Position numbers and translations under genes: made by a program
NCBI GenBank assembly: GCA_041666305.1
Contig: JBAYHD010000002.1
Location: forward strand, 684-64,683
DNA from: Minisyncoccota bacterium
Lineage (GTDB): Bacteria; Patescibacteriota; Minisyncoccia; Phycocordibacterales; Phycocordibacteraceae
Length of the DNA: 64,000 nt
Reading direction: 5' to 3'
Notes under the pieces: model-generated
Databases searched by the model: none
Seen by the model: only the letters and a program-made list of their open reading frames with translations
Told to the model about the DNA's origin: nothing
Part shown: positions 1-64,000 of the stretch, one piece after another
How positions within the stretch are numbered: position 1 is the first letter of the stretch
Layout: the number at the start of each line of letters is the position of its first letter

Positions 1-1
1 C

Positions 2-535
2 ATGCATTTCATTGCCGACCTGAAAGGGTACTGGGACCTGTTCCCTGCGCGTAGGAACGCAGTACGCATCGGGGTGGCAATTCTCGCACTTGTAACCATC
101 ATCGCCGGCTTCTTCATCGTCGGCACCCCTGCGCAAGCACGTCTCGCGCGCTTCGATACGCAGAAAGTGAACGACCTCCAGAATATTCAGTCGCAAGTCG
201 TGTATTTCTGGCAGGCGAAACAAAAACTGCCGACAGCAATCACTGACCTCAACAACTCTCTCAACTATGGTCCGGTACCAACGGATCCCCAGACGGGACA
301 ACCATATACGTATCAAACAACAGGGGCACTTTCATTCAAACTGTGTGCCGAGTTCAATGCAGAGACTCGCGCGAATGCGGCCCAAACGTCTGAAACTCGC
401 GTAGCGATGCCGGCGCCGGTCGGTCTCGGCGGGAAGATAGGAAGCGTGGACAACTGGCAGCACGGAGCTGGTCAGGTGTGTTTTGATCGGACCATCGACC
501 CAAGCTTCTATCCGCCGCTCAACAAGCAACCCTAA
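2..535 (+). CDS. hypothetical membrane-anchored protein, 5' end truncated by window edge
   Basis: ORF open from window edge; one hydrophobic helix (VAILALVTIIAGFFIV) then a soluble region with two Cys near the C-terminus; no recognisable family. Confidence 0.35.
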   Translation: MHFIADLKGYWDLFPARRNAVRIGVAILALVTIIAGFFIVGTPAQARLARFDTQKVNDLQNIQSQVVYFWQAKQKLPTAITDLNNSLNYGPVPTDPQTGQPYTYQTTGALSFKLCAEFNAETRANAAQTSETRVAMPAPVGLGGKIGSVDNWQHGAGQVCFDRTIDPSFYPPLNKQP

Positions 536-554
536 ATTCTGAATTCCAAGGACC

Positions 555-3401
555 TTGGGAAAGCATATGGCGTACGACCACAAACACATTGAGAAGAAAT
601 GGCAGGAGAAATGGAAAAAGGACGAACCATATCGCTCAACCGAAGATACCGATAAGAAAAAAGCGTATGTGCTTGATATGTTCCCATACCCGTCAGGGGA
701 GGGGCTTCATGTGGGCCATCCGCGCGGATACATCGCGACCGATATTTATTCTCGCATGAAGCGCATGCAGGGGTACTCGGTGCTCCACCCGATGGGATGG
801 GACGCATTCGGTTTGCCGGCGGAAAATTATGCGCTCAAAAATAAAGTGCATCCGCGCGTTGCCGTGGAGAAGAACATTTCGAATTTCAAACAACAGCTCG
901 CGCACATCGGATTTGATTATGACTGGTCGCGCGAGATAAACACGACCGATCCCGCGTACTACAAATGGACTCAGTGGATATTCCTCAAAATGCTCGAGCA
1001 TAAGCTCGCGTTCCAATCGAACGAGCCCATCAACTGGTGCCCCTCATGCAAGACCGGACTCGCGAATGAAGACCTCGACGGTCCTGTGTGCGAACGCTGC
1101 GGCACTACGGTTGAGAAGAAAAGCTTGCCGCAGTGGGTGCTCAAAATTACCGACTACGCCGATCGCATGCTCGCAGACCTTGATTCGCTCAACTGGCCGG
1201 AGCACATCAAAGAAGCCCAACGGAATTGGATAGGGCGTTCCGAAGGTGCGGAAATTAGCTTTCCGATAGTCGGGAGCGAGGAAACCGTAACCGTATTCAC
1301 GACGCGACCGGACACGCTCTATGGTGCGACGTATCTGGTGCTCGCGCCGGAGCATCGCTTTCTCACCGATAAAAATTATGGGTTTACGAAATCCTTAATT
1401 AATGCAGATGACGTGCGGGCGTACGTCGCGCAGGCGGCAACGAAGACAGAGATAGAACGCGGCGCAGAAGGAAAAGAGAAGACCGGCGTGAAGCTCGAGG
1501 GCGTCAGGGCGCTCAATCCCGCGACGAAAGAAGAAATTCCTATCTACGTTGCCGACTACGTACTCGGTGGGTACGGTACAGGCGCCATCATGGCAGTCCC
1601 CGCGCACGACGAACGCGACTACGAATTTGCAAAGAAATTTAATATTCCGGTCCGGAACGTTGTTGAGCCGGTGCTTGTACAAACGACTGGTTCCGCTGCA
1701 TTCCGGGAGAACGAGCCTGTCCAAGACAGCAACGGCATCATTGCCATCGTGAAGCACTGGGGCGACGAGAAGTATATGGGCTTATATTGGTCGAAGGCAG
1801 AATGGGGCACACTTCTTACCGGCGGCATTGATGAAGGCATGGCGCCTGAAGAAACCGCCTTGAAAGAGATCCGCGAAGAAACCGGCTATACCGACGCGCG
1901 CATCGTTGAATCGTTCGGCACTATTCATAGCAAGTATTACCACGCACCGAAAGAACTCAATCGGTTCGGGCATGCACCGACATTTTATATCGAGCTCAAA
2001 AGCGATGCTCGCGAGGAAGTTTCTCCGGAAGAACTCGCCAAACACGAACTCCATTGGCTCACGAAAGAAGAATTGAAGTCATTTTTGACGGCAACATCAC
2101 ATTTGCAGGCGCTCGCGTTTTTGGATTCGCATGTCTATACCGGCTCCGGATTGCTTGCGAATTCGGGAGATTTTTCAGGCAAGGATAGCGAGCAGGCAAA
2201 ATGGGATATTACGCAAGCCGTGGGAGGGAAGCGCGTGACGCGCTACAAACTCCGCGATTGGGTTTTCTCACGCCAGCGCTATTGGGGCGAGCCGATACCG
2301 GTCATTCATTGTCCGAAAGACGGCGTGGTGCCAGTTCCGTATGAAGATTTGCCGGTCGTATTGCCGGAGGTGGAGTCGTATGAGCCGACCGGCACCGGCG
2401 AATCGCCCCTGGCCACCATCGAATCGTGGGTCAACACGAAGTGTCCGAAATGCGGCGAGCCGGCGAAGCGCGAGACGAACACGATGCCGCAATGGGCGGG
2501 CTCGTCGTGGTATTACCTGCGCTTCATGGACCCGCATGACGCAACCCAGCTTGTGTCCACGAAAAATGAAAAGTATTGGGCGCCGGTCGACGTGTACGTG
2601 GGCGGCGATCACGCCGTGCGCCATCTCATCTATGCGCGCTTCTGGCACAAGTTCCTCTATGATATCGGCGTAGTGAGCACGCAAGAACCGTTCGCGCGGC
2701 TGGAGTTCCTCGGTTTCATCCTTGCAGAAGACGGTCGCAAAATGAGCAAGCGCTACGGCAATGTCATCAATCCGGACGACGTCATCGCGGAATACGGCGC
2801 TGATGCGTTCCGTATCTATGAAATGTTCATGGGGCCATTCGAGAACACAACGAACTGGAGCACTGCTTCCATTGCCGGTACATCGCGTTTCGTGGAGCGA
2901 TTGTGGAATCTGCATGAGACGGTCACGGATGCGCCGGTTCCGGAGCTCGAGCCGCTCCTGCATCGCACCATTCAGAAAATAGGCGCGGACATCGAGTCGT
3001 TCAAATTCAATACCGCCGTGAGCCAAGCGATGATATTCCTGAACAAGATCGAAGAAGTCGGGAACATAGGAAAAGAGCAGTGGCGTTCTTTCATTTGCAT
3101 CCTTGCGCCACTGGCACCCCACTCCACAGAGGAATTGTGGGAGCTCTCCGGAGAAACTTCCTCCATCCACCTCGCTCCGTGGCCTTCATTTGACGAAAAG
3201 ATTATTGCCGCGAGCCATAGCGAGATCGTCGTGCAGGTGAACGGCAAGCGCCGCGGCTCTATTACGCTCCCTGCGGATGCCGTCGAAGAAGCCGCACTGG
3301 CGGCTGCAAAGGCTCTGCCGACCATCATGGCTATGCTCGACGGGAACGAGCCGAAACGGGTGATTTACGTGCCAGGCAGGATCATAAATCTTGTGGTATA
3401 G
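555..3401 (+). CDS. leuS: leucyl-tRNA synthetase carrying an internal Nudix-hydrolase-like insertion
   Basis: HIGH motif (HVGH), KMSKR motif, CP1 editing signatures (TTRPDT, YGTGAIMAVPAHDERD), YKLRDWVFSRQRYWGEPIP; about 130 extra residues (aa ~385-520) with Nudix fold and box GGIDEGMAPEETALKEIREETGY. Confidence 0.9.
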   Translation: MGKHMAYDHKHIEKKWQEKWKKDEPYRSTEDTDKKKAYVLDMFPYPSGEGLHVGHPRGYIATDIYSRMKRMQGYSVLHPMGWDAFGLPAENYALKNKVHPRVAVEKNISNFKQQLAHIGFDYDWSREINTTDPAYYKWTQWIFLKMLEHKLAFQSNEPINWCPSCKTGLANEDLDGPVCERCGTTVEKKSLPQWVLKITDYADRMLADLDSLNWPEHIKEAQRNWIGRSEGAEISFPIVGSEETVTVFTTRPDTLYGATYLVLAPEHRFLTDKNYGFTKSLINADDVRAYVAQAATKTEIERGAEGKEKTGVKLEGVRALNPATKEEIPIYVADYVLGGYGTGAIMAVPAHDERDYEFAKKFNIPVRNVVEPVLVQTTGSAAFRENEPVQDSNGIIAIVKHWGDEKYMGLYWSKAEWGTLLTGGIDEGMAPEETALKEIREETGYTDARIVESFGTIHSKYYHAPKELNRFGHAPTFYIELKSDAREEVSPEELAKHELHWLTKEELKSFLTATSHLQALAFLDSHVYTGSGLLANSGDFSGKDSEQAKWDITQAVGGKRVTRYKLRDWVFSRQRYWGEPIPVIHCPKDGVVPVPYEDLPVVLPEVESYEPTGTGESPLATIESWVNTKCPKCGEPAKRETNTMPQWAGSSWYYLRFMDPHDATQLVSTKNEKYWAPVDVYVGGDHAVRHLIYARFWHKFLYDIGVVSTQEPFARLEFLGFILAEDGRKMSKRYGNVINPDDVIAEYGADAFRIYEMFMGPFENTTNWSTASIAGTSRFVERLWNLHETVTDAPVPELEPLLHRTIQKIGADIESFKFNTAVSQAMIFLNKIEEVGNIGKEQWRSFICILAPLAPHSTEELWELSGETSSIHLAPWPSFDEKIIAASHSEIVVQVNGKRRGSITLPADAVEEAALAAAKALPTIMAMLDGNEPKRVIYVPGRIINLVV

Positions 3402-3421
3402 TCCCACATATCAGGTAGGGG

Positions 3422-3450
3422 TTGACTTATTATAAGGCGTTTGCTATAAA
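3422..3450 (+). promoter_or_regulatory. sigma70-type promoter (TTGACT -17 bp- TATAAA) for the downstream gene
   Basis: -35 TTGACT at 3422-3427, 17-bp spacer, -10 TATAAA at 3445-3450, ATG at 3460. Confidence 0.5.
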
Positions 3451-3459
3451 TTAGAACAC

Positions 3460-4539
3460 ATGAAAAAGGCAAGTCCGACCAGCAAGCACGGAAAGGCGAA
3501 AAACTCGCCGTCCGCTTCGTTTTCCTTTGACAGCGCATCGCTTGCGAAACGTCTTCTTGTCGCGGCTCCGGAGCGCGCACGAGAGGTCCTTATCCGCCGG
3601 TTCGGGCTCGGCACTGCTACAGAGCGCGAGACGCTCGAAGCCATCGGCGACCGTTCCAGCATCACCCGCGAGCGCGTACGCCAGATCGAGGCCGCCGGCC
3701 TTGATGCCGTACGTGCAAGCAAAGCTTTTAAGGAGGCGACTTCCGCGTTTGAAGAGATCGCAAAATACATACACTCGCTCGGCGCAATCGTGCCCGAAGA
3801 AGCGCTTCTTTCCGCGCTCGGCAAGGACGAAAAGAGCCGCAACCGCTTTCGTTTCTTCCTCATGGTCAATTCGGCATTTTTCCGCGAGCGCGAGACGAAC
3901 GATTTTCTCGCGCGCTGGCATGTGGATAGCGTAACGGCAAAGCATATTCATACTGCGCTCACACGCCTCTACTCCTCGCTTTCCGATAATGAAGTGGTCA
4001 AGGAAGGGGCTCTTCTGGACCGTTTCCTCGATGAATTGAAGGAAGTCAACGATGCCTATAAGAACGAAGAGGTGCTGAAGCGTTGGCTTTCTTTGTCGAA
4101 GCATATCGGCAGCAATCCGCTTGCCGAATGGGGCCGCACGACCGCACCGGCCATCCGCATCAAGGGCGTGCGCGATTACGCATACCTCGCAGTGAAGCGC
4201 CATGGTGAACCGATGCATTTCTCTGATGTCGCGAAGACCATCGGCACGCTTTTTTCAAAAAAGGCGCACATTGCGACCACGCACAACGAGCTCATCAAAG
4301 ACCCTCGTTTCGTCCTGGTCGGCCGCGGGCTCTACGCGCTTACCGAATGGGGGTACAAGCCGGGCGTCGTGCGCGATGTCATTCGCGAAACGCTTGAGGA
4401 ACAAGGTCCAATGAAAAAGGAGGAGATCATCAAGCATGTGAAGAAGGCTCGTTTCGTGAAAGACAACACCATTCTTGTGAACCTCAACGACTCGCGTTAT
4501 TTCAAGCGCATGAAAGACGGTCGTTACGCGGCAGTGTAG
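3460..4539 (+). CDS. DNA-binding protein with sigma-70 region-4-like HTH and C-terminal winged-helix (HARE-HTH-like) domain
   Basis: ITRERVRQIEAAGL resembles sigma70 region 4; C-terminal RGLYALTEWGY motif typical of HARE-type winged helix; family assignment tentative. Confidence 0.45.
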   Translation: MKKASPTSKHGKAKNSPSASFSFDSASLAKRLLVAAPERAREVLIRRFGLGTATERETLEAIGDRSSITRERVRQIEAAGLDAVRASKAFKEATSAFEEIAKYIHSLGAIVPEEALLSALGKDEKSRNRFRFFLMVNSAFFRERETNDFLARWHVDSVTAKHIHTALTRLYSSLSDNEVVKEGALLDRFLDELKEVNDAYKNEEVLKRWLSLSKHIGSNPLAEWGRTTAPAIRIKGVRDYAYLAVKRHGEPMHFSDVAKTIGTLFSKKAHIATTHNELIKDPRFVLVGRGLYALTEWGYKPGVVRDVIRETLEEQGPMKKEEIIKHVKKARFVKDNTILVNLNDSRYFKRMKDGRYAAV

Positions 4540-4557
4540 ATAAAGACAATACACAGA

Positions 4558-4592
4558 CCGGCGTTCCTCTAAAAACGGGGCGCCGGTTTTTG
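4558..4592 (+). terminator. rho-independent terminator
   Basis: ccggcg...cgccgg stem followed by TTTTTG. Confidence 0.6.
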
Positions 4593-4651
4593 TTGGTATA
4601 CTGTGAACAATGTTACCGTTCCTCGATACCGTCGTTGAGTGGAAGGAGAGT

Positions 4652-5998
4652 ATGACCGACAGGGTCGGCCTCAAGTTGGAGCCGTGGCCGCTTTTCATCA
4701 TTGGCGTGGTACTGCTTGCTATGGCATTTGTTTTTATGCCGGGCGTGGTCGGGCTCGCTTTCTCCATCGCGCTTTTTCTCGCACCCGTATGGCTGCCGTT
4801 CTTGCTCATGGGCGGAGCGCTCGCCATGTGGTACGTGCTCAAGCGTTCTGAATTCATCGCCGATCAGCCGTATATGCTTCTTGAGGTCAAGCCGCCGCGC
4901 AATCTCGTGAAGACCCCGCTTGCAATGGAAGCATTCCTTTCGTCCATACATTTTACCGGCGGCGAATCAACCTGGTGGGACCGCTTTACGGGCGGCATCC
5001 GGCCATTCTATTCTCTTGAAATAGCATCACTTGAAGGCCAGGTGCATTTTTTCATATGGACACGCTCCGCTTTCCGTCGGACCATTGAAGGGCAGATGTA
5101 TGCACAATATCCGGGCACGCAAGTGGTGGAGGCACCCGATTATTCTCGACTTATTTCCGCGACGACGGAGGAGTGGAGCATTTGGGGATGCGATTTCAAA
5201 CATACGGCGGCGGCGCCTCTTCCGATAAAAACCTACATTGAATACGGACTTGATAAAGTGCAGAAGGAACCGGAACAAGTGGATCCGCTCGCAAACCTCA
5301 TTGAATTCATGGGTTCGATAGGGAAGGGAGAATACATTTGGCTTCAATTCATCATTCGTGCGCATAAGGGCGAAAAATACGGAGCGTCACCGGGCACCAA
5401 TGTGAGCAACAAGCTCAATGCAGAAGGAAAGCCGTACACATGGAAAGATGAGGCGAAGGAGATGGTGGAAAGGATCCGCAAAGAAGCGCGAAGCGTGTAT
5501 ATTGATCCGTTCACGGGAAAAGAGATGCCAGGATTCCCCAATCCCACGAAGGGCGAATCGGAGAAAATGGCTGCCATTGAGCGCAATGTATCGAAGCTTG
5601 CTTTCGATGTCGGTTCGCGCGGTTTGTATTTGGCGAGACCGGAGAAATTCAACGGACCCATGATCGCGCACCTAATCGCTCTTTTCAAGCCGTTCACGTC
5701 CGAAGGATGGAACGGCATCAATTCATCAGCTTGGATGAAACGATTCGATTATCCCTGGGAGATCGGCGTAGAAAGGAGGAAAAACCTCTATCGACGCAAG
5801 CTGGTTGAGCAATACCGCCGCCGTCAATTTTTCTACGACCCTTTCTTCGAAGGGGGGTTGCGCATGAGTGACGCGATGGTGATGAGCACCGAAGAGCTCG
5901 CGACCGTGTTCCATATCCCGTCAAGTTCGGTTGGGACCCCGGGTCTCGCGCGCATCCAGTCGGCAACGGGAGAAGCGCCGCCGAACCTGCCTACCTAA
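4652..5998 (+). CDS. hypothetical membrane protein
   Basis: long ORF; GGAAGGAGAG RBS 5 nt before ATG 4652 (track start 4610 is an upstream in-frame Met); two N-terminal TM helices then soluble domain; no family recognised. Confidence 0.5.
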   Translation: MTDRVGLKLEPWPLFIIGVVLLAMAFVFMPGVVGLAFSIALFLAPVWLPFLLMGGALAMWYVLKRSEFIADQPYMLLEVKPPRNLVKTPLAMEAFLSSIHFTGGESTWWDRFTGGIRPFYSLEIASLEGQVHFFIWTRSAFRRTIEGQMYAQYPGTQVVEAPDYSRLISATTEEWSIWGCDFKHTAAAPLPIKTYIEYGLDKVQKEPEQVDPLANLIEFMGSIGKGEYIWLQFIIRAHKGEKYGASPGTNVSNKLNAEGKPYTWKDEAKEMVERIRKEARSVYIDPFTGKEMPGFPNPTKGESEKMAAIERNVSKLAFDVGSRGLYLARPEKFNGPMIAHLIALFKPFTSEGWNGINSSAWMKRFDYPWEIGVERRKNLYRRKLVEQYRRRQFFYDPFFEGGLRMSDAMVMSTEELATVFHIPSSSVGTPGLARIQSATGEAPPNLPT

Positions 5999-6004
5999 GC
6001 GCGC

Positions 6005-7006
6005 ATGGATTTCGAAAAATTTACACCGGCAGTTCCGCCTGCTCTACAAACCCATCTCGTGCGTTCGTGGCGATCGTGGGCCGTGGCATTCGTACTCGCG
6101 GTATTTCTGGTTGTCGGTTATCGCATTGCGTTCGCTCCGCCGAGCGATTTTCCTTCCGGCAGTATCGTAAGCATCGCGCGCGGAGCCTCTGTACCGGATA
6201 TCGCCGCACAGCTTGCTTCGGCGCACCTCATCAAGCATCCGGATCTGTTCCGGGCCATGCTGCGCGTGAGCGGAGGGAGTTTGCATGTGCAGGCGGGCGC
6301 GTATCTGTTCAATACCCCGGAAGATCTTTTCATGGTCGCGTATCGCCTTGTTGCCGGTGCATACGGTATTCCGCCCGTGCGCATCACGTTTCCGGAAGGC
6401 GAGACCGCGCGCGACTATGCCGTGCGCATAACGGAAGAATTGCCCGATATTTCCGCATCCGATTTTCTTTCAAAAGCGCAGCCGTATGAAGGGTATCTTT
6501 TCCCCGACACCTATCTCTTCTTGCAGTCCGCGGATGCCGACACCATCGTAAAGACGATGCGCGCGAATTTCGATGCGAAAACCGAGCCGCTCATGAATGA
6601 CGTGCGGACCTCGGGTCATTCGCTGTCGGATATTGTCATACTGGCATCGCTGGTTGAACGTGAGGCGCGTACTATTGCAAACAAGCGTATCGTGGCGGGC
6701 ATTCTCTGGAACCGCATCAAACTCGGCATGCCGCTTCAAGTGGACGCGGTATTCGGCTACATCTACGGCCGCGATACGTATTCGCCCTCCTATGCCGACC
6801 TGAAAGTTGATTCGCCCTACAACACCTATATTCACAAAGGGCTACCGCCGGGACCAATATGTAATCCCGGCATTGAAAGCCTTGATGCAGCCCTTCATCC
6901 GACAAAAACGGATTATCTCTATTATTTGACCGGAAATGACGGTCTGATGCACTACGCCACCACCTATGCCGGCCACCAAGCCAACCAGAGGAAGTATTTG
7001 CAGTAG
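6005..7006 (+). CDS. mltG: endolytic murein transglycosylase MltG (YceG family)
   Basis: N-terminal TM anchor; conserved YceG motifs (EGYLFPDTYLF, PLQVDA, YNTYIHKGLPPGPICNPG). Confidence 0.85.
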   Translation: MDFEKFTPAVPPALQTHLVRSWRSWAVAFVLAVFLVVGYRIAFAPPSDFPSGSIVSIARGASVPDIAAQLASAHLIKHPDLFRAMLRVSGGSLHVQAGAYLFNTPEDLFMVAYRLVAGAYGIPPVRITFPEGETARDYAVRITEELPDISASDFLSKAQPYEGYLFPDTYLFLQSADADTIVKTMRANFDAKTEPLMNDVRTSGHSLSDIVILASLVEREARTIANKRIVAGILWNRIKLGMPLQVDAVFGYIYGRDTYSPSYADLKVDSPYNTYIHKGLPPGPICNPGIESLDAALHPTKTDYLYYLTGNDGLMHYATTYAGHQANQRKYLQ

Positions 7007-7099
7007 ACAATCAAGCTAAATAAGCGTACTCTCCGGCTCGGAGCGATCGAGAGATCGCTTGTTCCATTCAACCAATCAACTCTCGAAAGGGGAGGAATC

Positions 7100-8695
7100 A
7101 TGCTCGACACGTTCAAGAAAGCTACACCCGAAGCACTGGCGGCTATTCGCGATGAAATGAAAGTCCGCTGCACCACAGAGGTCTTTCTGCTTTTTGCGCT
7201 CGGCAGTCAGTTCGACCACCTCATCTTCCAAGCGCTCGCGAAACTCGGCGTCTACGGTCTCGTCGCTGATCCGGCGAAAGTAACCGCCGCGGATGTCGAA
7301 TTGTTGAAACCCATCGGAATCATCCTGTCGGGTGGTCCGGCTTCCGTTCATTCGGAACCGCCGCCGTTCGACTCGAAGATTTTCGATCTCAGCATTCCGG
7401 TGTTAGGCATATGCCTCGGCTTCCAAATGTGGGCCAGGCACATCGGACTGACGGTACAGAGCGGTAGCCGGCAATTCGGCGTTCACACAGCAACGGTCAA
7501 TAATGTCAGTCCGCTCTTTGCGAACTGTTTGCACATTGAGCAGGTACTTCAAAGTCACGGTGATGAAATTTCCACCGACATAGACCGGTTCAAAACGCTT
7601 GCGGTGTGCGGCAACTCAGTCGCGGCAGGCCACGAGCGGAATCTGTGGGGTGTCCAGTTTCACCCCGAAGTGACCGAAACGAAATGTGGCCAAACAATCT
7701 TCGAGAATTTCTGCTTCCGGATTTGCAATGCCGAGGACCGCTTCCCCGCGCCGGATATCGCGAAACAGAAAATCGAGAAGTTGCGCAGCGAGATCGGCGA
7801 TAAGAAAGTCCTTCTCGCCCTCTCGGGTGGTTCGGATTCATCGACAGTTGCATATCTACTTAAGGCCGCAACGCGGGGCAAAGAACAGCTTCGTGGCGTC
7901 TACATCCGTGGCATCGATCGCCCGGATGACGAGGAGTTCGTTCATAAGTACTTCGGCGATCAGAACTGGATCGATCTCGTTATCGTCGATGCCACTGATC
8001 GCTTCCTTGCGGTGCTTGCAGGCAAGACGGGCATGCGAGAGAAGCGGCTCGCCATGCGCGAAGTCTACAAACCGGTGCTCGAAGAACAAGTTCGGGCATT
8101 TGGTGCGGAGTTCATCGCACAGGGTACGCTCTACACCGACATCTCGGAAAGTGGCGGAGGGCACGACAGCGGCGCACGGAAGGCAAACATCAAGATCCAT
8201 CACAATACGAATCTCGGATTCGCTTTTCCGGAACTGATGCCGCTTTCCGACTGTGTGAAGGATGGTGGCCGGGACATCGGCCGAGAGATCGGTGTACCGG
8301 AAGAACTGCTCGTCCGACATCCGTTCCCTGGACCAGGACTGGTCGTGAGGATCGAAGGCGAGATTACGCCGGAGAAACTCGCGATGGCGCGGCAACTCGA
8401 TGGCATCTACATCGAGGAACTGCGTCGAGCCGGGCTCTATGAAAAAGTTTGGCAAGCAGGGGTCGTGGTGACGAGATCCGAGCACACCTACACCGCCGGC
8501 GACGATGCAGGTACGGGTTCGGTGATCTGCTTTTGGGCGGTTTGGAGCGTCAATGGCTTTACTGCTCAAGCAGCTGATCTCCCGTTCGACTTTCGAAAGA
8601 ACTTGGCTCGACGTTTCGGAAACGAGGTACACGGCATTGGAGCCGTCGTGTATCGCGATTCGGATAAGCCACGTTCGACCATCGAGTGGGGTTGA
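7100..8695 (+). CDS. guaA: GMP synthase (glutamine-hydrolysing)
   Basis: class I glutamine amidotransferase motifs (GICLGFQ, VQFHPEV), PP-loop SGGSDSS, C-terminal FPGPGL; AGGAGG-like RBS aaaggggagg. Confidence 0.9.
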   Translation: MLDTFKKATPEALAAIRDEMKVRCTTEVFLLFALGSQFDHLIFQALAKLGVYGLVADPAKVTAADVELLKPIGIILSGGPASVHSEPPPFDSKIFDLSIPVLGICLGFQMWARHIGLTVQSGSRQFGVHTATVNNVSPLFANCLHIEQVLQSHGDEISTDIDRFKTLAVCGNSVAAGHERNLWGVQFHPEVTETKCGQTIFENFCFRICNAEDRFPAPDIAKQKIEKLRSEIGDKKVLLALSGGSDSSTVAYLLKAATRGKEQLRGVYIRGIDRPDDEEFVHKYFGDQNWIDLVIVDATDRFLAVLAGKTGMREKRLAMREVYKPVLEEQVRAFGAEFIAQGTLYTDISESGGGHDSGARKANIKIHHNTNLGFAFPELMPLSDCVKDGGRDIGREIGVPEELLVRHPFPGPGLVVRIEGEITPEKLAMARQLDGIYIEELRRAGLYEKVWQAGVVVTRSEHTYTAGDDAGTGSVICFWAVWSVNGFTAQAADLPFDFRKNLARRFGNEVHGIGAVVYRDSDKPRSTIEWG

Positions 8696-8716
8696 TTCAG
8701 TAGTGTGCGTCTCCTT

Positions 8717-8759
8717 AGGCCGTCGAAGTCGCGCAAGCGATCAGACGGCCTCTTCTTTT
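8717..8759 (+). terminator. rho-independent terminator after guaA
   Basis: aggccgtc...gacggcct stem then CTTCTTTT. Confidence 0.6.
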
Positions 8760-8796
8760 ATAGTCACGAATCATTAATCATGATTAGATACAGAAC

Positions 8797-9732
8797 ATGA
8801 ACGTACTGGGAAAGAGGATATTCGTGGGGCTGTCGGGGGGTGTGGATAGCGCCGTATCGGCCACATTACTGAAGCAGGCAGGAGCAGAAGTGACCGGCGT
8901 ATTCATCAAGGGCTGGTATCCGCCCGGAATGCCGTGCACGTGGGCGGCAGAGCGCCGTGACGCGATGCGCGTGGCCGCCCGTCTTCATATTCCGTTCCTT
9001 ACGCTCGACGCGAGCGCGGAATATAAAAAGCACGTCATCGATTATTTGCTTGCGGAGTATCGTGCAGGACGGACGCCGAATCCGGACGTGATGTGCAACA
9101 GGGAAGTGAAGTTCGGTGCCTTCTATCGCTTTGCAATGGAACACGGAGCAGATGCTATCGCCACGGGGCACTATCGCGCGGGAGGAAAAGACCAAAGCTA
9201 TTTTTTGTGGGCAGTGCCAAAAGAAATTCTGGAAGCGACAATTTTTCCGGTGGGGCATATGGAAAAAAACAAAGTGCGCGCACTAGCTTCGAAATTTAGT
9301 CTTCCGGTCTCAGAGAAGCGGGACAGTCAGGGTATCTGCTTTCTCGGTGCGGTTTCCGTCAAGGAGTTTTTGGAGCAGGAATTTGGGAATGATAATCCGG
9401 CACTTCTCTACACCATCGGCCAAAAAGTTTCCGGCGGGTATGTGATTGGGAAAGATGTCGAGAAGAAAGAAATCATTGTTTCAAAGACGCGCGCCCTTGG
9501 CGCACGGGAAGTCCGATTCACGGACGCAAACTGGTTCGGCGAACCTGCGCAGGCAGGCAAACCGATCGAAGAAGTGGAAGCGCAGTATCGATATCGCGGA
9601 GAGCGCTGCGCGGGTCGCGTAGAAGGTGATCGATTCGTTAGTTCCGAACTGCTTCCGGAACAGCCGGCGCCCGGTCAATCAATCGTCTTCTACCGCGGTA
9701 CTAATTTGGTTGGCGGCGGGATTATTTTGTAG
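8797..9732 (+). CDS. mnmA: tRNA-specific 2-thiouridylase MnmA
   Basis: PP-loop SGGVDSAV, NPDVMCN, C-terminal domain conserved. Confidence 0.85.
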   Translation: MNVLGKRIFVGLSGGVDSAVSATLLKQAGAEVTGVFIKGWYPPGMPCTWAAERRDAMRVAARLHIPFLTLDASAEYKKHVIDYLLAEYRAGRTPNPDVMCNREVKFGAFYRFAMEHGADAIATGHYRAGGKDQSYFLWAVPKEILEATIFPVGHMEKNKVRALASKFSLPVSEKRDSQGICFLGAVSVKEFLEQEFGNDNPALLYTIGQKVSGGYVIGKDVEKKEIIVSKTRALGAREVRFTDANWFGEPAQAGKPIEEVEAQYRYRGERCAGRVEGDRFVSSELLPEQPAPGQSIVFYRGTNLVGGGIIL

Positions 9733-9743
9733 GGGGCTGTGGC

Positions 9744-9873
9744 CCGGTAGAACAACATAGCATTGCTCATTGTGTCTAGCGTTAAATATACCTTTGACTT
9801 TCTATGTTTTTATCGGTCTCGAACCTTATTATTCGATTTGAGCGTAGACACGATGCTATGTTGTTCTAACCGG
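9744..9873. mobile_element. structured palindromic repeat element (MITE/Correia-like), copy 1 of 4
   Basis: TIRs CCGGTAGAACAACATAGCAT... / ...ATGCTATGTTGTTCTAACCGG; begins 12 nt after the mnmA stop; same family at 22006, 54208, 56994. Confidence 0.6.
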
Positions 9874-9891
9874 GTGGTATATTATTACCGC

Positions 9892-10302
9892 ATGAATCAC
9901 AAGCGTCTTTGGATCGCCGCAGCCATAATCGCGGTCGCCATTTTTATCGGCTTTGTCTTGTCGGTACCGCACACACGGGATGTCGGGGACAGTAAGTTTT
10001 CGCAAAATGCCGCACCGAGCGTGCCAAGTGTATCGCTTCGCGACTCATTCAAGAAAGGAGTGCACACTATCACCGGATCGGTTGAAGCCCCGAACGCCTG
10101 CGCAAGTGCGAGTGCCAAAGCATCACTCGCGGGTGAGGGGTCAGAGAGCGCCATCTTGGTCGCACTCACGCTCAAGGATGATGGTGGAGTATGCCTGCAG
10201 GTACCAACACGCGTGACATTCTCTGTGACGATTTCCGCGCCGGTCGATCTGGCGATAATCGCGACGGTTAATGGTGAATCGGCGACGACAACCGCCCCAT
10301 GA
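9892..10302 (+). CDS. hypothetical secreted/membrane-anchored protein
   Basis: track ORF 9763 starts inside the repeat element; first plausible start ATG 9892 (MNHKRLWIAAAIIAVAIF signal/TM); preceded by TGGTATATT extended -10. Confidence 0.4.
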   Translation: MNHKRLWIAAAIIAVAIFIGFVLSVPHTRDVGDSKFSQNAAPSVPSVSLRDSFKKGVHTITGSVEAPNACASASAKASLAGEGSESAILVALTLKDDGGVCLQVPTRVTFSVTISAPVDLAIIATVNGESATTTAP

Positions 10303-11168
10303 CGACTCTCCCGGTCATCATTAAAGCGGACGGGTCGAAGGAAGTATTCGATCCGACGCGTCTCGTCATATCGCTGCGTCGAGCGGGTGCCGGAGAACAC
10401 GCGGCCGAACGCATAACGAATGCGATCACTGAAACGGTTGTGCCAGGCGTTACCTCAAAAGAAATATATTCGCGCGCGTTCGCGCTCCTTCGCAAAGAGG
10501 CGCGTCCAGTGGCCGCACGCTACGCGCTTCGGCGCGCGCTTCTGGACCTCGGCCCTACGGGGCATCCGTTCGAAGATTTCATTTCGCATTTGTATCGTGC
10601 GGAGGGTTGGCAGGTTGAAACGCGCAAGATCATTAAAGGGAAGTGCGTATCGCACGAGGTCGATTTTTATGCATCTCATCCCGATCAGAAGGAATACATC
10701 GCCGCCGAGCTCAAATATCATAATGACCCCGGATATAAGACCGATCTCAAGAACGCGCTGTATGTGAAGAGCCGTTTTGATGATATTTTTGCATGCGACC
10801 CGAGCGTGCGCGGCTGTCCGATAAACCGCGGCATCTTGGTTACCAATACCAAATTCACTTCCGAAGCCATTGCGTATGCTGAATGCGCCGGTGTCGAGCT
10901 CCTTGGATGGAGCTATCCGTTGAACGATAGTTTGTACACGCGCATGAGCCGTTCAAAGATATATCCGATAACGACGGTCACGGGATTATCCCGCGCAGAA
11001 AAGACCATTCTTCTTGACCGGGGGATCATTGCTGTCGATGAGATATTGCAGGATAGGCGGGTGCTTGACCCGCTCCACCTTGACAGCGAACGGGTCGGCG
11101 AGCTTCTGGCGGAGATAGAAGGGTTGCTTGCGCTGCCTTCGGCCGCTCATGATATTGTTTCCGTATGA
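10299..11168 (+). CDS. ATP-cone domain fused to Mrr-like (PD-(D/E)xK) restriction endonuclease domain
   Basis: N-terminal VIIKADGSKEVFDPTRL...EIYSRAFALL fits ATP-cone; C-terminal EVDFYA...AAELKYH fits Mrr_cat D/ExK core. Confidence 0.6.
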   Translation: MTTLPVIIKADGSKEVFDPTRLVISLRRAGAGEHAAERITNAITETVVPGVTSKEIYSRAFALLRKEARPVAARYALRRALLDLGPTGHPFEDFISHLYRAEGWQVETRKIIKGKCVSHEVDFYASHPDQKEYIAAELKYHNDPGYKTDLKNALYVKSRFDDIFACDPSVRGCPINRGILVTNTKFTSEAIAYAECAGVELLGWSYPLNDSLYTRMSRSKIYPITTVTGLSRAEKTILLDRGIIAVDEILQDRRVLDPLHLDSERVGELLAEIEGLLALPSAAHDIVSV

Positions 11169-11259
11169 CCCGACACACTCAAATAGCCTTGCGAGACGAT
11201 GATGGAGCTCGTAACGCGCTCAAGCGAGGATTACCGGAAGGCCTTCGAGGCCGTTTAGT

Positions 11260-11742
11260 GTGACGGGTATGATGCGATTTTCAACAGAGTCTTTTGTCGC
11301 CGGAGTCATGCTGGGGGCGGTGTTGGTGGGGGCATGGTTTTTCGGCGGAGACATACGTTCACTGCCGTTCGCGTCTTCAGGATTTCTCGCGACGTCCACG
11401 GCATCCTCGTTCCAGGAGAGCGGAGCGGTATCCGTTGTTGATCAGCCGGCTGGTTCCAGCGTTGCGGTTGAATCCGTTACCGTGCCGCCGCCGGGCGTGT
11501 GGGTTGCGGTGCGCGAAGTGAACGGCGTCGATCTCGGCAACGTACTCGGTGCGGCGCGCGTGGTTGGTCCGCACAGCGACGTCATTGTTTCGCTTTTGCG
11601 CCCCACCGAGCCGAAGCGCTCCTACGCGATAGAACTCTACCGTGATGATAATAATGGGGCGTTTGATCCTTCGGCGAACAGCGTGTACGTTGATTTTGAA
11701 ACCGGTGCGCGCGTGGTCTCCTACTTCACGACTACTCAATGA
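11260..11742 (+). CDS. hypothetical secreted protein
   Basis: N-terminal hydrophobic helix; no family recognised. Confidence 0.4.
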   Translation: MTGMMRFSTESFVAGVMLGAVLVGAWFFGGDIRSLPFASSGFLATSTASSFQESGAVSVVDQPAGSSVAVESVTVPPPGVWVAVREVNGVDLGNVLGAARVVGPHSDVIVSLLRPTEPKRSYAIELYRDDNNGAFDPSANSVYVDFETGARVVSYFTTTQ

Positions 11743-12518
11743 GCAAGTATTACAAACCCGACCGTAATCCTGGTTGGAATTATGGCGGGAAGAATTGGCG
11801 TCTTTCACGATCGAAAATCGGTCTTTTTTTAGATTGCGCCCGGTGTTTTTATTTAGATAATAAATTAGGCACAGCTCGGCCGCCGGGGTACCCTTTCAAC
11901 CTGAATTCTGCGGTTGACGCTCTGTTAAAGAAAGAGTTTGATATCCATCGAGTCGGAAAGACAGCACATCCTCTCATGGAGACCTATGGTATTGATGCAA
12001 TACCATTTGAGCACGCAGATTTAGACGTCTGGCGTGAGAACTTTAAAGGAATCGAGATAACTCATGAACCGACCGGATTCAGAATTTCAGGAGCGATAGA
12101 TGATGTGTGGGTCAAGCCTGATGGCGAGCTTGTAATTGTTGATTATAAATCGACAAGCAAAGAGCAGAGGATAGAAGCCTTGGACGAGGAGTGGCATGAC
12201 GGCTATAAACGCCAAATGGAAACATACCAGTGGCTGTTCCGACAAAGCGGATTTAAAGTATCCAATACGGGCTATTTCGTATATGCCAATGCCGATAAAG
12301 ATAAGAAAGCATTTGATGGGGTTCTTACCTTTGAATTGACACTCATACCCTATGAAGGCAATGACTCTTGGGTGGAGTACACTCTCAGAGATATTAAAAC
12401 CTGTCTGGACAGCGACGCGATACCTGATGCGTATCCTGACTGCGACTATTGCCGGTATCGTACTGTCGCCGGAACGAAGCTGCTCGCTCTTCATAAAGAT
12501 ACCAAGGGGAAGGAATAG
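11739..12518 (+). CDS. Cas4/RecB-like PD-(D/E)xK nuclease with Fe-S cysteine cluster
   Basis: N-terminal CARCFYL Cys, IVDYKST (D-x-K) core, C-terminal CDYCRY cysteines; AT-rich relative to neighbours. Confidence 0.6.
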   Translation: MSKYYKPDRNPGWNYGGKNWRLSRSKIGLFLDCARCFYLDNKLGTARPPGYPFNLNSAVDALLKKEFDIHRVGKTAHPLMETYGIDAIPFEHADLDVWRENFKGIEITHEPTGFRISGAIDDVWVKPDGELVIVDYKSTSKEQRIEALDEEWHDGYKRQMETYQWLFRQSGFKVSNTGYFVYANADKDKKAFDGVLTFELTLIPYEGNDSWVEYTLRDIKTCLDSDAIPDAYPDCDYCRYRTVAGTKLLALHKDTKGKE

Positions 12519-12528
12519 AATACTGCGT

Positions 12529-12786
12529 ATGAAAAGCCTGTTTGCCGAACGTGTCCGAGATATAGTTCGCCAAATCCCGAAAGGGCAAACACTTTCATAT
12601 ATGAGAGTAGCCGCTATTGCTGGCAATCCTGGCGCCGCGCGAGCTGTGGGCACGGTGATGAAAAATAATTTTGACCCGCTGGTGCCGTGCCATCGCGTCG
12701 TCCGCGCTGACGGGAAGGTGGGCGATTATAATCGCGGCGGTGAACGAGCGAAGAAGCGCTTGTTAGAGAAAGAAGGCGCATTATGA
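12529..12786 (+). CDS. MGMT-family protein (methylated-DNA--protein-cysteine methyltransferase DNA-binding domain, PCHRV)
   Basis: PCHRVV active-site motif and YGxIA/NP signature; track ORF 12352 overlaps upstream gene, internal Met 12529 used. Confidence 0.6.
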   Translation: MKSLFAERVRDIVRQIPKGQTLSYMRVAAIAGNPGAARAVGTVMKNNFDPLVPCHRVVRADGKVGDYNRGGERAKKRLLEKEGAL

Positions 12787-13451
12787 ATGTAAAAATAGAT
12801 CCGTCATGGGCGAGGCACTTGAAGGGCGAATTTGAAAAGGCTTATTTTGAAGAGCTGACGAGATTCGTGAAGAATGAATACAAAAACGGCGCCGTGTACC
12901 CAGCGCCGAAGAATATTTTTCGTGCATTCGACCTGTGCCCGTTCGAAAAAGTGAAAGTGGTTATCCTCGGACAGGACCCGTACCACGGCGTTCGTCAGGC
13001 GAACGGCCTCGCGTTCGCCGTGGAGAGCACCGAGAAAATTCCACCGTCGCTTCAAAATATTTTTAAAGAAATTGAGAGCGATCTTCACGGGCCGCTTGTG
13101 CATGCAGACGGCGACCTCTCGCGCTGGGCGAAACAGGGCGTGTTGCTCCTCAATGCAACACTCACCGTGCGAGCCGGCATAGCCGGCTCGCACCAGGAGA
13201 AGGGGTGGGAGCAATTTACCGACGCTGTCATCAAAGCGCTTTCGGAGGAACACGAACATCTCGTTTTTATGCTCTGGGGCAATTATGCGAAGGCGAAGGG
13301 CGCACACATCGACCGCAGTAAGCACCTCGTGCTTGAAGCTCCGCATCCCTCGCCATTCTCCGCCGCCTCCGGCTTTTTCGGCTGTAAGCACTTCTCTAAA
13401 GCAAATGACTACCTCGTCGCTCACAACGAAACCCCGATAGACTGGTTGTGA
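12783..13451 (+). CDS. ung: uracil-DNA glycosylase (family 1)
   Basis: [19 protein letters not shown] motifs; full length 222 aa. Confidence 0.85.
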   Translation: MNVKIDPSWARHLKGEFEKAYFEELTRFVKNEYKNGAVYPAPKNIFRAFDLCPFEKVKVVILGQDPYHGVRQANGLAFAVESTEKIPPSLQNIFKEIESDLHGPLVHADGDLSRWAKQGVLLLNATLTVRAGIAGSHQEKGWEQFTDAVIKALSEEHEHLVFMLWGNYAKAKGAHIDRSKHLVLEAPHPSPFSAASGFFGCKHFSKANDYLVAHNETPIDWL

Positions 13452-13492
13452 ATATGCGATTGTAAAACGGCACGCTCCTGTATACTCACACT

Positions 13493-13996
13493 ATGAAGAA
13501 AATAGTTTGGTGGATTTTAGGAATTACCCTCCTATCATATGTCGCTATCCGTATAGCCCCTGAGCTTTTCGTTTTCTTTGGTCAATTACTTGTTTTGCTA
13601 CCACTTCTGCTACCCATTTATGGTGTGTACTGGTATATGAAAAGGCCAAGGAAACAAAATATGACTCAGATTTCAACAAATTCATTACCGAATCAGGAAA
13701 GAAGTCCTATAAACAAGACTCTAGAAGTCGTTGGTGTGGGCTTCATGTACTTCTTTTTTATCGGTATGGGTCTAATGAATATGGCCAATTGTCGAGGAAA
13801 TGAATGTGACACATTCACAACATCTTTTGCCTTGGGCTGTATATGGTTGATAATCAGTCTTCTTGGTTTCGTCTATACTGTGTACATGAACGGATCATCT
13901 ACCAACAAGTGGTTACTGGTATTTAAACCTTACATCGCACTTCCAATTTTCTTTGCCATAATCTTTATGGGTCAACCACTGATAAGTGGTTACTAA
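13493..13996 (+). CDS. hypothetical integral membrane protein (AT-rich insert)
   Basis: 4-5 predicted TM helices; strongly AT-rich vs flanks; lies between ung and a duplicated ung 3' fragment. Confidence 0.45.
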   Translation: MKKIVWWILGITLLSYVAIRIAPELFVFFGQLLVLLPLLLPIYGVYWYMKRPRKQNMTQISTNSLPNQERSPINKTLEVVGVGFMYFFFIGMGLMNMANCRGNECDTFTTSFALGCIWLIISLLGFVYTVYMNGSSTNKWLLVFKPYIALPIFFAIIFMGQPLISGY

Positions 13997-14029
13997 ATTG
14001 GATCGGAAAGTCAGACTTTCCGGAAATTC

Positions 14030-14374
14030 GACGGAGATTTAACACGATGGGCCGAGCAGGGCGTATTGCTCCTCAATGCCACGCTCACCGTGCGAGCCGG
14101 CATAGCCGGCTCGCACCAGGAGAAGGGGTGGGAACAATTCACCGATGCCGTTATCAAGGCACTCTCAGAAGAGCGCGAGCATCTCGTTTTCATGCTCTGG
14201 GGCAATTATGCGAAGGCGAAGGGCGCACACATCGACCGCAGTAAGCACCTCGTGCTTGAAGCTCCGCACCCCTCGCCATTCTCCGCCGCATCCGGCTTTT
14301 TCGGGTGCAAACATTTCAGCCGTGCGAACGAGTATCTTATTTCCCACAACGAAACCCCCATCGACTGGCTCTAG
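14030..14374 (+). pseudogene. orphan duplicate of the ung 3' half (about 115 codons, no proper start)
   Basis: aligns to ung 13107-13451 at roughly 90% nt identity with mostly synonymous differences (e.g. gacctctcgcgc vs gatttaacacga both DL(S/T)R); opens directly after the stop of the 13493 gene in the same frame. Confidence 0.7.
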
Positions 14375-14417
14375 CTACTTGGAGGCGAGGCCTCCAAGTA
14401 GGCCCCCAAGTAGCTAG
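14375..14417 (+). other. strong hairpin with alternative pairing
   Basis: ctacttggaggc-gag-gcctccaagtag perfect 12-bp stem; downstream ccaagtagctag can pair alternatively with ctagctacttgg (14371-14382). Confidence 0.5.
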
Positions 14418-14495
14418 ATTGATAAGTTCAAGAAGTAGGCGTAAAATCGCGGAGGTTCAAATCGTTGTTTCCATTAACGTTCTTGGGAGTCAGAC

Positions 14496-15248
14496 ATGCA
14501 AAAATTGAAGCAGGAAGCGGCGGCAAATCTTGCGGCGCTTGCACGGAATCCTTATCCGGGTCGCGTCATCATCATTGGTTTGGACCAAAAGGGCGAGAAC
14601 TTGGTTCAGGTCTATGCCATCATGGGTCGGAGCGAAAACAGCCGAAATCGCGTCTTCGGATACGAGGGCGGAAGAGTTTTCACCGAAGCCGCAAATCCGG
14701 CAAAAATGAAAGACCCGCGGCTGGTGATCTACAACGCCATGCGCGAGGTTTTGGTCCCAGGCATGGACAGCACCATGAACGTCGTCAGCAACGGCGATCA
14801 GACTGACAAAGTCGCCGATGGCTACAAGGAGGACAAGAGTTTCCAAGCGACGTTGAGCCAGTGCAAATATGAACCGGATGCTCCGAACTTCACTCCGCGC
14901 ATCACGGCGTCCAGCTACTGGCTCCGCAGCGGGAAGCCCGTCGGCCTCATGTCTTTGTTGCGTAAGTCGCCGTGGAGCGACGAATGCGATCGGCATTTGC
15001 ACGAAATCAACGGCTTCGGCCAGGGTTTCGGGCATTGTCTCACCACGTACCTGGGGGACGGCGATCCGTTGCCGGCATATCGCGGCGAGCCGCGTCTGAT
15101 GCCGCTTCTGGGCGACCTCGATTGGATCGCCGATATGTACTGGGAAATGCTGGACCCGGGCAACCGCGTGTCGCTCGCGGTGAAGTTCATTCCGCGGCTC
15201 GGTCTTTCAAGCACGGTCATCAGGAATCAGTATTCGAAAGTAGCCTGA
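14496..15248 (+). CDS. IMP cyclohydrolase-like protein (archaeal PurO family, tentative)
   Basis: N-terminal YPGRVIIIGLD...VYAIMGRSENSRNRVF resembles PurO; assignment from memory of family motifs only. Confidence 0.4.
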   Translation: MQKLKQEAAANLAALARNPYPGRVIIIGLDQKGENLVQVYAIMGRSENSRNRVFGYEGGRVFTEAANPAKMKDPRLVIYNAMREVLVPGMDSTMNVVSNGDQTDKVADGYKEDKSFQATLSQCKYEPDAPNFTPRITASSYWLRSGKPVGLMSLLRKSPWSDECDRHLHEINGFGQGFGHCLTTYLGDGDPLPAYRGEPRLMPLLGDLDWIADMYWEMLDPGNRVSLAVKFIPRLGLSSTVIRNQYSKVA

Positions 15249-15272
15249 TACGGCTGTGCGGCCGAAAAAATT

Positions 15273-15311
15273 GCGCCCGTCGGGACCAGTCCCGCGGGCG
15301 CGTTTATTTTT
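15273..15311. terminator. bidirectional rho-independent terminator between convergent genes
   Basis: AAAAAA-gcgcccg...cgggcgc-GTTTATTTTT; serves + gene 14496 and - gene 15304. Confidence 0.6.
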
Positions 15312-15675
15312 CCCAGTACGGTTTGAAATTCTCTATTTCTGAAATAAGCGCTTCGGCGGTTTCGCCCTTGTAACAAATGGCGCGGTCGTCGATGTATACA
15401 TGCGCGATGGGTTTCCCCGGATTATCTCCCTCTATGTCCGGTCGGTGATTTATATAATCGAACGGTACATTGAACTGTTCGCAGTACTTTTTCACGAATT
15501 CATCTCCGCGTGTCGTGTGGATGAGTATCTTGCATCCTTTTTCTTGGAGAAGTTTCATTGCCTGCACGACTTCGGGATTCGGCTCCTCGGTATTTTCTTT
15601 GGAAACAAATCCGTTATATGAGGCGATGACGCCGTCAAAATCAAACGCAATAACCGGAGCTTCGGACATAGTCAT
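15304..15675 (-). CDS. small HAD-superfamily hydrolase
   Basis: FDFDGVI DxD motif near N-terminus; start chosen at MTMSEAP (track ORF extends to 15693). Confidence 0.55.
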   Translation of the reverse strand: MTMSEAPVIAFDFDGVIASYNGFVSKENTEEPNPEVVQAMKLLQEKGCKILIHTTRGDEFVKKYCEQFNVPFDYINHRPDIEGDNPGKPIAHVYIDDRAICYKGETAEALISEIENFKPYWEK

Positions 15676-15803
15676 ACTAGTGTAACAAATCAATCACTAC
15701 CAAGCGAAGTTTATTTCAGGGCTTACTACCAAACGAGCCGAGCAGTGAATACATTCGATGTATTCATTCGAGGCAAGTGCAGGTAGAAAATCGTTCTTAC
15801 GTC

Positions 15804-17768
15804 TTACCAAATCTTTGCACGGTCCTTGGGAGCGCGATACAGCCTGTCGCCTTTTTTCACCCCGAATGCTTCGTAAAATTCGGGAAGATTTGAGGCCGGA
15901 CCGTTGATGCGATATTTCCCTGGAGAGTGGGGATCGGTGAGCACCGCCGTCTTTTCCGACTCCGGCCGGCGGTTCTCTCTTTCAAAAAGTCCGAAGCTCA
16001 GGAAGAAACGCTGTTCAGGTGTGAAGCCATCGATGTCTTTCCGGCCGGTTTTTTCGAGGCGATGCTTGTAGGCATCGTAGGCGATGGAGGCTCCGCCAAG
16101 GTCCGCAATATTTTCACCGAGTGTCAGTTGCCCGTTTACTTTGAGCCCATCGGCAACCGTATACCCGTTATATTCCTTAACGAGAACTTTCGCTTTCGCA
16201 TCGAAAAGCGTTTGGTCCTTTTTTGTCCACCAGGTTTTTCGATTTCCTTTGCCGTCAAACTTGGATCCTTGGTCGTCGAAACCGTGTGTTATCTCATGAC
16301 CGATGACCGAGCCGATCGAGCCGTAATTGACCGCATCATCGGCATTCGTATCAAAAAAAGGCGGTTGAAGGATAGCGGCAGGGAATACGACTTCATTCAG
16401 ACCGAAGTTGCAGTAGGCATTCACCGTTTGCGGGGTCATGAACCATTCGGTGCGGTCGACACGTTTTTTCAAACGACGCATTGCGCGAGCGTGCTCAAAG
16501 AGCGATGCGCGGACCGCATTGCCGAAATACTCGTCGGGTTTGATGACAAGTCCTTTGTAGCTCTTCCATGTATCGGGGTAGCCCAGTTTGCGTGTCATTT
16601 GATGGAGCTTCCGTACGGCCTTCTTCTTCGTCGTGTCGCTCATCCAGTCCAAGTTTTTGATGCGCGCCTCATATGCTTCGAAAAGATCGGCGACGACTAC
16701 TTTTATTTTATGCTTCGCCTCGGGGCCGAAATATTCTTTTACATAGAGTTTGCCAAGCACTTCGCCGAGGTTGCCATTGACCGCGCTGAGTGCTCGGCGC
16801 CACGCGGGCTTCATCACCTTCACGCCGGAAAGCGCCGTGCCGTAAAAAGCAAAGTTCTGCTTTTCAAATTTTGAAGAGAGATAGCTTGCTGATCCGCCGA
16901 CGAGATGCCACGAAAGATACGTCTTCCAATCTCCGATGGATACACTCGAAAGCATCGAATTCATTGACTTCAAAAACTTCGGTTGCATAACGATTACTTC
17001 ATGGATTTTCTTTGCACCGACAATGTTGAAATACGCATCCCAATCAACATTCGGTGCAAGCTTGTGAAGCGCCGAAACACGCATTTTGTGGTACGTCTTA
17101 TCGACGTCGCGCAAATCCTCTTTGGTCATGGAAATCTTCGCAATAGCCGTTTCAATGCGCATGATCGTCTCTCTATCCTTTTTCGCTTCCGTCCCGGACT
17201 TATTCATGAGCGCGGAAATCGCCTCGAGATGCTTTTGATACGCCGTGCGCACGCGCACCGACTCCGCATCATCTTTCAGATAGTAATCGCGGTCGGGCAT
17301 TCCGAGTCCGCTTTGGCCGATGTAGATGATGTATTTCTCGCTATTTTTCATATCCTGGTCGATCATGAGTCCCCACGGTCCTCCTCCGCCGATTTTTTCG
17401 AGGTGAGCAATAGTGGAGACGAGCGAACGAACGTCTTTGATGTTCGCGATACGGTCCAGCCACGGTCGGAGCGGCTTCATCCCGAGCGCAGTACGCTTTT
17501 TCATATCCAAACCGGAGCGGTAGAAATCCCGAACCATTTGCTCGGGACTGCCCGCGGCACAGCGCTTCAGATTTTGCACTTTTGTGACGAGCGCGCGGAG
17601 TTTTTTCTCCGTGTCATAGCGAAGCATCAGAAATGAGCCCCAACGCGACTCGTGCGGCGGTATCGGATTTTTCTTCAACCACCCGCCGTTCACGTAGTGG
17701 TAAAAATCGTCTTGCGGGCGCACCTTCGTGTCCATATCTCGCGTATCAAATCCCCATCCGTTTTTCAT
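15804..17768 (-). CDS. pepO: M13 family zinc metallopeptidase (PepO/neprilysin-like)
   Basis: HEITHGFD zinc motif, GENIADLGG, NAYY; track ORF runs to 18080 overlapping alaS, so internal Met MKNGWGFDTRD (17768) taken. Confidence 0.8.
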   Translation of the reverse strand: MKNGWGFDTRDMDTKVRPQDDFYHYVNGGWLKKNPIPPHESRWGSFLMLRYDTEKKLRALVTKVQNLKRCAAGSPEQMVRDFYRSGLDMKKRTALGMKPLRPWLDRIANIKDVRSLVSTIAHLEKIGGGGPWGLMIDQDMKNSEKYIIYIGQSGLGMPDRDYYLKDDAESVRVRTAYQKHLEAISALMNKSGTEAKKDRETIMRIETAIAKISMTKEDLRDVDKTYHKMRVSALHKLAPNVDWDAYFNIVGAKKIHEVIVMQPKFLKSMNSMLSSVSIGDWKTYLSWHLVGGSASYLSSKFEKQNFAFYGTALSGVKVMKPAWRRALSAVNGNLGEVLGKLYVKEYFGPEAKHKIKVVVADLFEAYEARIKNLDWMSDTTKKKAVRKLHQMTRKLGYPDTWKSYKGLVIKPDEYFGNAVRASLFEHARAMRRLKKRVDRTEWFMTPQTVNAYCNFGLNEVVFPAAILQPPFFDTNADDAVNYGSIGSVIGHEITHGFDDQGSKFDGKGNRKTWWTKKDQTLFDAKAKVLVKEYNGYTVADGLKVNGQLTLGENIADLGGASIAYDAYKHRLEKTGRKDIDGFTPEQRFFLSFGLFERENRRPESEKTAVLTDPHSPGKYRINGPASNLPEFYEAFGVKKGDRLYRAPKDRAKIW

Positions 17769-17814
17769 GCCCGCATAGTATATGAATCCGTTGCCTCGTG
17801 CTATCTTTTCCCAT

Positions 17815-19677
17815 ATGACCGTCGGAGATGTACGCAAGCGATATCTCGATTTTTTCGCGAAGCGGAACCACGCAATAATACCGGGCGCCGCTATCGTGCC
17901 GGAGAACGATCCGACCACGCTTTTTACCAGTAGCGGGATGCAGCCACTCGTGCCGTATCTTCTAGGGCAAGCACATCCTGAGGGCACGCGGCTGGCCGAC
18001 TCCCAGCCGTCATTCCGCGCAGAAGACATAGAAGAAGTGGGCGACAACCGCCACACGACCTTTTTTGAAATGCTGGGCAATTGGTCTTTGGGTGACTATT
18101 TCAAACAAGAACAGCTCCCATGGTTCTTTGAATTCCTTACTTCTGCGGAAGAAGGTCTCGGGCTCGACGCTGACAAATTGTACGTGACGGTTTTCGGGGG
18201 CGACCGAGAAAGCAAAATGGAAGCAGATACGGAATCGGTAGACCTGTGGAAAAAACTATTCAGTGAAAAAGGAATTGAAGCGAAATTTGTAGAGCTCGAT
18301 ACGGAAGAAAATGGCGGTGAATTCGGCATGCAGGGCGGGCGCATTTTCTCCTATGGCGCGCGGAAAAATTGGTGGAGCAGGGCAGGGGTTCCGACGAAAA
18401 TGCCGCCCGGTGAGATAGGCGGACCGGATTCGGAAGTTTTTTATGATTTCGGTACGCCGCACGACACAAAATTCGGAGTGTACTGTCATCCGAATTGCGA
18501 TTGCGGACGGTTCGTAGAAATAGGCAATTCGGTTTTTATGCAGTTCATAAAAAATGCCGACGGTACGTTCAGCGAATTGCCGAAACAAAATGTAGATTTT
18601 GGCGGCGGATTGGAACGCCTGAACGCCGCGACGCACGAGAATCCGGATATCTTCTCCATTGATGTATTCGATGCCGCCCGCGACATAATCGAAAAACGCT
18701 CCGGAAAGAAATATAGCGATGACGGCGCCACACGCTCGTTCCGCATCATTCTCGACCACATGCGCGCGGCGTCATTTTTCATTGCATCCGGCATTAAGCC
18801 TGCTAATACCGAGCAGGGGTACATTTTGCGGCGCCTCATCCGTCGTTCCATCCGAGAAGCGGATAAGCTTGGCATCAAAGAAGCGGTGCTCGCGGAAGTT
18901 GCGGAAGATTACGGCGCCGCGTATGCGGACGCATATCCGTTCGTGCAAGACGCAGGGCGCACTATCCGCGAAGAATTGGAGAAAGAGGAGGTGCAATTTC
19001 GCAAGACGCTCGCGCATGGTTTGCGTGAACTTGAGAAAATGGGGAACAATATTGATGCGTTCATGCTGTACACGACCTACGGATTCCCGGTGGAACTCAC
19101 CGCGGAGATAGCGAAAGAACGCGGTATAAAAATAGATCTTGCGAGCGTGCGCGAACAAATGGAGAAACACCAGGCGCTTTCGCGCGAAGGCGCTGCGCAG
19201 AAATTTGCGGGTGGCCTCGCGGACCAAGCCGAACAGACTGTGCGGTATCACACGGCGCACCATCTGCTCCTCAAAGCACTCCAAACAGTGCTCGGGCCCG
19301 AGGTGCATCAGCGCGGGAGCAACATCACCAGCGAGCGCCTGCGCATAGACTTTTCATACGGACAGAAAATGACGCCGGAACAGAAAACGGAAGTGGAAAA
19401 GATAGTGAATGAAAAGATCGCCGAGGCGCTGCCGGTCATCCGTACCGATATGAAAAAGGAGGAGGCGGAAAAACTCGGTGCCGAACACGAATTCGGCGCA
19501 ACCTATCCCGATATCGTGTCGGTGTATTCGGTCGGCCCCCTCGATCATGCATTTTCCATAGAGTTCTGCGGCGGCCCGCACGTGAGCAATACCAGCGAAC
19601 TGAAAGGCACATTTAAAATTTTGAAAGAAGAAGCGTCGTCCGCCGGCGTTCGCCGCATCAAAGCGGTGCTAGAATAA
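17815..19677 (+). CDS. alaS: alanyl-tRNA synthetase, short form (catalytic + editing domains, no C-Ala domain)
   Basis: RHTTFFEMLGNWSLGDYFK catalytic motif; editing-domain HxxxH (TAHHLLLKAL) and CGGPHV; 621-631 aa; start 17815 (MTVGDVRKRYLDFF) preferred over 17782. Confidence 0.85.
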   Translation: MTVGDVRKRYLDFFAKRNHAIIPGAAIVPENDPTTLFTSSGMQPLVPYLLGQAHPEGTRLADSQPSFRAEDIEEVGDNRHTTFFEMLGNWSLGDYFKQEQLPWFFEFLTSAEEGLGLDADKLYVTVFGGDRESKMEADTESVDLWKKLFSEKGIEAKFVELDTEENGGEFGMQGGRIFSYGARKNWWSRAGVPTKMPPGEIGGPDSEVFYDFGTPHDTKFGVYCHPNCDCGRFVEIGNSVFMQFIKNADGTFSELPKQNVDFGGGLERLNAATHENPDIFSIDVFDAARDIIEKRSGKKYSDDGATRSFRIILDHMRAASFFIASGIKPANTEQGYILRRLIRRSIREADKLGIKEAVLAEVAEDYGAAYADAYPFVQDAGRTIREELEKEEVQFRKTLAHGLRELEKMGNNIDAFMLYTTYGFPVELTAEIAKERGIKIDLASVREQMEKHQALSREGAAQKFAGGLADQAEQTVRYHTAHHLLLKALQTVLGPEVHQRGSNITSERLRIDFSYGQKMTPEQKTEVEKIVNEKIAEALPVIRTDMKKEEAEKLGAEHEFGATYPDIVSVYSVGPLDHAFSIEFCGGPHVSNTSELKGTFKILKEEASSAGVRRIKAVLE

Positions 19678-19681
19678 TTGA

Positions 19682-20722
19682 ATGAGTTTTTTCAACGGTC
19701 TCTTCGGTAGGAAAAAATCGGAATCGGTCGTGTTTATCGACATCGGCACCGGCTCGGTTGCCGGCGCGTATGCGCAATTTACGCAGGGTGATCAACCCGT
19801 GATGCATTACACGCGCCGTCTTCCCATCGAAATACGAACGAGCGAACCGCATGAAGATGCGATGTTGCGCGCACTCGGCATACTCGGAGAGGTGCTTATC
19901 CGCGAAGGGGCACCGGTCCTCATGCGCAACACGGGCAGCGGGAGCGTCGATACGGTGCTCGTGTCGGTTGATGCGCCGTGGCAAAAGACATCCGTGCGCA
20001 CGGAATACTTCGAACAGAAAGAACCGTTCATCTTCAACAAAAGCATGGTGAATACGGCACTTGAAAAAACTAGCACAGCTCCGCCAGGGCAGCTTCTCGC
20101 GGATGAAAGCATCATCGGCACCATCCTGAACGGCTACGAAACGAAAGACCCGTACGGGAAAGAGACGCGCCGCGCCTCGATAATCGTATTGACATCGCTT
20201 ATCGACGAGAAAGTCGCGCAAGGCATCCAAAAAATTCTCCGCGGTCTCTATCACACAAAAAATATCCTCACTATCGCCGGCAGCAGTCTTCGCTACCAGG
20301 CGATGCGCATCGCATTCCCGCATGAGCGCGACGCGCTCATCCTGGACGCCACCGGTCCGCTTACGTCCATCGCGCTTGTGCGCAGAGACTTGCTCGTCGA
20401 CGTCGTTGAAATTCCCGTGCATAGAGCCGGGACCGCCGTGTGGCTGAAAACGCTTACGGATGAATTGGCCGAACTCGCACAGCGGTTTCCGCTTCCGCGT
20501 ACCATTTTCCTACTCGCGCGTGAGCCAAACGTCATTTCATTGCGTGAGACGCTAGATGAAGCGGAACTCGGCAAACTATGGCTCTCCGACAACCCGCCGA
20601 AGATAGTCTCGGTGCTCTCAAGCCATCTTGTCGGCCTGGTACGATCGGCCACGACCGCATCTCCGGACATATCGCTTCTTCTGATGGCGCTGTATTTTGA
20701 GCGGCGTTCCGCCGAAGATTAA
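19682..20722 (+). CDS. actin-fold ATPase-like protein (PilM/FtsA-like, tentative)
   Basis: N-terminal VVFIDIGTGSV phosphate-1-like motif; size ~346 aa; weak. Confidence 0.3.
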   Translation: MSFFNGLFGRKKSESVVFIDIGTGSVAGAYAQFTQGDQPVMHYTRRLPIEIRTSEPHEDAMLRALGILGEVLIREGAPVLMRNTGSGSVDTVLVSVDAPWQKTSVRTEYFEQKEPFIFNKSMVNTALEKTSTAPPGQLLADESIIGTILNGYETKDPYGKETRRASIIVLTSLIDEKVAQGIQKILRGLYHTKNILTIAGSSLRYQAMRIAFPHERDALILDATGPLTSIALVRRDLLVDVVEIPVHRAGTAVWLKTLTDELAELAQRFPLPRTIFLLAREPNVISLRETLDEAELGKLWLSDNPPKIVSVLSSHLVGLVRSATTASPDISLLLMALYFERRSAED

Positions 20723-20780
20723 ACGAGGTAGTGGACAAAGAGTAGGTAGACGTTTTTTGCGAAGTGGTATACTGGGGCAC

Positions 20781-21995
20781 ATGCGCAAACTTGATGATAT
20801 TATTCCGCCGTCCCGTCGGAGAGAAACGGACTCCCTTAACAGTTCAGCCGGCCGCCCAACCCTCGATCTTGCCAATAGACCATTTAAATTTCCCACTAAA
20901 ACGCTCGTTGCGGTCGTCGTCGTTGTCGTGGCTTCCATCGGCGCACTCTTTTATTTCTCCAGCGCCAAAGTTGAGGTGACGCCAAATATGGTTTCCGCTG
21001 CCGTGCAGAGTTCGTTCACCGCAAACCAGAGCACCGGAGCATTGCCGTACGAGATCATCACGGCGCAAAAGATCGCTTCACAAAGCGTCAAAAGCAGCGG
21101 CACGAAAGTCGTGAGCTCTACCGCTTCCGGAACTATCACCGTGTACAACACGCAGACGAAGGCGCAGAAGCTCATTACAAATACGCGTTTCGCTACGCTC
21201 GCGGGACTCATCTTCCGCATCCGAACCGCCATCACCGTTCCTGCTGGCACTGCTGCAAAGCCCGGTAGTGTCACGGTAGCCGTCACTGCGGATAAAGCGG
21301 GAGATTCCTACAATGTGGGTCCCACTTCCTTCACGATTCCTGGCTTCGCGGGTACGCCGCAAGCAAGCCAGGTATACGGGAAATCGAATGAAGCGATGTC
21401 CGGCGGAGCCTCCGGCAACATGCCGGTCGTAGATGCGACGGCGGAAGCACAAGCGCGCACCGCGCTCATGAGCGCACTCGCACCGGACCTCGCCTCAAGC
21501 ATTGAAGCGCAGATACCGTCCGGGTATGTGCTCGTGCCGGGAGCCGCCACAACTACCTATCAGGAACTCACGCCCGCGCCGTCGGGGACGACCGGCATGG
21601 TCGACGTGAAGGTGCAGGGGACCATCACCGCGATCGTATTCCCGAATGTCGCACTCGCCAAAGCGATTGCGACATCGGTCAGCGGCCTCGGCTATCAGGG
21701 CGAGCCGGTCACGCTCGCCTCCACGAAAACCATACAGCTCACGGCGCCGTCGGGGCTTCCGGCTCCGGACGCCGCCTCGTTCACTTTTACGCTCTCCGGC
21801 ACAGCGTCGCTTATCTACAACGTGGATCCGACGCGCATCGCCGCGGCGGTCTCCGGGAAGACCCGTTCGGCGGCCGAAGTGGCGCTCACCAACTATCCGG
21901 AGGTCAAGCGCGCCATCATCATTCTGCGGCCGTTTTGGCGCCAAACCTTCCCCCAGGACCCCTCGAGCATTTCGGTCGTGGTGGCGAAACCGTAG
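20781..21995 (+). CDS. hypothetical membrane-anchored Ser/Thr/Ala-rich extracytoplasmic protein
   Basis: start at ATG 20781 (MRKLDD) 8 nt after TGGTATACT extended -10; single TM (LVAVVVVVVASIGALFYF); track ORF 20697 start is upstream in-frame Met. Confidence 0.4.
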   Translation: MRKLDDIIPPSRRRETDSLNSSAGRPTLDLANRPFKFPTKTLVAVVVVVVASIGALFYFSSAKVEVTPNMVSAAVQSSFTANQSTGALPYEIITAQKIASQSVKSSGTKVVSSTASGTITVYNTQTKAQKLITNTRFATLAGLIFRIRTAITVPAGTAAKPGSVTVAVTADKAGDSYNVGPTSFTIPGFAGTPQASQVYGKSNEAMSGGASGNMPVVDATAEAQARTALMSALAPDLASSIEAQIPSGYVLVPGAATTTYQELTPAPSGTTGMVDVKVQGTITAIVFPNVALAKAIATSVSGLGYQGEPVTLASTKTIQLTAPSGLPAPDAASFTFTLSGTASLIYNVDPTRIAAAVSGKTRSAAEVALTNYPEVKRAIIILRPFWRQTFPQDPSSISVVVAKP

Positions 21996-22005
21996 CCCAG
22001 TTGAC

Positions 22006-22135
22006 CCGGTAGAACAACATGGCATCGTGTCTTTTGCTCCCAACAATGCAATGTCAACAAAGGCTTGTTGCTCCGGAAATTTTGATGGATAAATGGACCA
22101 TGACACAAGGAGCAATGCCATGTTGTTCTCACCGG
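22006..22135. mobile_element. structured palindromic repeat element, copy 2 of 4
   Basis: TIRs CCGGTAGAACAACATGGCAT / ATGCCATGTTGTTCTCACCGG; flanked by perfect direct repeat GTTGAC (22000-22005 and 22136-22141). Confidence 0.65.
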
Positions 22136-22197
22136 GTTGACGGCTTTTCGGATACCTGCTAGATTGATGTGGTAACTGCACTGGTAATGAATAGCAA

Positions 22198-22437
22198 ATG
22201 AGCGACGCCGACGATACAAAAGCAACGGTGACTGGAACCGTTGAAGAGGTATTGCCGAATTCGCTTTTCCGCGTTCGTCTTCCGGCAGTTCTAGAAGGAG
22301 AAGAAGGCGAGCTCAAGCTCGCCTACCTTGCAGGGAAAATGCGTTTGCACCGTATCCGCGTTCTGATGGGCGATCAGGTGGAAATGGTGATGGATCCCTA
22401 CGGGGGCCGTGCGAGGATAGTTCGCCGATTAACCTAA
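22198..22437 (+). CDS. infA: translation initiation factor IF-1
   Basis: S1-like OB fold motifs (GTVEEVLPNSLFRV, GKMRLHRIRVLMGDQVEM); small internal insertion. Confidence 0.85.
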   Translation: MSDADDTKATVTGTVEEVLPNSLFRVRLPAVLEGEEGELKLAYLAGKMRLHRIRVLMGDQVEMVMDPYGGRARIVRRLT

Positions 22438-22455
22438 CGTAAAGAGATTTTAAAA

Positions 22456-22572
22456 ATGAAGGTCCGTGCTTCTATCAAAGTCCAACAGCCAGGTGATCAG
22501 CTCGTCCGTCGCGGCGGGCGCTTGTATCGTATCAACAAGAAGAATCCGCGCCGCAAGGCTCGCCAAGGTTAA
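22456..22572 (+). CDS. rpmJ: 50S ribosomal protein L36 (cysteine-free variant)
   Basis: MKVRASIKV...[21 protein letters not shown], 38 aa, canonical position between infA and rpsM; below ORF-track size cutoff. Confidence 0.7.
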
Positions 22573-22591
22573 TTAATTTTTTCGTACAATT

Positions 22592-22972
22592 ATGCGTATC
22601 GCCGGTGTCACACTTCCCGATAAAAAACAGCTTGCATATTCATTGCCGCTTATTTTTGGCATCGGCCCCACGCGCGCACGCGACATTTTGAAGCAAGTCG
22701 GCATTCCGGCAAACAAGAAGGGCAGCGAGCTCACTGCGGATGAAGAGCAGAAGATCCGTTTGCTCGCGGAAGGATTCACCATCGAAGGCGAACTGCGCCG
22801 CGAGATCGGGCAGAACATCAAGCGCTTGAAGGACATCAAGTCCAAGCGCGGCGATCGCCATGCGCGCGGTATGCCGGTGCGGAATCAGCGCACGAAGACC
22901 AATTCGCGCACGCGCCGCGGTAACGTCCGTAAGACGATGACCTCCGGTCGCCGTAAGCTTGAAAGGACATAA
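22592..22972 (+). CDS. rpsM: 30S ribosomal protein S13
   Basis: MRIAGVTLP...GIGPTRA signature. Confidence 0.9.
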   Translation: MRIAGVTLPDKKQLAYSLPLIFGIGPTRARDILKQVGIPANKKGSELTADEEQKIRLLAEGFTIEGELRREIGQNIKRLKDIKSKRGDRHARGMPVRNQRTKTNSRTRRGNVRKTMTSGRRKLERT

Positions 22973-22974
22973 TT

Positions 22975-23409
22975 ATGGGTAAAAAACGCATCATCAAGAA
23001 GAGCGGCAAAGGCATGGACGCTGGGCGCAAAGAACGCGCCATGTCCAAGGTCACGAAGCGCCACCTCGAGAAGGCCATCCTTCACATTGACGCCACGTTC
23101 AACAACACCAAGGCGATTCTCACGGACGAGAAGGGTAATGCCGTGGTGTCTTCGAGCGCCGGCGCACTCGGTTTCTCCGGCGCCAGGAAGTCGACCCCGT
23201 ACGCGGCGGCGAAAGTCGGCGAGTTCCTCGGCGAGAAGGGCCTCATGATCGGCATCAAGGAGGCGACCGTCATCATTCGTGGTGTCGGCGCCGGCCGCGA
23301 GTCGGTGCTCCGCTCGTTCTCGGGCAAGGGCATCCAGATCAAGTCCATCAAGGACGTGACGCCGGTCCCGCACAACGGTCCGCGCCCGCCTAAGCCTCGT
23401 CGCATATAA
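22975..23409 (+). CDS. rpsK: 30S ribosomal protein S11
   Basis: HIDATFNNT...IRGVGAGRESVLRS signature. Confidence 0.9.
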   Translation: MGKKRIIKKSGKGMDAGRKERAMSKVTKRHLEKAILHIDATFNNTKAILTDEKGNAVVSSSAGALGFSGARKSTPYAAAKVGEFLGEKGLMIGIKEATVIIRGVGAGRESVLRSFSGKGIQIKSIKDVTPVPHNGPRPPKPRRI

Positions 23410-23412
23410 ATT

Positions 23413-24024
23413 ATGAAAACCGGACCACGATACAAAATAGCGAAGCGCCTCGGCGCGACCGTCTTTGAGAAAGCGCAGACCCAAAAGTTTGCGATTTCCG
23501 CCGAGCGCTCTGCGAAGAACAAGCGCCGCGGGCGCGGTCGCCAGAGCGAGTACTCCAAGCAAATGCTTGAGAAGCAAAAGGTGCGCGTGACCTACGGCCT
23601 TCCTGAGCGCCAGTTCCGCAGCTATGTGAACAAGGCGCTTGAGGCACACAACATGGCTCCGGTGGAGCGCCTGCACGAGCTCCTTGAGCTCCGTTTGGAC
23701 AACGTCATCTGGCGCCTCGGCCTCGCATCCACGCGCCGCGGCGCACGCCAGATGGTGGCGCACGGCCATGTGATGGTGGACGGCAAGAAGAGCCGCGTGC
23801 CGTCGCAAATGCTTTCCGTCGGAAGCAAAATCGCCGTGCGCGAGGGGTCCAAGGAGCACGGCGTGCTCGTGGGCTTCGCGGAGAAATTCGCGGAGCGTCC
23901 GCTTCCGTCCTGGCTCGTCTGGGACGCGAAGAAGATGGAGGGCTCCGTGAAGGAACGGCCGACGGCCGCTTCAGCGGATCCGGCGGGCGATCTGGTCGCC
24001 GTGCTTTCGTTCTACACGCGATAA
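23413..24024 (+). CDS. rpsD: 30S ribosomal protein S4
   Basis: N-terminal RYKIAKRLG and S4 domain. Confidence 0.9.
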   Translation: MKTGPRYKIAKRLGATVFEKAQTQKFAISAERSAKNKRRGRGRQSEYSKQMLEKQKVRVTYGLPERQFRSYVNKALEAHNMAPVERLHELLELRLDNVIWRLGLASTRRGARQMVAHGHVMVDGKKSRVPSQMLSVGSKIAVREGSKEHGVLVGFAEKFAERPLPSWLVWDAKKMEGSVKERPTAASADPAGDLVAVLSFYTR

Positions 24025-24194
24025 TTGTGCGCTTTATAAACAACTAATATATGGAAAACGAAGCGAAAAAGTTTCAGATGCAAGGCGCGGGATTGCGCGC
24101 GACGGAGGCGTACCTAAGTGGTACGACGACGGCGCACGCTGGGACCCGCAACGCAGCAGCTGGAGTTTTTAGCTCGTTTAACAACGATTGAGTT

Positions 24195-25142
24195 ATGGAA
24201 TACCATATTACACTTCCCAGCAAACCTCGCATCGTTTCTGAAGAAGGACTGCAGGGTGTTTATGAAATAGATTCGCTGTACCCGGGCTACGGCCACACGC
24301 TCGGCAATTCTCTGCGCCGTATCATTCTTTCCTCGCTCCCCGGCGCGGCCGTCACGCAGGTGAAGATAGAAGGCGTTCCGCACGAGTTCGCCACCATTGA
24401 TGGAATGCGCGAGACCGTTATGGAACTTCTCTTGAACCTCAAGCGCGTGCACTTCGTCCTTCACGGCGATGAACCGCAAACCATTTCGCTCACCGCGAAA
24501 GGCACGAAGGAAATTACCGCCGCTGATTTCAAGCTCCCGAGCCAGGTTGAGATCATGAATCCGGAACAGCACATCTGCGATCTTTCCGGAAAGGGAACAC
24601 TCGAACTCGAAGCCACTATTGAACGCGGACTCGGCTACGTCTCCCGCGAAGTGCTCACGAAAGACAAAGTAGACATCGGCACCATCGCGCTTGATGCCAC
24701 CTTCACGCCTATCCGCCGTGTGAACTATGAAGTGGAGAACATGCGCGTCGGCGATCGCACCGATTTCAACCGCCTGCGCATCCTCATCGAGACCAACGGC
24801 ACCATCGCTCCGCGCGCCGCACTTGAGTCGAGCATTGAAACGATGATCCATCAGCTGAAGGCCATCATCGGCTTCCAGGAGAGCGCACCGGCCGCGTCCT
24901 CTGGCGCATCCGCCGAGAAGGAGGAAAGCGGCACGACCAGCGCGTCAAAGATAAAGATCGCTGACCTCGCTCTCACTCCGCGCGTCACGGCTTCCATTGA
25001 AGGCGCCGGCATCAAGAGCGCTGCGGGTCTCGCACGCAAGACGGCATCAGCCCTCAAAGAATTGGACGGCATCGGCGAAAAGGCGATTGAGGAAATTTCC
25101 GAAGCGCTTGCCGGTCACGGCCTCACGCTGAAGGCGGAATAA
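24195..25142 (+). CDS. rpoA: DNA-directed RNA polymerase alpha subunit
   Basis: N-terminal domain motifs (GHTLGNSLRRIILSS), C-terminal domain present. Confidence 0.9.
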   Translation: MEYHITLPSKPRIVSEEGLQGVYEIDSLYPGYGHTLGNSLRRIILSSLPGAAVTQVKIEGVPHEFATIDGMRETVMELLLNLKRVHFVLHGDEPQTISLTAKGTKEITAADFKLPSQVEIMNPEQHICDLSGKGTLELEATIERGLGYVSREVLTKDKVDIGTIALDATFTPIRRVNYEVENMRVGDRTDFNRLRILIETNGTIAPRAALESSIETMIHQLKAIIGFQESAPAASSGASAEKEESGTTSASKIKIADLALTPRVTASIEGAGIKSAAGLARKTASALKELDGIGEKAIEEISEALAGHGLTLKAE

Positions 25143-25147
25143 CTACC

Positions 25148-25501
25148 ATGGCATTTACTAAAAAAGCACAGACCTTCCATCGCGAGACCGGCCAGCGCTC
25201 GGCGCTCATCCGTTCGCTCGCGCGTTCCCTCGTGCTTGAAGAGCGTATTTCCACCACGGAAGCAAAAGCGAAAGCACTTCGTCCGTACATTGAGCGACTC
25301 GTCACTTACGCAAAGACGGGCACGCTCGCCAGCCGCCGGCTTGCCATTTCCCGTATCCACGACAAGGAGGCGGTGAAGAAGCTTTTCGGCACCATCGGTC
25401 CGCGCTATGCAGACCGAAAGGGCGGCTACACGCGCATCGTGAAGCGCACGAAGCGTGGCTTCAACGATGCGCGCAAGCTTGCGTACATCATGTTCGTCTA
25501 G
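25148..25501 (+). CDS. rplQ: 50S ribosomal protein L17
   Basis: conserved L17 sequence; follows rpoA. Confidence 0.9.
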   Translation: MAFTKKAQTFHRETGQRSALIRSLARSLVLEERISTTEAKAKALRPYIERLVTYAKTGTLASRRLAISRIHDKEAVKKLFGTIGPRYADRKGGYTRIVKRTKRGFNDARKLAYIMFV

Positions 25502-25505
25502 CTTG

Positions 25506-25586
25506 CCCCGTTAGAGACTATCCTGTACAACAATATGACCACTGCAATGACCACAAACATTTCCGAAAACACCGTCTCTAATGGGG
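25506..25586 (+). promoter_or_regulatory. long-range hairpin in rplM-rpsI leader (candidate r-protein autoregulatory structure)
   Basis: CCCCGTTAGAGAC (25506-25518) pairs with GTCTCTAATGGGG (25574-25586), one G-U. Confidence 0.3.
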
Positions 25587-25602
25587 TATTCACCAATTAA
25601 AT

Positions 25603-25977
25603 ATGGCAACTTCCAACATTAAACCGGCACCGAGCACCTACACCATCGACGCGACCGACCGCACCCTTGGCCGTGTGTGCTCCGAGGCGGCTTCGGCACT
25701 GCTCGGCAAGAAGTCCGTGCACTTCGCCAAGAATCAGACGATTCCGGTTAAGGTCACCGTGAAGAATGCGGGCAAGATGCACCTTCCCAAGCGCCGTGTG
25801 GAAGGGAAGGTCTACACCCGCTACACCGGTCACCCGGGAGGCCTCTACTTCACCACGATGCAAGAGATGATAACGAAGAAGGGCATTGGCGAGGTCGTCA
25901 AAAAGACCGTGGACGGTATGATACCGCGCAACAAACTCCGTGCACCGCGTATGAAGAATCTCATCGTCACCGAATAA
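25603..25977 (+). CDS. rplM: 50S ribosomal protein L13
   Basis: conserved L13 sequence. Confidence 0.9.
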   Translation: MATSNIKPAPSTYTIDATDRTLGRVCSEAASALLGKKSVHFAKNQTIPVKVTVKNAGKMHLPKRRVEGKVYTRYTGHPGGLYFTTMQEMITKKGIGEVVKKTVDGMIPRNKLRAPRMKNLIVTE

Positions 25978-25981
25978 TTTT

Positions 25982-26380
25982 ATGGCATCAAAAACTTTCA
26001 TCACTGCAGTCGGGCGCCGCAAGACCGCTATCGCAAGCGTGCGTATGGTAAAGGCTCCGAAATCGAGTCTCATGGTCAACGGTATGACCCCGAAGGAATA
26101 TTTCAAGACTGATCTCCGCGCACTTGTCGCCGTTGAGGCACTCGCCAAGGCAGAGAGCGCTGAGAATTACGAAGTCCACGCGCACGTGGAGGGCGGCGGC
26201 ATCGCCGGTCAGGCAGACGCCGTGCGTCATGCCATCTCCCGCGCCATCACCAAGGCAGAGCCGAAGACTCGCGCGGTCCTCAAGACGGCAGGCTTCATGA
26301 AGCGCGACCCTCGCGCCAAAGAGCGCAAGAAGCCAGGCCTCAAAAAAGCGAGAAAGGCTCCTCAGTGGTCCAAACGATAA
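25982..26380 (+). CDS. rpsI: 30S ribosomal protein S9
   Basis: GRRKTAIA...KAPQWSKR. Confidence 0.9.
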   Translation: MASKTFITAVGRRKTAIASVRMVKAPKSSLMVNGMTPKEYFKTDLRALVAVEALAKAESAENYEVHAHVEGGGIAGQADAVRHAISRAITKAEPKTRAVLKTAGFMKRDPRAKERKKPGLKKARKAPQWSKR

Positions 26381-26388
26381 GTTCTCAA

Positions 26389-26429
26389 AACCGGCTCTCG
26401 TAATCGAGAGCCGGTTCGCTTTCATTTTT
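26389..26429 (+). terminator. rho-independent terminator after rpsI
   Basis: aaccggctctcg-taat-cgagagccggtt then CGCTTTCATTTTT. Confidence 0.7.
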
Positions 26430-26610
26430 CTCAGTTGTCCACATACATTCTTACAAAAACAATTGACAAAGAAAAAATCTGGTATACTAAAAATACCTCG
26501 CAAGAGGAGGCAAGGGAATGGTGAGTAGTTGATTATTCAATAACGAAAAGCGAAGAGCTCTAGTCGTGGGTAATCGTCTAAACACGATTTCCTGCGAGTA
26601 GGGCTCTTTT

Positions 26611-26696
26611 TGGTGACGTGGCAGAGCGGTCTATTGCACTCTTCTTAGGAGAGAGCGGTCTGTGTAGGGCCCGCGGGTTCGAATCCCGCCGTCACC
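26611..26696 (+). tRNA. tRNA-Leu (anticodon TAG), long variable arm
   Basis: acceptor GGTGACG/CGTCACC, anticodon loop cuUAGga, T-arm GGTTCGAATCC; CCA not encoded; TGGTATACT extended -10 about 125 nt upstream. Confidence 0.8.
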
Positions 26697-26739
26697 GCTA
26701 GTTATACACAGGGCTTGATTTACGCATCTTGCCGGTGGT

Positions 26740-26790
26740 ACTATATATAGGCCCTACACAGGCCTGACCTCGCGTCAGAGTTCGTATCCC
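26740..26790 (+). other. tRNA 3'-end-like fragment (T-arm plus CCCGCC) without foldable 5' half
   Basis: GAGTTCGTATCCCGCC resembles GGGTTCGAATCCCGCC of the adjacent tRNA-Leu; contains reverse complement of the tRNA variable-arm segment; shares 11-mer ACCTCGCGTCA with the island repeats. Confidence 0.25.
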
Positions 26791-26885
26791 GCCCTGAGGT
26801 TCTTTTCGAGATTTAGAAGCCTCGAAAGTCGAATCAAGTCTTCTAATTCCGGATTTCTTTATTCGGAATGGGATATGAAACGAGA

Positions 26886-26915
26886 AGCCCGCGCAAGCGG
26901 GTTTTCTCGTTTTTA
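26886..26915 (+). terminator. rho-independent terminator
   Basis: gcccgcgcaagcgggttttctcgttttt. Confidence 0.5.
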
Positions 26916-26944
26916 AGAGCAAGAAACGGGGACACCCACCATTA

Positions 26945-26990
26945 ATTTCCAAACAAAAACCTCGCGTCATGCCCCGGGCGACAGGGATCC
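26945..26990 (+). repeat. island direct repeat (a): AATTTCCAAACAAAAACCTCGCGTCATGCCCCGGGCGACAGGGATCC
   Basis: five same-orientation copies at 26945, 27538, 27681, 29505, 30172. Confidence 0.65.
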
Positions 26991-27000
26991 TGATGGGGAG

Positions 27001-27519
27001 TTATTCCAGATTGTTCAAATAGCACCTAATGTCGGCACTCGACTTCAAGACAATTACTTTATCTTTGTGCTCATTAATAAATAGCATCAGTTTCGGTTTG
27101 GTTCTAAATTGGCGACGAATAATCTCGAGGAAGAAGGCAATCTCGTGTCGGATATTAAGCTCCGGATGTCTCTCCGACGGATTGAATATGCGCTGAGCGT
27201 GATTAAACAATCTGCGCCAAAGCGGAATGTCGAGAAAAATAATGACGTCGGCCCTTTTTGCGATTTCTGGTTGCACAGAACGCGTGTATAAACCGTCGGA
27301 GACCCACGAGTCTGCAGCAATCGCAGTTGCCGTCTTTTGCCTAACGAAGGTTCGCACTCGGTCGCGCTCTTCAATGGGGGCACCATCCTTCATCTGATTT
27401 CCGCCCGCCTCGAACCAGAATCGGTCGAGGTGGATGTGTGGTATAGATAATTTTTCACTAATCGCTCGCGCGAGAGTAGATTTCCCGCTCGCGGGTAACC
27501 CAACAATGCTTATACGCAT
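27001..27519 (-). CDS. P-loop NTPase / nucleotide kinase-like protein (FlaR/adenylate-kinase-like)
   Basis: Walker A GLPASGKST close to N-terminus (start taken at MRISIVG); bracketed by direct repeats (a) and (b); only minus-strand gene in island. Confidence 0.55.
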   Translation of the reverse strand: MRISIVGLPASGKSTLARAISEKLSIPHIHLDRFWFEAGGNQMKDGAPIEERDRVRTFVRQKTATAIAADSWVSDGLYTRSVQPEIAKRADVIIFLDIPLWRRLFNHAQRIFNPSERHPELNIRHEIAFFLEIIRRQFRTKPKLMLFINEHKDKVIVLKSSADIRCYLNNLE

Positions 27520-27537
27520 TGCGTAAGAATACATTAA

Positions 27538-27580
27538 ATAATTCCCAAACAAAAACCTCGCGTCATGCCCCGGCGACCTT
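27538..27580 (+). repeat. island direct repeat (b)
   Basis: ATTCCCAAACAAAAACCTCGCGTCATGCCCCGGCGACC. Confidence 0.65.
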
Positions 27581-27601
27581 CCGTCTCAGTGAAGGTAGTA
27601 T

Positions 27602-27637
27602 GTTCGTTAACTCTAACGGTCGTATCAATTAACGAAC
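27602..27637. repeat. conserved hairpin GTTCGTTAA-N18-TTAACGAAC with AACGGTCGT loop core (copy A)
   Basis: perfect 9-bp stem; near-identical second copy at 35800-35835. Confidence 0.55.
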
Positions 27638-27680
27638 AGCAGATTGCCTACGCTGCGCAAGGTTCGACCTTTCTCAAAAT

Positions 27681-27726
27681 AATTTCCAAACAAAAACCTC
27701 GCGTCATGTCCCCGGCGACAGGGGTC
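27681..27726 (+). repeat. island direct repeat (c)
   Basis: AATTTCCAAACAAAAACCTCGCGTCATGTCCCCGGCGACAGGGG. Confidence 0.65.
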
Positions 27727-27824
27727 TAGAGCAGGAGTATTTGACTGAATGACTTAAGAGCATATGATTCCAGTCAGACACACAAGTAGTTCCCACCAAT
27801 GCTTGCAGACAGAAGGAGTTCGTC

Positions 27825-28313
27825 ATGAACAGTTCTATTAGTCCAAAAAAGCTTCGTCATGCCATAAATCAGTATTTCGATCAGACCCCGGCCACTGAGG
27901 TCGTGCGACGTGCAGAAGAACTGAAGCCGCAGGAGATGAAGTCTAGGGAAATGGTACTGTTTGGACCTCCCGGCCTCGTCGCCAAGGTATACAAAACGTT
28001 CAAGATCGACTGCGACGGAAACGTGATTTTCGACGGCATCCGCATTGCCGGATTGAGCATCAAGCTTCCGAAGGGAAGGATCAATGATATACACTGCCGT
28101 TTGCGCCTGCACCACCCGGAGACGGGAGACTTGTTCGAGACGACTGGCTACGTTTCAGACGCGTTCGTGTACGAGGTGTTGCAGTGTTGGGATGGCAAAG
28201 ATACCGTGACCATCGCCGGCAAGAAGATGGTGCATCAACCAGTTCGTGGCAATTCTGTGCCCCAGCAGTATTACTTGCTGGTTGAGGTCATAGAGGATAC
28301 ATCGCCGTTCTAA
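27825..28313 (+). CDS. hypothetical protein
   Basis: ORF with protein-like composition; no family recognised. Confidence 0.4.
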   Translation: MNSSISPKKLRHAINQYFDQTPATEVVRRAEELKPQEMKSREMVLFGPPGLVAKVYKTFKIDCDGNVIFDGIRIAGLSIKLPKGRINDIHCRLRLHHPETGDLFETTGYVSDAFVYEVLQCWDGKDTVTIAGKKMVHQPVRGNSVPQQYYLLVEVIEDTSPF

Positions 28314-28450
28314 AGCCGTTCGCAGAAGTCCGTTCTGCGAACGGCTTTTGCTTTTTGAGGTTCAACCTTGCTAAAAAACAGTCGATTCTCGAACTGTGAT
28401 ATATTCGGCTCTAGAAAGTCCCGCAACCAATAGAAAAGGAGGTAGTTAGT

Positions 28451-28849
28451 ATGGCAACGAGAGAAGCGGCATCTGGCCGCATCCAGATACTCAAGACACC
28501 AGCTTGGGACGCTCCACTTGAGGCCCGCGGAGCGTTTGTGATGAAAGCAGCGCTTCCGTGTTATCCGTATGTCGGGTATCCGTCCGGCGTAGTGAGGGAC
28601 GTCGTGACTCGCAGGGAAATGGAGATCAAGAAAATAGGCGTCATCGTGCCGCAGGACAAAGCATTACAGGTCCTCTGGCAGAATAATCCGGTGGCGGCCA
28701 CATGGTGGATAGACCGCGGCTTCCCGAAACGCAGAGGATGCTTTTTCTTCACTGAAGGCGAGTTCACCATCGTCAGCGGCGTCCCCGATGATCCGGTATG
28801 GGTTTTTGAGAACATACGGGTTGGGCACTGGCGCCAAATGCTCCCCTGA
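28451..28849 (+). CDS. hypothetical protein
   Basis: ORF preceded by aaaggaggtag RBS; no family recognised. Confidence 0.45.
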   Translation: MATREAASGRIQILKTPAWDAPLEARGAFVMKAALPCYPYVGYPSGVVRDVVTRREMEIKKIGVIVPQDKALQVLWQNNPVAATWWIDRGFPKRRGCFFFTEGEFTIVSGVPDDPVWVFENIRVGHWRQMLP

Positions 28850-29023
28850 AAGCGACGTGCGACGAGACGGAAAGGGTCTTCCTTTCCGTCTTTTTTGTTT
28901 TTAGCCCTCTCCACGTCTGATGCAGAAACAGTTGACAATAATATATTCTTGTGCTATATATGGAGGCAAGACTGGCGACTCAGGCTTGTCGCGTTCATTC
29001 AATCAATCAAGGGAGAAAAAATT

Positions 29024-29455
29024 ATGGTAAATCCTGACGCATTCTTCAGGAATTCTTTCGCTCAATTCAGAATTACGCTCCGCAATCTGCTCGGGAGGCA
29101 TGGGGTCTTAACCAATCCCGGCTCGAACGATGATGAAATAGTAGCTGGCTTCGAGGAGCTTCTTGCGCGGCGGCAAACCGAATTGGACGAAGGCAATCTG
29201 ATCTTCATCACCGAGGCACTGATGATGTTCCATATGCGGATTGCCTACAACACACCTTCGTTTGCAGTAAATTTTGTTTGCGCAAAAGCAACAGACGAAA
29301 TGACACAAGAAGCTCTTCGCAAACTCTTGCGTGTGAGTCTTCAAGACCCAAGATTCCGAGAGCGATTCAACGAGCATTTCTCGAAACACCCAATGCAAGA
29401 ATTCCGTGAGGAAGGATGGAAATGGTTATGTGAGATCTTAGCTTGGGAAACGTGA
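29024..29455 (+). CDS. hypothetical protein
   Basis: start at MVNPDAFF after gggagaaaaaatt RBS-like stretch (track ORF begins 28895); followed by terminator. Confidence 0.35.
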   Translation: MVNPDAFFRNSFAQFRITLRNLLGRHGVLTNPGSNDDEIVAGFEELLARRQTELDEGNLIFITEALMMFHMRIAYNTPSFAVNFVCAKATDEMTQEALRKLLRVSLQDPRFRERFNEHFSKHPMQEFREEGWKWLCEILAWET

Positions 29456-29500
29456 GTTCCGCCCTCAACGAAAACCGTTGGAGGGCGGTTTTCATTTTTA
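29455..29500 (+). terminator. rho-independent terminator
   Basis: ccgccctcaacgaaaaccgttggagggcgg then TTTTCATTTTT. Confidence 0.65.
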
Positions 29501-29504
29501 GGCT

Positions 29505-29546
29505 CAACACAAAAAACTCGCGTCATTCCCCCGGCGACAGGGATCC
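29505..29546 (+). repeat. island direct repeat (d)
   Basis: CAACACAAAAAACTCGCGTCATTCCCCCGGCGACAGGGATCC immediately after terminator. Confidence 0.6.
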
Positions 29547-29654
29547 TCAGTCGAGTAGAGGGGCTTGACTTACATACTGTTTCGTAGTATCGTACGCACA
29601 GAGGTTTCTTCTCTACCTTAAAGAGACGCCCTTTTCCAGAATGAAGGAGAGATC

Positions 29655-30116
29655 ATGCATCAGTATGTCACCTGCACTAAATGCAACGGGTCCGGCAGAG
29701 TAAGGAGAACCAGATGGTTCGGGACGAAAGACTGTCCCTCCTGCGACGGCATAGGGAAAGTTCCCAAAGCCGTTACCAAGGCAACGTCGGTAAGAAGGAC
29801 CGAAGAACGGGCCGTAACCCACTCCGCTCCGGCAAATGACGACGGCGATATCATCGCGGGCGTGGCGCTCATGGTTGCGGCTTTAGACCGCGGGAATACC
29901 ATCGCGGTTGCGCAGCCCGAAGAAGCTTTCAAAGGTGGCGGCGGCGAAATGGGCGGTGGCGGAGCTAGCGACTCATGGGATAAACCCGAGGAGCGCGCGG
30001 CAGAACCGGAGCCTGTTGCGGAAGTCGTTACGACGTTCGAATCAAGCGAACCCGCGTCAGAATCGGCCGCTTCAGATTCTTCAAGTTCATCGGACTCGGG
30101 ATCAAGCGACACGTGA
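29655..30116 (+). CDS. zinc-ribbon protein (CxxC x2, DnaJ-finger-like CxxCxGxG) with acidic Ser-rich disordered tail
   Basis: CTKCNGSGRV...CPSCDGIGKV; aaggagagatc RBS; C-terminal SDSSSSSDSGSSDT. Confidence 0.45.
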   Translation: MHQYVTCTKCNGSGRVRRTRWFGTKDCPSCDGIGKVPKAVTKATSVRRTEERAVTHSAPANDDGDIIAGVALMVAALDRGNTIAVAQPEEAFKGGGGEMGGGGASDSWDKPEERAAEPEPVAEVVTTFESSEPASESAASDSSSSSDSGSSDT

Positions 30117-30120
30117 ACGG

Positions 30121-30172
30121 CCGCCTCAGCAGTAACGGGAAAACCGTGCTTGCTGAGGCGGTTTTCTTTTTG
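30121..30172 (+). terminator. rho-independent terminator
   Basis: ccgcctcagc...gctgaggcgg then TTTTCTTTTT. Confidence 0.65.
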
Positions 30173-30215
30173 TCCCAATTTCCAAACAAAAACCTCACTT
30201 CATGCTCTGGCGATA
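30172..30215 (+). repeat. island direct repeat (e), most diverged
   Basis: AATTTCCAAACAAAAACCTCACTTCATGCTCTGGCGATATTCC. Confidence 0.5.
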
Positions 30216-30365
30216 TTCCTCAACCCATCTCTGTTGAAATTAGACTTCAACAAGGGGTGGGAATGATTATCCACAGGCCTCCCAGGACACTTGACAAATC
30301 ATGTTCGCTATGCTAGCCTGTACACAGGTCAAACCAGCTTTCCAACCATCTCTGCGGAGGTAGCG

Positions 30366-30494
30366 ATGAAATTGCTTAAGCAAGTGTGGGAAAAGCTCAT
30401 GAAATGGATCGACGGTGACGAAGTCCCAAACAGCACCATGACGCCGCAACAGGTCGCAGATCTGTGCGAGTCGGGTTTCGAAACATGGGATTAA
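30366..30494 (+). CDS. small hypothetical protein (43 aa)
   Basis: MKLLKQVWEKLMKWIDGDEV...; ggaggtagcg RBS before ATG 30366. Confidence 0.25.
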   Translation: MKLLKQVWEKLMKWIDGDEVPNSTMTPQQVADLCESGFETWD

Positions 30495-30562
30495 CGGACC
30501 GGAGTCCACGAAGACGGCACAGGATGCTCACAAGATCCCGTGCCGTTTTTATATAATGATGT

Positions 30563-30591
30563 TTGACCTGACGTAGGGACAGGCATATAGT
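30563..30591 (+). promoter_or_regulatory. sigma70-type promoter TTGACC -17- TATAGT
   Basis: -35 30563-30568, -10 30586-30591, gene start 30629. Confidence 0.45.
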
Positions 30592-30628
30592 CCGTGCGGG
30601 TAGGTCTTCAATTTTTGGGAGCACGGAA

Positions 30629-30886
30629 ATGAAAGACAATGCGTGGCACCAGCATCCGAAAAATCCGGAAGAAATGATGTACGGAGGTCTCCTCGAAGAC
30701 AAGGATGAGCTCGAAGAGGGAGACGCATCACCCAATCCAATTACGAAGAAATGGGAGAAGATACCTCCGGTCCACATTGGAGCTCGTCTTCCTCAAGGCC
30801 ACAAGACGATGTTTGTTCGTCCTGCCGAGGTGATTCCTACGTTCGTAACACCGGACGTGCTGGATTCCTCCGAAGGCTGGATATAG
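30629..30886 (+). CDS. hypothetical protein
   Basis: ORF after promoter and gggagcacggaaATG. Confidence 0.35.
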   Translation: MKDNAWHQHPKNPEEMMYGGLLEDKDELEEGDASPNPITKKWEKIPPVHIGARLPQGHKTMFVRPAEVIPTFVTPDVLDSSEGWI

Positions 30887-30897
30887 TGAGGTGACCC

Positions 30898-31251
30898 ATG
30901 GCGTATGTATCAGGAAAAATATTCAGAGACGACATCGTGGCGCTCGAGGCGGAATATCTCGAAGCCATGATAGAAAAAACAGTACGGTCGGGAATACGGC
31001 TCACCAGGAAGAAATGGATTTGGATAGAACTGGTGCCTCAAGCGCTTGAAAATAGAGCTGTACCCATCATCCGGCAGATGTTGGCGAGTATCAATCCGGA
31101 AATGTTTTGGAATGTCCGGAAAATGGACGAGCGAGTCATTTGGATGATCTACTGGCGCCTCCGAACTGAGCCGCTGAATATTCACATGTACCTTCTCGAA
31201 CTTCTTGTTGAACTCGACAAGAACCCGCCCTTTGCCGATATTTTTGCCTAA
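30898..31251 (+). CDS. hypothetical protein
   Basis: ORF; no family recognised. Confidence 0.4.
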   Translation: MAYVSGKIFRDDIVALEAEYLEAMIEKTVRSGIRLTRKKWIWIELVPQALENRAVPIIRQMLASINPEMFWNVRKMDERVIWMIYWRLRTEPLNIHMYLLELLVELDKNPPFADIFA

Positions 31252-31316
31252 ACGCCGCCCGAAGGGCGGCGGTTGTTTTGCTCCATTCTCCATGCTGTAT
31301 AATCAACCGCATACCT

Positions 31317-31793
31317 ATGGAAGGAATAAAAAACAACGCACCGGAAAGTCCTGAAGATAAGGGAGAGCAATTGAGCGGGAAGGAAAAGTTTGAGCAAATT
31401 TTGGCGCTCTTCGGCACCGACACCGCTCGCGAAAACTTTGTAGAGACATGCCGGCTGTACATAGAGGCTCGCCAGAGAGCTGTTCGTGAGTCATACGCTC
31501 CCGAACCCACCGTTCGTCATAGAGCTGTCATGTCGAGCCCGAAGCAGGCCGTCATCCATAATAAGATCATGGACACCATGACGCGCCTCGCGAATCAGGC
31601 AGAAAATGTTTCCCCGCTCCAACGCAAGATTTTAATAGAAATGCATGACCGCGACATCACTGCCGAGATCATTCGAGAATACGTCAATGCAGTCCATAGG
31701 GTAAAGAAAGTTGATGAGGATGAAGAAAACGGGGAACGGAAGAAAGGAATGTCCGACACCGCCTACTACCACTCGCTCGGGAAAGAGCACTAA
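31317..31793 (+). CDS. hypothetical protein
   Basis: start at MEGIKNN (track 31278); no family recognised. Confidence 0.4.
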   Translation: MEGIKNNAPESPEDKGEQLSGKEKFEQILALFGTDTARENFVETCRLYIEARQRAVRESYAPEPTVRHRAVMSSPKQAVIHNKIMDTMTRLANQAENVSPLQRKILIEMHDRDITAEIIREYVNAVHRVKKVDEDEENGERKKGMSDTAYYHSLGKEH

Positions 31794-31851
31794 TCAACTA
31801 TAAAAATAGGCGCCTCAGGACAGGCGCCTATTAAATGATGAGGGTTCCTTT

Positions 31852-32556
31852 TTAGTTATTCTTTGGAACCTTGAGAGAACCTTCGGTTTGAAAATACATC
31901 AAGTCGAATTGCTTGAGTGCCGGGCCCAGCTTCTTGACTTCAGTAATACTTGGGAAGCGCATGGCCTCGTTTCGGAATCTCTCTATGGCGAGTTTCCGGC
32001 GAAGTGCAAACCTCGGTACCGCCGAACGAAGCACCATAACCGCACGTATGAACGACGTTGCCATCAGTGCGTATGCTTGGCTGAACCAGTCATTCTTGCC
32101 TTCTGCTGATTTGGCAAGTTCCCGATACAAGCTTATGCCGATGTCCGCAATCTGGTGCGCCCCGCGCATCTGATGACGATAGTGACTTGCTTCCGGAAAG
32201 AACGCCACGTATTGCAGACTTATGTCGGCGACATCCGGAACAAGACCCGGTTCGACATTAGCCGCTCCGACAAGACGGCCGTAAAAGTCAAAAGCTGCCA
32301 ATTGTTCAAACAGCATCGATCGACCCATGAAGCGATACAACATCGCCGCGAGATAGTCCCGCACCATATCGTCGATAGGTATCTTCGTTTGAGCGCACGC
32401 CTCGGATACCAGCAGGTACCATTGGTACGCCGCCGATTCCGCACGTACGAACCCTAATTTGTTCAAGGCGGAATATTTCGCATCCGCTTTTACATCCTCC
32501 GGTTTTGCCGTGATAACCATTTTCACGTCCATGGCAACTCTCCTCAGGTTAAACAT
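31852..32556 (-). CDS. hypothetical protein
   Basis: minus-strand ORF divergent from grpE; no family recognised. Confidence 0.4.
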   Translation of the reverse strand: MFNLRRVAMDVKMVITAKPEDVKADAKYSALNKLGFVRAESAAYQWYLLVSEACAQTKIPIDDMVRDYLAAMLYRFMGRSMLFEQLAAFDFYGRLVGAANVEPGLVPDVADISLQYVAFFPEASHYRHQMRGAHQIADIGISLYRELAKSAEGKNDWFSQAYALMATSFIRAVMVLRSAVPRFALRRKLAIERFRNEAMRFPSITEVKKLGPALKQFDLMYFQTEGSLKVPKNN

Positions 32557-32645
32557 CCGGGAGCATCATACGCTAGACGCGGTAGTATGGGAAACCAACA
32601 AACAAGGTAGGGACTTTTTTGACTATGCATCGAATTTCGGGCATA

Positions 32646-32724
32646 CCCCATATGACAACTTTTATATTGATAACGAAATAATTTTTGCTAGCACGGTTGA
32701 TAAAAGTTGTCATACGGGGCATAG
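32646..32724 (+). promoter_or_regulatory. 18-bp inverted repeat (candidate operator) overlapping a TTGATA...CATAGT promoter upstream of grpE
   Basis: CCCCATATGACAACTTTT (32646-32663) vs AAAAGTTGTCATACGGGG (32702-32719), 17/18 complementary, 38-bp spacer; -35 TTGATA 32696-32701, -10 CATAGT 32719-32724. Confidence 0.4.
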
Positions 32725-32731
32725 TGGAGAG

Positions 32732-33283
32732 ATGAAGGAATGGCATGGAGATGATATCGAACCTGAAAATATAATCATCGAGCCCGAAACGGGTGACGAG
32801 ACGGGAGAAGTACGGCCCGAAGAGAAAATCGCAAAGATGCGCGAAGAACTTTCCGCGTGCCGGAAGGACAAACAGGAATACATGGACGGCTGGCAGAGAG
32901 CCAAAGCGGACTACGTGAACGCCCTGAAGCGCTTTGAAACCGACGTCAAGGCATCGGAGTTTAGAGGTAAGGTGAAGGCCGTAGAGACGCTTCTGCCGGC
33001 CTTCGACGCTCTCGAGCGCTCCAAGGAGCACGGGGAATTGCCCGAGGGATTCATGGCCATTGCGAAGCAGCTAGAGGGAGCATTCGCCGCACTTGGACTG
33101 GAGGAGACGGGGAAGGTCGGCGAGAAATTTGACCCCGCGTATCATGAGGCATTGGGCCAGGACAAGGTTGAAACGGCGGACGAAGATGGTATAATTACCG
33201 CCATACTAGAGAAAGGTTGGAGAGTGGGCGACATCATTATTCGACCGGCGAAAGTGCGTGTTGGGCATTTCGCTAGCAATTAG
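32732..33283 (+). CDS. grpE: nucleotide exchange factor GrpE
   Basis: C-terminal GrpE motifs (LLPAFDALERS, KFDPAYHEA, RPAKVRV); GGAGAG RBS before ATG 32732; track ORF 32459 N-terminus overlaps opposite gene. Confidence 0.8.
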   Translation: MKEWHGDDIEPENIIIEPETGDETGEVRPEEKIAKMREELSACRKDKQEYMDGWQRAKADYVNALKRFETDVKASEFRGKVKAVETLLPAFDALERSKEHGELPEGFMAIAKQLEGAFAALGLEETGKVGEKFDPAYHEALGQDKVETADEDGIITAILEKGWRVGDIIIRPAKVRVGHFASN

Positions 33284-33290
33284 GCATTAG

Positions 33291-33356
33291 GCTCTAGGCG
33301 CTAGCATTGCATACAGAGTTTATTTTTATTAGTATCAACTAAAGCCTAGCGCCTAA
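33291..33356. repeat. TAGGCGCTAG / CTAAAGCCTAGCGCCTA composite repeat (also at 58236-58290, inverted)
   Basis: TAGGCGCTAG 33295-33304 and CTAAAGCCTAGCGCCTAA 33339-33356; AGGCTCTAGG shared with murG-upstream copy. Confidence 0.4.
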
Positions 33357-33371
33357 CTTCCTATCATCCTT

Positions 33372-35282
33372 ATGTCTAAAATACTTGGCATTGATTTGGG
33401 CACTACCTATTCCGCGATGGCAATCGTGGAAGGCGGCGAGCCGCGTGTGCTGGAAAACGCCGAGGGTTCGCGCACAACGCCGTCCATCGTGGCGGTCGGC
33501 AAGAGCGGCGAACGAATTGTGGGTACGCTTGCGAAGCGCCAGTCGGTGACCAATCCCTTGAACACCATTTTCCAGATCAAACGATTCATAGGCCACTCAT
33601 ATGACGAGCCGGCGGTGCAGAAAGACAAGGCGTCCGTGCCATTTGAAATGCGCAAGGCGGAGAACGGCGGCATCGAAGTGAAAATGACGGAGAAGTGGTA
33701 CCGTCCGGAGGAAATTTCCGCGATGATACTCGGCAAACTCAAAGCCGATGCGGAAGCAAAACTCGGCGAGAAGATAACCGAAGCGGTCATCACCGTGCCG
33801 GCATACTTCAACGACGACCAGCGCAGCGCGACAAAAGCTGCAGGTGAAATTGCCGGTCTCACGGTCAAGCGCATCATCAACGAACCGACGGCGGCCGCGC
33901 TCGCGTATGGATTTAATAAAAAGAAAGATGAGAAAATAGCGGTCTTCGACTTCGGCGGCGGCACGTTTGATATCTCCGTGCTTGAAGTGGGCGGGGACGT
34001 CATCGAAGTGAAGAGCACCGACGGCGACGCACACTTGGGCGGCAAGGATATTGACCAGACAATCATCAATTGGCTCGCGGAAGAATTCCGAAAGGAGAGC
34101 GGGATCGATGTGCTCAAAGACGCACTTGCGCGACAGCGGCTGGACGAAGCCGCCGAGAAAGCGAAGATAGAACTCTCCAGCGCGATGGAGACGGAAATAA
34201 ACATCCCATTCCTCACGTCGGACGCTTCCGGCCCGCGCCACCTGCTCATCAAGATGACCCGCGCCAAGCTTGAAGACATCGCGGGAGAATTCATCCAACG
34301 CGCGATGGATATCACCAAGCGCGCGATGGAAGCATCGCCCTTCAAGATTCCCGACATCAACGAAGTCATCCTTGTGGGCGGTCAGACACGCATGCCGGCG
34401 ATACAAGCGGCCGTGGAGAAATTCTTCGGCAAGAAGCCGAATATGACCGTGAATCCGGATGAAGTCGTTGCCATTGGCGCGGCTATCCAGGCGGGCATTC
34501 TGCAGGGCGACGTGAAGGACATTCTGCTTGTGGACGTGATTCCGCTCTCGCTCTCCATCGAGACGATGGGCGGCGTCGCGACTAAACTCGTGGAGCGCAA
34601 TACGGCAATTCCTACGAGCCGTTCGCAAACTTTCTCCACTGCTGCCGATAATCAGCCATCGGTAGAAATTCACGTGACCCAGGGCGAGCGCGCGATGAGC
34701 GCCGACAACAAATCGCTCGGCAAATTTATGCTCGACGGCATTCCACCGGCTCCCCGCGGTATGCCGCAAGTGGAAGTGAAGTTCGACATTGATGCATCCG
34801 GCATCCTCACGGTCACCGCCAAAGAAAAGACCACCGGCAAGGAGCAGTCCATAAAGATCTCCGGCTCCACCGGACTTTCGCAAGCGGACATCGACAAAAT
34901 GAAAGCCGACGCCGAAGCACACACGGCGGACGATGAGAAGCGCAAAGAACTCGTGGAAGCGCGCAATATCGCTGACCAAGCAGTGTATGCGGCGGAGAAA
35001 GCGGTCAAAGATAACGGCGAAAAAGCCGGCGCGGAAGTGGTGAAGGACGTGCAAGACAAGATAGAAGCGTTGAAAGTCGCGCGCAATAGCGAAGACGCTG
35101 GCACTATCAAGAGTGCAACCGAAGCGCTTTCATCCGCACTTATGAAGATCGGCGAGGCGATGATGAAAAATAGTGAGCAGCAAGCAGGAGCAGGAGGCGG
35201 TAATCCGCCGCCGTCAGACGGCGGCGGCCAGGGTCCCGAGACTCCTCCCGCCACCGACGCCGAGTTCAAAGAGAAGCCGTAA
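33372..35282 (+). CDS. dnaK: molecular chaperone DnaK (Hsp70)
   Basis: [16 protein letters not shown], full-length Hsp70. Confidence 0.95.
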
Positions 35283-35397
35283 TAATTATTCAGATAGTAA
35301 GCAAACAAGCCCCCGCAATGCGGGGGCTTGACTTTATACATAGTTATGTGTAAGATTCATCCAGGAAGTTGAACCCCCTTACACGAAAGGAGATACC

Positions 35398-35733
35398 ATG
35401 TCATATCTGCACGCTCTACCAATTTTGTTGGCCTTGGGAGGATTCACTCTCTTGGCCATTGCGCTAAAAAGAGGAAGAGGCATTCTTTGGCCAATCTTCC
35501 TAGTCGGTCTCGTCGTAGGCGGCGAATTCTTGGTGCTTCATGGGAGTGTTGATCGCCTTCAAGGGATAATCGGAGCTGGCAGTCTTTTGGTTTTCCTGCT
35601 CGCCGGCTTGTTCCTATGTTTCGCCTTCCTGTTTTCAGAGGTGATTCAGTCGAAAGAAGCTGGAGGGGTGGCATCACCTTCATCAAGGATTACCGTTTCG
35701 ACGGCGATAATGGGATATATCGCCAGTCTGTGA
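35398..35733 (+). CDS. small hypothetical membrane protein
   Basis: three hydrophobic helices; aaggagatacc RBS. Confidence 0.4.
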   Translation: MSYLHALPILLALGGFTLLAIALKRGRGILWPIFLVGLVVGGEFLVLHGSVDRLQGIIGAGSLLVFLLAGLFLCFAFLFSEVIQSKEAGGVASPSSRITVSTAIMGYIASL

Positions 35734-35750
35734 AGAAAGACATCAATCGC

Positions 35751-35789
35751 GGCGCAGGGATGTAGCATCTCCTGCGCCGTTTTGTTTTG
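35751..35789 (+). terminator. rho-independent terminator
   Basis: ggcgcagg...cctgcgcc then GTTTTGTTTTG. Confidence 0.65.
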
Positions 35790-35799
35790 TCTCGTGCAT

Positions 35800-35835
35800 G
35801 TTCGTTAAGTCCAACGGTCGTGTGACTTAACGAAC
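35800..35835. repeat. conserved hairpin GTTCGTTAAGTC-N12-GACTTAACGAAC with AACGGTCGT loop core (copy B)
   Basis: perfect 12-bp stem; same family as 27602-27637. Confidence 0.55.
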
Positions 35836-35856
35836 ATTATTCATCGTATAACCCAC

Positions 35857-35894
35857 TGTCTCAATTTTTGTCCTATAGGACAAAAATTGAGACA
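35857..35894. promoter_or_regulatory. perfect 17-bp-stem palindrome TGTCTCAATTTTTGTCC-TATA-GGACAAAAATTGAGACA upstream of dnaJ
   Basis: perfect dyad read directly; about 100 nt upstream of the dnaJ promoter. Confidence 0.55.
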
Positions 35895-35994
35895 TCGGCC
35901 TCAGGTGCTATTTCTTTTTGCATACAAAATACAAGAGGTGTATAACCCCGTAGTAGATTTTCGCAATGCGCCGGAGGCGCGGGACGCAGGCCTT

Positions 35995-36021
35995 TTGCGA
36001 AAATTCACTACAGGGTATAAT
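35995..36021 (+). promoter_or_regulatory. dnaJ promoter TTGCGA -15- TATAAT, near-leaderless
   Basis: -10 TATAAT 36016-36021 only 8 nt before ATG 36030; no SD. Confidence 0.4.
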
Positions 36022-36029
36022 CAACACAA

Positions 36030-37139
36030 ATGGCAACAACAAAGGATTATTACAGCGTGCTGGGCGTCGATAAGAAGGCGAGCAAGGACGACATCAAGAA
36101 GGCGTTCCGTAAGCTCGCGCACAAATATCACCCCGACAAGGGCGGCACTGATGAGGCGAAATTCAAGGAGATAACCGAGGCGTACTCGGTGCTCTCCGAT
36201 GACCGTAAGCGCCGTGAATATGATACCTACGGGCAAGCATTTGCGGGCGGGCAACCTGGTTCGGCGCCCCAAGGGGGCCCCTTCGGGGGATTCGACTTCT
36301 CTCAATTCCAACAAGGCTTCCCCCAAGGGGGCCCCTTCGGGGGGCAGGGTGGCGTTGATTTTGATTTTGGTGATATTTTCGGCGACATCTTCGGCGGTCG
36401 CGGGCAACAGCGCACACCGCGCGGCCGCGATATTTCCATCGATTTGGAAGTCTCCTTTAAAGAGGCGGCTCTCGGCACAAGCCGAAGCGTACTCATCGGA
36501 AAGGTCTCCACCTGCTCGCTTTGCCACGGCACGGGAGCGAAGCCGGGCACTGAATTGGAATCCTGCACAACCTGTAACGGAAGCGGCAAAATTCACGAGA
36601 CGCGCAATTCCATACTCGGCCAGTTCAGCTCGGTGCGCGCCTGCACCATTTGTGAAGGCACCGGCAAGGTGCCGAAGGAAAAATGCACGGAGTGCAAAGG
36701 TCACGGCGTTCGCCGCAAGGAGGAAGAACTGAAAATAAATATCCCCGCCGGCGTGGATAACGGTGAAATGATTCGCATGCCGCAAAAGGGCGAGGCAATC
36801 AAAGCTGGCATCGCGGGCGATCTGTACGTGAAGATACACGTGAAGCCGCATGCGATCTTTCGTCGCGACGGAGCGAATTTGATCATGACCCTGCCGGTAA
36901 AATTGACCGATGCACTGCTCGGCACCACTGTTTCAATAGAAAGTTTGGAAGGCAAAACGCTTGAAGTAAAAATCCCGCCGATGAAGCGCGCCGAGGAACT
37001 TCTGCGCGTGGCAGGGAAGGGCATTCCGGCCGAAGGCGGCCGCGGCGACCTCATCATCCGCCTCGAGGCCGCACTTCCGCACAAGCTCTCGAGCAAAGCG
37101 AAGAAGGCTGTTGAAGACTTGAAGAACGAAGGGCTCTAA
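36030..37139 (+). CDS. dnaJ: molecular chaperone DnaJ
   Basis: J domain HPD (KYHPDKG), G/F region, four CxxCxGxG zinc-finger repeats, C-terminal domain. Confidence 0.9.
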
Positions 37140-37192
37140 AATTTTAATGGTACAATAGAACTTTAGAGGCTCTTCTCAAATGGAGGTATATC

Positions 37193-37696
37193 GTGCTTAT
37201 ACGTCGATTGCTGTTTGTGTATGGAGGTTTACTGGTAGTCCTCGCCATACGTGTCGCGAAACGAAGGTGTGTTCGTATAGGTGAATTCCTTAAGTCGCTG
37301 GGAAGAAAATTTGTCTCGCTCGGCGAAGAGGAAACGATGCGGTGGAGTACCGAACTACTTCTTCAGTGTTATATGGTGGATGCGGAATTCCACATCGATG
37401 GCGTTATCTATCGAGGACCGGTGTATGCCGTGTACCGTGGCTTCGTCGGTGGCAACACTCTTGTCTTTCGGTGCAACTGGATTGCCACCTGTCGAGATCG
37501 TTCCGCCCAACTCTGGGACTACGCTGGTGGCGGTGCATTTCGCATCGAAGAATACAGCGCGCCTGCCAAGCTCCCGAACGGTGACTACCATTTCGGTTTT
37601 CAAGGAGGATACGGAGTGCTATTCCTTGGACGGCCGCGGTCCAGACTGTCATTCATTGGGCACGTGGACACTCCTCGAGAGTTCGCCTACTTCTAG
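37193..37696 (+). CDS. hypothetical protein
   Basis: protein-like composition, own terminator downstream; preferred over overlapping frame 37281. Confidence 0.4.
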   Translation: MLIRRLLFVYGGLLVVLAIRVAKRRCVRIGEFLKSLGRKFVSLGEEETMRWSTELLLQCYMVDAEFHIDGVIYRGPVYAVYRGFVGGNTLVFRCNWIATCRDRSAQLWDYAGGGAFRIEEYSAPAKLPNGDYHFGFQGGYGVLFLGRPRSRLSFIGHVDTPREFAYF

Positions 37697-37714
37697 GGTA
37701 GTGCAACGGTCCGG

Positions 37715-37747
37715 CTGGGTAGCTTCGGTTACCCAGTTTTTATTTTT
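37715..37747 (+). terminator. rho-independent terminator
   Basis: ctgggtagcttcggttacccag then TTTTTATTTTT. Confidence 0.65.
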
Positions 37748-37778
37748 ATGGGTGGATGGGTGGTATATACTATTCGGC

Positions 37779-38300
37779 ATGGACGCTACTCAAGGACTTG
37801 CGCAGGTGAACACTCTCGCGACGCAGTATGCGTTCACGGTGTGGAACGGTGCGAGCGACTTTCTTATTATCCTCATCCTTTTCGGCGCACTCTTTCTCTT
37901 CTCGTGGTATTACAACTACGGTCAGCTGGTCGCGCTCCAACTCGCGTTCTACGCCGCTTATGCGCTCTACGTCGTTTTTCCGTACACCTCATCCCTACCT
38001 TCGGCGCCGGCTACGACCTCGCTATGGGCACATGTCGGTCTTTACGCCGCATTCTCGCTCGTCCTCTATATCATTTTGCGGCGCGTGATCGTCTCTGACT
38101 TTTTGTATATTAGCCTTATAGGTGTCGTCGCACTCTCTTTCTTCGCGGCGGCTTTCCTCCTTGCGCTCGCGTATCACACCTTCGGCGTTACTGAGGTGTA
38201 TCGCTTCACCCCCGCGGTGGACCTCCTCTTCGCTGCGAAGAGCTATTTCTGGTGGTGGTTCGTCGCGCCTGCCATCGGACTCTTCTTCCTCGCAAGGTGA
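37779..38300 (+). CDS. hypothetical integral membrane protein
   Basis: multiple TM helices from MDATQGL; TGGTATATA extended -10 10 nt upstream (leaderless); upstream part of track ORF 37281 looks non-coding. Confidence 0.4.
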   Translation: MDATQGLAQVNTLATQYAFTVWNGASDFLIILILFGALFLFSWYYNYGQLVALQLAFYAAYALYVVFPYTSSLPSAPATTSLWAHVGLYAAFSLVLYIILRRVIVSDFLYISLIGVVALSFFAAAFLLALAYHTFGVTEVYRFTPAVDLLFAAKSYFWWWFVAPAIGLFFLAR

Positions 38301-38347
38301 CTCCTCGTCGCGAGGTGTCTCCTTGCTGCATGTGATATAGTTTTCGC

Positions 38348-39601
38348 ATGACTTTTTCTGACGAACTAAAGGCGCGCGGGCTAATCGAGCATTTTTCCGC
38401 TCCGGTAGACAAGATCCTTTCCTCGCAAAGGACCGTATACCTCGGCATTGACCCAACCTCCGACTCCATTCAAGTGGGGAATCTTGCGGTCGTGCTCCTC
38501 ATGAAGCGATTTGGGGATGCGGGTAGTTCGCTCGTGTTCCTCGTGGGCGGCGGGACCGGCATGATAGGCGACCCGAAAGAGAAGGGCGAACGCGTGATGC
38601 TCGATGAGAAGACCGTGGCATCAAACACGCGCGCGATAAAAACGCAGTTGAAGAAAATCCTCGGCAACACATCCTTCAGAATGGTAGATAACGCGGACTG
38701 GCTCATGAGCGTGAAGCTGGTGCCGTTTTTGCGCGACATCGGCAAGCACTTCACGGTGAACGACCTCATCAAGCGCGACATCATAAAAAAGCGCCTCGAC
38801 ACGCCGGACGAAAGCATTTCGTACACCGAATTCACGTACGCACTTTTGCAAGGGTATGATTTTATGACGCTCAATGAGAAATACGGTGTGGACCTGCAAG
38901 TCGGCGGCTCCGACCAATGGACGAACATCCTTTCGGGTGTGGATCTCATCAAAAAAAGGATGGGTAAGCAAGTGTATGCGCTCGGCATGCCGCTCGTCAC
39001 CGATGCTACCGGAAAGAAATTCGGCAAGAGCGAGGGCAATGCGGTCTGGCTCGACCCGAAGAAGACGTCGCCGTTCCAGTTCTATCAATTTTGGATAAAT
39101 CTTCCCGACGCAGGCATCGAGAAATATTTAAAGGTCTACACCTTCCTTCCGGTCAACGAAATAGACGCGCTTATGGAACTGCATCGCCGGAATCCCGCGG
39201 AACGCCAGGCGCAGGAAACGCTTGCACGGCTCGTGACCGAGATAGTGCACGGACCGGCCGCGACCGCGCAAGCGGCGGCCGCGAGCGATGCTCTTTTCGG
39301 CGACACGCCGTTCCATGAACTTTCACGCGATGCGCTCGCGGTGGCGCTTGCCGAAGCGCCGTCGGTTATCCTCTCGCGGAAAGACGTTGCGGACGGTTCG
39401 CCGCTTGCCGAGGCGCTCGTGGCCGGTGGCATGGCAACTTCTAAGAGCGACGCACGGCGCCTCATCGAAGGGAAGGGCATCGCGCTTTCGGGCCAGACCA
39501 TCACGGATCCGGATTTGAAAGTCTACCCGGGTGATCTTTCGCATAACTATGCGCTCGTGCGCAAGGGCAGACAGGGTGTTCTCATTCTTGCACTAAAGTA
39601 A
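38348..39601 (+). CDS. tyrS: tyrosyl-tRNA synthetase with atypical HIGH motif (QVGN)
   Basis: class I fold, KFGKS (KMSKS), C-terminal S4 domain; HIGH position reads PTSDSIQVGNL. Confidence 0.85.
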   Translation: MTFSDELKARGLIEHFSAPVDKILSSQRTVYLGIDPTSDSIQVGNLAVVLLMKRFGDAGSSLVFLVGGGTGMIGDPKEKGERVMLDEKTVASNTRAIKTQLKKILGNTSFRMVDNADWLMSVKLVPFLRDIGKHFTVNDLIKRDIIKKRLDTPDESISYTEFTYALLQGYDFMTLNEKYGVDLQVGGSDQWTNILSGVDLIKKRMGKQVYALGMPLVTDATGKKFGKSEGNAVWLDPKKTSPFQFYQFWINLPDAGIEKYLKVYTFLPVNEIDALMELHRRNPAERQAQETLARLVTEIVHGPAATAQAAAASDALFGDTPFHELSRDALAVALAEAPSVILSRKDVADGSPLAEALVAGGMATSKSDARRLIEGKGIALSGQTITDPDLKVYPGDLSHNYALVRKGRQGVLILALK

Positions 39602-39637
39602 ACATTTTTGTGTATAAGTCCTATTGACTTATAGCGC

Positions 39638-40285
39638 TTGAGCGCGAAGATATTAGTGATGGCGCGATCTGCGGCTTTGTCCGTATCTCAACAACATGAA
39701 GCGGGGAAATTATATGCATCTGGTTTGAGCGCACGCCAGGTCGCTGAACATTTTAAGATTTCGTTAGACGCTACATATTACGCCCTGCGCCATCAAGATA
39801 TCCCTCGCAGAACTATCCAAGAATCAAACCGAATCCTTTTTGCGAGTAAGCCGCTTTCGTATAATGTAAAGACTAAACTCAACCAAGATGAGGAACTACT
39901 CAAAACAGCTGCAATCATGTTGTACTGGGCAGAGGGCTACAAAATCGGGAAAGGAACCGTAGATTTTGCAAATTCGGATCCACAGATGGCCTTAATCTTT
40001 AAACGTTTTTTATCCAAAATCTGCCGAGTGGATGCAAGCAGAATACGCGGACATTTGTATTGCTATGAAGGCCAGAATGTTAGCGAGCTTACTCGCTATT
40101 GGAGCCGCTTACTTTCCATACCTGAGAAGCAGTTCATAAAACCTTATATAAAGAAAGCCGTGAGTCCAGGACCTCGTGGCCCGCGCATGGTTCACGGACT
40201 TGTTCATATAGTGTATTGTGATACAAAGTTGTTGAGGCAGATACTCGTATGGATTGATGAGTATCAGCAAGACTTGACAAAGTAA
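39638..40285 (+). CDS. HTH-domain protein, possibly LAGLIDADG-like homing-endonuclease-related (tentative)
   Basis: N-terminal HTH (GLSARQVAEHFKIS); central IMLYWAEGYKIGKG resembles a degenerate LAGLIDADG helix; AT-rich; ends 1 nt before tRNA-Tyr. Confidence 0.3.
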   Translation: MSAKILVMARSAALSVSQQHEAGKLYASGLSARQVAEHFKISLDATYYALRHQDIPRRTIQESNRILFASKPLSYNVKTKLNQDEELLKTAAIMLYWAEGYKIGKGTVDFANSDPQMALIFKRFLSKICRVDASRIRGHLYCYEGQNVSELTRYWSRLLSIPEKQFIKPYIKKAVSPGPRGPRMVHGLVHIVYCDTKLLRQILVWIDEYQQDLTK

Positions 40286-40372
40286 GCATCGGTGGCGGAG
40301 TGGTCAATCGCAACAGACTGTAAATCTGTCGGGCATAGCCCTACGAAGGTTCGAATCCTTCCCGGTGCACCA
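40286..40372 (+). tRNA. tRNA-Tyr (anticodon GTA), long variable arm, CCA encoded
   Basis: acceptor GCATCGG/CCGGTGC, anticodon loop cuGUAaa, T-arm GGTTCGAATCC, 3' ACCA. Confidence 0.8.
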
Positions 40373-40457
40373 TAGTTTCGATAAACGTACTCGCGGTCCT
40401 TCCCGGCGCACCAAACAAGGGACTGGACATATGTGCTCGTTGTATAATTAGGGTCAT

Positions 40458-41210
40458 ATGAAAAAAACCACACTGGCTCTTTTGCTCATCATCATTCTTT
40501 TGGGTGCATCATCGCCCGCCTACGCTTCATCAGGTTTCTTCCAGCCGGATTCAAGGCTTTACTTTCTCCAGTCAACACTTGAATCGGTCAAATTGTTCTT
40601 CACGTTCTCTAAAGAAGCAAAGACCGACTACCTTCTGCAATTAACCGACAGGCGAGTAAACGAGATGGCATCGTCTACTGAATCGACCGGTCTATCGTCT
40701 TCTATGGCTAGCCGTTATGAAGCGCATTTCCAAGAATTGGGGAGGTTAGCAAACGAGGCCGAAGATAAAGAACAAGTTGTTGAAAAAATAAAAGAAGCGA
40801 GCCTTCGTCAACAGGACACCTTATCAGCCGTGTATGTCGCAGCACCCGACTCGGCGAAAGATGCGATCTTGAGCGCTCAAGAAAATTCTTCCAAAAATGT
40901 CGCGGCAGTTATTGAGGCCGTAGAGGGAGCTGATAAGGCGCAAGAATATACACAGAAAGTGGAGCAGATACAGCAGGTTGAAAAAGCACAAAGATTAGAG
41001 CAGGCCCCGATGGAGGGAGCTCCTAATGCCGATCCAGGCGAATTTACACCCAATGAATTAAGGTCGGGAAATGAATTAAGATCAGGACAGGAGCTTAACC
41101 AATTGAATCCGACGAATTCCGGCTCAGTCAATGAAAATGGCGGTGGCGGTGGGCAGACACAGCAAGCACAACAAGTACAGCAAACACAAACTACACCCGT
41201 GAATCAATGA
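40458..41210 (+). CDS. hypothetical secreted protein (signal peptide, Q-rich C-terminus)
   Basis: MKKTTLALLLIIILLGASSPAYA signal peptide. Confidence 0.45.
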   Translation: MKKTTLALLLIIILLGASSPAYASSGFFQPDSRLYFLQSTLESVKLFFTFSKEAKTDYLLQLTDRRVNEMASSTESTGLSSSMASRYEAHFQELGRLANEAEDKEQVVEKIKEASLRQQDTLSAVYVAAPDSAKDAILSAQENSSKNVAAVIEAVEGADKAQEYTQKVEQIQQVEKAQRLEQAPMEGAPNADPGEFTPNELRSGNELRSGQELNQLNPTNSGSVNENGGGGGQTQQAQQVQQTQTTPVNQ

Positions 41211-42121
41211 GCAGGAAAATCCTTATCGTAACAATAGCAACGGCAACAATTTTAATTGGAGGCATTATTATTGTCGTTAATAAACCTCCTGTGGAAATTA
41301 CCCAGTCCTCGTGGCAAAGCGGGGGAGCGGCGATACGCGGCACATTTGCGGACGCTGACGCCGTGAATCTCGGCGATGGCAGATATAGAATGTATTATGG
41401 CGCGGAGCCCGAAATCGCCGGATTTGAAGGGCAGGTATATTCTGCTGTTTCCAGCGATGGAATGAATTGGACGCAAGAAAATGGGACGAGAATGACATGG
41501 GCAATATTTCCTTCGGTTATAAAATTAACCGATGGACGATATAGGATGTATTTCCAAAATGATAATGCGATAAAAAGTGCAATTTCTAGCGATGGACTTT
41601 TGTGGACACGTGAGCCGGGGATACGAGTTGATCGAGCAAATAACGCAGGACTCTCTCTCACTAATGTGGGGGCTCCAACCGTGATGAAGATCGGCAACGA
41701 ATATGTCATGGTGTATTGGGGCGCAATAAACGAAAAATATCCTGCGAAGGTGCCGAACAACGATACACATCTTCTCCTCTGGGCGGTTTCGAAAGACGGA
41801 TTGAATTTTGAGAAAAAAGGAATCGCTCTAGACAGTCGCAACTCCGTTTTTAATGGGTTACTAGACGGTGCAGAATTCGTCGCATGGGACGATGGTTCAA
41901 TACGCCTCTATTTTTGGTCATACCGAGGCATATATCATACGGTCTTTACCAATGGGGTATTCTCAGAGGACGCCGTATTTGACTACACCAACGCTTCGGA
42001 TCCCAATAACCTGTTCCCGCTCAGTCCACCAAGCGACCCGACGTTGATGAAAATAAACAATGAATGGTTTATGTATTACGGACAACATGGGAAGGGTGTG
42101 TATTACGCAATTTTGAAATAA
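41207..42121 (+). CDS. secreted Asp-box (BNR-like) repeat beta-propeller protein, possible glycosidase/sialidase-like
   Basis: repeated S-x-DG-x-x-W motifs (SSDGMNWT, SSDGLLWT, SKDGLNFE); N-terminal TM/signal. Confidence 0.4.
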   Translation: MSRKILIVTIATATILIGGIIIVVNKPPVEITQSSWQSGGAAIRGTFADADAVNLGDGRYRMYYGAEPEIAGFEGQVYSAVSSDGMNWTQENGTRMTWAIFPSVIKLTDGRYRMYFQNDNAIKSAISSDGLLWTREPGIRVDRANNAGLSLTNVGAPTVMKIGNEYVMVYWGAINEKYPAKVPNNDTHLLLWAVSKDGLNFEKKGIALDSRNSVFNGLLDGAEFVAWDDGSIRLYFWSYRGIYHTVFTNGVFSEDAVFDYTNASDPNNLFPLSPPSDPTLMKINNEWFMYYGQHGKGVYYAILK

Positions 42122-42145
42122 TTCTAAAATCATTGTCCTAAGAAC

Positions 42146-43198
42146 ATGAACAGAAAAATCATTATCTCGATACTCGCGATACTTTTGATCTTTTTGGGAA
42201 TAGAATTTTTGCCCGGTTTTAATTTTACGGGTAGCGACACATCAGAACAAACAAAGAAGAAGCCTGCTCAAACAGGGACGACATCACCGTCAACAACATC
42301 CGTACCTATTCAGCAGTCAAAAAATAGTGCCAAAGAAACCGCGCCTTCGATGGCTGCGCCTGTTTCGCAAGACAGCGCAAGCTATCTAGTAACATCCGCT
42401 TCTTTGCTCGGCCTTGATACTGCAGTTGAATCGCCTCACTTTACTATCTATTGTCACAAAGCTGATGAGGAAAAAGCGAAAGAATTAGTAACGGTCAGCG
42501 AGAAAGATTATCCCGCACTCGCCCGATTGTTCCCCACAACGCCTCGGACAGACGTTCTCATCACGTACGACGTAAATGAATATGTGAACGTCTTTACCGC
42601 CGCACCTCCGTGGGGCGCCGAGGCATACAAGGACCCCAATTCCGGCGCCGGTGCATTTTGCCCGGGCTGTACGAAGAGTTTGGGAGACAATACCGAATAT
42701 GTGTATATGTTGCGACCGGGGAACGTGTCCTTTGCTCACGAGCTTGCCCATCGTTACTATTGGGCAAGTTATCCGAATCTACGAATGTATACCGATATAT
42801 CATGGCTCAATGAAGGCCAAGCAGTGTATGCCCAGACCGAAGTTGCGCCCGGACCGGGAGGTTTGTCATCCAATCTGGCACGGATCAATGACAATCCTCT
42901 GCCGAATACTTTTGTGGCGCTGAAGCAATTGCTGGAGAAAGGGGACAACGCATCCACCGAAAGATTTTACGATCTTGTTGGGCTCTTGGCGTATTATTTA
43001 GACGGAAAAGTCAGCGGCGGTCTTTATAGCTTCATAGCGAACCTGAACAGCACCGGGGATGTGGACAAAACGTGCCAAAATAAATTAGGGTTAAATTGCG
43101 ACCAAGTATTTGCCGCATGGAAAGGCGTTGTCATAAAAACATCGGCTTCTGACTCCTCAGAATTTCTAACGAAGTATAAAAAGCTCGTTGCATCCTAA
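42146..43198 (+). CDS. secreted putative zinc metallopeptidase (HExxH)
   Basis: signal/TM then FAHELAHRYYW HExxH with downstream NEGQ; Thr/Ser-rich linker. Confidence 0.4.
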   Translation: MNRKIIISILAILLIFLGIEFLPGFNFTGSDTSEQTKKKPAQTGTTSPSTTSVPIQQSKNSAKETAPSMAAPVSQDSASYLVTSASLLGLDTAVESPHFTIYCHKADEEKAKELVTVSEKDYPALARLFPTTPRTDVLITYDVNEYVNVFTAAPPWGAEAYKDPNSGAGAFCPGCTKSLGDNTEYVYMLRPGNVSFAHELAHRYYWASYPNLRMYTDISWLNEGQAVYAQTEVAPGPGGLSSNLARINDNPLPNTFVALKQLLEKGDNASTERFYDLVGLLAYYLDGKVSGGLYSFIANLNSTGDVDKTCQNKLGLNCDQVFAAWKGVVIKTSASDSSEFLTKYKKLVAS

Positions 43199-43215
43199 AG
43201 TAGTATACTAATCTT

Positions 43216-43485
43216 ATGGACGAATTCCTGAAGATGGATATTTTCTTTTTTGTGGCGACCGTTGCGGTCGTTGTGCTCGCATTCTTTACGGCATACGTCC
43301 TGTGGCGGTTACAGCGAGTGCTGAAAAATATCGAGCATATTTCAGAGCAAGTCGCGCTCGAGAGCGACATTGTCCGGCAAGATATTGCGGAGATGCGGAG
43401 CGACATCCGGCACGGCAAAAGCCGTCTGAAATCGCTGTTCGGCTTCCTAGGAAAGCTTGGGAAACGAGCGACGAAAAAATCTTAA
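43216..43485 (+). CDS. small hypothetical membrane protein
   Basis: one TM helix then charged coiled region. Confidence 0.3.
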   Translation: MDEFLKMDIFFFVATVAVVVLAFFTAYVLWRLQRVLKNIEHISEQVALESDIVRQDIAEMRSDIRHGKSRLKSLFGFLGKLGKRATKKS

Positions 43486-43505
43486 TCACTTATTGATACC
43501 TATTT

Positions 43506-43955
43506 ATGGCAAAAGCAAAAAAGACGAACAAAGGGAAAATCGCGGCAGAAATTGGAGTAGGATTGGCTGCCGCCGGCGCCGCCGCGGCTGCGGGCTATTA
43601 TTTTTATGCCAGTAAGTCGGCAAAGAAACATCGCAAGATCGCTGCGAAGTGGGCGAATGACCTGAAGAAGAAAGTGGTGCAGGAAGCGAAACGGCTCGAC
43701 AAAGTCGATCCGAAGAAAGTCGAGAAAGTCATCGATAGCGTTGTCGGCACCTATCGCGGGCTTCGCTCGGTCAATAAGGTGGATATCAAACGTGCGGCGA
43801 CGGAGCTGAAATCAAACTGGAAGCTGGTTGCGCAGGAAGCGCAGAAAACCGCACGCAAGGGTGCATCGCATGCAAAAGTGGTAGGGAAGCGCGTACTCGC
43901 CCGAAGTAAAAAGACAGTGAAGAAGATCGTGAAGAAAGCTCGGAAAAGCCGTTAG
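43506..43955 (+). CDS. hypothetical Lys-rich membrane-anchored protein
   Basis: N-terminal hydrophobic GVGLAAAGAAAAAGYYFY then K-rich coiled region. Confidence 0.4.
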   Translation: MAKAKKTNKGKIAAEIGVGLAAAGAAAAAGYYFYASKSAKKHRKIAAKWANDLKKKVVQEAKRLDKVDPKKVEKVIDSVVGTYRGLRSVNKVDIKRAATELKSNWKLVAQEAQKTARKGASHAKVVGKRVLARSKKTVKKIVKKARKSR

Positions 43956-43984
43956 ACTCATTTTCCGCGTGCTATCGTGCTTCT

Positions 43985-45049
43985 ATGGATTTCCTGTATC
44001 GTCATGCCCTAAAGCCGATCCTTTTCAAATTTCATCCGGACTTGATGCATGACGTGTTCGTTACCACCGGCGAATTCTTTGGGCGCTTTGCATTGACCCG
44101 GAAACTTTTCGCGCTCATGTACGGCTATCACGGTCCGGACATCAGCAAAACAGTAGATGGTATGATATATCATACCCCCGTGCTACTTTCTGCCGGCTTC
44201 GACTCGGACGGACGGCTCACGCAGATATTGCCGTCGCTCTCCTTCGGCGGCGAAGAAATAGGCTCAACGACCGCCCATCCCTGCGAGGGCAATCCGCGCC
44301 CGCGGATGACGCGGCTCATTCGCAACAAGAGCATCATAGTTTTCAAAGGTCTCCGCAATCGTGGTGTGGATGCGCTCATTACACGGTTGAAGCATACGCC
44401 GCGCGTTCCCGGCTTCGTTATCGGTATTTCGATCGCGCGCACCAACGAACAAGCTGCCGCTACTGATGTGGAAGCGGGAATACATGACTACGTCGAGACG
44501 TTTAGAAAATTGAATGCGACTGGCACCGGCGACTACTACACCATCAATATTTCCTGCCCGAATTCTTTTACCGGCGAGACCTTCATCGAGCCGGCGCTTC
44601 TTGCGCGCCTTCTGCCGCGCTTGCGGGAGATACCGTGCGAGAAGCCTGTGTACCTTAAGATGCCCATCAATATTCCATGGGAGCAATTTGAGCAACTGCT
44701 CGATATCGCCGACAAAAACGGCATACAAGGCGTTATCATCGGGAACTTAAATAAAGACTACAGCCACCTGAAACATCCGGAAGATGCGCCAAAGGAATTT
44801 CGCGGCGGTCTGTCTGGACATCCGACTTTCAAGCTTTCCAATGAACTCATCAAGAAAACACGCGAAAAATACAGTACGCGATTCACTATCATCGGCACCG
44901 GTGGCATTTTCACCCCCGACGACGCGATGGCAAAATTCGCCGCGGGTGCCGACCTCGTCCAGCTTGTTTCCGGCATGATCTTCGAAGGTCCGGGGCTCAT
45001 AAAAAAAATATGCGAAAAATATGCGGCCGGTTTGACTCATCTCGGCTAA
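43985..45049 (+). CDS. pyrD: dihydroorotate dehydrogenase family protein (class 2-like)
   Basis: GFDSDG, GSTTAHPCEGNPRPR, C-terminal GTGGIFT flavin/substrate motifs. Confidence 0.7.
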   Translation: MDFLYRHALKPILFKFHPDLMHDVFVTTGEFFGRFALTRKLFALMYGYHGPDISKTVDGMIYHTPVLLSAGFDSDGRLTQILPSLSFGGEEIGSTTAHPCEGNPRPRMTRLIRNKSIIVFKGLRNRGVDALITRLKHTPRVPGFVIGISIARTNEQAAATDVEAGIHDYVETFRKLNATGTGDYYTINISCPNSFTGETFIEPALLARLLPRLREIPCEKPVYLKMPINIPWEQFEQLLDIADKNGIQGVIIGNLNKDYSHLKHPEDAPKEFRGGLSGHPTFKLSNELIKKTREKYSTRFTIIGTGGIFTPDDAMAKFAAGADLVQLVSGMIFEGPGLIKKICEKYAAGLTHLG

Positions 45050-45059
45050 TCAACTAGAT

Positions 45060-45815
45060 TTGACCTCGGACCGACTCATCATGAGTCGGAAATTCTTTAA
45101 CGTTTTAGACGAGGGAGGAAGAATGATCGAAATCCAACGTGCGATCGAAAAGATCGAGGAAGATGGCGTGGCCGGGTTCTGGTACGCCAAGGAAGTACTG
45201 GGCGACAAGGCAGCCTTTTTCGTCCTTGTAGAATGTCTCCGTCGCAAGAAGATCGCTGAGAACGGAGGACGAACCTCAGAAACTAGACCTTTGGTGAACG
45301 GCCTGCTTCACGACCAACTGAAAGCTGTGTATTCCGTTTTCTCACAGAATCCAGCGCTGTTCTACTCAAAGCGGTGGTACTGTTTCGATAACTTCTCCGC
45401 GTTCACGGTCTATTGGCGCGGACTCTTTTGTCCGACCGCCGAGCATGCGTACCAGGCAGGGAAGTATATCGACAGCAGCGGCTTCATTCTGGAAACGGGC
45501 AGTCCGCAGCCGATCGCGGACATCATTCGCTGTGCGCCTTCGCCTCATGAGGCGAAGAAGTTGGCGAGATCTGATCGATTCAAACCGTACGTCCGCAAGG
45601 ATTGGGACGAATCGGTAAAGCTCGCGGTGATGGAAGAAGTGTTGCGCGCGAAGCTCGCGCAACACGAGTATGTTCGCAGCGAACTCGTTGCGAGCCGGAG
45701 TATGTTGCTCGTGGAAGATTCAAATAAGGATTCGTTCTGGGGACGCGGCGAATTCTGGACTGGAGAAAATCACCGGGGACGTATCTGGATGAAGCTCCGC
45801 GACGAATTACCCTGA
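45060..45815 (+). CDS. NADAR (YbiA-like, DUF1768) domain protein with ~100-aa N-terminal extension
   Basis: FCPTAEHAYQAGKY and DSFWGRGEFWTGENHRGRIWMKLR NADAR motifs. Confidence 0.55.
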   Translation: MTSDRLIMSRKFFNVLDEGGRMIEIQRAIEKIEEDGVAGFWYAKEVLGDKAAFFVLVECLRRKKIAENGGRTSETRPLVNGLLHDQLKAVYSVFSQNPALFYSKRWYCFDNFSAFTVYWRGLFCPTAEHAYQAGKYIDSSGFILETGSPQPIADIIRCAPSPHEAKKLARSDRFKPYVRKDWDESVKLAVMEEVLRAKLAQHEYVRSELVASRSMLLVEDSNKDSFWGRGEFWTGENHRGRIWMKLRDELP

Positions 45816-45831
45816 TATCGCGCCTTCGTGA

Positions 45832-45878
45832 TGCCTCGCATTCGGCCATTTTGGCGGATGCGAGGCGTTTATTTTTTA
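45832..45878 (+). terminator. rho-independent terminator
   Basis: gcctcgcattcggcc...ggcggatgcgaggcg then TTTATTTTTT. Confidence 0.6.
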
Positions 45879-45893
45879 TGGTATCGTAGGCAC

Positions 45894-46853
45894 ATGAGCG
45901 ACTCACGACCCGTTCTCGTTTCCGGCATCAAACCGACCGGCGACCTGCACATCGGCAATTATTTCGGCGCGATGCGCCAATTCGTTGACCTCACGAAGGC
46001 GGGGAAGTATCGTCCCTTTATTTTCGTCGCCGACTACCACGCACTCAATTCCATCCAAGACGCCGAAGAGATGCACCGACGTACGCGCGAGATAGTGATG
46101 GCGTACATCGCTATCGGGCTCGATCCGAAAGACGTCACTTTTTTCAAACAGTCGGATGTTCCGGCCCACACGGAGCTCTGTTGGATTTTTGACACCATCA
46201 CTACGATGCCGTACCTCATGCGCGCGCACGCATACAAGGACGCCGTCGCGAAAGATGCTGAGATAAACGTCGGGACATTCAATTACCCGATGCTGATGGC
46301 GGCCGACATACTTCTTTACGATGCCGCCATCGTACCGGTCGGTGCCGACCAAAAACAACACATTGAGTACGCGCGCGACACAGCCGAGAAATTCAATCGC
46401 GTTTTTAAAGAGGACGTATTCAAACTTCCGGAGCCGTACATCATGCCGAACGTTGCGGTTGTGCCCGGTACCGATGGTCAAAAGATGAGCAAGAGCTACC
46501 GGAACGTGATTCCTCTTTTTGCATCGCACGACGAACTCTCAAAAGCCGTTATGAGTATCGTCACCGACTCTTCCGGCGAACGTCCAGAAAATGTGTTTGC
46601 CATTCACACACTCGTAAAAGATGCCGGCGAGCTCGGACTTCTATATGAAGAGCATCGCGGCAACTACAAAATGCTGAAGGAGACTCTTATCGATGATCTT
46701 GAACGCTATTTTGCGCCGATGCGAGCGAAGTATGAAGAACTCAAACAAGACTCCGGCATCGTGGACGATGTACTCGCGAAAGGGAAGCTCGAAGCCCGCG
46801 CGATCAGCGAGTCGAAGATGGAAGAGGTGCGCCGCGCTATCGGCGTCGCCTAA
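45894..46853 (+). CDS. trpS: tryptophanyl-tRNA synthetase
   Basis: GDLHIGNYFGA (TIGN-type), KMSKS, 319 aa from MSDSRPV; TGGTATCGT 6 nt upstream (leaderless). Confidence 0.85.
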   Translation: MSDSRPVLVSGIKPTGDLHIGNYFGAMRQFVDLTKAGKYRPFIFVADYHALNSIQDAEEMHRRTREIVMAYIAIGLDPKDVTFFKQSDVPAHTELCWIFDTITTMPYLMRAHAYKDAVAKDAEINVGTFNYPMLMAADILLYDAAIVPVGADQKQHIEYARDTAEKFNRVFKEDVFKLPEPYIMPNVAVVPGTDGQKMSKSYRNVIPLFASHDELSKAVMSIVTDSSGERPENVFAIHTLVKDAGELGLLYEEHRGNYKMLKETLIDDLERYFAPMRAKYEELKQDSGIVDDVLAKGKLEARAISESKMEEVRRAIGVA

Positions 46854-47024
46854 AAAGGACGATTTTACGGCCTAAAATGAGAACATCATTTGGTCGTTTG
46901 ATACATATTGACAATATATAGGGTGTATGTTTAGATGGGCGCCAGAGCCATATTTATGGCAAACCTCGCCGCGAGGCCTGAGCGGAGAAGTAAATTGAAA
47001 TACCTATAACCAAGATAAGGAGAA

Positions 47025-47582
47025 GTGTATATGTTAGCTACTAGCACGTTAGGGTGGATCCTCTTCGGGTCCATGGTATTTCTCATCGCGAGCGCCCTGT
47101 TAGGGGGTCATCACGATATGGATACCAGCGGTCACGACATGGGTGGTGGAGACGTAGATGGGAGTACCCATCACGGCGTCACAACCTCTGAGCTATTCAA
47201 CCTCCGCAATCTTGCGCTACTCGCTGTCGGCTTCAGTGCCTTCAGCATCATCGCGAGAAATGTTGGCGTTGGAGAACTCGAAACGAACCTCGCTGGCGTC
47301 GCTGGCGCGGTCGTCATGTTCTTCGTCGGTGTTTACTTCTTCCGGATGATCCGGAAACAGGAAGGAAACTCCATCACGAGCAGTACCGATCTCGTCGGCA
47401 AAACTGCAGTTGTTACCGTCGGCATCCCGTCAAACGGATACGGCGAAATAGCGCTACAGAATACCTTGGGCGCAGCAACTAGCCTGACCGCGAAAACGGT
47501 AGGCGTTGCGATCGCACAAGGGTCGGAAGTACGTATTACCGCAGTATCGGGCAACACCGCAACAGTCAACCTGGCCGCTTAG
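47025..47582 (+). CDS. NfeD-like membrane protein with C-terminal OB-fold
   Basis: N-terminal TM helices, C-terminal VGKTAVVTVGI...GSEVRITAVSGNTATV OB-fold; AAGGAG RBS; upstream of flotillin. Confidence 0.6.
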   Translation: MYMLATSTLGWILFGSMVFLIASALLGGHHDMDTSGHDMGGGDVDGSTHHGVTTSELFNLRNLALLAVGFSAFSIIARNVGVGELETNLAGVAGAVVMFFVGVYFFRMIRKQEGNSITSSTDLVGKTAVVTVGIPSNGYGEIALQNTLGAATSLTAKTVGVAIAQGSEVRITAVSGNTATVNLAA

Positions 47583-47605
47583 GCCTCAACCACGGGAGAA
47601 AAGAA

Positions 47606-49360
47606 ATGGAATTGTCAATGCTACTTGGTACGGGCGGGGTCATACTCGCCCTCATCGCTGCCTTCTTCGTGTTGGTAGCGATTGTTTCGAGGTACTACAA
47701 GAAGGTACCGCCAAACTCCGTTGCCGTCATCACCGGCCGTACCCACAAGGTGAAGGTGCGCGATGCCAGTGGTGCCGAACAGACGATCGAGCGCGGCTTC
47801 CGCTACGTCTCGGGCGGGGGATTCCTCCTCGTCCCGATCGTCGAGGAAATGGAGGAAATGTCGCTCACGGTCATCCCTACCGAAGTTTCGGTGAATGATG
47901 TACCGGATAAGAACGGCGCATTGGTTAGCGTGGATGGCATTGCCAATATCAAGGTGATGTCGACCGATAATCTGTTGCCGCTCGCGATCGAACGTTTCCT
48001 CGGCAAGACCCCCGAGCAAATCAAGGCGACGTGCTATATGACGCTCGAGGGCAACCTCCGCGGTGTTATCGGCACGCTGGCCATTGAAGAGCTTCTGCGG
48101 GATCGCGAAAAGTTCCAATCGTCCGTGATGGGCGAAGCCGGCATCGACCTCAACAAGATGGGTATCGGCGTCGACACATTCAAGATCAAGTCCATCACCG
48201 ATACCAGGAACTACATCAACTCGCTCGGCAAGAAACAAACGGCCGACATCGTTCGCGATGCAACCATCGGCGAGGCCAATGCGAAACGTGATTCCGACAA
48301 GCAGTCGGCAGAAGCGCGACAAATTGGCGAAACAGCTCAGGCGCAAGCCACGAAAAATATCTCGGACGCCAACCGCGACCGCGATATGGCAATCGCCGAC
48401 AACGAAGCGCAGATCAAAGCCAGACAGGCCCAGATCCCCATCGCGGCAGAAATCGCAGCAGCAAATCGTACCAAAGAGCTCAATACAGCCACCGTCGATG
48501 CCGAAAAGGCAAAGGTCACGGCTGGAATTGCGCTCCAGGAAGAAGAACGTAAGCGAAACGAAGCGCAACTGAACGCGACAACGATCGTCACTGCCGAGAA
48601 GAACAGAGAAGCGCTCGTCATCGCAGCCGATGCGAAAGCAAAAGCGGCAGAACGTGACGGTGAAGCGGAACGTATCCTGAAAGAAAAACAAGGTCTGGCT
48701 CAACAGGCCAAGGATACGGGCGATGCGGCCGGTCGCAAGGCCATCGCATCGGCGGTTCAAGCCGAAATGGAAGCCAATGCTGCCGGTGAGAAAGCAACCC
48801 TGCTGGCGAAAGCCGCCGGTAAGGAAGCTGACTTGCTTGCGGCTGCAGCTGGTACCAAGGCCGAGAAGCTCGCTATCGCCGAAGGTCTGCGTCAGTACTT
48901 GCTGGCCGAAGCCGAAGGCGCGCTCAAGAAAGCTGAAGCGTTCAAGGCGCTCGACGAAGGCGGACGATTCCTGATGATTCTGAATGCCTTGCCGCCGATT
49001 ATCGAAGCGCTTGGTGTTGCCGCTGAAAAAGCGTTGACGCCGGCAGCGGAAGCGATCGGTGACGGTCTCGCGAACGTCAAGGAACTGCGGATCATCGACA
49101 TGGGTGGCTCAAGTGCTGGCACAGCGGGCGGCAAAAACGTCCTCGGCCAGTTCGTGAATCTTCCCGTTGAGACGATCTACGGTCTCGTCAACAAGCTCAA
49201 GGCCTCCGGCATGATGCCGTTGGTCGAAGGGCTTGCGAAGAAGTACGGTTTTGACCTCAATCAGTTGATGGCAAGTTTGCCGGCCAATGTACCGGCCGTG
49301 GCAAGCGCGCCTGATGCCGCAGCACCTGCGGCCAGCGCGTCTGCCGAGACCAAAGACTGA
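47606..49360 (+). CDS. flotillin-like SPFH/band-7 protein with long Ala/Glu/Lys-rich coiled coil
   Basis: N-terminal TM, SPFH domain, extended EA-repeat coiled coil; GGAGAAAAG RBS. Confidence 0.8.
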   Translation: MELSMLLGTGGVILALIAAFFVLVAIVSRYYKKVPPNSVAVITGRTHKVKVRDASGAEQTIERGFRYVSGGGFLLVPIVEEMEEMSLTVIPTEVSVNDVPDKNGALVSVDGIANIKVMSTDNLLPLAIERFLGKTPEQIKATCYMTLEGNLRGVIGTLAIEELLRDREKFQSSVMGEAGIDLNKMGIGVDTFKIKSITDTRNYINSLGKKQTADIVRDATIGEANAKRDSDKQSAEARQIGETAQAQATKNISDANRDRDMAIADNEAQIKARQAQIPIAAEIAAANRTKELNTATVDAEKAKVTAGIALQEEERKRNEAQLNATTIVTAEKNREALVIAADAKAKAAERDGEAERILKEKQGLAQQAKDTGDAAGRKAIASAVQAEMEANAAGEKATLLAKAAGKEADLLAAAAGTKAEKLAIAEGLRQYLLAEAEGALKKAEAFKALDEGGRFLMILNALPPIIEALGVAAEKALTPAAEAIGDGLANVKELRIIDMGGSSAGTAGGKNVLGQFVNLPVETIYGLVNKLKASGMMPLVEGLAKKYGFDLNQLMASLPANVPAVASAPDAAAPAASASAETKD

Positions 49361-49395
49361 CGTAACAAGACGTCCTTTCACTGCTCATTCATGAG

Positions 49396-49429
49396 CCTCG
49401 CCGCGCTAACCCCGCGGCGAGTTTTTTTA
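49396..49429 (+). terminator. rho-independent terminator
   Basis: cctcgccgcg-ctaacc-ccgcggcgag then TTTTTTTA. Confidence 0.7.
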
Positions 49430-49543
49430 TTGGCGCCCGTCTGGAGATTGTATTATTTATAAGGACCGTATTCTAATTAATAGCTTGGAAACAGGCTGTT
49501 AAATGGGCTGGGTGTTCCCAAGTTATTGAACCATTACGAGAGC

Positions 49544-49572
49544 TTGACTTTCTTATATATATGGTGTATGCT
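49544..49572 (+). promoter_or_regulatory. sigma70-type promoter TTGACT -17- TATGCT
   Basis: -35 49544-49549, -10 49567-49572; gene start 49633. Confidence 0.5.
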
Positions 49573-49632
49573 GGAGAGAGGTGAAAGTTCGCCTATTTAT
49601 AGGCTTTTCCAACTGAAATCAAGGAGAGATTC

Positions 49633-50070
49633 ATGTTTTCGAAACAAGGAATATTCGCAGCCGTATTCGCCAATTTCAACTCCAGACTCGACCAAAGAGA
49701 AATGAGGATGGTCGAAACGTCGAACGGATTTGACGTGCAAACCGCAGTTGAGTACCGTGCCGACAATGTGTGGAGGCGTGGCGTCATCGCAGCAATCGGC
49801 GAAAACGCAAAACGGAGAATGGATGATTCCATCATCACAGCGTTTTTGGTGGCAGACAAGGACAACGATATCGTCCTGAAAACCATCGACGAGCTCCGCC
49901 ATGTTCCGGAAAGTGGCCTCCCTCCACTCTGGGTGGAAGCCTTGCGCAAGGGCTGGAAAATTCTGCCTTGCTCATGCGAGTGCGGTGGCAAATACGTCTG
50001 GCAAAAACCACGACCGAGTGGCGTTCATGAAAACTTCGGTTGTGTGTGCCATAACGATCCGCAGCCGTAA
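49633..50070 (+). CDS. hypothetical Cys-rich small protein
   Basis: aaggagagattc RBS; C-terminal CSCECGG...CVCHND. Confidence 0.4.
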   Translation: MFSKQGIFAAVFANFNSRLDQREMRMVETSNGFDVQTAVEYRADNVWRRGVIAAIGENAKRRMDDSIITAFLVADKDNDIVLKTIDELRHVPESGLPPLWVEALRKGWKILPCSCECGGKYVWQKPRPSGVHENFGCVCHNDPQP

Positions 50071-50163
50071 GCTGATCAAGCCGCCCGCCGGAAGAAATTC
50101 TTTCCGCCGGGCGGTTTTTGTTTGCTCACTTTATTGGATAAATGTGCTATTTTATACATTAAT

Positions 50164-51552
50164 ATGGAGCGCACACTTATCGGGGAGCTGGGGAAACACG
50201 TGGGCGAAACGGTCTCGATTTCGGGCTGGGTGGACGTGCGCCGTGACCAGGGGAAAATGGTCTTTTTTGATTTCCGCGACCGTTCCGGAATCGTGCAGGG
50301 CGTCGTTCTTCCCGGAAGCCCCGCGATGGAAGCCGCAAAAGATATCCGCAACGAATACGTGGTTCGTGTGGAAGGCATCATCAATAAGCGTCCGGAAAAA
50401 AATGCTCAAGCTGATCGTCTAAACGGCGACATTGAACTTGAAGTGAAGGGCATTGAAATTTTGAATCCTTCGGACGCAATGCCTTTTGATATTTCAAATG
50501 ACACCAGTGGCATTGATGAGAGCGTCCGTGCCGAATACCGCTATTTGGATCTGCGTTCTAAACGGATGCAGAAGAATATGAAGATTAGGAGCGAATTCAT
50601 TCGTCGCTGTCGCGAATATCTTTTCGCCCACGATTTTACCGAGATAGAGACGCCGCTTCTCACTGAATCTACTCCTGAGGGCTCGCGTGATTTCGTGGTA
50701 CCTTCGCGGCTTAATCCGGGAAAGTTCTATGCGCTTCCGCAGTCACCCCAACAGTACAAACAGCTTCTCATGACCGCCGGATTTGAGCGCTATTTTCAAA
50801 TAGCACGTGCGGTGCGCGACGAAGACTTGCGTGCCGATCGCGGTTTCGAACACACCCAAGTCGATATCGAGATGTCATTCGTGACGATGGAAGACGTGAT
50901 GGCGGCAGTGGAAGATATGGTGACCACCGTTGTAGAAGCGATGGGCCATACCATCAAACAAAAGCCGTTCCCGCGCATTTCGTACAAAGACGCGATGGAA
51001 AAGTATGGCGCCGACAAATTTGATATGCGCACCGACGACGATAAGCTCAAGGGCGTACTCGCGTACGCATGGGTCGTGAATTTCCCGTTCTTTGAAAAAA
51101 CGGATGAGGGCGGATGGACCTTCACCCACAATCCGTTCTCGATGCCCATCCCCGAACATCTCGACTGGCTTCTAAAAGGCGAACATATTCCCGACATTCT
51201 TACGACGCAATACGACCTCGTCTGCAACGGCTTTGAATCCGGCGGCGGCTCAATCCGCGCGCATAAGCCGGAGATACTTGAGGCGGTCTACAAAGTGATG
51301 GGCTTTAGTAACGAAGATTTGCAGGAGCGCATCGGACACATGCTCCGCGCATTCAAATTGGGCACACCGCCGCACGGTGGCATTGCGCTCGGCGTGGAAC
51401 GCAACATTATGAATCTCACCGGCGAAACGATGCTGCGCGAAGTGCAGGCATTCCCGATGACCCGCGGCGGCCAGACGGCAGTAATGAACGCACCGAAACC
51501 ATTGACCGATAAACAGCTCAAAGAACTCGGACTCAAGATCGACAAAAAATAA
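50164..51552 (+). CDS. aspS: aspartyl-tRNA synthetase, compact type without GAD insertion
   Basis: class II motifs (FYALPQSPQQYKQLLM, GGSIRAH, GTPPHGGIALGVERN); start ATG 50164 (MERTLIGELGKH). Confidence 0.85.
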   Translation: MERTLIGELGKHVGETVSISGWVDVRRDQGKMVFFDFRDRSGIVQGVVLPGSPAMEAAKDIRNEYVVRVEGIINKRPEKNAQADRLNGDIELEVKGIEILNPSDAMPFDISNDTSGIDESVRAEYRYLDLRSKRMQKNMKIRSEFIRRCREYLFAHDFTEIETPLLTESTPEGSRDFVVPSRLNPGKFYALPQSPQQYKQLLMTAGFERYFQIARAVRDEDLRADRGFEHTQVDIEMSFVTMEDVMAAVEDMVTTVVEAMGHTIKQKPFPRISYKDAMEKYGADKFDMRTDDDKLKGVLAYAWVVNFPFFEKTDEGGWTFTHNPFSMPIPEHLDWLLKGEHIPDILTTQYDLVCNGFESGGGSIRAHKPEILEAVYKVMGFSNEDLQERIGHMLRAFKLGTPPHGGIALGVERNIMNLTGETMLREVQAFPMTRGGQTAVMNAPKPLTDKQLKELGLKIDKK

Positions 51553-51555
51553 CCA

Positions 51556-52992
51556 ATGAACATACTCCTTAAAAAAGGAACCGGAGCGAGCGTCCCGAAA
51601 GGGTACGTGCGCATACGGATAACGGAAGAGTCAAAAGGCACGAAGCGTCTCGTGAAAGAGCAGGGGATAGAAACGCTTGAGCTTGGCGCGGGGAAATATG
51701 CAGAAATGAACATGCGCAGGTTCATAGTGCTTTGTCGTTCCCTGGTGCAGTCGGCAAAAAAGAACAAGCTCAAAAAAATCGCAATTCAATTCGATGATAC
51801 GGTGCAACTGTTCAAGAAACTCAAGGGCGTACCGCCAGAAGAACTCATACAACTTGCGGCCGAAAATTTCGAGATGGCGAATTTCGAATTCAATATATTC
51901 AAAACGAAACCAAAAGAAGGCTGGCACGCAGTGGAAGAAATACTTTTATACGGACGTTCATCTGCAGCGCTTGAAAAAGCATTGCGAAAGGGGCAGGAGA
52001 TCGGAAAAGCGGTGAACGCCTGCCGCACGCTCGCAAACACTCCCGGCGGCGACATGACCCCGGCTTTACTCGCAAAATCCGCGAAGAGCGCGATGAAAGG
52101 CCTGCCGGTCAAAGTAACCACCCTCGGCACGAGAGAAATGAAAAAACTCGGTATGGGAGCCCTGCTCGGCGTTGCGAAAGGCTCCACCGAAGCGCCGACG
52201 TTCACCATTTTAGAGTACAAAGGAGGGAAAGGTGCTCCCATTGTGCTTGCGGGAAAGGGCATCACGTTCGATAGTGGAGGGCTCAATTTGAAGCCTTCAA
52301 GCGGAATGTATGAGATGCATATGGATATGTCGGGCGCTGCCGCAGTCATTCATGCGGTAGCACTCGCTGCACGACTGAAACTGAAACGACACGTTATCGG
52401 CCTTATTCCGGCGGCGGAGAATATGCCGGGTAACAATGCCGTCCGCCCGGGCGATGTGTTGAAGTCGCTTTCGGGGAAAACAATTGAAATACTCGACACT
52501 GATGCGGAAGGCAGGCTCATCCTCGCGGACGCGCTCACGTATGCAAAACGATTCAAACCTGCGGTGGTGATCGATGCGGCGACCTTGACCGGAGCAGCGA
52601 TGTCGGCACTCGGACTTCATGCGAGTGCGCTCCTCACGCGCGATGACGCCCTTGCAGAACAGATCTCGCGCGCCGGCGAAGCATCGGGTGATTATGTGTG
52701 GCGATTGCCGCTCTGGGACGAATACGAAGACCGTGTTAAAGGAGAATTCGCCGATATCAAGAATGTCCCCGGCGGTTCCACGAGCCGATACGGCGGTGCG
52801 ATCGACGGCGGGATGTTCCTCTGGCAATTCGCAAAGGAACTTGATTGCCCGTGGGCGCATCTGGATATTGCTCCTCGCATGACTTCCGCGCCGAATGACG
52901 AACTTGCAAAAGGCGCCGCGGGAACGCCGGTGCGACTCCTGATACACTTTATAGAACATGCCCCGTATGATTACTCAACAACAAAGCGATAA
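51556..52992 (+). CDS. pepA: leucyl aminopeptidase (M17)
   Basis: NTPGGDMTP, DTDAEGRL, GAAM motifs. Confidence 0.85.
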   Translation: MNILLKKGTGASVPKGYVRIRITEESKGTKRLVKEQGIETLELGAGKYAEMNMRRFIVLCRSLVQSAKKNKLKKIAIQFDDTVQLFKKLKGVPPEELIQLAAENFEMANFEFNIFKTKPKEGWHAVEEILLYGRSSAALEKALRKGQEIGKAVNACRTLANTPGGDMTPALLAKSAKSAMKGLPVKVTTLGTREMKKLGMGALLGVAKGSTEAPTFTILEYKGGKGAPIVLAGKGITFDSGGLNLKPSSGMYEMHMDMSGAAAVIHAVALAARLKLKRHVIGLIPAAENMPGNNAVRPGDVLKSLSGKTIEILDTDAEGRLILADALTYAKRFKPAVVIDAATLTGAAMSALGLHASALLTRDDALAEQISRAGEASGDYVWRLPLWDEYEDRVKGEFADIKNVPGGSTSRYGGAIDGGMFLWQFAKELDCPWAHLDIAPRMTSAPNDELAKGAAGTPVRLLIHFIEHAPYDYSTTKR

Positions 52993-53048
52993 TATGAGAT
53001 TGTACAGATTACTAGCAACCGCAGTTGAGGCGAATAATCATACGGGGT

Positions 53049-53771
53049 ATGCCGTTCTCCATTAAGACCGACGCATACGAAGGACCGTTCGAGGTTCTGC
53101 TCGACCTCATTGAAGCGCGCAAACTCCTGGTCAACGACCTCACGCTCGCGAATATCACCGAGGATTACATCCAGCACGTGCGTGCGCAGGAAGCATTTCC
53201 GGTCGAAGAAACCGCGAATTTCATACAGATAGCCGCAACGCTTCTTCTCATCAAATCCAAATCGCTCATCCCCGATCTCGCGCTGACCGAGGACGAGAAT
53301 GCGGACGTGGAAGATTTGAAGCGCCGGCTCGCGGCGTACGAAAAAGTGCGCGAAGCGGCGCGCGAACTCTCGCGCATATACGGACGGACGGTAATGGCGG
53401 AAGAAGGTCAGAGGATGCCTGAAGTCGTCTTTGCGCCGTCTAAAGATCTCTCGGTAAAAGCACTCGCCGATGCGCTCGCGCGCGTGCTTGCCGCGCGCGA
53501 GGAGGTGGAAGAACTTCCAGAAGCGCGCGTGAAGCCGCTCGTGACCATTGAAGAAATGATGGATCGACTCGCGAAGCGCGTACAAAGCGCGATGACGCTT
53601 TCCTTCAAAGATTTTGCCGGCGGCCAAAAAGAAAAGATCGAGGTTATTGTCTCTTTCCTGGCTCTTCTAGAACTGGTGAAGCAAGGCGCAGTTGCTGCCG
53701 AACAACGCGATACCTACGGCGACATTCGCATCAGCCACACCGCCTCCACTGTCGTTCCGCGCTATGGATAA
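53049..53771 (+). CDS. scpA: segregation and condensation protein A
   Basis: YEGPFEVLLDLIEARKL N-terminal kleisin motif; start ATG 53049. Confidence 0.8.
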   Translation: MPFSIKTDAYEGPFEVLLDLIEARKLLVNDLTLANITEDYIQHVRAQEAFPVEETANFIQIAATLLLIKSKSLIPDLALTEDENADVEDLKRRLAAYEKVREAARELSRIYGRTVMAEEGQRMPEVVFAPSKDLSVKALADALARVLAAREEVEELPEARVKPLVTIEEMMDRLAKRVQSAMTLSFKDFAGGQKEKIEVIVSFLALLELVKQGAVAAEQRDTYGDIRISHTASTVVPRYG

Positions 53772-53772
53772 T

Positions 53773-54174
53773 ATGGATTATGCGACTGAAAAAAGGCCGA
53801 AGCGCGATTGGTGGCAGAAGGGAAGGGCGTTCGATCTTTGGTCCATCCCTCATTTTCTTTTCGGGATTCTAACGGCGCTCCTGCCGTCGCTCGTCGGCAT
53901 ATCACTCTTGACCGCACTCACGATTACGCTCGTGTGTGCGATGGCGTGGGAGATATATGAGAAATTCGTGTATATCAGGGAAACGGTCCAAAACAGCCTT
54001 CTTGATATTCTGTTACCCGTCGTCGCATTTACGATAACCTCAGAACTGATTCTTTTCTATCCTCCTCATCCCGATGACCTTCTGGTCTTGGCGACCGCCG
54101 TTTTCGTCCTGTATTTATTTACCAACATTTCCGGCTGGCGTGCATATCGTCGCCGCAACCGTGCTTTCAGGTAA
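53773..54174 (+). CDS. hypothetical integral membrane protein
   Basis: four TM helices; start ATG 53764 or 53773 at the scpA stop. Confidence 0.4.
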   Translation: MDYATEKRPKRDWWQKGRAFDLWSIPHFLFGILTALLPSLVGISLLTALTITLVCAMAWEIYEKFVYIRETVQNSLLDILLPVVAFTITSELILFYPPHPDDLLVLATAVFVLYLFTNISGWRAYRRRNRAFR

Positions 54175-54207
54175 CACTCTAATTACATCCCCAGAAGAAG
54201 CCGTTGC

Positions 54208-54340
54208 CCGGTAGGACAACTTGGCATCAGGTTTTTGCTTCGTACAACATTCAATCACGTTTCCATTGGTAAGAAGCCATAAACAAGATCCCTTGCCAAA
54301 ACAAACTATCCCCAGAAGCAATGCCAAGTAGTCCTCACCG
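54208..54340. mobile_element. structured palindromic repeat element, copy 3 of 4 (with compensatory arm changes)
   Basis: TIRs CCGGTAGGACAACTTGGCAT / ATGCCAAGTAGTCCTCACCGG; flanking CGTTGC at 54202-54207 and 54342-54347. Confidence 0.65.
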
Positions 54341-54380
54341 GGCGTTGCCGTAGAGGTGCGGCACGACTATACTGAGACCA

Positions 54381-54953
54381 ATGCTCACGCCTCCCGCCGC
54401 AGCCCACGCCCTCCTCTTTGCTTCCGGAGAACCGCTTGAAAAAAAGCAGTTGGCGAAGCTATTAGAAATTAAAGAATCGGAAATCGCTTTGGTCCTAAAA
54501 GCGCTCACGGACTCGCTCCAAAATAGCGGCGTCGTAGTCGTGGAGACTGATACTGAAGTAGAGCTTCGCACGGCTCCCGAGGCGTCTATCATCGTGAAGA
54601 AACTCCGCGAGAGCGAGCTCGCACGCGACCTCGGGAAAGCAAGTTTGGAAACGCTTGCGGTCATCGCGTACGGTACCGGCCCCAACGGGGCCCCCTTCGG
54701 GGGCACGACGCGCGGAGAGATAGATTGGGTGCGCGGCGTCAATTCTTCAACGTCGTTGCGGACTCTTCTCATGCGCGGACTTATTGAGGGGAAGGAGGAT
54801 GAACGCGACAAACGCCGTATCCGCTACAGCCTCACTACCGAAGCGTTCGCGCATCTGGGCATAAAAAATGCATCGGAGCTCCCGCGAGCAAGGGAGCTCA
54901 GTGCCGCGGCGGGAAATATCATCAAAGAAGAATCCGCGGCAGAAGCTGCATAA
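54381..54953 (+). CDS. scpB: segregation and condensation protein B
   Basis: LLFASGEPL, winged-helix repeats; contains ~8-aa GPNGAPFGG insertion relative to typical ScpB (memory of family). Confidence 0.8.
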   Translation: MLTPPAAAHALLFASGEPLEKKQLAKLLEIKESEIALVLKALTDSLQNSGVVVVETDTEVELRTAPEASIIVKKLRESELARDLGKASLETLAVIAYGTGPNGAPFGGTTRGEIDWVRGVNSSTSLRTLLMRGLIEGKEDERDKRRIRYSLTTEAFAHLGIKNASELPRARELSAAAGNIIKEESAAEAA

Positions 54954-54956
54954 TTC

Positions 54957-55901
54957 ATGGACTCATCCGACCTTCAAAAACTTGCCGAACACACGCGCTC
55001 TATGCGCGAGGCCGGCGTTGCTCTCCTTTTGGCCTCAGGATTCCTTGCCCTTTTTCTCTTCACGCCGCTCGGTCCGAAAGAGGCCGGACCTGCGCCAGTC
55101 GCAGCGGCACCAGTCATTCCGGATGCGTTCGCGAAGGTATCGGTAGATGCGAAAGCGGCGGTTGTGTACGACGTAACGACCAAGCAAATCCTGTATGCGA
55201 AAAATGCCGACGCGCAGCTTCCGCTCGCGTCTCTCACAAAGCTTCTGACCGTGTACGCGGCGCTTTCCGAACTTTCGCCAACGACGCCGATCACCATTCC
55301 CGCTGATGCTACCCGTCTCGACGGCCCGCACGTCTTCAATGCCGGACAAACATTTGCACTGAACGACCTCGCACGGCTCACACTGACCGCATCGCTGAAT
55401 GATGGTGCCACCGCAATCGCCGAAGCCGTGGCGAGCCGCCAAAATCTCTCGCAAGGCGACATGCTCGCCGGAGCCGCCGCTTCGCTTGGCCTTTCCCAAA
55501 CGTATGCGGTGAACGGCAGCGGCTTGGACGTGAACACCGTGATCTCCGGCGGATATGGTTCGGCGCGCGATCTCGCCGTACTCGCCGGTGCGCTTGTTGC
55601 ACAAGCTCCCGACATTGCGCTTTCAACAACGGAAAGTTCCGCACAAGCGGTTTCGGAAGGCGGGACGGTATTCAAGGTTTTGAATACGGATCCGATGGTC
55701 GGCGTCATCTCGCGATTGTTGCTTTCAAAAACCGGCTATACCGATCTCGCCGGCGGTAATCTCGCACTTGTCTTTGATGCGGGCATGGGGCATCCCGTTG
55801 CGGTCGTCGTGCTCGGTTCGTCCCAAAAGGCCCGCTTTACCGACGGCATGGCGCTCGTAGCGGCGACACTCGCGCACTTCGCCGGCGTGGCGTCCCTTTG
55901 A
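54957..55901 (+). CDS. D-alanyl-D-alanine carboxypeptidase (serine-type, PBP5/6-like)
   Basis: SxxK motif ASLTKLLT, SxN (SLNDGA), signal/TM N-terminus. Confidence 0.75.
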   Translation: MDSSDLQKLAEHTRSMREAGVALLLASGFLALFLFTPLGPKEAGPAPVAAAPVIPDAFAKVSVDAKAAVVYDVTTKQILYAKNADAQLPLASLTKLLTVYAALSELSPTTPITIPADATRLDGPHVFNAGQTFALNDLARLTLTASLNDGATAIAEAVASRQNLSQGDMLAGAAASLGLSQTYAVNGSGLDVNTVISGGYGSARDLAVLAGALVAQAPDIALSTTESSAQAVSEGGTVFKVLNTDPMVGVISRLLLSKTGYTDLAGGNLALVFDAGMGHPVAVVVLGSSQKARFTDGMALVAATLAHFAGVASL

Positions 55902-55907
55902 GCAATC

Positions 55908-56987
55908 ATGATCACTTCGAACATCATCAAGGTATTCATTCCCGCGACGGCATCGTTCGCCGTGGGAATTCTGTTAGCGCCGCTCCTCACGCATTATTTG
56001 TACAAATATCGAGTGTGGAAAAAAGTGGCGAGCAAGACGGCGCTCGACGGTACGCCGGCGGTCGAATTTGAGAAGCTTCGCACAAGCGTGCACACCGGTA
56101 CCGAGACCTCCACACCGAGGATGGGCGGTATTCTCATATGGACGAGCGTCACAATCGTCACGCTCGGTGTCTGGCTTCTTGCCCGTCTCATTCCCATCCC
56201 GCTCACTGAAAAACTCGATTTCCTCAGCCGCAGCCAAACGTGGATACCGCTTTTTTCTCTGCTTGCGGGAGCACTCATGGGCCTCGTGAACGATATTCTG
56301 GACATTCACCCCTCGGGTGAACGCGGCGTGCGACTACGCACCCGATTACTTTTTGTCACCGTTGTTTCAGCGTTCATCGGTTGGTGGTTCTATGCAAAAC
56401 TCGGCGTTGATGCCATCGGCATCCCCGGCGACGGCACATTCACGCTCGGTGCGCTTATCATCCCTCTTTTTGTCATCATCACGCTCGGATTGTATGCCGG
56501 CGGCGTCATCGACGGTATTGATGGACTCGCCGGCGGGGTTTTCAGTACTGCCTTCATGGCATACGCCGGCATTGCGTATTTTCAGAATCAAATTAACTTG
56601 GCGGCCTTTTCCGCCACGCTCACGGGCGCAATTCTCGCCTTCCTTTGGTTCAACATCCCTCCCGCGCGATTCTGGATGACCGAGACCGGAACTATGGGTC
56701 TCACTATGACGCTCGCGGTCATCGCGTTTTTGACCGACACGCCGGGGAACGGCTATGGCCTCAGCGCACTGCCCATCATTGCGTTCCCGCTCGTCATCAC
56801 CGTCCTTTCAAATATCATTCAAGTGACTTCCAAAAAACTGCGCGGCGGAAAAAAAGTATTTCGCATAGCGCCCCTGCACCACCACTTTGAGGCTATCGGC
56901 TGGCCGTCCTATAAAGTGACGATGCGCTATTGGATCATTTCCATCGTGTGCGCTATCGTCGGCATGACCGTCGCGCTTCTCAAGTAA
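55908..56987 (+). CDS. mraY: phospho-N-acetylmuramoyl-pentapeptide transferase
   Basis: VIDGIDGLAGG, APLHHHFE motifs, 10 TM helices. Confidence 0.9.
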   Translation: MITSNIIKVFIPATASFAVGILLAPLLTHYLYKYRVWKKVASKTALDGTPAVEFEKLRTSVHTGTETSTPRMGGILIWTSVTIVTLGVWLLARLIPIPLTEKLDFLSRSQTWIPLFSLLAGALMGLVNDILDIHPSGERGVRLRTRLLFVTVVSAFIGWWFYAKLGVDAIGIPGDGTFTLGALIIPLFVIITLGLYAGGVIDGIDGLAGGVFSTAFMAYAGIAYFQNQINLAAFSATLTGAILAFLWFNIPPARFWMTETGTMGLTMTLAVIAFLTDTPGNGYGLSALPIIAFPLVITVLSNIIQVTSKKLRGGKKVFRIAPLHHHFEAIGWPSYKVTMRYWIISIVCAIVGMTVALLK

Positions 56988-56993
56988 CCATGC

Positions 56994-57127
56994 CCGGTAG
57001 GACAACATGGCATCGTGTCGTCTTTGCTCCAGTCGTGAGCAGGGCAACAAGCGTTCGTTGCCATTCGTACGTTTTAAACATTATGGAGATGCTGACACAT
57101 GGAGTAATGCCATGTTGTCCTCACCGG
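56994..57127. mobile_element. structured palindromic repeat element, copy 4 of 4
   Basis: TIRs CCGGTAGGACAACATGGCAT / ATGCCATGTTGTCCTCACCGG; begins 6 nt after the mraY stop and ends 2 nt before the ftsW ATG. Confidence 0.65.
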
Positions 57128-57129
57128 GT

Positions 57130-58230
57130 ATGAGAAAGTTCGTCTCCGGCGATCGCATGTTCTTTATGCTCGTCCTGGCCATTGTGCTTTTGGGGCTTGC
57201 GATTTTTTCCTCCGCGGCGCTTGGACTTCTCGCACGCGAGAGCAGTTCGGTATCAAAAGACATCATGCTCCAGGCCGGACTCGGTTTTGGTCTCGGATTC
57301 CTAGCCCTTCTCATTGCACGCGCCATTCCGCTTGTGCACATTAAGCGCTTCGCACCGTATATTTACGGAGCCTCCATCCTATTTACCGCGCTTGTGTTCG
57401 TGCCCGGCATCGGACTGCATGCAAATGGCGCTACCCGCTGGATAAGCCTCGGATTCACCACGGTCCAGCCGTCTGAATTTCTGAAGATCGGTTTTGTCAT
57501 TGCGCTTGCCTGGTGGCTCACTCCGCGTGCGCGGCAACTTTCCAGTTACAAAAGCGGGCTGTTCCCCTTTATCATTATGCTCGCTATTCCCACGGCGCTC
57601 TTGCTCGCTCAGCCGAATACGTCCACGACGCTCCTCATCATCGTTACCGGCGCAGTCATGTATTTTGCCGCGGGAGCGCCGTGGCGCGACTTCGGCATTC
57701 TCGCACTGACCGCGATCATCGGGCTTGTCATTATCGCCATGATCCGGCCGTACGTGCTTGAACGCGTAAAAACATTCATCGATCCATCCGCCAATTCGCT
57801 TTCGAGCGGCTATCAAATACAGCAATCGCTCATCGCCATCGGTTCGGGCGGTTTGCTCGGCAGGGGATTCGGTCAAAGCGTAGAGAAATTCAATTATCTG
57901 CCGGAACCTGACGGTGATTCCGTGTTCGCCGTGTTTGCGGAAGAAACCGGATTTCTCGGCGCCATTTTTCTACTGGCGCTTTTTGTCGCGCTCGCGGCAC
58001 GCGGTATCGTGATAGCGGGGGATTCGCGCGATCTTTTCGGCGGTCTCATTGCGCTCGGATTTTCATTCATCATCATTTTCCAAGCGTTCGTCAATATGTG
58101 CGCGATGCTCGGCATCATCCCGCTCACCGGCTTGCCGCTGCCATTCGTTTCTCACGGCGGCACGGCGCTCATGGCTGCCCTTATTATGTGCGGCCTCATT
58201 CTCAATGTCGCGGCTCATCGTAAAAACTAG
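57130..58230 (+). CDS. ftsW: SEDS family peptidoglycan glycosyltransferase FtsW/RodA
   Basis: 10 TM, conserved SEDS motifs; start ATG 57130 (MRKFVSG); track ORF 57007 starts inside the repeat element. Confidence 0.85.
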   Translation: MRKFVSGDRMFFMLVLAIVLLGLAIFSSAALGLLARESSSVSKDIMLQAGLGFGLGFLALLIARAIPLVHIKRFAPYIYGASILFTALVFVPGIGLHANGATRWISLGFTTVQPSEFLKIGFVIALAWWLTPRARQLSSYKSGLFPFIIMLAIPTALLLAQPNTSTTLLIIVTGAVMYFAAGAPWRDFGILALTAIIGLVIIAMIRPYVLERVKTFIDPSANSLSSGYQIQQSLIAIGSGGLLGRGFGQSVEKFNYLPEPDGDSVFAVFAEETGFLGAIFLLALFVALAARGIVIAGDSRDLFGGLIALGFSFIIIFQAFVNMCAMLGIIPLTGLPLPFVSHGGTALMAALIMCGLILNVAAHRKN

Positions 58231-58235
58231 CAGGA

Positions 58236-58290
58236 TAGGCGCTAGGCTTTAGGTTTTAGAGAATGCGCTAGCGCCCAGTGCCTAGAGCCT
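58236..58290. repeat. TAGGCGCTAGGCTTTAG...CCTAGAGCCT composite repeat (inverted copy of 33291-33356 locus)
   Basis: TAGGCGCTAGGCTTTAG 58236-58252 is the exact reverse complement of 33340-33356; CCTAGAGCCT 58281-58290 is the rc of AGGCTCTAGG. Confidence 0.45.
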
Positions 58291-58305
58291 GCTACACTAG
58301 TTCAT

Positions 58306-59445
58306 ATGACCATCGCGTTCACAGGAGGAGGCACCGGCGGGCACTTCTATCCCATCATTGCCATCAGCGAGGCGCTCGGCGATCTCGTACGCGAGAAGCA
58401 TCTTATTGAGCCGAAGCTGTATTATCTTGCGCCGAATTCCTTTGATGAAAAGGCGCTCTTTGAGAACGGCATTGCCTACATCCGCATACCGGCAGGGAAG
58501 ATGCGTCGCTATTTTTCGCTGATGAATATCACTGATTCATTTGTCACTTTTTTCGGAACGATATCGGCACTCGTCACGCTCTACCGCCTTTATCCGGACG
58601 TCGTGGTCTCTAAAGGCGGGTACGGCAGCGTGCCGACCGTGCTTGCGGCTCGCATCCTGCGCATCCCCATCATCATTCACGAATCGGATGCAAAACCGGG
58701 CCGCGCAAATCTGCTTGCCGCCAAATTCGCAACGAAGATAGCCATCTCTTTTGAAAGCGCGGCGGCATTTTTCCCGGAGAACGTTCGTGCCAAAATAGCC
58801 CGCACCGGCATTCCAATACGCAAGGCGCTCATGCGCATTGAGCCCGAAGGTGCGCGGCAGTATCTCGGACTCGAAAAAGATACCCCGACGATCCTTATTC
58901 TCGGCGGTTCTCAAGGCGCGGTGAAAATAAACGAGGTTATTTTGTCGTCCCTTCCGGACCTCGTTTCAAGCGCCAATATCATACATCAAACCGGTCAGGC
59001 GAATATCAAGGACGTCGAGTCGATTTCGCAAGTCATTCTTGCGAAATCCAAGAACGCGGACCGATACCATCCGGTCAATTACCTCACCGAAATTTCGCTC
59101 CAGCGGGCCGCCGGCGTCGCAGACCTCATCATCTCGCGCGCTGGCGCGAACAGTATCGCTGAAATAGGCCTCTGGAAAAAACCGGCCATTCTCGTTCCTA
59201 TTCCGGAATCCATCAGTCATGATCAGCGCACGAACGCCTACAGTTACGCGCGCACCGGAGCCGCCATCGTACTCGAAGAAGGAAATCTGACGCCCCATGT
59301 ACTCGTGTCGGAGGTTCGACGCATTCTCGATGATAAGGCGCTTGCAAAACGCATGGGCACATCTGCCGCAGGATTCACCGATCCGGATGCCGCGCGCATT
59401 CTTGCGAACGAAATATTGCAGATATCGCTCGCGCACGAATCATGA
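58306..59445 (+). CDS. murG: UDP-GlcNAc--MurNAc-pentapeptide-undecaprenol GlcNAc transferase
   Basis: GGGTGGHFYP N-terminal G-loop, GT28 C-terminal domain. Confidence 0.85.
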   Translation: MTIAFTGGGTGGHFYPIIAISEALGDLVREKHLIEPKLYYLAPNSFDEKALFENGIAYIRIPAGKMRRYFSLMNITDSFVTFFGTISALVTLYRLYPDVVVSKGGYGSVPTVLAARILRIPIIIHESDAKPGRANLLAAKFATKIAISFESAAAFFPENVRAKIARTGIPIRKALMRIEPEGARQYLGLEKDTPTILILGGSQGAVKINEVILSSLPDLVSSANIIHQTGQANIKDVESISQVILAKSKNADRYHPVNYLTEISLQRAAGVADLIISRAGANSIAEIGLWKKPAILVPIPESISHDQRTNAYSYARTGAAIVLEEGNLTPHVLVSEVRRILDDKALAKRMGTSAAGFTDPDAARILANEILQISLAHES

Positions 59446-60806
59446 GCACCGTCGTTACTCGTTTCGCTCCTTCGCCAACCGGATACTTACACGCCGGCAA
59501 TTACCGCACTGCCGTATTCGCATATCTTTTCGCGAAGCACGAAGGAGGGAAATTCATTGTGCGGATAGAGGACACTGATGTTGCGCGCTCCAAGCCTGAA
59601 TACGTAGCGAACATTCCCGAAATCCTCAAGTGGCTCCGATTACCGGCTGATGAATCATATCGACAAAGTGAGCATCGGCCACGACATCGAGAATTGCTTG
59701 AAAAACTTATCGCTGAAGATACGGCATATGTCTCAAAAGAAACGCCGCAAGCCCCGGGTGATAGGGAAGAGGTCATTCGTTTTAGGAACCCTGGTGGGAC
59801 CGTTACGTTCACTGATATCATTCGCGGCGATATAACGACCGATGTTACCGACCTCGGCGACTTCATCATTGCTCGTTCTCTCGATGAGCCAGTATTTCAC
59901 TTCGCAGTGGTTGTGGATGATGCTGATGAAGGTGTTACGCATGTCATTCGTGGCGGCGACCATATCTCGAACACTGCGCGCCAAATGCTTATTCAGCGTG
60001 CGCTGGGTCTCCCTCTGCCGCTCTATGCACATCTGCCGCTCATCATGGATAGCACTCACAAGAAGCTTTCAAAGCGTGCGGGTGCAAAATCGTTAGCTGA
60101 CTATCGCGATATGGGAATCTTGCCAGAGGCGCTTCTTAACTATCTCGCGTTCCTTGGCTGGAATCCCGGCGATAATCGCGAGTACATGACGCGAGAAGAA
60201 TTGGTTGGAGCGTTTGATCTCTCGCGTGTTCAGAAAGGAAGCGCCATCTTTGATGAAGTGAAATTGTTGTCGGTGAATCAGCACTGGATGCGCGCCCTTC
60301 CTGACGAAAAATTCCTCGCCCATGTGTGGGACTTACGAAGTCCCACATCTGATGTGGGACTTCGTAAGTCCCACAATTCCGAAATAATCACGAAAATCGT
60401 GCCGCTTCTGAAAGAACGCGCGCAGACGTTCGAAGAGGTGCGCGAGATGCTTGCCCGCGAGCTTTCCTTCTTTTTTTCAGACCCAAAAATTGACCTACAG
60501 CAGCTTGTCTTGAAGGAGCCTGCAGACCGTCCGGGAATGACCAAAATGGCTCTAGAAAGCCTGTTTGAGGCCATAAACAGCCTTCCGAAGGGCGTTTCTA
60601 GCGAGGCGGTAAAAGAGGCCCTTATGCCGCTTGCCGATGCCGAGGAGGCAAAAGGGAAGGGAGGCCGTGGAGCCGTGTTATGGCCATTGCGCTACGCCCT
60701 TTCTGGAGAAGAGCGGTCGCCAGACCCATTCACTATCATAAGCATACTTGGAACGAAAGATTCCATTTCTCGACTTCAGGCCGCTCTTGGTATACTTAAA
60801 GGATGA
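59442..60806 (+). CDS. gltX: glutamyl-tRNA synthetase carrying an in-frame 51-bp double palindrome
   Basis: PSPTGYLHAGN, KLSKR motifs; palindromic segment 60325-60375 encodes WDLRSPTSDVGLRKSH. Confidence 0.9.
   Translation: MSTVVTRFAPSPTGYLHAGNYRTAVFAYLFAKHEGGKFIVRIEDTDVARSKPEYVANIPEILKWLRLPADESYRQSEHRPRHRELLEKLIAEDTAYVSKETPQAPGDREEVIRFRNPGGTVTFTDIIRGDITTDVTDLGDFIIARSLDEPVFHFAVVVDDADEGVTHVIRGGDHISNTARQMLIQRALGLPLPLYAHLPLIMDSTHKKLSKRAGAKSLADYRDMGILPEALLNYLAFLGWNPGDNREYMTREELVGAFDLSRVQKGSAIFDEVKLLSVNQHWMRALPDEKFLAHVWDLRSPTSDVGLRKSHNSEIITKIVPLLKERAQTFEEVREMLARELSFFFSDPKIDLQQLVLKEPADRPGMTKMALESLFEAINSLPKGVSSEAVKEALMPLADAEEAKGKGGRGAVLWPLRYALSGEERSPDPFTIISILGTKDSISRLQAALGILKG
60325..60375. repeat. 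in-frame double palindrome: two 23-bp perfect palindromes TGTGGGACTT(ACG/CGT)AAGTCCCACA separated by 5 nt
   Basis: each unit 9-bp stem + 3-nt centre; whole 51-bp segment nearly self-complementary so both strands encode similar peptides (track ORF 60278 minus). Confidence 0.6.
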
Positions 60807-62059
60807 ACCGAGCGTGGATACTCGTTTTTTTGTTTATAGGCATCGGGTTTTTTTCATCTGCGCCTGCCGTCCATGCGCAATCGGCCGCGGACCTGCAAGC
60901 GCAAATTGATGCTAATAATAAACAACTTGAGACGCTTAAGGCGGATATTGCAAAGTTCCAGCAACAACTTGATACAATTAGTACACAGAAAAATACGCTT
61001 CAATCGACCGTCAGTTCGCTCACAATCTCGCAACAACAACTCGCGGCACAGATCAAGGCAACGCAGAATAAGATCGCTTCAGCGAACCTTAAGATCAAAG
61101 AACTCACTAATTCTATCGGTGACAAGGAGGCGCTGATCGCTACAAACCAAGATGCGATAGCTAAAGCGCTCCGCGTCATCGCTGAAGACGAAAGAACGCC
61201 GCTTATTGCCACCCTCATTTCCGCGAATACATTCGGCGAGGCGTGGCTGAAAGTCGATCAGGCGCTACTTTTTAATCGGGCGCTTGCAGAGGATATTAAT
61301 GACCTGCGCACCGTGCGCACTGAACTTGCAAGTAGCCGCGATGAGGTGATGGTCGCAAAAACAAAAATTGTTTCGCTCCAGGATGAACTCTCGTTACAGA
61401 AAAAATCTATTGATCTCCAGAAAACGGCACAACAAAAACTTCTAGCTGACACAAAGAATCAGGAAAGCATCTACCAGAAAATGATGGCCAATAAAAAAGC
61501 CGATGAGGCCGCTTTCGAAGCGGCGTTGTTTGAGCTTGAGTCGCAACTTCAGTATGTTCTCGACCCGAGTCATATTCCTCCTGCTGGTAAAGGGGTGCTC
61601 CGATGGCCGCTGAGCAACGTGTTCATCACACAACAATTCGGTAAGACCTCGTCTTCCCAACGACTGTACGTTTCTGGAACACACAATGGTGTAGATTTTC
61701 GCGCGTCCATTGGTACCCCGGTTCGAGCGGCACTTTCGGGAACGGTGATCGCAATTAACTATGGATCGGTACCGAATTGTCAGTATGGAAAGTGGGTACT
61801 CATTAGACATCAGAACGGTCTCGCGACACTCTACGCGCACCTTTCCGATATCAGTGTGCCGAAAGGAGCATCGGTCTCTACGGGACAAGTCATTGGATTC
61901 TCCGGCAGTACCGGCTACGCAACAGGCCCCCATCTTCATCTTGGTGTCTATATCGCTGAAGCAATTTCGTTCAAACAATTCACTTGTTGGAATAAATCAG
62001 TCGTAAACATACCGGTTGCACCACCGAATGCATATCTCAATCCTCTTTCGTATCTCTAG
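60803..62059 (+). CDS. M23 (LytM) family peptidase with N-terminal coiled coil (EnvC-like)
   Basis: signal peptide, long Q/L coiled coil, C-terminal GVDFRASIGTPV...HLHLGVY M23 motifs. Confidence 0.8.
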   Translation: MNRAWILVFLFIGIGFFSSAPAVHAQSAADLQAQIDANNKQLETLKADIAKFQQQLDTISTQKNTLQSTVSSLTISQQQLAAQIKATQNKIASANLKIKELTNSIGDKEALIATNQDAIAKALRVIAEDERTPLIATLISANTFGEAWLKVDQALLFNRALAEDINDLRTVRTELASSRDEVMVAKTKIVSLQDELSLQKKSIDLQKTAQQKLLADTKNQESIYQKMMANKKADEAAFEAALFELESQLQYVLDPSHIPPAGKGVLRWPLSNVFITQQFGKTSSSQRLYVSGTHNGVDFRASIGTPVRAALSGTVIAINYGSVPNCQYGKWVLIRHQNGLATLYAHLSDISVPKGASVSTGQVIGFSGSTGYATGPHLHLGVYIAEAISFKQFTCWNKSVVNIPVAPPNAYLNPLSYL

Positions 62060-62663
62060 AGCGCCAAAGGAGTAAGCTGGCGTACGTGCGGTGCGGGGAC
62101 CATTTTTGCGCAATGGACAAAAGGGAAGACCGTGAAGCGTTTTTTGGCAGATCGTAGATGGCTTCCATTGCGCGGACAAGACCGAGGTCGCCCGGGGAGA
62201 ACACATCGCCGCGACCGAGCGCGAACATCATAAACATTTCTACCGTCCACGGGCCAATGCCCCATATCCGCATGAGCTGTTCTGCGGCTTCCGCTTCGGG
62301 AATTTTCTTGAGCGAAAGCAGATCAAGCGAATTATGTGCAACTGCTTTAGCGATTTCTTTAAGGGTTTTTATTTTCGCACCCGATAATCCCGCGACCCCT
62401 AGAGCCGCGGGCCGCACTTTCAGGACCGCTTTTACCGTAAGCGTACCGCCGCAAGCCACCTTTACGCGTGCAAAAATAGCATCGGCCGCCGCGAGTCCGA
62501 GCTGCTGCGAAATAATAGTTGACACCAGTGATTCAAATAATTGTGCGCGCGTTCGTTTTGCGCAGAGTTGCAATGGCAGGGAAGTGTGGTGTCGTACTGT
62601 ACGGGCATAGAGATGCGGGTCCACGCGCTTCAAATGCTTCAATGCGGCAGCCTTTCTCGTCAT
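62037..62663 (-). CDS. HhH-GPD superfamily DNA glycosylase (AlkA-like 3-methyladenine glycosylase)
   Basis: helix-hairpin-helix GIGPWTVEM and GD loop SPGDLGLVRA; convergent 23-nt overlap with M23 gene. Confidence 0.7.
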   Translation of the reverse strand: MTRKAAALKHLKRVDPHLYARTVRHHTSLPLQLCAKRTRAQLFESLVSTIISQQLGLAAADAIFARVKVACGGTLTVKAVLKVRPAALGVAGLSGAKIKTLKEIAKAVAHNSLDLLSLKKIPEAEAAEQLMRIWGIGPWTVEMFMMFALGRGDVFSPGDLGLVRAMEAIYDLPKNASRSSLLSIAQKWSPHRTYASLLLWRSRDTKED

Positions 62664-62715
62664 GACGAGATACTAGCACCGGTCTATTGCCGTTGTATAA
62701 TGCCTGTATCCATAT

Positions 62716-62904
62716 ATGTCCATCGTATCTCTCGTCAAGCTCGTCATCTGGGTACTGATACTGCTTCTTGCATTGTCATTTTTTGGCATCTCCATCCAAG
62801 CCATCGTGAGTTCCCCGACCGGTCAGGCGAACTTTAATTACATCTTCTCCATTCTTCAGCAATTGTGGCAATGGGCTACTTTTTGGATCCGTCCGTCAGC
62901 ATAA
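62716..62904 (+). CDS. small hypothetical membrane protein
   Basis: 62 aa, one TM helix; weak. Confidence 0.2.
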   Translation: MSIVSLVKLVIWVLILLLALSFFGISIQAIVSSPTGQANFNYIFSILQQLWQWATFWIRPSA

Positions 62905-63371
62905 GTTATATAAGTGCTCAAAAGGAGATTGTGCGGGATGTTCAATGCGCAAAATACGATTGTGCAAACGCCCGTATACTCGGGCATTCGCACAATCGCT
63001 GGGATCTTTTGCGCACTTGCTGAGCGGCTTTGCCGCCTACGCAAGTGCGCAAAAGATATATTGTGCGCACTCTATACAGAGCATCCCCCATCGCTTCCCT
63101 GCAGCTAAAGAAACAAAAAACACATCAATGTATTATTACGATGCGTTCCCTGCTTCCATCGCCGACAATTATTATTTTTTTAGCGCGATGATGATGACCT
63201 GGCACAGACTAATAAGCGTACTCATAAAACCGGTCCAAAATGCGTAGATCTGGAGCTTGCCCATAAAATTCTGTTTTCGACTCATAGAGGAAAGCGTACC
63301 ACGCTTCCCTTTCGTCTTAAACAAGGAGGTGTTCAAAAGTTGTCTCTGGCTATAATCAAGTCCCATAAGAA

Positions 63372-63974
63372 TCAGCAGGAAACATTTGCGACAATGTAGT
63401 CGTACGCTTCATCAACCGAATCAACGAGCGTGTAAAGCTGCATATCCGACTCGTCAATGGCCGCATGCTTCATATAAACCGTTTTTTCGATGAAACCAAG
63501 GAGCGGTTCCCAGTAGTCCTTTCCATAAAGCACAATAGGAACCTTGCGGATTTTTTTTGTTTGCACCAACGTCACGATCTCGAAAAATTCGTCAAGCGTA
63601 CCGAAACCGCCCGGGAAATACACGTATACTTCGGATGCGTATGTCAGCATCACTTTTCGCACGAAAAAATGATCGAAGCCGAACTTCTCGGTCAAATAGG
63701 GATTGTAGGTTTGCAAGTCCGGCAAATTGATATTGAGTCCGACTGAAGAACCGCCGGCTTCAAACGCCCCTTTATTTGCGGCCTGCATGATGCCGGTGCT
63801 ACCGCCCGTCACGACGGCAAAACCCTTCTTAGACAACCGGGAAGCCAATTCTTCTGCGTGTTTGTACGAATCGTCCCCAAGCGTGGCTCGCGCGCTACCA
63901 AAAAAGGATGCCGCAAGGCCATAGCGACGAATGATGTCGAAGCCTTCAATAAATTCCGACATGATCTTGAACAC
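63372..63974 (-). CDS. LOG family protein (cytokinin riboside 5'-monophosphate phosphoribohydrolase-like, YvdD)
   Basis: PGGFGTLDEFFE and GGSTGIMQA LOG motifs. Confidence 0.75.
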   Translation of the reverse strand: MFKIMSEFIEGFDIIRRYGLAASFFGSARATLGDDSYKHAEELASRLSKKGFAVVTGGSTGIMQAANKGAFEAGGSSVGLNINLPDLQTYNPYLTEKFGFDHFFVRKVMLTYASEVYVYFPGGFGTLDEFFEIVTLVQTKKIRKVPIVLYGKDYWEPLLGFIEKTVYMKHAAIDESDMQLYTLVDSVDEAYDYIVANVSC

Positions 63975-64000
63975 GCGCCATGACTCGATCTTTTTCGGCT

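What the first reader, a model, noticed from the sequence alone, without database searches (positions are those of the whole stretch)
22000..22141. Four-copy family of ~132-bp structured palindromic elements (MITE/Correia-like) with TIRs and flanking direct repeats
Four loci (9744-9873, 22006-22135, 54208-54340, 56994-57127) share ~25-bp terminal inverted repeats CCGGTAG(A/G)ACAAC(A/T)TGGCAT ... ATGCCA(T/A)G(T/A)TGT(C/T)CTCACCGG. Each encloses ~80 bp that also contains a short internal hairpin (e.g. CAACAAaggcTTGTTG in copy 2, GGCAACaagcgttcGTTGCC in copy 4), so each element can fold into one long imperfect stem-loop. Copy 2 is bounded by a perfect 6-bp direct repeat GTTGAC. Copy 3 is bounded by CGTTGC, offset by one nt. 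Copy 1 is bounded by GTGG(c/t). These flanks look like target-site duplications. All copies are intergenic and begin within 6-12 nt of a stop codon (mnmA, 20781-gene, 53773-gene, mraY). No transposase is present in the window, so they would be non-autonomous. I do not recognise this TIR sequence from any described element.
Basis: seen in the sequence. Interest (0 to 1): 0.85.

Follow-up and report, generated by a model that had tools for sequence, protein, structure and literature searches.

The report
Hairpin mini-transposons in a tiny-genome bacterium
The four repeats are real copies of an undescribed ~135-bp hairpin-forming mobile DNA element of Patescibacteria (CPR) that duplicates 4 bases on insertion, sits right against start codons or promoter boxes of essential genes (the duplication rebuilds the signal it splits), and is conserved far better than a parasitic repeat should be.

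Summary
Four 132-136-bp elements lie at 9743-9874, 22005-22136, 54207-54342 and 56993-57128. They share 21/22-nt terminal inverted repeats, with one extra base always in the right arm. The MITE reading is supported. Close relatives have empty sites at the positions of copies 2, 3 and 4, and of a fifth copy just outside the window. Each empty site holds a single copy of the flanking tetranucleotide (TTGA, GTTG, TATG, TATG). The target-site duplication is therefore 4 bp, not 6.

About 31 distinct copies occur in Parcubacteria and Saccharibacteria assemblies. In 14 of 21 independent sites the right-hand duplicate is the start codon of the downstream gene. In others it is the -35 or extended -10 box.

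Two inner helices (b:b', c:c') covary and are interleaved, like a pseudoknot. At orthologous sites the arms are 98-100% identical while neutral positions are about 50% identical.

No transposase lies in the window. The 4-bp duplication and CCC...GGG ends point to an IS1380/piggyBac-like enzyme, which is a lead only. Neighbouring RAYT/REP systems do not match. At least four further short elements with related ends are in the window.

The family is undescribed but belongs to a known kind. What maintains its conservation is unknown.

The parts
22005..22136 (+). Family-A element, copy 2 (the focal finding), 132 bp. Parts: left arm a 22005-22025, b 22027-22031 (GTGTC), c 22035-22040 (TGCTCC), variable interior 22041-22101, b' 22102-22106 (GACAC), c' 22109-22114 (GGAGCA), right arm a' 22115-22136, with the bulged C at 22130.
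   Evidence: (96.3 bits); empty site in L123, L121 and L122
22001..22004 (.). Left copy of the 4-bp target-site duplication TTGA of copy 2
   Evidence: the empty site has a single TTGA
22137..22140 (.). Right copy of the TSD TTGA of copy 2. It forms the first four bases of the -35 hexamer of a promoter-like site, TTGACG-17-TAGATT (22137-22165), upstream of infA (22198-22437).
9743..9874 (+). Family-A element, copy 1, 132 bp. Its interior modules are in inverted order (a-c-b...c'-b'-a'), but the bulge is still in the right arm. Flanking repeat (G)TGG: 9740-9742 and 9875-9877. The right copy is the TGn of an extended -10, TGGTATATT, 8 nt before ATG 9892.
   Evidence: No relative covering this site was available, so the empty-site test could not be made.
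54207..54342 (+). Family-A element, copy 3, 136 bp. TSD GTTG at 54203-54206 and 54344-54347, with one extra C at 54343. The right copy overlaps the -35 of TTGCCG-17-TATACT (54345-54373) upstream of scpB (54381). Helix b is degraded in this copy.
   Evidence: empty site in L118 and L120
56993..57128 (+). Family-A element, copy 4, 136 bp, between the mraY stop (56985-56987) and ftsW. TSD CATG at 56989-56992 and TATG at 57129-57132. The right ATG (57130) is the ftsW start codon. A 47-codon ORF runs from the left ATG through the whole element and ends in an ATGA overlap with the ftsW ATG.
   Evidence: empty site in L115, L118 and L120
32646..32719 (.). Related short element B (74 bp; ends CCCCATATGACAACTTTTAT / ATAAAAGTTGTCATACGGGG). 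TSD CATA at 32642-32645 and 32720-32723. It splits the -10-like box CATAGT upstream of grpE (32732).
   Evidence: empty site L122 cgggCATAgtaggcacATG
52961..53047 (.). Related short element C (87 bp; ends CCCCGTATGATTACTC / GAATAATCATACGGGG). TSD CATG at 52957-52960 and TATG at 53048-53051. The right ATG (53049) is the scpA start. The insertion changes the last codons of the upstream M17 peptidase ORF.
   Evidence: no element at this junction in L120
35946..36015 (.). Related short element D (70 bp; ends CCCCGTAGTAGATTTTCGCAA / TTGCGAAAATTCACTACAGGG). Flanking repeat TATA(A) at 35941-35945 and 36016-36020. The right copy is the -10 box TATAAT, 8 nt before the dnaJ ATG (36030).
   Evidence: no element in L131
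11169..11267 (.). Related element G (99 bp; ends CCCGACACAC / GTGTGACGGG). Flanking repeat TATG(A) at 11164-11168 and 11268-11272. The left copy keeps the stop codon of the upstream gene and the right copy keeps the start codon (11269) of the downstream gene.
   Evidence: empty site L122 ccgTATGAagc

Best explanation
These are copies of a non-autonomous DNA transposon family (a MITE) of Patescibacteria. A trans-acting enzyme, not encoded in the window, joins the CCCGG...CCGGG ends into a staggered 4-bp cut (occasionally 5 bp). The cut falls at short T-rich targets: YATG, NTTG, TTGA, TATA. This leaves a direct repeat on each side of the element.

In these compact genomes, only certain insertions survive. 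They are the ones in which the right-hand repeat rebuilds the signal that was split: a start codon, a -35 or -10 box, or an ATGA stop/start overlap. That is why the element is found jammed against those signals.

The two ends differ. The right arm has one extra base, and the inner modules are ordered a-b-c on the left and b'-c'-a' on the right. All copies have the same orientation relative to the asymmetric target and to the downstream gene.

As a single strand the element folds into a 21-bp terminal stem, two short interleaved helices and a variable tip. The strand could be RNA, when the element lies inside a transcription unit, or DNA.

Shown: repetition, TIRs, TSD, filled/empty polymorphism, no coding capacity, covariation, and conservation in situ.

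Inferred: the class of enzyme (DDE, IS1380/piggyBac-like, from the 4-bp TSD and CC..GG ends), the survival filter, and any role for the fold. One possible role is that the closed hairpin keeps upstream translation or transcription signals next to the rebuilt start codon.
For: - Repetition far beyond chance. About 31 distinct copies occur in Kaiserbacteria, Adlerbacteria, Paceibacterota, other Patescibacteria and Saccharibacteria MAGs and metagenomes.
- Empty sites exist for copies 2, 3 and 4, for a fifth copy on the parent-like contig (L133 20043-20179, cysS start), and for elements B and G. Each empty site has a single copy of the flanking repeat.
- The repeat differs between copies of similar subfamily: TTGA for copy 2 and TATG for copy 4. 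A true duplication predicts this.
- Of 21 independent sites, 14 are YATG at a start codon. Promoter-like hexamers start at or next to the right end of copies 2 and 3.
- No ORF is conserved, because the spacing between the two start codons falls in all three frames. No transposase, integrase or HUH domain was found in about 60 window ORFs.
- Covariation: 14 pairs change on both sides, and 0 of 500 shuffles reach the observed values. In a partner-permutation test 0 of 2000 permutations reach them, for b:b' and for c:c'.
- IS1380 and piggyBac share 4-bp TSDs and 5'-CC..GG-3' termini (PMC10045372, read).
Against: - No autonomous partner or transposase was found. There is none in the window, none within about 4-10 kb of any copy, and no hit in viral contigs.
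- A plain selfish MITE does not explain the conservation. At orthologous sites the arms are 98-100% identical and the interior 73-88% identical. The third codon positions of the adjacent gene are 49% identical and the upstream spacer 54%.
- Uniform orientation at about 21 sites is unusual for a TIR/DDE element.
- Two independent sites of one subfamily share the same repeat, GTTG. This leaves some room for an element-specified target.
- The registers of c and b' in the covariation table were chosen by best complementarity within short windows. This inflates pairing, although the permutation control uses the same procedure.
Confidence: 0.75

Rival explanations
1. Exapted functional module. The element arrived by transposition, but host selection now keeps it as a structured nucleic-acid signal. 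The near-invariant, bulged 21-bp stem would be a protein recognition site. The pseudoknot-like core and the closed hairpin would act in the mRNA leader or intercistronic region. Possible roles are processing, translational coupling or reinitiation, and insulation from read-through of the upstream gene.
For: - Arms are 98.7% identical, inner modules 84% and interior 73%, against 49% at synonymous positions, across seven deeply diverged genomes at one orthologous site. Two more site groups show the same pattern.
- Compensatory changes occur in three helices.
- Orientation relative to the downstream gene is constant at all sites.
- Every element that lies in frame with the downstream gene has a stop codon (TAA or TGA made by the bulge base at -9, or TAG at -15) before the real start codon. 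This suggests that the left start codon is translated.
- G.U pairs outnumber A.C pairs on the sense strand by 16 to 9.
Against: - Copies sit at different places relative to transcripts: upstream of a -35 box, inside a -10 box, or after a start codon. No single cis-RNA role fits all of them.
- Sequence invariance inside a perfect helix suits double-stranded DNA recognition better than RNA recognition.
- The downstream genes are functionally unrelated.
- Close relatives do without the element at the same sites.
- The G.U excess is weak.
- Template switching in inverted repeats can mimic compensatory change.
Confidence: 0.3
2. REPIN-like element mobilised by a RAYT (Y1/HUH) transposase acting on a single-stranded DNA hairpin.
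For: - RAYT genes are common in this clade: 464 homologues, some named RayT by JGI.
- One RAYT gene sits in the very spacer that copy 3 occupies in the window (L118).
- REPINs also have highly conserved arms, a spacer that keeps only its pairing through compensatory changes, and long vertical persistence (PMC3116915; abstracts).
- The arms contain GTAG.
Against: - The four RAYT genes I inspected are flanked by short perfect palindromes (TGTGCATACCnGGTATGCACA, CATGTACATACCAGGTATGTACATG, TGTGCAAGTCnGACTTGCACA). These do not match the arms and are absent from the window.
- Each arm is not itself a palindrome. Module b covaries with the distant b', not with the arm.
- No RAYT lies near any copy.
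- The flanking repeats vary from copy to copy and match on both sides. This points to a staggered cut, which HUH enzymes do not make.
Confidence: 0.08
3. IS200/IS605-style insertion 3' of a tetranucleotide, with the right-hand 'repeat' carried as part of the element rather than created by duplication.
For: - Filled and empty sequences alone cannot separate the two models.
- Orientation is fixed relative to an asymmetric target.
- One subfamily shows GTTG at two independent sites.
Against: - At least seven different tetranucleotides occur, each matched on both sides. They include different ones in similar subfamilies: TTGA for copy 2 and TATG for copy 4.
- No internal sequence was found that tracks the repeat.
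- The interior shows no complementarity to the flanks beyond chance.
- The element has long TIRs, not separate subterminal hairpins at each end.
Confidence: 0.05
4. Ancestral conserved terminator or cis-regulatory hairpin that was never mobile.
For: A strong hairpin follows a stop codon. It is conserved at some sites.
Against: Sites are empty in relatives whose neighbouring proteins are 86-94% identical. The flanking repeats are duplicated exactly. There is no T-run after the stem. Unrelated loci in different phylum-level lineages carry the element.
Confidence: 0.02

Closest known systems
MITEs derived from IS1380-family / piggyBac-like transposons
   Same: 4-bp target-site duplication. Termini are 5'-CC...GG-3' (here CCCGG...CCGGG). 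Insertion and absence are precise: the empty site equals one copy of the repeat. The element is small, non-coding and TIR-bounded.
   Different: No IS1380-like transposase or full-length element with these ends was found. The target is not TTAA. The ends are asymmetric and orientation is uniform. The interior carries covarying helices.
REPINs / REP sequences with RAYT transposases
   Same: Hairpin of about 100-140 nt with two highly conserved arms. The spacer keeps its pairing through compensatory changes. The element is extragenic, persists for long periods and is inherited vertically. RAYT genes are present in the same clade.
   Different: The arms are not REP palindromes. The REPs that flank local RAYT genes are different sequences. 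Clear 4-bp duplications flank each copy. No RAYT association was seen.
Correia elements (NEMIS/CREE) of Neisseria, and ERIC/RUP/BOX-type small palindromic repeats
   Same: TIR-bounded hairpin elements of about 100-150 bp lying between genes. They are co-transcribed and can alter expression of neighbouring genes.
   Different: By my recollection, not tested here, Correia elements duplicate TA, carry an IHF site and occur only in Neisseria. There is no sequence similarity. Here the duplicated target is 4 bp and usually a start codon or a promoter hexamer.
Rickettsia palindromic elements (RPE)
   Same: Palindromic mobile elements tolerated in small, compact genomes at positions that touch coding sequences.
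   Different: By my recollection, not tested here, RPEs insert in frame inside ORFs and are translated. These elements sit just outside the retained ORF and show no frame conservation.

Membership tests
MITE (non-autonomous TIR transposon) | Terminal inverted repeats bounding a short (<~500 bp) sequence | tested here: met
   21/22-nt arms bound elements of 131-137 bp. 14 of 21 arm pairs are invariant across 27 copies.
MITE (non-autonomous TIR transposon) | Target-site duplication of fixed length whose sequence varies between copies | tested here: met
   The duplication is 4 bp: TATG, CATG, CTTG, GTTG, TTGA, CGAG. A single copy is present in the empty sites.
MITE (non-autonomous TIR transposon) | Insertion polymorphism (filled versus empty orthologous sites) | tested here: met
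   Copies 2, 3 and 4, the cysS copy, and elements B and G all have empty sites in relatives.
MITE (non-autonomous TIR transposon) | No transposase encoded; multiple copies per genome | tested here: met
   No conserved ORF. Five family-A copies in about 72 kb of one genome. No transposase domain in the window.
MITE (non-autonomous TIR transposon) | A cognate autonomous element with the same ends | tested here: inconclusive
   None was found in about 1 Mb of fetched loci.
IS1380 / piggyBac superfamily derivative | 4-bp TSD and 5'-CC..GG-3' termini (PMC10045372) | tested here: met
   Ends are CCCGG...CCGGG and the TSD is 4 bp.
IS1380 / piggyBac superfamily derivative | Mobilised by a DDE transposase of that family | not testable with these tools
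   No candidate protein was available to test, and the protein searches were exhausted.
REPIN / REP-RAYT system | Each arm is a REP: a short imperfect palindrome of its own | tested here: not met
   Module b pairs with the distant b', not with the arm. The arm stays constant while b changes to GGGGA or GTGCA.
REPIN / REP-RAYT system | The cognate RAYT gene is flanked by the same repeat | tested here: not met
   Four RAYT loci are flanked by unrelated perfect palindromes. These palindromes are absent from the window. No RAYT lies in any element locus. Only four of 464 RAYTs were sampled.
Correia element (Neisseria) | TA duplication and a characteristic 26-bp TIR (features recalled from memory) | tested here: not met
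   The duplication is 4 bp and the TIR sequence is different.
IS200/IS605-derived PATE | No TSD; a fixed target tetranucleotide on the left only; separate subterminal hairpins at each end | tested here: not met
   The tetranucleotides vary and match on both sides. The two ends pair with each other.
Integron attC site | R''-L''...L'-R' nested pairing with RYYYAAC/GTTRRRY cores, in cassette arrays next to an integrase | tested here: not met
   The neighbouring genes are housekeeping genes, no integrase is present, and the inner helices are interleaved rather than nested.
Any Rfam RNA family | A match to a curated covariance model | tested here: not met
   Only two tRNAs reach gathering score. 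Nothing matches the elements even at E<=5.

The most novel reading that the evidence does not exclude
The elements are more than tolerated parasites. They would be a mobile, host-maintained RNA/DNA module of Patescibacteria whose near-invariant bulged stem is read by a conserved trans-acting protein. Its closed hairpin and pseudoknot would be needed to express the gene behind it. Possible mechanisms are cleavage at the stem base that regenerates a (near-)leaderless mRNA, or a relay of translational coupling through the element. Under this reading, insertion at the start codons of essential genes (ftsW, scpA, cysS, mreB-like, recR-like) is phenotypically silent and then becomes addictive.
Probability: 0.15. 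Interest if true: 0.8.

Novelty: new member of a known kind. Interest (0 to 1): 0.55.

Why it matters
- Patescibacteria have genomes of about 1 Mb and are usually regarded as poor in mobile DNA. Here at least eight small hairpin transposons lie in 64 kb, pressed against the start codons and promoter hexamers of cell-division, chromosome-segregation, chaperone and translation genes.
- The family gives a clean natural example of how a 4-bp duplication lets a transposon split an essential signal without destroying it.
- It offers markers for strain-level population genetics of uncultured CPR bacteria, in the form of filled and empty sites.
- It warns gene callers: ftsW is called 41 codons too long on the parent-like contig because the call starts inside the element.
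- The near-invariant arms and compensatory evolution at sites older than synonymous-site saturation raise the same question as REPINs: can a mini-transposon persist vertically as a beneficial or addictive resident?
- The family provides sequences with which to look for the responsible enzyme.

Tried and rejected
- **Known RNA family.** Rfam gave nothing at gathering score or at E<=5.
- **Riboswitch or ribozyme.** Rejected because the conserved bases lie in a perfect helix, while the linkers and junctions are not conserved.
- **tRNA-like reading of the left arm** (acceptor stem plus D-arm). Rejected because b covaries with b', not with the GACA in the arm.
- **Coding or in-frame insertion, or programmed ribosomal bypass between the two ATGs.** Lengths of 131-137 nt put the two start codons in all three frames, and no stop codon follows the first ATG.
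- **A general 'relay ORF'.** Only about 10 of 22 sites have an ORF spanning the element. I judge this close to what the fixed arm sequences would give by chance, but that expectation is a rough estimate of mine and was not computed.
- **Interior as a guide complementary to the target flanks.** The longest shared words are no better than in cross-site controls.
- **RAYT/REP link.** The flanks of four RAYT genes do not match the arms.
- **Phage origin.** 0 hits in viral contigs.
- **Autonomous copy.** No TIR pair 0.3-4 kb apart in about 1 Mb of loci, apart from one artefact that joins copies 3 and 4.
- **Element tree versus host gene tree at the orthologous site.** No usable signal.
- **Choosing the folded strand from G.U versus A.C counts.** 16 to 9, too weak to decide.
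- **Looking up the window's LeuRS.** No record was found.

Full report
**1. The observation**

The four loci are as described. Their alignment shows a conserved left arm, CCCGGTAGRACAACWTRGCAT, and a conserved right arm, ATGCYAWGTWGTYCTMACCGGG, around interiors that are largely unrelated. The arm pattern with up to 3 mismatches has 7 hits in the window and none in 100 shuffles. The right arm always has one extra base (CT[C/A/G]ACCGGG), so the terminal stem has a single bulge. All copies fold into one long hairpin on either strand, with z scores of -5.3 to -8.4. Rfam finds only two tRNAs in the window, and nothing on the elements even at E<=5.

**2. Distribution**

One scan each of the genome and metagenome collections with the left-arm pattern recovered about 31 distinct full elements of 131-137 bp. 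There was also one 91-bp variant and one 142-bp variant. Hosts are Kaiserbacteria, Adlerbacteria, Paceibacterota, other Patescibacteria, two Saccharibacteria MAGs and related metagenome contigs. Viral contigs gave no hit.

The window belongs to this group. Its FtsW is 78-94% identical to proteins that the sources annotate as Paceibacterota, Kaiserbacteria or Minisyncoccia. A 104-kb ENA contig (ERZ27249449, k141_1313312) carries the same gene arrangement.

A covariance model built from 30 copies finds nothing else of this family in the window except a weak short relative. It does find a fifth copy about 7 kb beyond the window end on the parent-like contig.

**3. It is an insertion with a 4-bp duplication**

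Nearly every copy is flanked by the same four bases on both sides. Homologues of the neighbouring genes gave contigs from close relatives in which the sites are empty.

| Copy | Filled (window or L133) | Empty (relative) | Calls |
|---|---|---|---|
| 4 | ctcaagTAAccATG[136 nt]tATGagaaag | ctcaaaTAActATGaagaag (L115, FtsW 94% identical) | 46; also empty in 47, 48 |
| 2 (focal) | cccagTTGA[132 nt]TTGAcggcttttcgg | cccagTTGAcggcttttcgg (L123, neighbour 88% identical) | 67; also empty in 66, 68 |
| 3 | gccGTTG[136 nt]cGTTGccgtagagg | ggcGTTGccgtagggg | 44, 49 |
| 5th (cysS) | tcTATG[137 nt]TATGgagtgg | aatTATGgagtgg | 107, 108 |

The elements are therefore mobile and leave a 4-bp target-site duplication.

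The repeat differs between copies with similar interiors: TTGA for copy 2 and TATG for copy 4. This argues for a true duplication and against a tetranucleotide carried by the element.

**4. Where they sit**

In 14 of 21 independent sites the repeat is YATG, and the right-hand ATG is the start codon of the downstream ORF. The downstream genes include ftsW, cysS, an mreB-like gene, a recR-like gene, an ftsX-like gene and a methyltransferase.

The other window copies lie against promoter boxes.
- **Copy 2.** The promoter-like site TTGACG-17-TAGATT begins at the first base after the element.
- **Copy 3.** TTGCCG-17-TATACT begins three bases after the element.
- **Copy 1.** Its repeat, (G)TGG, is the TGn of an extended -10, TGGTATATT, read directly from the sequence.

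In each case the right-hand repeat restores the signal that was split. I interpret this as a moderate target preference for T-rich tetranucleotides combined with strong selection in a compact genome. This is inference.

**5. A wider superfamily in the window**

Inverted-repeat scans and direct reading show at least four further short hairpin elements with related ends (CCCC/CCCG...) and 4-5-bp flanking repeats.

| Element | Coordinates | Flanking repeat | Position |
|---|---|---|---|
| B | 32646-32719 | CATA | in the -10-like box before grpE |
| C | 52961-53047 | CATG/TATG | scpA start codon |
| D | 35946-36015 | TATA(A) | the TATAAT box before dnaJ |
| G | 11169-11267 | TATG(A) | an ATGA stop/start overlap |

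Empty sites with a single copy of the repeat were found for B and G. Relatives also lack C and D at the corresponding junctions. The window therefore holds at least eight elements in 64 kb.

**6. Anatomy and covariation**

Inside the arms (a, a') lie two short modules. On the left they are b (GTGTC) and c (TGCTCC). On the right they are b' (GACAC) and c' (GGAGCA). The order is a-b-c...b'-c'-a', so b:b' and c:c' are interleaved. They either form a pseudoknot or are mutually exclusive alternatives.

Both helices change by compensatory substitutions.
- c/c': TGCTTC/GAAGCA, TGCTCT/AGAGCA, TGCTCG/CGAGCG, AGCTC/GAGCT.
- b/b': GTATC/GATAC, GGGGA/TCCCC, GTGCA/TGCAC, GTGCT/AGCAC, GTGTT/AACAC.

On a module alignment 96% of cells pair. 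Fourteen pairs show changes on both sides, and none of 500 shuffles reaches the observed values. When partners are permuted among copies, 0 of 2000 permutations reach the observed values for either helix.

There is one caveat. The registers of c and b' were chosen by best complementarity within short windows, and the copies are related to one another.

G.U pairs outnumber A.C pairs 16 to 9 on the sense strand, which is too weak to name the folded strand. Copy 1 has its interior inverted but its bulge in place. Recombination between the two arms would produce this; that is inference.

**7. Conservation in place**

At one orthologous site, upstream of a methyltransferase gene, seven genomes carry the element.

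| Region | Mean pairwise identity |
|---|---|
| Arms | 98.7% |
| b/c modules | 84% |
| Interior | 73% |
| Third codon positions of the adjacent gene | 49% |
| Upstream spacer | 54% |

Two more orthologous site groups, and one same-subfamily comparison (W3 with L089/L107) that later proved not to be a shared site, give arms 98-100% identical.

A decaying parasite should not look like this. Three explanations remain: host-level selection, repeated re-occupation of the same site, or REPIN-like persistence. I could not decide between them. The element and gene distances did not correlate, but their range was too narrow to be informative.

**8. What moves them**

Pfam finds no transposase, integrase or HUH domain in about 60 ORFs of the window. 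No long element with these ends occurs in about 1 Mb of fetched loci.

A RAYT (Y1) gene lies in a relative in the same spacer that copy 3 occupies, and the family is common in the clade. However, four RAYT genes are flanked by short perfect palindromes that are unrelated to the arms and absent from the window. No RAYT is near any copy.

A 4-bp duplication with 5'-CC..GG-3' ends is the signature shared by IS1380 and piggyBac (PMC10045372). That is my best lead for the enzyme. It is a lead and not a test.

**9. Expression consequences (inference only)**

Several genes here have a -10 box 6-8 nt before the ATG. Examples are dnaJ TATAAT-8-ATG, grpE CATAGT-6-ATG and scpB TATACT-8-ATG. This suggests short or absent leaders.

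An insertion after a start codon leaves the original upstream signals attached to the left ATG. The real start codon then lies about 140 nt away, at the other foot of the hairpin.

In copy 4 an ORF from the left ATG runs through the whole element and ends in an ATGA overlap with the ftsW start. This would preserve translational coupling from mraY. Such an ORF is not general.

All in-frame elements carry a stop codon just before the real start. It is often made by the bulge base (TAA or TGA at -9). This fits the idea that the left ATG is translated. Whether the closed hairpin, a processing event or reinitiation restores expression is unknown.

**10. Verdict**

The family is undescribed as far as Rfam and two full-text literature searches show. 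It is a new member of a known kind of element.

It has three features worth following up: insertion at start codons and promoter hexamers, which the duplication rebuilds; interleaved covarying helices; and strong conservation in place.

Noticed in passing
window 32646-32719, 52961-53047, 35946-36015, 11169-11267: Four further short hairpin elements (B, C, D, G) with related CCCC/CCCG ends and 4-5-bp flanking repeats. They lie at a -10-like box (grpE), the scpA start codon, the dnaJ TATAAT box and an ATGA stop/start overlap. Element C alters the C-terminal codons of the upstream M17 peptidase ORF.
   Followed up: partly
L118 4586-4611 and 5354-5377 (also L127, L129, L131): RAYT (Y1_Tnp) genes of related Parcubacteria are flanked on both sides by short perfect palindromes, e.g. 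GTTGTGCATACC-T-GGTATGCACAAC. This is a classic REPtron layout. In L118 it occupies the same spacer upstream of scpB that copy 3 occupies in the window. In L131 a RAYT sits between grpE and dnaK.
   Followed up: partly
window 26943-30219: Five copies of a ~40-60-nt direct repeat (AATTTCCAAACAAAAACCTCGCGTCATGCCCCGGCGAC...). They are spread over about 3.3 kb of small ORFs without Pfam hits, just downstream of a tRNA at 26612-26697. This may be a variable island or a repeated promoter/leader.
   Followed up: no
window 13107-13406 and 14030-14329: A 300-nt direct repeat, 86% identical, spaced 923 nt apart. It contains a 27-nt perfect-stem hairpin (GTGCGAGCCGGCATAGCCGGCTCGCAC) in both copies. It overlaps the 3' part of the UDG-family gene and the region after the next ORF.
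   Followed up: no
window 60325-60375 and 35857-35894: Two perfect palindromes: one with 25-nt arms and a 1-nt gap, inside the gltX-like ORF region, and one with 19-nt arms and no gap, upstream of dnaJ next to element D.
   Followed up: no
window 555-3401: The leucyl-tRNA synthetase ORF has a NUDIX domain hit (residues 415-511, E 2.5e-10) inserted after the editing domain.
   Followed up: no
window 22137-22197, 54345-54380, 36016-36032, 32720-32734: Promoter -10 boxes lie only 6-8 nt before several start codons (scpB, dnaJ, grpE), with no Shine-Dalgarno motif evident. This suggests that leaderless or near-leaderless mRNAs are common in this organism.
   Followed up: partly
L133 6205-7428 (= window 57007-58230): On the parent-like contig the public gene call for FtsW is 407 aa and starts at an ATG inside the element's left arm. 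Homologues are 365-366 aa, and empty sites show that the true start is the ATG at window 57130.
   Followed up: yes
L093 776-909; L115 4176-4253; L057 6212-6338: More candidate hairpin elements with CCC...GGG ends in relatives. Examples are CACG|CCCGGACACTAAATTCGGCC...|CACG (134 bp) and TGAG|CCCCGTTAGAAAT...|TGAG (78 bp). They suggest a diverse superfamily across the clade.
   Followed up: no

What the first reader, a model, noticed from the sequence alone, without database searches (positions are those of the whole stretch)
26700..31300. tRNA-Leu-adjacent island of ORFans punctuated by five ~45-bp direct repeats
Immediately downstream of tRNA-Leu(TAG) lies a ~4.6-kb stretch of small unknown genes. 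They include a P-loop kinase-like protein on the opposite strand, a zinc-ribbon protein with an acidic tail, and several 40-170-aa ORFs. Five same-orientation copies of AATTTCCAAACAAAAACCTCGCGTCATGCCCCGGCGACAGGGATCC sit at 26945, 27538, 27681, 29505 and 30172. Three copies (26945, 29505, 30172) directly follow a rho-independent terminator. Two copies bracket the single minus-strand gene 27001-27519. Spacing is irregular (about 100-1800 bp) and the repeats have no dyad symmetry, so they are neither CRISPR repeats nor integron attC sites. The repeat has no obvious -35/-10 either. The pattern (tRNA + tRNA-3'-like fragment + reiterated att-like repeats + cargo ORFans) suggests serial site-specific integrations at the tRNA-Leu locus. 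Alternatively it could be a cassette array recognised by an unlinked recombinase.
Basis: partly seen in the sequence, partly recalled or inferred. Interest (0 to 1): 0.8.

Follow-up and report, generated by a model that had tools for sequence, protein, structure and literature searches.

The report
Portable upstream repeat in variable island
A conserved ~55-base sequence sits in one orientation in front of unrelated small genes, only inside one variable stretch between rpsI and grpE-dnaK in a group of ultra-small (CPR) bacteria. It looks like a reusable promoter-upstream module rather than scars of integrations at the neighbouring tRNA gene.

Summary
The five same-strand repeats are real: 26944, 27540, 27681, 29500 and 30177, with 0 expected by chance. 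The tRNA-integration reading is not supported.

- **Context.** The window is a Paceibacteria/Kaiserbacteria-like chromosome. The island fills the rpsI-to-grpE/dnaK interval, which varies in all relatives fetched (1.1-6.7 kb, patchwork of small genes).
- **Distribution.** The repeat (R, ~55 nt) recurs in four other related genomes: 16 copies in all, 15 counting near-identical L252/L254 once. All are on the rpsI-to-dnaK strand and all lie inside this interval.
- **Not tRNA-linked.** Three relatives covering the rpsI side, two of them with R, have no tRNA there. R has no similarity to tRNA-Leu. No recombinase was found.
- **Anatomy.** R has no dyad symmetry, no conserved RNA fold and no Rfam match. 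It follows a terminator or a short palindrome. In 9 of 15 copies it ends 15-35 nt before a sigma-70-like -35 (76 nt for a tenth).
- **Behaviour.** It stays with the downstream gene while the upstream neighbour changes. It is also present or absent as a discrete ~50-nt block at orthologous sites.

Best reading (about 0.4): a portable cis-regulatory head of accessory-gene modules, whose direct copies also aid module gain and loss. A cassette system with an unlinked recombinase is not excluded.

The parts
26612..26698 (+). tRNA-Leu(tag). It lies inside the variable interval, and no tRNA is found at this locus in L243, L244 or L245.
   Evidence: ARAGORN; Rfam
26745..26915 (+). Putative structured small RNA with its own terminator (26884-26913). 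It contains a tRNA T-arm-like 14-mer, a 15-nt complement of the tRNA variable arm, and an 11-mer shared with the repeat.
   Evidence: Fold z = -4.9; repeats; shuffle tests; terminator
26942..27001 (+). Repeat R copy 1. It comes after a terminator and abuts the 3' end of the minus-strand kinase gene. No plus-strand promoter follows it.
27001..27519 (-). P-loop kinase ('DNA topology modulation protein'-like), bracketed by R copies 1 and 2.
   Evidence: Homologues in L253 and L255 are not flanked by R.
27538..27597 (+). Repeat R copy 2. Its 3' third has diverged. It overlaps the kinase upstream region on the opposite strand.
27600..27638 (+). Hairpin TGTTCGTTAA-N19-TTAACGAACA. It is the only feature between copies 2 and 3. 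A second copy lies upstream of dnaJ at 35798-35836.
   Evidence: family D16
27657..27671 (+). 'Alpha' palindrome GCAAGGTTCGACCTT, 9 nt upstream of copy 3. The same unit precedes an R copy in L244.
27679..27738 (+). Repeat R copy 3. Its GGCGAC block ends 21 nt before the -35 of the promoter at 27741-27768, which serves the 162-aa gene.
27825..29455 (+). Three small genes (162, 132 and 143 aa) of unknown function. Terminators follow at 28312-28348, 28864-28892 and 29470-29493.
   Evidence: The 143-aa protein is 33% identical to the L244 101-aa protein.
29501..29556 (+). Repeat R copy 4. It directly follows a terminator, and its GGCGAC block ends 26 nt before the -35 of the promoter at 29565-29593. 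It is orthologous to the copies upstream of the same gene in L245 and L252.
29655..30116 (+). Zinc-ribbon protein (DnaJ CXXCXGXG-type finger with an acidic tail). Orthologues occur in L245, L251, L252 and L254.
30177..30222 (+). Repeat R copy 5, the most diverged. Relative to the orthologous post-terminator site in L245 and L252 it is a discrete ~47-nt insertion.
30291..32532 (.). Right-hand part of the island, which has no R copies. It holds genes of 42, 85, 117 and 158 aa (plus strand) and 226 aa (minus strand). These are shared in patchwork and in a different order with L243, L244, L245, L249 and L251.

Best explanation
R is a lineage-specific, ~55-bp DNA-level cis element. Its consensus is AATTTCCAAACAAAAACCTCGCGTCATGCCCCGGCGACAGGGATCCTCAG.

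It forms the 5' 'head' of independently transcribed accessory-gene modules. Each module runs: optional palindrome, R, purine-rich stretch, sigma-70-type promoter, gene(s), terminator. These modules sit in the flexible rpsI-to-grpE interval of a Kaiserbacteria-like clade.

**Inferred function.** R is a docking site for a sequence-specific DNA-binding protein, which puts otherwise unrelated island genes under common control. That protein could be a transcription factor. It could also be an alternative-sigma holoenzyme, because the blocks AAC and CGAC keep a 16-18-nt spacing.

**Inferred spread.** R spreads by copy-paste between promoter heads, through gene conversion or recombination across the short shared flanks. 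As a set of direct repeats it also gives the homology over which modules are gained, lost and reshuffled.

**Shown:** the anatomy, orientation, locus restriction, linkage to the downstream gene, and presence/absence polymorphism.
**Inferred:** protein binding, regulatory effect and mode of spread.
For: 1. **Orientation and location.** There are 16 copies in five genomes (window x5, L244 x2, L245 x2, L246 x5, L252 x1, L254 x1), or 15 counting near-identical L252/L254 once. All are on the rpsI-to-dnaK strand and inside the rpsI-grpE interval. None lies in the other ~58 kb of the window or in the relatives' flanks.
2. **Position relative to promoters.** In 9 of 15 copies the GGCGAC block ends 15-35 nt before the -35 of a good TTGACA-N16/17-TAnnnT promoter, and 76 nt before it for copy 5.
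3. **R stays with the downstream gene.** The zinc-ribbon gene has R upstream in the window, L245 and L252, although the upstream neighbour differs in each. DNA homology starts at R or at its palindrome.
4. **R heads non-homologous genes**.
5. **It is a primary-sequence element.** There is no fold signal (z = +0.5 to -1.7). RNAalifold predicts only 3-8 pairs; none shows covariation within the repeat, and a single compensatory pair lies in the upstream mini-hairpin. There is no Rfam hit, and frame-breaking indels rule out coding.
6. **Conservation is blockwise.** CCAAAC, CATG and GGCGAC are near-invariant, and AACCTCGC is well conserved. Indels fall only in homopolymer runs.
7. **R comes and goes as a unit between the same flanks.** Palindrome + R + -35 occurs in L245, L252 and L246, against palindrome + -35 at L244 5915 and 7643. 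Copy 5 is a 47-nt insertion relative to L245/L252. The zinc-ribbon promoter in L251 lacks R.
8. **Paralogous copies share genome-specific variants.** Examples are ..TCGG.. in all four full L246 copies, GACATGRATCC in L245/L252, and CGCCCATG in L244. This fits gene conversion or co-evolution with a trans factor.
Against: - No binding protein, transcription start or expression data exist, so function is pure inference.
- Five of 15 copies have no plus-strand promoter close behind them: copies 1 and 2, and L246 copies 1, 2 and 4. Two of these precede the 3' end of a minus-strand gene.
- The distance to the -35 is not fixed and not clearly phased.
- Spacing between conserved blocks varies by 1-4 nt, which is awkward for a rigid operator.
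- R itself holds no sigma-70 promoter.
- The match to ECF or sigma-28 consensus is weak. No alternative sigma gene was found in the window; one lies beside dnaJ in L245 only, and its own upstream region lacks the motif.
- Overall within-genome similarity of copies is not significantly higher than between genomes (permutation p = 0.07).
- Only ~10% of each genome could be inspected, so locus restriction is not proven genome-wide.
Confidence: 0.4

Rival explanations
1. R, perhaps together with its upstream palindrome, is the recombination site of an integron-like cassette system. An unlinked site-specific recombinase excises and inserts repeat-bounded modules, and here the modules carry their own promoters and terminators.
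For: - The copies are direct repeats, clustered only in a hypervariable interval.
- A minus-strand gene is bracketed by two same-orientation copies in two genomes: the window kinase and the L246 120-aa gene. This is expected for cassette borders and odd for promoter elements.
- Gene-less ~140-nt intervals between two copies occur in both the window and L246.
- L245 has palindrome+R, a 124-aa gene, then palindrome+R, where L252 has a single palindrome+R.
- Island genes occur in patchwork and in a changed order among relatives.
- Copies share genome-specific variants, as chromosomal attC families are known to do (own knowledge, not tested here).
Against: - There is no dyad symmetry or foldable site.
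- No recombinase was found in the 64 kb by the tests run.
- R is gained or lost alone, without cargo.
- Homology blocks keep R with the downstream gene and do not split it at a fixed crossover.
- The right half of the island and three relatives (L243, L248, L249) vary just as much without any R.
- The two population-level contigs available are identical across the island.
Confidence: 0.2
2. R is a selfish or neutral miniature insertion element, or a passively converted sequence block, with no function of its own. It proliferates locally in intergenic DNA next to terminators and promoters.
For: - R shows discrete ~47-57-nt presence/absence at three kinds of orthologous or equivalent sites.
- One copy is truncated (L246 at 2169-2193) and some are decayed (copy 5).
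- The window also holds a second, dispersed repeat family, so small repeats do spread in this genome.
Against: - R has no terminal inverted repeats and no clear target-site duplication.
- All 15 copies share one orientation, and none lies outside one interval.
- Conservation between species is blockwise, at 56-91% pairwise identity. This is similar to the alignable coding DNA of shared island modules (66-89%), while other intergenic DNA of the interval cannot be aligned.
- There are no copies in viral contigs, phages or plasmids.
Confidence: 0.17
3. R acts at the RNA level. It would be an unstructured C-rich, G-poor leader, intercistronic or 3'-UTR element transcribed by read-through or from an upstream start, for example a Rho-loading, RNase or protein-binding site.
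For: - Several copies follow a gene with no intrinsic terminator in between: copy 3, L244 copy 1, L245 copy 1 and L246 copy 3. They would be transcribed by read-through.
- The first ~32 nt are C-rich and G-poor and are predicted to be unstructured.
- Orientation always matches the direction of transcription.
Against: - At least five copies lie directly after strong intrinsic terminators and before the next promoter. In the simplest model they are not transcribed.
- R travels with the downstream gene, not the upstream one.
- There is no Rfam family and no covariation.
Confidence: 0.1
4. One reading: the repeats are att scars of serial integrations of small elements into the tRNA-Leu gene.
For: - A tRNA gene lies next to the island, followed by a 13/14 T-arm-like fragment.
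- An 11-mer is shared between that fragment and R (p about 0.0015).
Against: - R does not resemble the tRNA.
- R arrays occur without any tRNA in L244 and L245.
- No integrase was found.
- The modules are 0.14-1.8 kb and carry no mobility genes.
- R can be present or absent on its own.
Confidence: 0.03

Closest known systems
Putative mobile promoters (PMPs; Matus-Garcia, Nijveen & van Passel 2012, PMC3488235)
   Same: Both are conserved 50-100-nt non-coding sequences reused upstream of non-homologous genes, within and between genomes. PMPs were proposed as recyclable regulatory DNA.
   Different: - PMPs are an operational class defined at >=80% identity and found genome-wide.
- R copies are 56-91% identical.
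- R is confined to one flexible interval and always has one orientation.
- R lies just upstream of the sigma-70-like promoter and does not contain it.
Chromosomal integron cassette arrays / CALINs (species-specific attC families such as Vibrio VCRs)
   Same: - Same-orientation, species-typical repeats punctuate an array of small genes, mostly of unknown function.
- Content varies between relatives.
   Different: - R has no imperfect-palindrome attC structure.
- No IntI or attI was seen.
- Modules have their own promoters and terminators.
- R sits at the 5' side of the gene it travels with.
- R can come and go without cargo.
Modular intergenic repeat mosaics (BOX elements of Streptococcus pneumoniae; BIMEs/REPs of enterobacteria) - comparison from own knowledge
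   Same: Intergenic regions are built from a small vocabulary of short reusable blocks in varying combinations. Here the blocks are a palindrome, R, a G-rich box and hairpins.
   Different: - Those families are dispersed over the chromosome.
- They are palindromic or strongly folding.
- They occur in both orientations.
- R is unstructured, oriented and locus-bound.
JUMPStart/ops element upstream of accessory operons (RfaH system) - comparison from own knowledge
   Same: A ~40-nt conserved, orientation-dependent sequence shared by the upstream regions of unrelated accessory gene clusters.
   Different: - ops lies in the transcribed leader, downstream of the promoter.
- It acts through a known NusG paralogue.
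- R lies upstream of the -35, and no partner protein is known.

Membership tests
tRNA-targeted integrative island (att = 3' end of the tRNA) | The direct repeat equals the 3' part of the target tRNA gene | tested here: not met
   Local alignment of R against tRNA-Leu has shuffle p = 0.96, and against tRNA-Tyr p = 0.98.
tRNA-targeted integrative island (att = 3' end of the tRNA) | An integrase gene lies at one end of the island | tested here: not met
   No recombinase Pfam hit among called genes at 23.8-36.4 kb, among island proteins, or among 10 other ORFs. Not every ORF of the window was profiled.
tRNA-targeted integrative island (att = 3' end of the tRNA) | The repeats are tied to the tRNA locus in relatives | tested here: not met
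   L244 and L245 carry R copies in the same interval without any tRNA there.
Integron / CALIN attC array | Each site is an imperfect inverted repeat (R''-L''...L'-R') that folds as a hairpin | tested here: not met
   No dyad was found. Fold z-scores are +0.5 to -1.7, and the consensus has only 3-8 weak pairs on either strand.
Integron / CALIN attC array | Cassettes are mostly promoterless and co-oriented | tested here: not met
   Modules have their own sigma-70-like promoters and intrinsic terminators. One module gene is reversed.
Integron / CALIN attC array | IntI integrase with attI and Pc is present (absent in CALINs) | tested here: inconclusive
   None was found in the 64 kb. The rest of the genome was not available.
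CRISPR array | 28-37-nt repeats are regularly spaced by similar-sized spacers | tested here: not met
   Spacings are 596, 141, 1819 and 677 nt, and the intervals hold genes.
MITE | Terminal inverted repeats and a target-site duplication | tested here: not met
   No inverted arms were found. The junctions of the copy-5 insertion are ambiguous, at most a CCC/ACCC overlap.
MITE | Copies are dispersed over the genome | tested here: not met
   All copies lie in one interval, with 0 in the remaining ~58 kb of the window and in the relatives' flanks. Whole genomes were not scanned.
Putative mobile promoter (PMP) | A 50-100-nt upstream sequence shared by non-homologous genes | tested here: met
   The ~55-nt core lies upstream of unrelated genes in five genomes.
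Putative mobile promoter (PMP) | >=80% identity between copies, as in the published definition | tested here: inconclusive
   Pairwise identity is 56-91%. Only some pairs reach 80%.
Structured cis-regulatory RNA / riboswitch | A conserved secondary structure with covariation, or an Rfam match | tested here: not met
   Rfam at gathering and E-value thresholds gives nothing on the repeats. Covariation within the repeat is nil; the only compensatory pair lies in the upstream mini-hairpin.
Alternative-sigma (ECF or sigma-28-like) promoter | Two conserved blocks at promoter-like spacing, with a cognate sigma factor | tested here: inconclusive
   AAC...CGAC spacing is 16-18 nt in 13 of 14 full copies, counted on the alignment. 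However the spacer itself is also conserved and the consensus match is weak. No sigma gene was found in the window, and there are no extra sites in the window.

The most novel reading that the evidence does not exclude
The palindrome+R units are the recombination sites of a previously undescribed, integron-like gene-cassette system in CPR/Patescibacteria. In it, promoter-bearing mini-cassettes are exchanged at a fixed chromosomal hotspot (rpsI-grpE) by an unlinked recombinase. The R sites would be unstructured, unlike attC.
Probability: 0.15. Interest if true: 0.85.

Novelty: new variant of a known kind. Interest (0 to 1): 0.45.

Why it matters
CPR/Patescibacteria have tiny genomes, almost no experimentally known regulation, and many genes of unknown function.

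This finding points to a conserved flexible hotspot between rpsI and grpE-dnaK. There, small accessory genes are swapped as self-contained units, each with a head, promoter, gene and terminator. One head element is reused across species.

- **If R is a protein-binding regulatory site,** it defines a first candidate regulon for these orphan genes and gives a handle, by DNA-affinity methods, for finding its regulator.
- **If R is a recombination site,** it would be a new cassette system.

Either way, the R profile is a cheap marker for locating such islands in metagenomes.

Tried and rejected
1. **Wasted scans.** I scanned genome contigs and metagenome contigs with a 16-nt pattern. Extension showed that all 240 returned loci were chance single matches.
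2. **Other collections.** There are no R copies in IMG/VR with a 20/21-nt pattern. There are no meaningful matches in phages or plasmids.
3. **RNA motif idea rejected**.
4. **Small-peptide idea rejected.** Indels break every reading frame.
5. **tRNA-derived att idea rejected**.
6. **Strain-level cassette polymorphism not seen.** L241 is identical to the window, and L242 is identical across the island. L246/L247 and L249/L250 differ only by small indels.
7. **Kinase as an R-bounded mobile unit rejected.** Its 70-71% homologues in L253 and L255 lie in other contexts without R.
8. **ECF autoregulation not supported.** The upstream region of the L245 sigma gene lacks the motif, and there is no sigma homologue in the window.
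9. **Helical phasing of R relative to the -35.** There is a hint (gaps of 15/16, 25/26 and 34/35), but two copies are off-phase and the test is post hoc, so I make no claim from it.
10. **Structure prediction failed.** Single-sequence AlphaFold models of the 162-aa and 132-aa proteins had pLDDT 40 and 33, so no fold search was run.
11. **No defence-system match.** PADLOC gave no convincing hit.
12. **Within-genome clustering of copies** by overall identity was not significant (p = 0.07).

Full report
**1. Observation**

The five repeats exist. The repeat finder places them at 26944, 27540, 27681, 29500 and 30177, all on the + strand (families D2/D3).
- The 22-nt core gives 4 hits against 0.00 expected.
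- A profile built from all copies recovers the five, with E-values from 1e-10 to 1e-19, and nothing else in the window.

The surrounding details also check out:
- tRNA-Leu(tag) at 26612-26698;
- the T-arm-like fragment, 13 of 14 positions;
- the bracketed minus-strand kinase at 27001-27519, and the zinc-ribbon protein;
- terminators before copies 1 and 4 and, by eye, before copy 5.

**2. Context**

The window is a bacterial chromosome. The order is rpsD-rpoA-rplQ-rplM-rpsI (23413-26380), then the island, then grpE (to 33283), dnaK (33372-35282) and dnaJ.

The closest DnaK sequences are named Candidatus Paceibacterota, Kaiserbacteria or Parcubacteria, so this is a CPR/Patescibacteria genome. 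L241 is identical to the window. L242 is 99% identical overall and 100% identical across the island.

**3. The interval is a flexible hotspot**

Relatives were fetched through DnaK homologues of 90-93% identity (L243-L250) and through zinc-ribbon protein homologues (L251, L252, L254). In every one that spans it, the rpsI-to-grpE interval is filled with different sets of small genes, 1.1 to 6.7 kb long.

Gene families are shared in patchwork and in changed order:
- zinc-ribbon: window, L245, L251, L252;
- 117 aa: window, L244, L245;
- 158 aa and 226 aa: window, L244, in reversed order;
- DUF4258+DUF2283: L243, L246, L248.

No tRNA lies in this interval in L243, L244 or L245.

**4. The repeat in relatives**

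R occurs in L244 (4731, 5189), L245 (6176, 6722), L246 (147, 709, 1309, a truncated copy at 2169, and 2315), and in L252 (704) and near-identical L254 (~690).
- With the window this makes 16 copies in five genomes, or 15 counting L252/L254 once.
- All are on the strand of rpsI and dnaK, and all lie inside the interval.
- R is absent from L243, L248, L249/L250, L251, L253 and L255.
- R is also absent from all flanking DNA fetched, from IMG/VR, from phage and plasmid collections and from Rfam.

By contrast, a different repeat family in the window is dispersed over 47 kb. Dispersed repeats would therefore have been seen.

**5. Anatomy**

The consensus is AATTTCCAAACAAAAACCTCGCGTCATGCCCCGGCGACAGGGATCCTCAG.
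- The blocks CCAAAC, CATG and GGCGAC are near-invariant and AACCTCGC is well conserved. Indels occur only in the A, C and G runs and between CTCGC and CATG.
- Neither strand has a significant or conserved fold.
- Indels break all reading frames.
- Upstream lies either the previous gene's intrinsic terminator or a short palindrome. The palindrome is either 'alpha' GCAAGGTTCGACCTT or 'beta' CGTAAGGTG-N-CACCTTACG, placed 6-10 nt before R.
- Downstream, in 9 of 15 copies, a good sigma-70-like promoter starts 15-35 nt after GGCGAC (76 nt for copy 5).
- The exceptions are copies 1 and 2 and L246 copies 1, 2 and 4. Copy 1 and L246 copy 1 abut the 3' end of a minus-strand gene, so in two genomes a reversed gene is bracketed by two direct copies.

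**6. R behaves as a module head and as a discrete indel**

- The zinc-ribbon gene is preceded by R in the window, L245 and L252, although the upstream gene differs in each. DNA homology begins at R or its palindrome and ends at the gene's terminator.
- In L251 the same gene and promoter lack R.
- The beta palindrome is followed by R and then the -35 in L245, L252 and L246. At two L244 sites it is followed directly, after 10-17 nt, by the -35.
- Copy 5 is a 47-nt insertion relative to the orthologous post-terminator site of L245/L252.
- L245 has palindrome+R, a 124-aa gene, then palindrome+R, where L252 has one palindrome+R.
- Paralogous copies share genome-specific variants, although overall identity does not cluster significantly by genome (p = 0.07).

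**7.

Integration at the tRNA is not supported.
- R does not resemble the tRNA.
- R arrays exist without a tRNA.
- No recombinase was found.
- R can come and go alone.

The tRNA-like fragment is real. However, it sits in a strongly folding ~170-nt promoter-to-terminator unit (z = -4.9), so it looks like a small RNA rather than an att site. The fallback idea of a cassette array with an unlinked recombinase cannot be excluded.

**8. Mechanism**

My best reading (about 0.4) is that R is a portable cis-regulatory head.
- It would be a protein-binding DNA element placed just upstream of the promoters of accessory-gene modules.
- It would be copied between heads by recombination over the short shared flanks.
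- As direct repeats, the copies would promote module gain and loss.

A sub-variant is that R carries an alternative-sigma promoter, because AAC and CGAC keep a 16-18-nt spacing. The consensus match is weak and no sigma gene was found.

The rivals are:
- an integron-like recombination site (0.2);
- a selfish or neutral mini-insertion (0.17);
- an RNA-level element (0.1);
- tRNA att scars (0.03).

The bracketing of reversed genes and the gene-less R-to-R intervals are the observations that the regulatory reading explains least well.

**9. Comparison with known systems**

R fits the operational class of putative mobile promoters (PMC3488235) best. It differs in being locus-bound, strictly oriented, and upstream of the promoter rather than containing it. 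It fails the structural tests for attC, MITE, CRISPR and riboswitch. I found no description of it in Rfam or in two literature searches.

**10. Cargo**

- The kinase is a widespread 'DNA topology modulation protein'-like P-loop enzyme.
- The zinc-ribbon protein has a DnaJ-type finger and only four homologues.
- The 162-aa protein has 14 related clusters among 1.84 billion.
- The rest match no family in Pfam, PHROGs, NCBIfam or PADLOC.
- Single-sequence structure models were unusable.

**11. Limits**

- Two collection scans were wasted on a pattern that was too short, so there is no global census of R.
- Only about a tenth of each genome was seen.
- There are no expression or population data.

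Noticed in passing
window 9743-9875, 22005-22137, 54207-54343, 56993-57129: Four dispersed + strand copies of a ~135-nt element. Each has conserved ~27-bp terminal inverted repeats (CCCGGTAGRACAACWTGGCAT ... ATGCCAWGTWGTYCTCACCGGG) and a variable ~70-nt interior, and each sits right after a gene's stop codon. RNAalifold gives 32 pairs, 10 of them with compensatory changes, plus one bulged base. There is no Rfam hit. It could be a MITE-, REP- or attC-like long hairpin.
   Followed up: partly
window 26745-26915: A promoter-to-terminator unit downstream of tRNA-Leu that folds strongly (z = -4.9). It is a mosaic of three pieces: a 15-nt complement of the tRNA variable arm, an 11-mer shared with the repeat (ACCTCGCGTCA), and a 13/14 copy of the tRNA T-arm. 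It may be a tRNA-derived small RNA.
   Followed up: partly
window 27600-27638 and 35798-35836; L249 12431-12471 (-): A hairpin or palindrome, TGTTCGTTAA-N19-TTAACGAACA, with copies 87% identical. One lies between repeat copies 2 and 3, one upstream of dnaJ, and one downstream of dnaK in a relative. It could be an operator or a small RNA.
   Followed up: partly
window 35861-35892; L246 about 771-800: A perfect palindrome, CAATTTTTGTCCTATAGGACAAAAATTG. It lies upstream of dnaJ in the window and, in L246, directly after a repeat copy and upstream of a DUF4258 gene. It looks like an operator.
   Followed up: no
L244 5915 and 7643; L245 6155 and 6700; L246 685; L252 680: A 19-bp palindrome, CGTAAGGTG-N-CACCTTACG, with a conserved TAAAYCCG leader. 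It recurs upstream of promoters in the relatives' islands, with or without the repeat between it and the -35. It is probably an operator for a dimeric DNA-binding protein.
   Followed up: partly
L251 265-305 and 945-985; L245 7420-7470; L252 1410-1460; window 30246-30275 (degenerate): A second reusable upstream block, the 'G-box' ACCCACC..CAGAGGGGAGGCGTGGAGGGATTGACA, which abuts or overlaps the -35. In L251 it flanks the zinc-ribbon gene on both sides in place of the repeat.
   Followed up: partly
window 26464-26611: An extended -10 promoter (TTGACA...TGGTATACT) followed by a ~110-nt leader. The leader holds a long hairpin ending in TTTTT just before tRNA-Leu. L245 has a different ~250-nt hairpin-rich non-coding stretch at the same place after rpsI.
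   Followed up: no
window 13107-13406 and 14030-14329: A 300-nt direct duplication at 86% identity, in a lower-GC stretch near a uracil-DNA glycosylase gene and an IMP cyclohydrolase-like gene.
   Followed up: no
window about 53000-54000: Cumulative GC skew rises steadily to about 53-54 kb and then falls. This is a skew switch of the kind seen at a replication terminus.
   Followed up: no
L246 13191-15918: A large serine recombinase (606 aa) plus a DUF3800 protein lie on the minus strand next to or overlapping tyrS in one relative. Fragments similar to its C-terminus appear at the same place in L244, L248 and L249. This may be an integration hotspot near tyrS and tRNA-Tyr.
   Followed up: no
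window 30269-30277 and 26433-26441; L245 about 4469: DnaA-box-like 9-mers occur in the island's intergenic DNA: TTATCCACA (perfect) and TTGTCCACA. One lies at the orthologous post-rpsI position in L245. A single box is within chance expectation.
   Followed up: no

What the first reader, a model, noticed from the sequence alone, without database searches (positions are those of the whole stretch)
35857..35894. Perfect 38-bp palindrome (17-bp stem, TATA loop) upstream of dnaJ
TGTCTCAATTTTTGTCC-TATA-GGACAAAAATTGAGACA is a flawless dyad. It lies about 100 bp upstream of the dnaJ promoter and just downstream of a terminator and the copy-B hairpin. It matches neither CIRCE (TTAGCACTC-N9-GAGTGCTAA) nor HAIR (CTTGAGT-N7-ACTCAAG). 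It could be the operator of an unidentified heat-shock/chaperone regulator in a genome where I see no hrcA or hspR in this window. Alternatively it could be a DNA cruciform or RNA processing site separating dnaJ from dnaK.
Basis: seen in the sequence. Interest (0 to 1): 0.55.

Follow-up and report, generated by a model that had tools for sequence, protein, structure and literature searches.

The report
Binding-site palindrome of a PaaX-like regulator
The perfect 38-bp palindrome upstream of dnaJ is real, but it is not a heat-shock operator: it is one copy of a rare, clade-specific DNA motif that always brackets the gene of an uncharacterised PaaX-like DNA-binding protein in Kaiserbacteria-type CPR bacteria, and it is most likely that protein's binding site.

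Summary
The palindrome is exactly as described: window 35857-35894, 19+19 bp, no spacer, far beyond chance. The organism is a Parcubacteria/Kaiserbacteria-like CPR bacterium.

The dyad is absent from the dnaK-dnaJ spacer of four relatives. There it sits in a roughly 130-bp window-specific block between a terminator and the conserved dnaJ promoter.

The same dyad recurs at about 35 non-orthologous places in related metagenomes and MAGs. The half-site consensus is TAGGA-YRRAAW-TTGAKACA, with about 1-3 strict matches per genome.

In all 11 distinct loci that carry it (12 ids, two being one contig), a 195-aa gene is bracketed by two copies. This protein has a winged helix plus a Cas2-like fold, matches Pfam PaaX_M, and its best structural match is E. 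coli PaaX. The upstream copy overlaps the gene's -10 box. A 37%-identical paralogue is bracketed by dyads of the same geometry with different outer arms.

The two arms vary independently, which fits a duplex protein site and not an RNA or DNA hairpin. The E. coli PaaX operator spans 39 bp.

Best reading: this is the cognate site of that regulator, inserted here in one lineage only. Links to chaperone genes are sporadic (one other copy lies upstream of grpE). Two features remain unexplained: the copies lie after gene ends (none in divergent spacers), and they differ in presence between relatives.

The parts
35857..35894 (.). Type-1 38-bp dyad. Two 19-bp half-sites, each TAGGA (inner box) + 6 variable bases + TTGAGACA (outer box); centre TCCTA|TAGGA.
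   Evidence: Same motif at about 35 other places. Position frequencies.
35782..35910 (.). Window-specific block of about 130 bp, absent from relatives. It lies between the T-run of the upstream terminator and the dnaJ -35 box and carries hairpin B and the dyad.
   Evidence: Alignment with L002-L005; sequences.
35798..35837 (+). Hairpin B: a 40-bp dyad of a second class, with variable arms and a constant centre ACGGTCGT. It lies 19 bp from the type-1 dyad.
   Evidence: copy at 27600-27638. The same class lies 40-75 bp from type-1 dyads in L013, L022, L031 and L034. Dyads with a CGACCG centre flank family-2 PaaX-like genes in L046 and L047.
35750..35790 (+). Intrinsic terminator of the small ORF (GC-rich stem followed by TTTTGTTTTG).
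   Evidence: It aligns with the terminators that precede the dnaJ promoter in relatives.
35398..35733 (+). 111-aa predicted membrane ORF inserted between dnaK and dnaJ. No Pfam match. This position is variable among relatives: no ORF in L002 and L003, unrelated ORFs of 152 and 170 aa in L004 and L005.
35918..35946 (+). dnaJ promoter conserved with relatives: -35 TTGCAT (35918-35923), 17-nt spacer, -10 TATAAC (35941-35946).
   Evidence: Inferred from sequence; not reported by the consensus scan.
35945..36016 (+). 72-bp hairpin element that splits the ancestral -10 box of dnaJ. GTATAA is duplicated at 35940-35945 and 36015-36020.
36030..37139 (+). dnaJ (369 aa).
   Evidence: Pfam DnaJ, DnaJ_CXXCXGXG, DnaJ_C; homologues.

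Best explanation
The palindrome is a duplex-DNA binding site for a symmetric oligomer of a clade-specific PaaX-like protein. That protein has an N-terminal winged helix and a Cas2-like fold, and lacks PaaX's C-terminal ligand domain. It is encoded elsewhere in the genome, outside this window.

Inferred mode of binding: each 19-bp half-site has an outer box (TTGAKACA) and an inner box (TAGGA). The outer box differs between paralogue families and is probably read by the winged helix. The inner box is shared between families.

At the protein's own gene, one copy covers the -10 box and the leaderless transcription start, so it would act as an autorepressing operator. A second copy sits about 25 bp after the stop codon.

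A few further copies per genome lie in terminator-proximal spacers.

The window's copy arrived in this lineage as part of a roughly 130-bp insertion between the terminator of a small inserted ORF and the dnaJ promoter. It lies outside the core promoter (centre about -78). It is therefore not a conserved chaperone operator, and any effect on dnaJ would be lineage-specific and modulatory.

What is shown: the motif family, the bracketing of the gene, the paralogue-specific arms, the lack of arm covariation, the fold, and the presence/absence differences between relatives.
What is inferred: that the protein binds the dyad, that it autorepresses, and any effect on dnaJ.
For: 1. Motif family. Scanning for the 19-mer half gave 15 true 38-bp dyads in JGI/ENA metagenomes with unrelated flanks. 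A degenerate pattern gave 18 stretches in 185,579 species genomes, all in 12 MAGs that either carry Kaiserbacteria/Paceibacterota names or share this gene context (four are deposited as 'uncultured Candidatus Saccharibacteria'), with 1-3 stretches per genome.

2. Bracketing. The 195-aa gene is flanked by two dyads in every locus that holds it: 12 locus ids, of which L014 and L037 are one contig, so 11 distinct loci (L006, L010, L014=L037, L023, L025, L039, L040, L041, L043, L044, L045). In every case the gene-proximal arm of the upstream copy carries a TATAAT/CATAAT -10 box (consensus TAGGATATAATTTGAKACA), with the ATG 7-10 nt later.

3. Paralogue specificity. A 37%-identical paralogue next to rpoD is flanked by 36-38-bp dyads of the same geometry. 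These share the inner core but have different outer arms (ATCCNCA...). This holds on both sides in L037, L040 and L044, and on one side in L045-L047.

4. Protein. Pfam PaaX_M scores 65.9 bits against a cut-off of 24. TIGR02277 PaaX gives a local match over the recognition helix, wing and Cas2-like domain. The AlphaFold model has pLDDT 72.8 (above 80 for residues 60-195). Its best PDB match is E. coli PaaX 8a39 (probability 1.0, E 7.6e-4), followed by Cas2 proteins and Rv0674.

5. Geometry. The E. coli PaaX operator is TGATTC-N27-GAATCA, 39 bp, and PaaX represses its own promoter (PMC9493321).

6. No hairpin selection. Arms within a dyad differ as much as arms drawn from different dyads (2.69 against 2.28 expected).

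7. Not conserved at dnaJ.
Against: - No PaaX-like gene lies in the 64-kb window, and I could not show that the source genome has one.
- Binding itself is untested.
- Apart from the regulator's own promoter, the copies do not overlap core promoters.
- Of the non-TF copies I could classify, about 12 lie between tandem genes, 5-8 between convergent genes and none between divergent genes. The background from called genes is 71% tandem, 15% convergent, 13.5% divergent. This is odd for a transcription-factor regulon. My ORF calls are crude and the excess is only marginally significant.
- Copies differ in presence at orthologous sites between related genera. They also cluster with other dyad types. 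Both features look more like a dispersed repeat than a conserved regulon.
Confidence: 0.62

Rival explanations
1. REP/BIME-like dispersed palindrome. The dyads would be short mobile or copy-pasted intergenic elements. The bracketed winged-helix/Cas2-fold gene would be their dedicated maintenance or mobilising protein, analogous to a RAYT flanked by REPs. The window's copy would be a neutral or selfish insertion.
For: - The gene is always bracketed by two copies.
- Copies lie after gene ends and between convergent genes, none in divergent spacers.
- Filled and empty orthologous sites exist: the dnaK-dnaJ spacer, mnmA upstream where a clean insertion of about 63 bp follows the same CTTCTTT run, and grpE upstream.
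- Copies form mosaic clusters with other palindromic units.
- The Cas2 signature FDI...RLQDSVW is invariant in both paralogue families.
Against: - Copy number is very low: one in 64 kb here, and 1-3 strict matches per genome.
- The arms show no hairpin covariation, whereas RAYTs act on folded single-stranded REPs.
- The flanked protein is not an HUH transposase, and its closest solved relative is a repressor.
- At least one non-TF copy is kept at the same place in two different species (L027 and L030).
- No target-site duplication could be defined.
Confidence: 0.2
2. Operator of a dedicated heat-shock/chaperone regulator. The dyad would control dnaJ, and in other genomes grpE-dnaK, in response to stress.
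For: Two copies sit just upstream of chaperone promoters: this one (23 bp before the dnaJ -35 box) and L029 (7 bp before the grpE -35 box, with dnaK downstream). Roughly 0.1 such neighbours would be expected by chance among 24 copies.
Against: - Absent upstream of dnaJ and grpE in L002-L005, and absent upstream of grpE in the window.
- All other copies are next to unrelated genes.
- The only invariant partner is the PaaX-like gene.
- No CIRCE or HAIR match.
Confidence: 0.06
3. RNA-level element: a terminator, processing site or stabilising hairpin, or a DNA cruciform, with no dedicated protein.
For: - Strong predicted hairpin, one of four consecutive hairpins in the spacer.
- Copies lie near the 3' ends of genes.
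Against: - No U-tract follows the stem, and canonical terminators already stand next to most copies.
- Arms are not compensatory. Upstream copies at the regulator gene pair at only 13-15 of 19 positions yet are conserved.
- A 38-bp sequence conserved across genera is not expected of a terminator.
- No Rfam match.
Confidence: 0.05
4. Architectural or roadblock site. The protein-bound dyads would act as boundary elements, insulating neighbouring transcription units or pausing replication forks. The comparison is with Ter sites, one of which overlaps the promoter of tus or rtp.
For: - Placement between terminators and promoters or between convergent genes, never in divergent spacers.
- Low copy number.
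- A copy overlaps the protein's own promoter.
The Tus/RTP analogy comes from my own knowledge and was not tested.
Against: - There is no positional information along a chromosome, because all sources are fragmented MAGs.
- Perfectly symmetric sites give no polarity.
- Intrinsic terminators are already present beside the copies.
Confidence: 0.07

Closest known systems
PaaX repressor and its operator (E. coli/Pseudomonas phenylacetate catabolon)
   Same: - Winged helix followed by a Cas2-like domain (Pfam PF20803; Foldseek best match 8a39).
- A long dyad operator: TGATTC-N27-GAATCA is 39 bp, against 38 bp here.
- The operator overlaps the regulator's own promoter, giving autorepression (PMC9493321).
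   Different: - The protein is 195 aa, not about 316, and lacks the C-terminal phenylacetyl-CoA-binding helical domain.
- It scores 43 bits against the TIGR02277 cut-off of 264.
- No paa genes are present.
- The half-site has two boxes with a conserved centre, TCCTA|TAGGA.
- A second copy sits after the stop codon.
- Other copies lie at gene 3' ends.
REP/BIME elements with RAYT genes
   Same: - Imperfect palindromes of about 35-40 bp in spacers after gene ends.
- Mosaic clusters of different palindromic units.
- A single-copy, vertically inherited gene flanked by two copies.
- Presence/absence differences between relatives.
   Different: - The flanked gene is not an HUH (Y1) transposase.
- Copy number is one to two orders of magnitude lower.
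- There is no evidence of hairpin selection.
CIRCE/HrcA and HAIR/HspR heat-shock operators
   Same: An inverted repeat near chaperone genes in this window, and in one other genome (L029).
   Different: - Different sequence and spacing.
- Not conserved at chaperone promoters.
- It lies upstream of the -35 box instead of over the promoter.
- Its associated gene is PaaX-like.
Cas2 (CRISPR adaptation protein)
   Same: The C-terminal domain has the Cas2 fold and the signature FDI...QDSVW. NCBI's PGAP pipeline names the protein 'CRISPR-associated endonuclease Cas2'.
   Different: - An N-terminal winged helix is fused to it.
- No cas1 gene or CRISPR array is present in any locus (gene lists).
- The gene sits at a fixed place between rpoC and dnaG.

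Membership tests
PaaX-family regulator/operator | N-terminal winged helix plus central Cas2-like (PaaX_M) domain | tested here: met
   PF20803 at 65.9 bits (cut-off 24). Foldseek best PDB match is 8a39 PaaX, probability 1.0. MarR/AspA-type winged-helix matches.
PaaX-family regulator/operator | Full-length equivalog with the C-terminal ligand-binding helical domain (TIGR02277 cut-off) | tested here: not met
   43.2 bits against a cut-off of 264.55. Only profile positions 37-132 of 279 are matched. The protein is 195 aa.
PaaX-family regulator/operator | Operator made of two inverted boxes about 27 bp apart (39-bp span) that overlaps the regulator's own promoter | tested here: met
   38-bp dyad with outer boxes TGTMTCAA/TTGAKACA. 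The upstream copy covers the -10 box and the start in all 11 distinct loci. The E. coli geometry is taken from PMC9493321. The box sequence is different.
PaaX-family regulator/operator | The protein actually binds the dyad | not testable with these tools
   Needs EMSA, footprinting or DAP-seq.
CIRCE/HrcA | TTAGCACTC-N9-GAGTGCTAA over the promoters of dnaK/groE operons, conserved among relatives | tested here: not met
   The sequence differs. It is absent from relatives' dnaJ and grpE upstream regions.
HAIR/HspR | CTTGAGT-N7-ACTCAAG upstream of dnaK/clpB | tested here: not met
   The sequence and spacing differ.
REP/BIME + RAYT | Tens to hundreds of copies per genome | tested here: not met
   One copy in 64 kb. 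1-3 strict matches per species genome. No further non-TF copies in about 110 kb of loci fetched independently of the motif.
REP/BIME + RAYT | The flanked gene encodes an HUH (Y1) transposase | tested here: not met
   The flanked gene is PaaX_M/Cas2-like.
REP/BIME + RAYT | Palindromes in spacers after gene ends, in mosaic clusters, varying between relatives | tested here: met
Intrinsic terminator | GC-rich stem followed by a U-tract | tested here: not met
   The stem is AT-rich and is followed by TCGGCCTC. The scan lists only a 6-pair partial hairpin. Separate canonical terminators lie adjacent.
Known RNA families (Rfam 15) | Match at the gathering score | tested here: not met
   Only two tRNAs in the window. 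Only sub-threshold miRNA-like hairpin matches over the dyad.

The most novel reading that the evidence does not exclude
The 38-bp dyads, together with the CGGTCG-centred and GCTATAGC-centred dyads that cluster with them, would be a new kind of dispersed palindromic element system in CPR bacteria. Its dedicated proteins would be winged-helix/Cas2-fold paralogues, each bracketed by its own dyad type. This would be a functional analogue of REP/RAYT built on a Cas2-like domain instead of an HUH transposase. The elements would spread by insertion into terminator-promoter spacers and rewire neighbouring promoters, here dnaJ.
Probability: 0.2. Interest if true: 0.8.

Novelty: new variant of a known kind. 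Interest (0 to 1): 0.55.

Why it matters
CPR/Patescibacteria have very few recognisable regulators and almost no experimentally defined cis-elements. This analysis links a protein family that annotation pipelines label 'Cas2' (or PaaX/MarR) to an exact 38-bp DNA motif. Paralogue-specific variants of the motif add to the link.

The result is a directly testable protein-DNA pair: a synthesised gene and a 38-mer oligonucleotide would be enough for a first experiment. It also corrects a systematic mis-annotation, since these are not CRISPR components.

The odd genomic behaviour of the sites (after gene ends, clustered, gained and lost between genera) raises a further question. They may be regulatory, architectural or selfish. 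If the Cas2-fold domain takes part in moving them, that would be a new link between Cas2-like proteins and repeat dynamics.

For the window itself, the result removes the idea of a new heat-shock regulon.

Tried and rejected
- Rfam at gathering and permissive thresholds found nothing relevant.
- The consensus promoter scan found a minus-strand promoter that uses the dyad's TTGAGA as its -35 box. I checked whether the outward-facing TTGAKA boxes are generally followed by a -10 box at 16-18 nt in the 77 flanks. They are not, so the 'dyad as divergent promoter' idea was dropped.
- Hairpin covariation test: negative.
- tblastn and HMM searches for the PaaX-like gene in the window found none.
- The cluster-member look-up, meant to find a copy of the gene from the window's own sample, returned no accessions.
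- The first AlphaFold run used a shallow alignment and gave pLDDT 45.6, which is unusable. It was repeated with both paralogue families.
- The viral-contig scan gave two single-arm chance matches and no dyad.
- Literature searches for PaaX/Cas2-like proteins in Patescibacteria, or for Parcubacteria palindromes, found nothing on this system.
- I looked for target-site duplications at the dyad insertions. Only ambiguous T-run or TATA matches appeared.
- I considered the CtsR box (GGTCAAA direct repeats; from my own knowledge). I rejected it because the repeats here are inverted and the associated gene is different.

Full report
**Observation.** The sequence TGTCTCAATTTTTGTCCTATAGGACAAAAATTGAGACA lies at window 35857-35894. 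It is a complete 38-bp palindrome, 19+19 bp with no spacer. It has no second copy in the window even at 3 mismatches. It is the longest gap-free perfect dyad in the window; the 51-bp palindrome at 60325-60375 has longer arms around a single central base. Of 20 shuffles of the window, 19 had no 38-bp dyad with at least 15/19 pairs and one had a single such dyad. An independently assembled JGI contig carries the identical region.

**Context.** The gene order is:
- grpE (about 32733-33283);
- dnaK (33372-35282);
- a 111-aa membrane ORF with no Pfam match (35398-35733);
- a 296-bp spacer;
- dnaJ (36030-37139), then tyrS.

DnaJ homologues place the organism in Parcubacteria/Paceibacterota, near Kaiserbacteria.

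As RNA, the spacer folds into four consecutive hairpins: the terminator of the small ORF, 'hairpin B', the palindrome, and a 72-nt hairpin.

**Not conserved at dnaJ.** I fetched the dnaJ loci of four relatives with 84-92% DnaJ identity. In all four the sequence before dnaJ is only 87-122 bp. It consists of a terminator, then TTTTGCATACAAAA (-35), GTATAAT (-10), about 10 nt, and the ATG.

The alignment shows two blocks found only in the window:
- about 130 bp (35782-35910) between the terminator T-run and the -35 box, holding hairpin B and the palindrome;
- about 74 bp that splits the -10 box.

So the palindrome stands 23 bp upstream of the conserved -35 box (TTGCAT, 35918-35923), with its centre near -78. 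It is a lineage-specific addition.

**The motif recurs elsewhere.** An exact scan of JGI/ENA metagenome contigs with one 19-bp half returned 19 stretches. Fifteen are full 38-bp dyads with unrelated flanks, and four are single-arm chance matches.

A degenerate pattern scanned over one genome for each of 185,579 species returned only 18 stretches. All lie in 12 MAGs that belong, by name or by shared gene context, to the Kaiserbacteria/Paceibacterota lineage (four are deposited as 'uncultured Candidatus Saccharibacteria'), with 1-3 stretches per genome. One of them is the closest relative's genome (L038).

The half-site consensus is T-A-G-G-A-[C/T]-[A/G]-[A/G]-A-A-[A/T]-T-T-G-A-[G/T]-A-C-A. Positions 1-5, 9-10, 12-15 and 17-19 are nearly invariant.

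**The invariant partner.** A position-matrix scan showed that a gene of about 195 aa is flanked on both sides by the dyad in every locus that contains it. That is 12 locus ids, of which L014 and L037 are the same contig, so 11 distinct loci.
- The gene lies between rpoC and dnaG.
- The gene-proximal arm of the upstream copy always carries a TATAAT/CATAAT -10 box (consensus TAGGATATAATTTGAKACA), and the ATG begins 7-10 nt later. This is the same leaderless layout as other promoters in these genomes.
- The downstream copy begins about 25 bp after the stop codon.

**The protein.**
- It matches Pfam PaaX_M, the Cas2-like central domain of PaaX, at 65.9 bits against a cut-off of 24.
- It matches the PaaX equivalog TIGR02277 only locally: 43 bits against a cut-off of 264.
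- NCBI's PGAP pipeline names it 'CRISPR-associated endonuclease Cas2', and JGI names it 'PaaX' or 'MarR'.
- An AlphaFold model built from both paralogue families has pLDDT 72.8 and pTM 0.70, and is confident from residue 51 onward.
- Its best PDB match is E. coli PaaX (8a39, probability 1.0), followed by many Cas2 structures and Rv0674.
- It is therefore a winged helix fused to a Cas2 fold, without PaaX's C-terminal ligand domain.

**Paralogue-specific sites.** A 37%-identical paralogue lies beside rpoD and a PD-(D/E)XK gene. It is flanked by dyads of the same length and layout, with the same inner core but different outer arms.
- Example: TATCCACAGACATTGTCCTA|TAGGACGAAGTCGTGGATA.
- Such dyads are on both sides in L037, L040 and L044.
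- In more distant genomes the arms are TATCCACA and the centre is CGACCG (L046, L047).

Different proteins paired with different arms in one geometry is the signature of cognate protein-site pairs.

**Duplex site, not hairpin.** Across 30 dyads (the genome-scan loci, L043/L044 and three TF-downstream copies), the two arms of one dyad differ from each other as much as arms taken from different dyads. For non-TF copies the figures are 2.69 differences observed against 2.28 expected. Copies upstream of the regulator gene differ more, at 4.29. So there are no compensatory changes.

From the position frequencies, roughly 6% of copies would be expected to be perfect palindromes by chance (my own estimate). 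The window's copy is one of these.

The E. coli PaaX operator is TGATTC-N27-GAATCA, 39 bp, and PaaX represses its own promoter (PMC9493321). That is the same span as found here.

**What does not fit a simple regulon.**
- Outside the regulator's own gene, the copies lie 17-125 bp after a stop codon, usually just beyond a canonical terminator.
- In my crude ORF calls, about 12 are between tandem genes, 5-8 between convergent genes, and none between divergent genes. The background from called genes is 74 tandem, 16 convergent and 14 divergent spacers.
- Neighbouring genes share no theme.
- Presence differs at orthologous sites:
  - dnaK-dnaJ spacer: present in the window, absent in four relatives;
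  - mnmA upstream: present in L035 and L018, where a clean block of about 63 bp follows the same CTTCTTT run, and absent in the window at 8696-8796;
  - grpE upstream: present in L029, 7 bp before the same TTGACT-17-CATACT promoter that the window has without a dyad.
- Copies cluster with other dyad classes. CGGTCG-centred dyads such as hairpin B lie 40-75 bp away in six cases. GCTATAGC-centred dyads lie 8-18 bp away in L021 and L036.
- At least one copy is kept at the same place in two species (L027 and L030).

**Verdict.** The heat-shock-operator reading is not supported, apart from one sporadic second case upstream of grpE.

The best-supported explanation is that the palindrome is the cognate duplex binding site of a PaaX-like winged-helix/Cas2-fold protein. 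That protein appears to autoregulate through a copy over its own promoter. The window's copy is a lineage-specific insertion upstream of the dnaJ promoter with at most a modulatory role. Confidence is about 0.6.

The REP/BIME-like reading remains open at about 0.2 and would be the more novel outcome. In that reading the dyads are dispersed palindromes with a dedicated Cas2-fold protein.

Binding, the presence of the gene in the source genome, and any effect on dnaJ remain untested.

Noticed in passing
window 60325-60375: A perfect 51-bp palindrome made of two nested hairpins (TGTGGGACTT-ACG-AAGTCCCACA and its mirror). It lies inside the gltX-like ORF 59442-60806 (Pfam tRNA-synt_1c + Anticodon_2). 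It is in frame, 17 codons long, and sits in the linker between the catalytic and anticodon-binding domains. It resembles the in-frame palindromic insertions of Rickettsia (RPEs).
   Followed up: partly
window 35945-36016 and 32643-32722: Two different hairpin elements with CCCC...GGGG termini sit exactly at the -10 boxes of dnaJ and grpE. Each has the flanking bases duplicated (GTATAA for dnaJ, GCATA for grpE). Relatives have uninterrupted promoters (L002-L005 for dnaJ, L029 for grpE). Both chaperone mRNAs would gain a 70-80-nt 5' hairpin.
   Followed up: partly
window 35798-35837 and 27600-27638; L013 377-414; L022 5811-5850 and 13214-13256; L031 6332-6373; L034 2681-2720 and 2769-2802: Hairpin B belongs to a class of 38-40-bp dyads with variable, compensating arms and a constant asymmetric centre (A)CGGTCG(T). 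Six of about ten strong examples lie within 75 bp of a type-1 dyad.
   Followed up: partly
L037 2257-2292 and 2920-2943; L040 4704-4742 and 5355-5392; L044 about 2715-2752 and 3363-3402; L046 9931-9969; L047 10604-10642: The family-2 PaaX-like paralogue, next to rpoD and a PD-(D/E)XK gene, is bracketed by its own dyads. Their outer arm TATCCACA equals the DnaA-box core (TTATCCACA). The centre is CCTATAGG in Kaiserbacteria and CGACCG in more distant Paceibacteria.
   Followed up: partly
L021 about 526-563; L036 969-1007: Further 38-bp dyad types with a GCTATAGC centre (arms TATCCATAA... and TGTACCTT...) stand 8-18 bp from type-1 dyads. This suggests several related site types per genome.
   Followed up: no
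proteins P0138, P0160, P0166-P0168, P0242 and others: NCBI annotation names these winged-helix/Cas2-fold proteins 'CRISPR-associated endonuclease Cas2', because TIGR01573 is just exceeded (30 bits against a cut-off of 24.5) over about 36 residues. No cas1 gene or CRISPR array is near them. This is probably a systematic mis-annotation in Patescibacteria.
   Followed up: partly
window 13160-13198 and 14083-14121: The same GC-rich 39-bp dyad, CTCACCGTGCGAGCCGGCAtAGCCGGCTCGCACCAGGAG, occurs twice, 923 bp apart.
   Followed up: no
window 62957-63057: Two adjacent long hairpins lie upstream of ORF 62945-63247: CGATTGTGCAAACGCCCG/CGGGCATTCGCACAATCG, and ATCTTTTGCGCACTTGC-N20-GCAAGTGCGCAAAAGAT. Their nature is unknown.
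   Followed up: no
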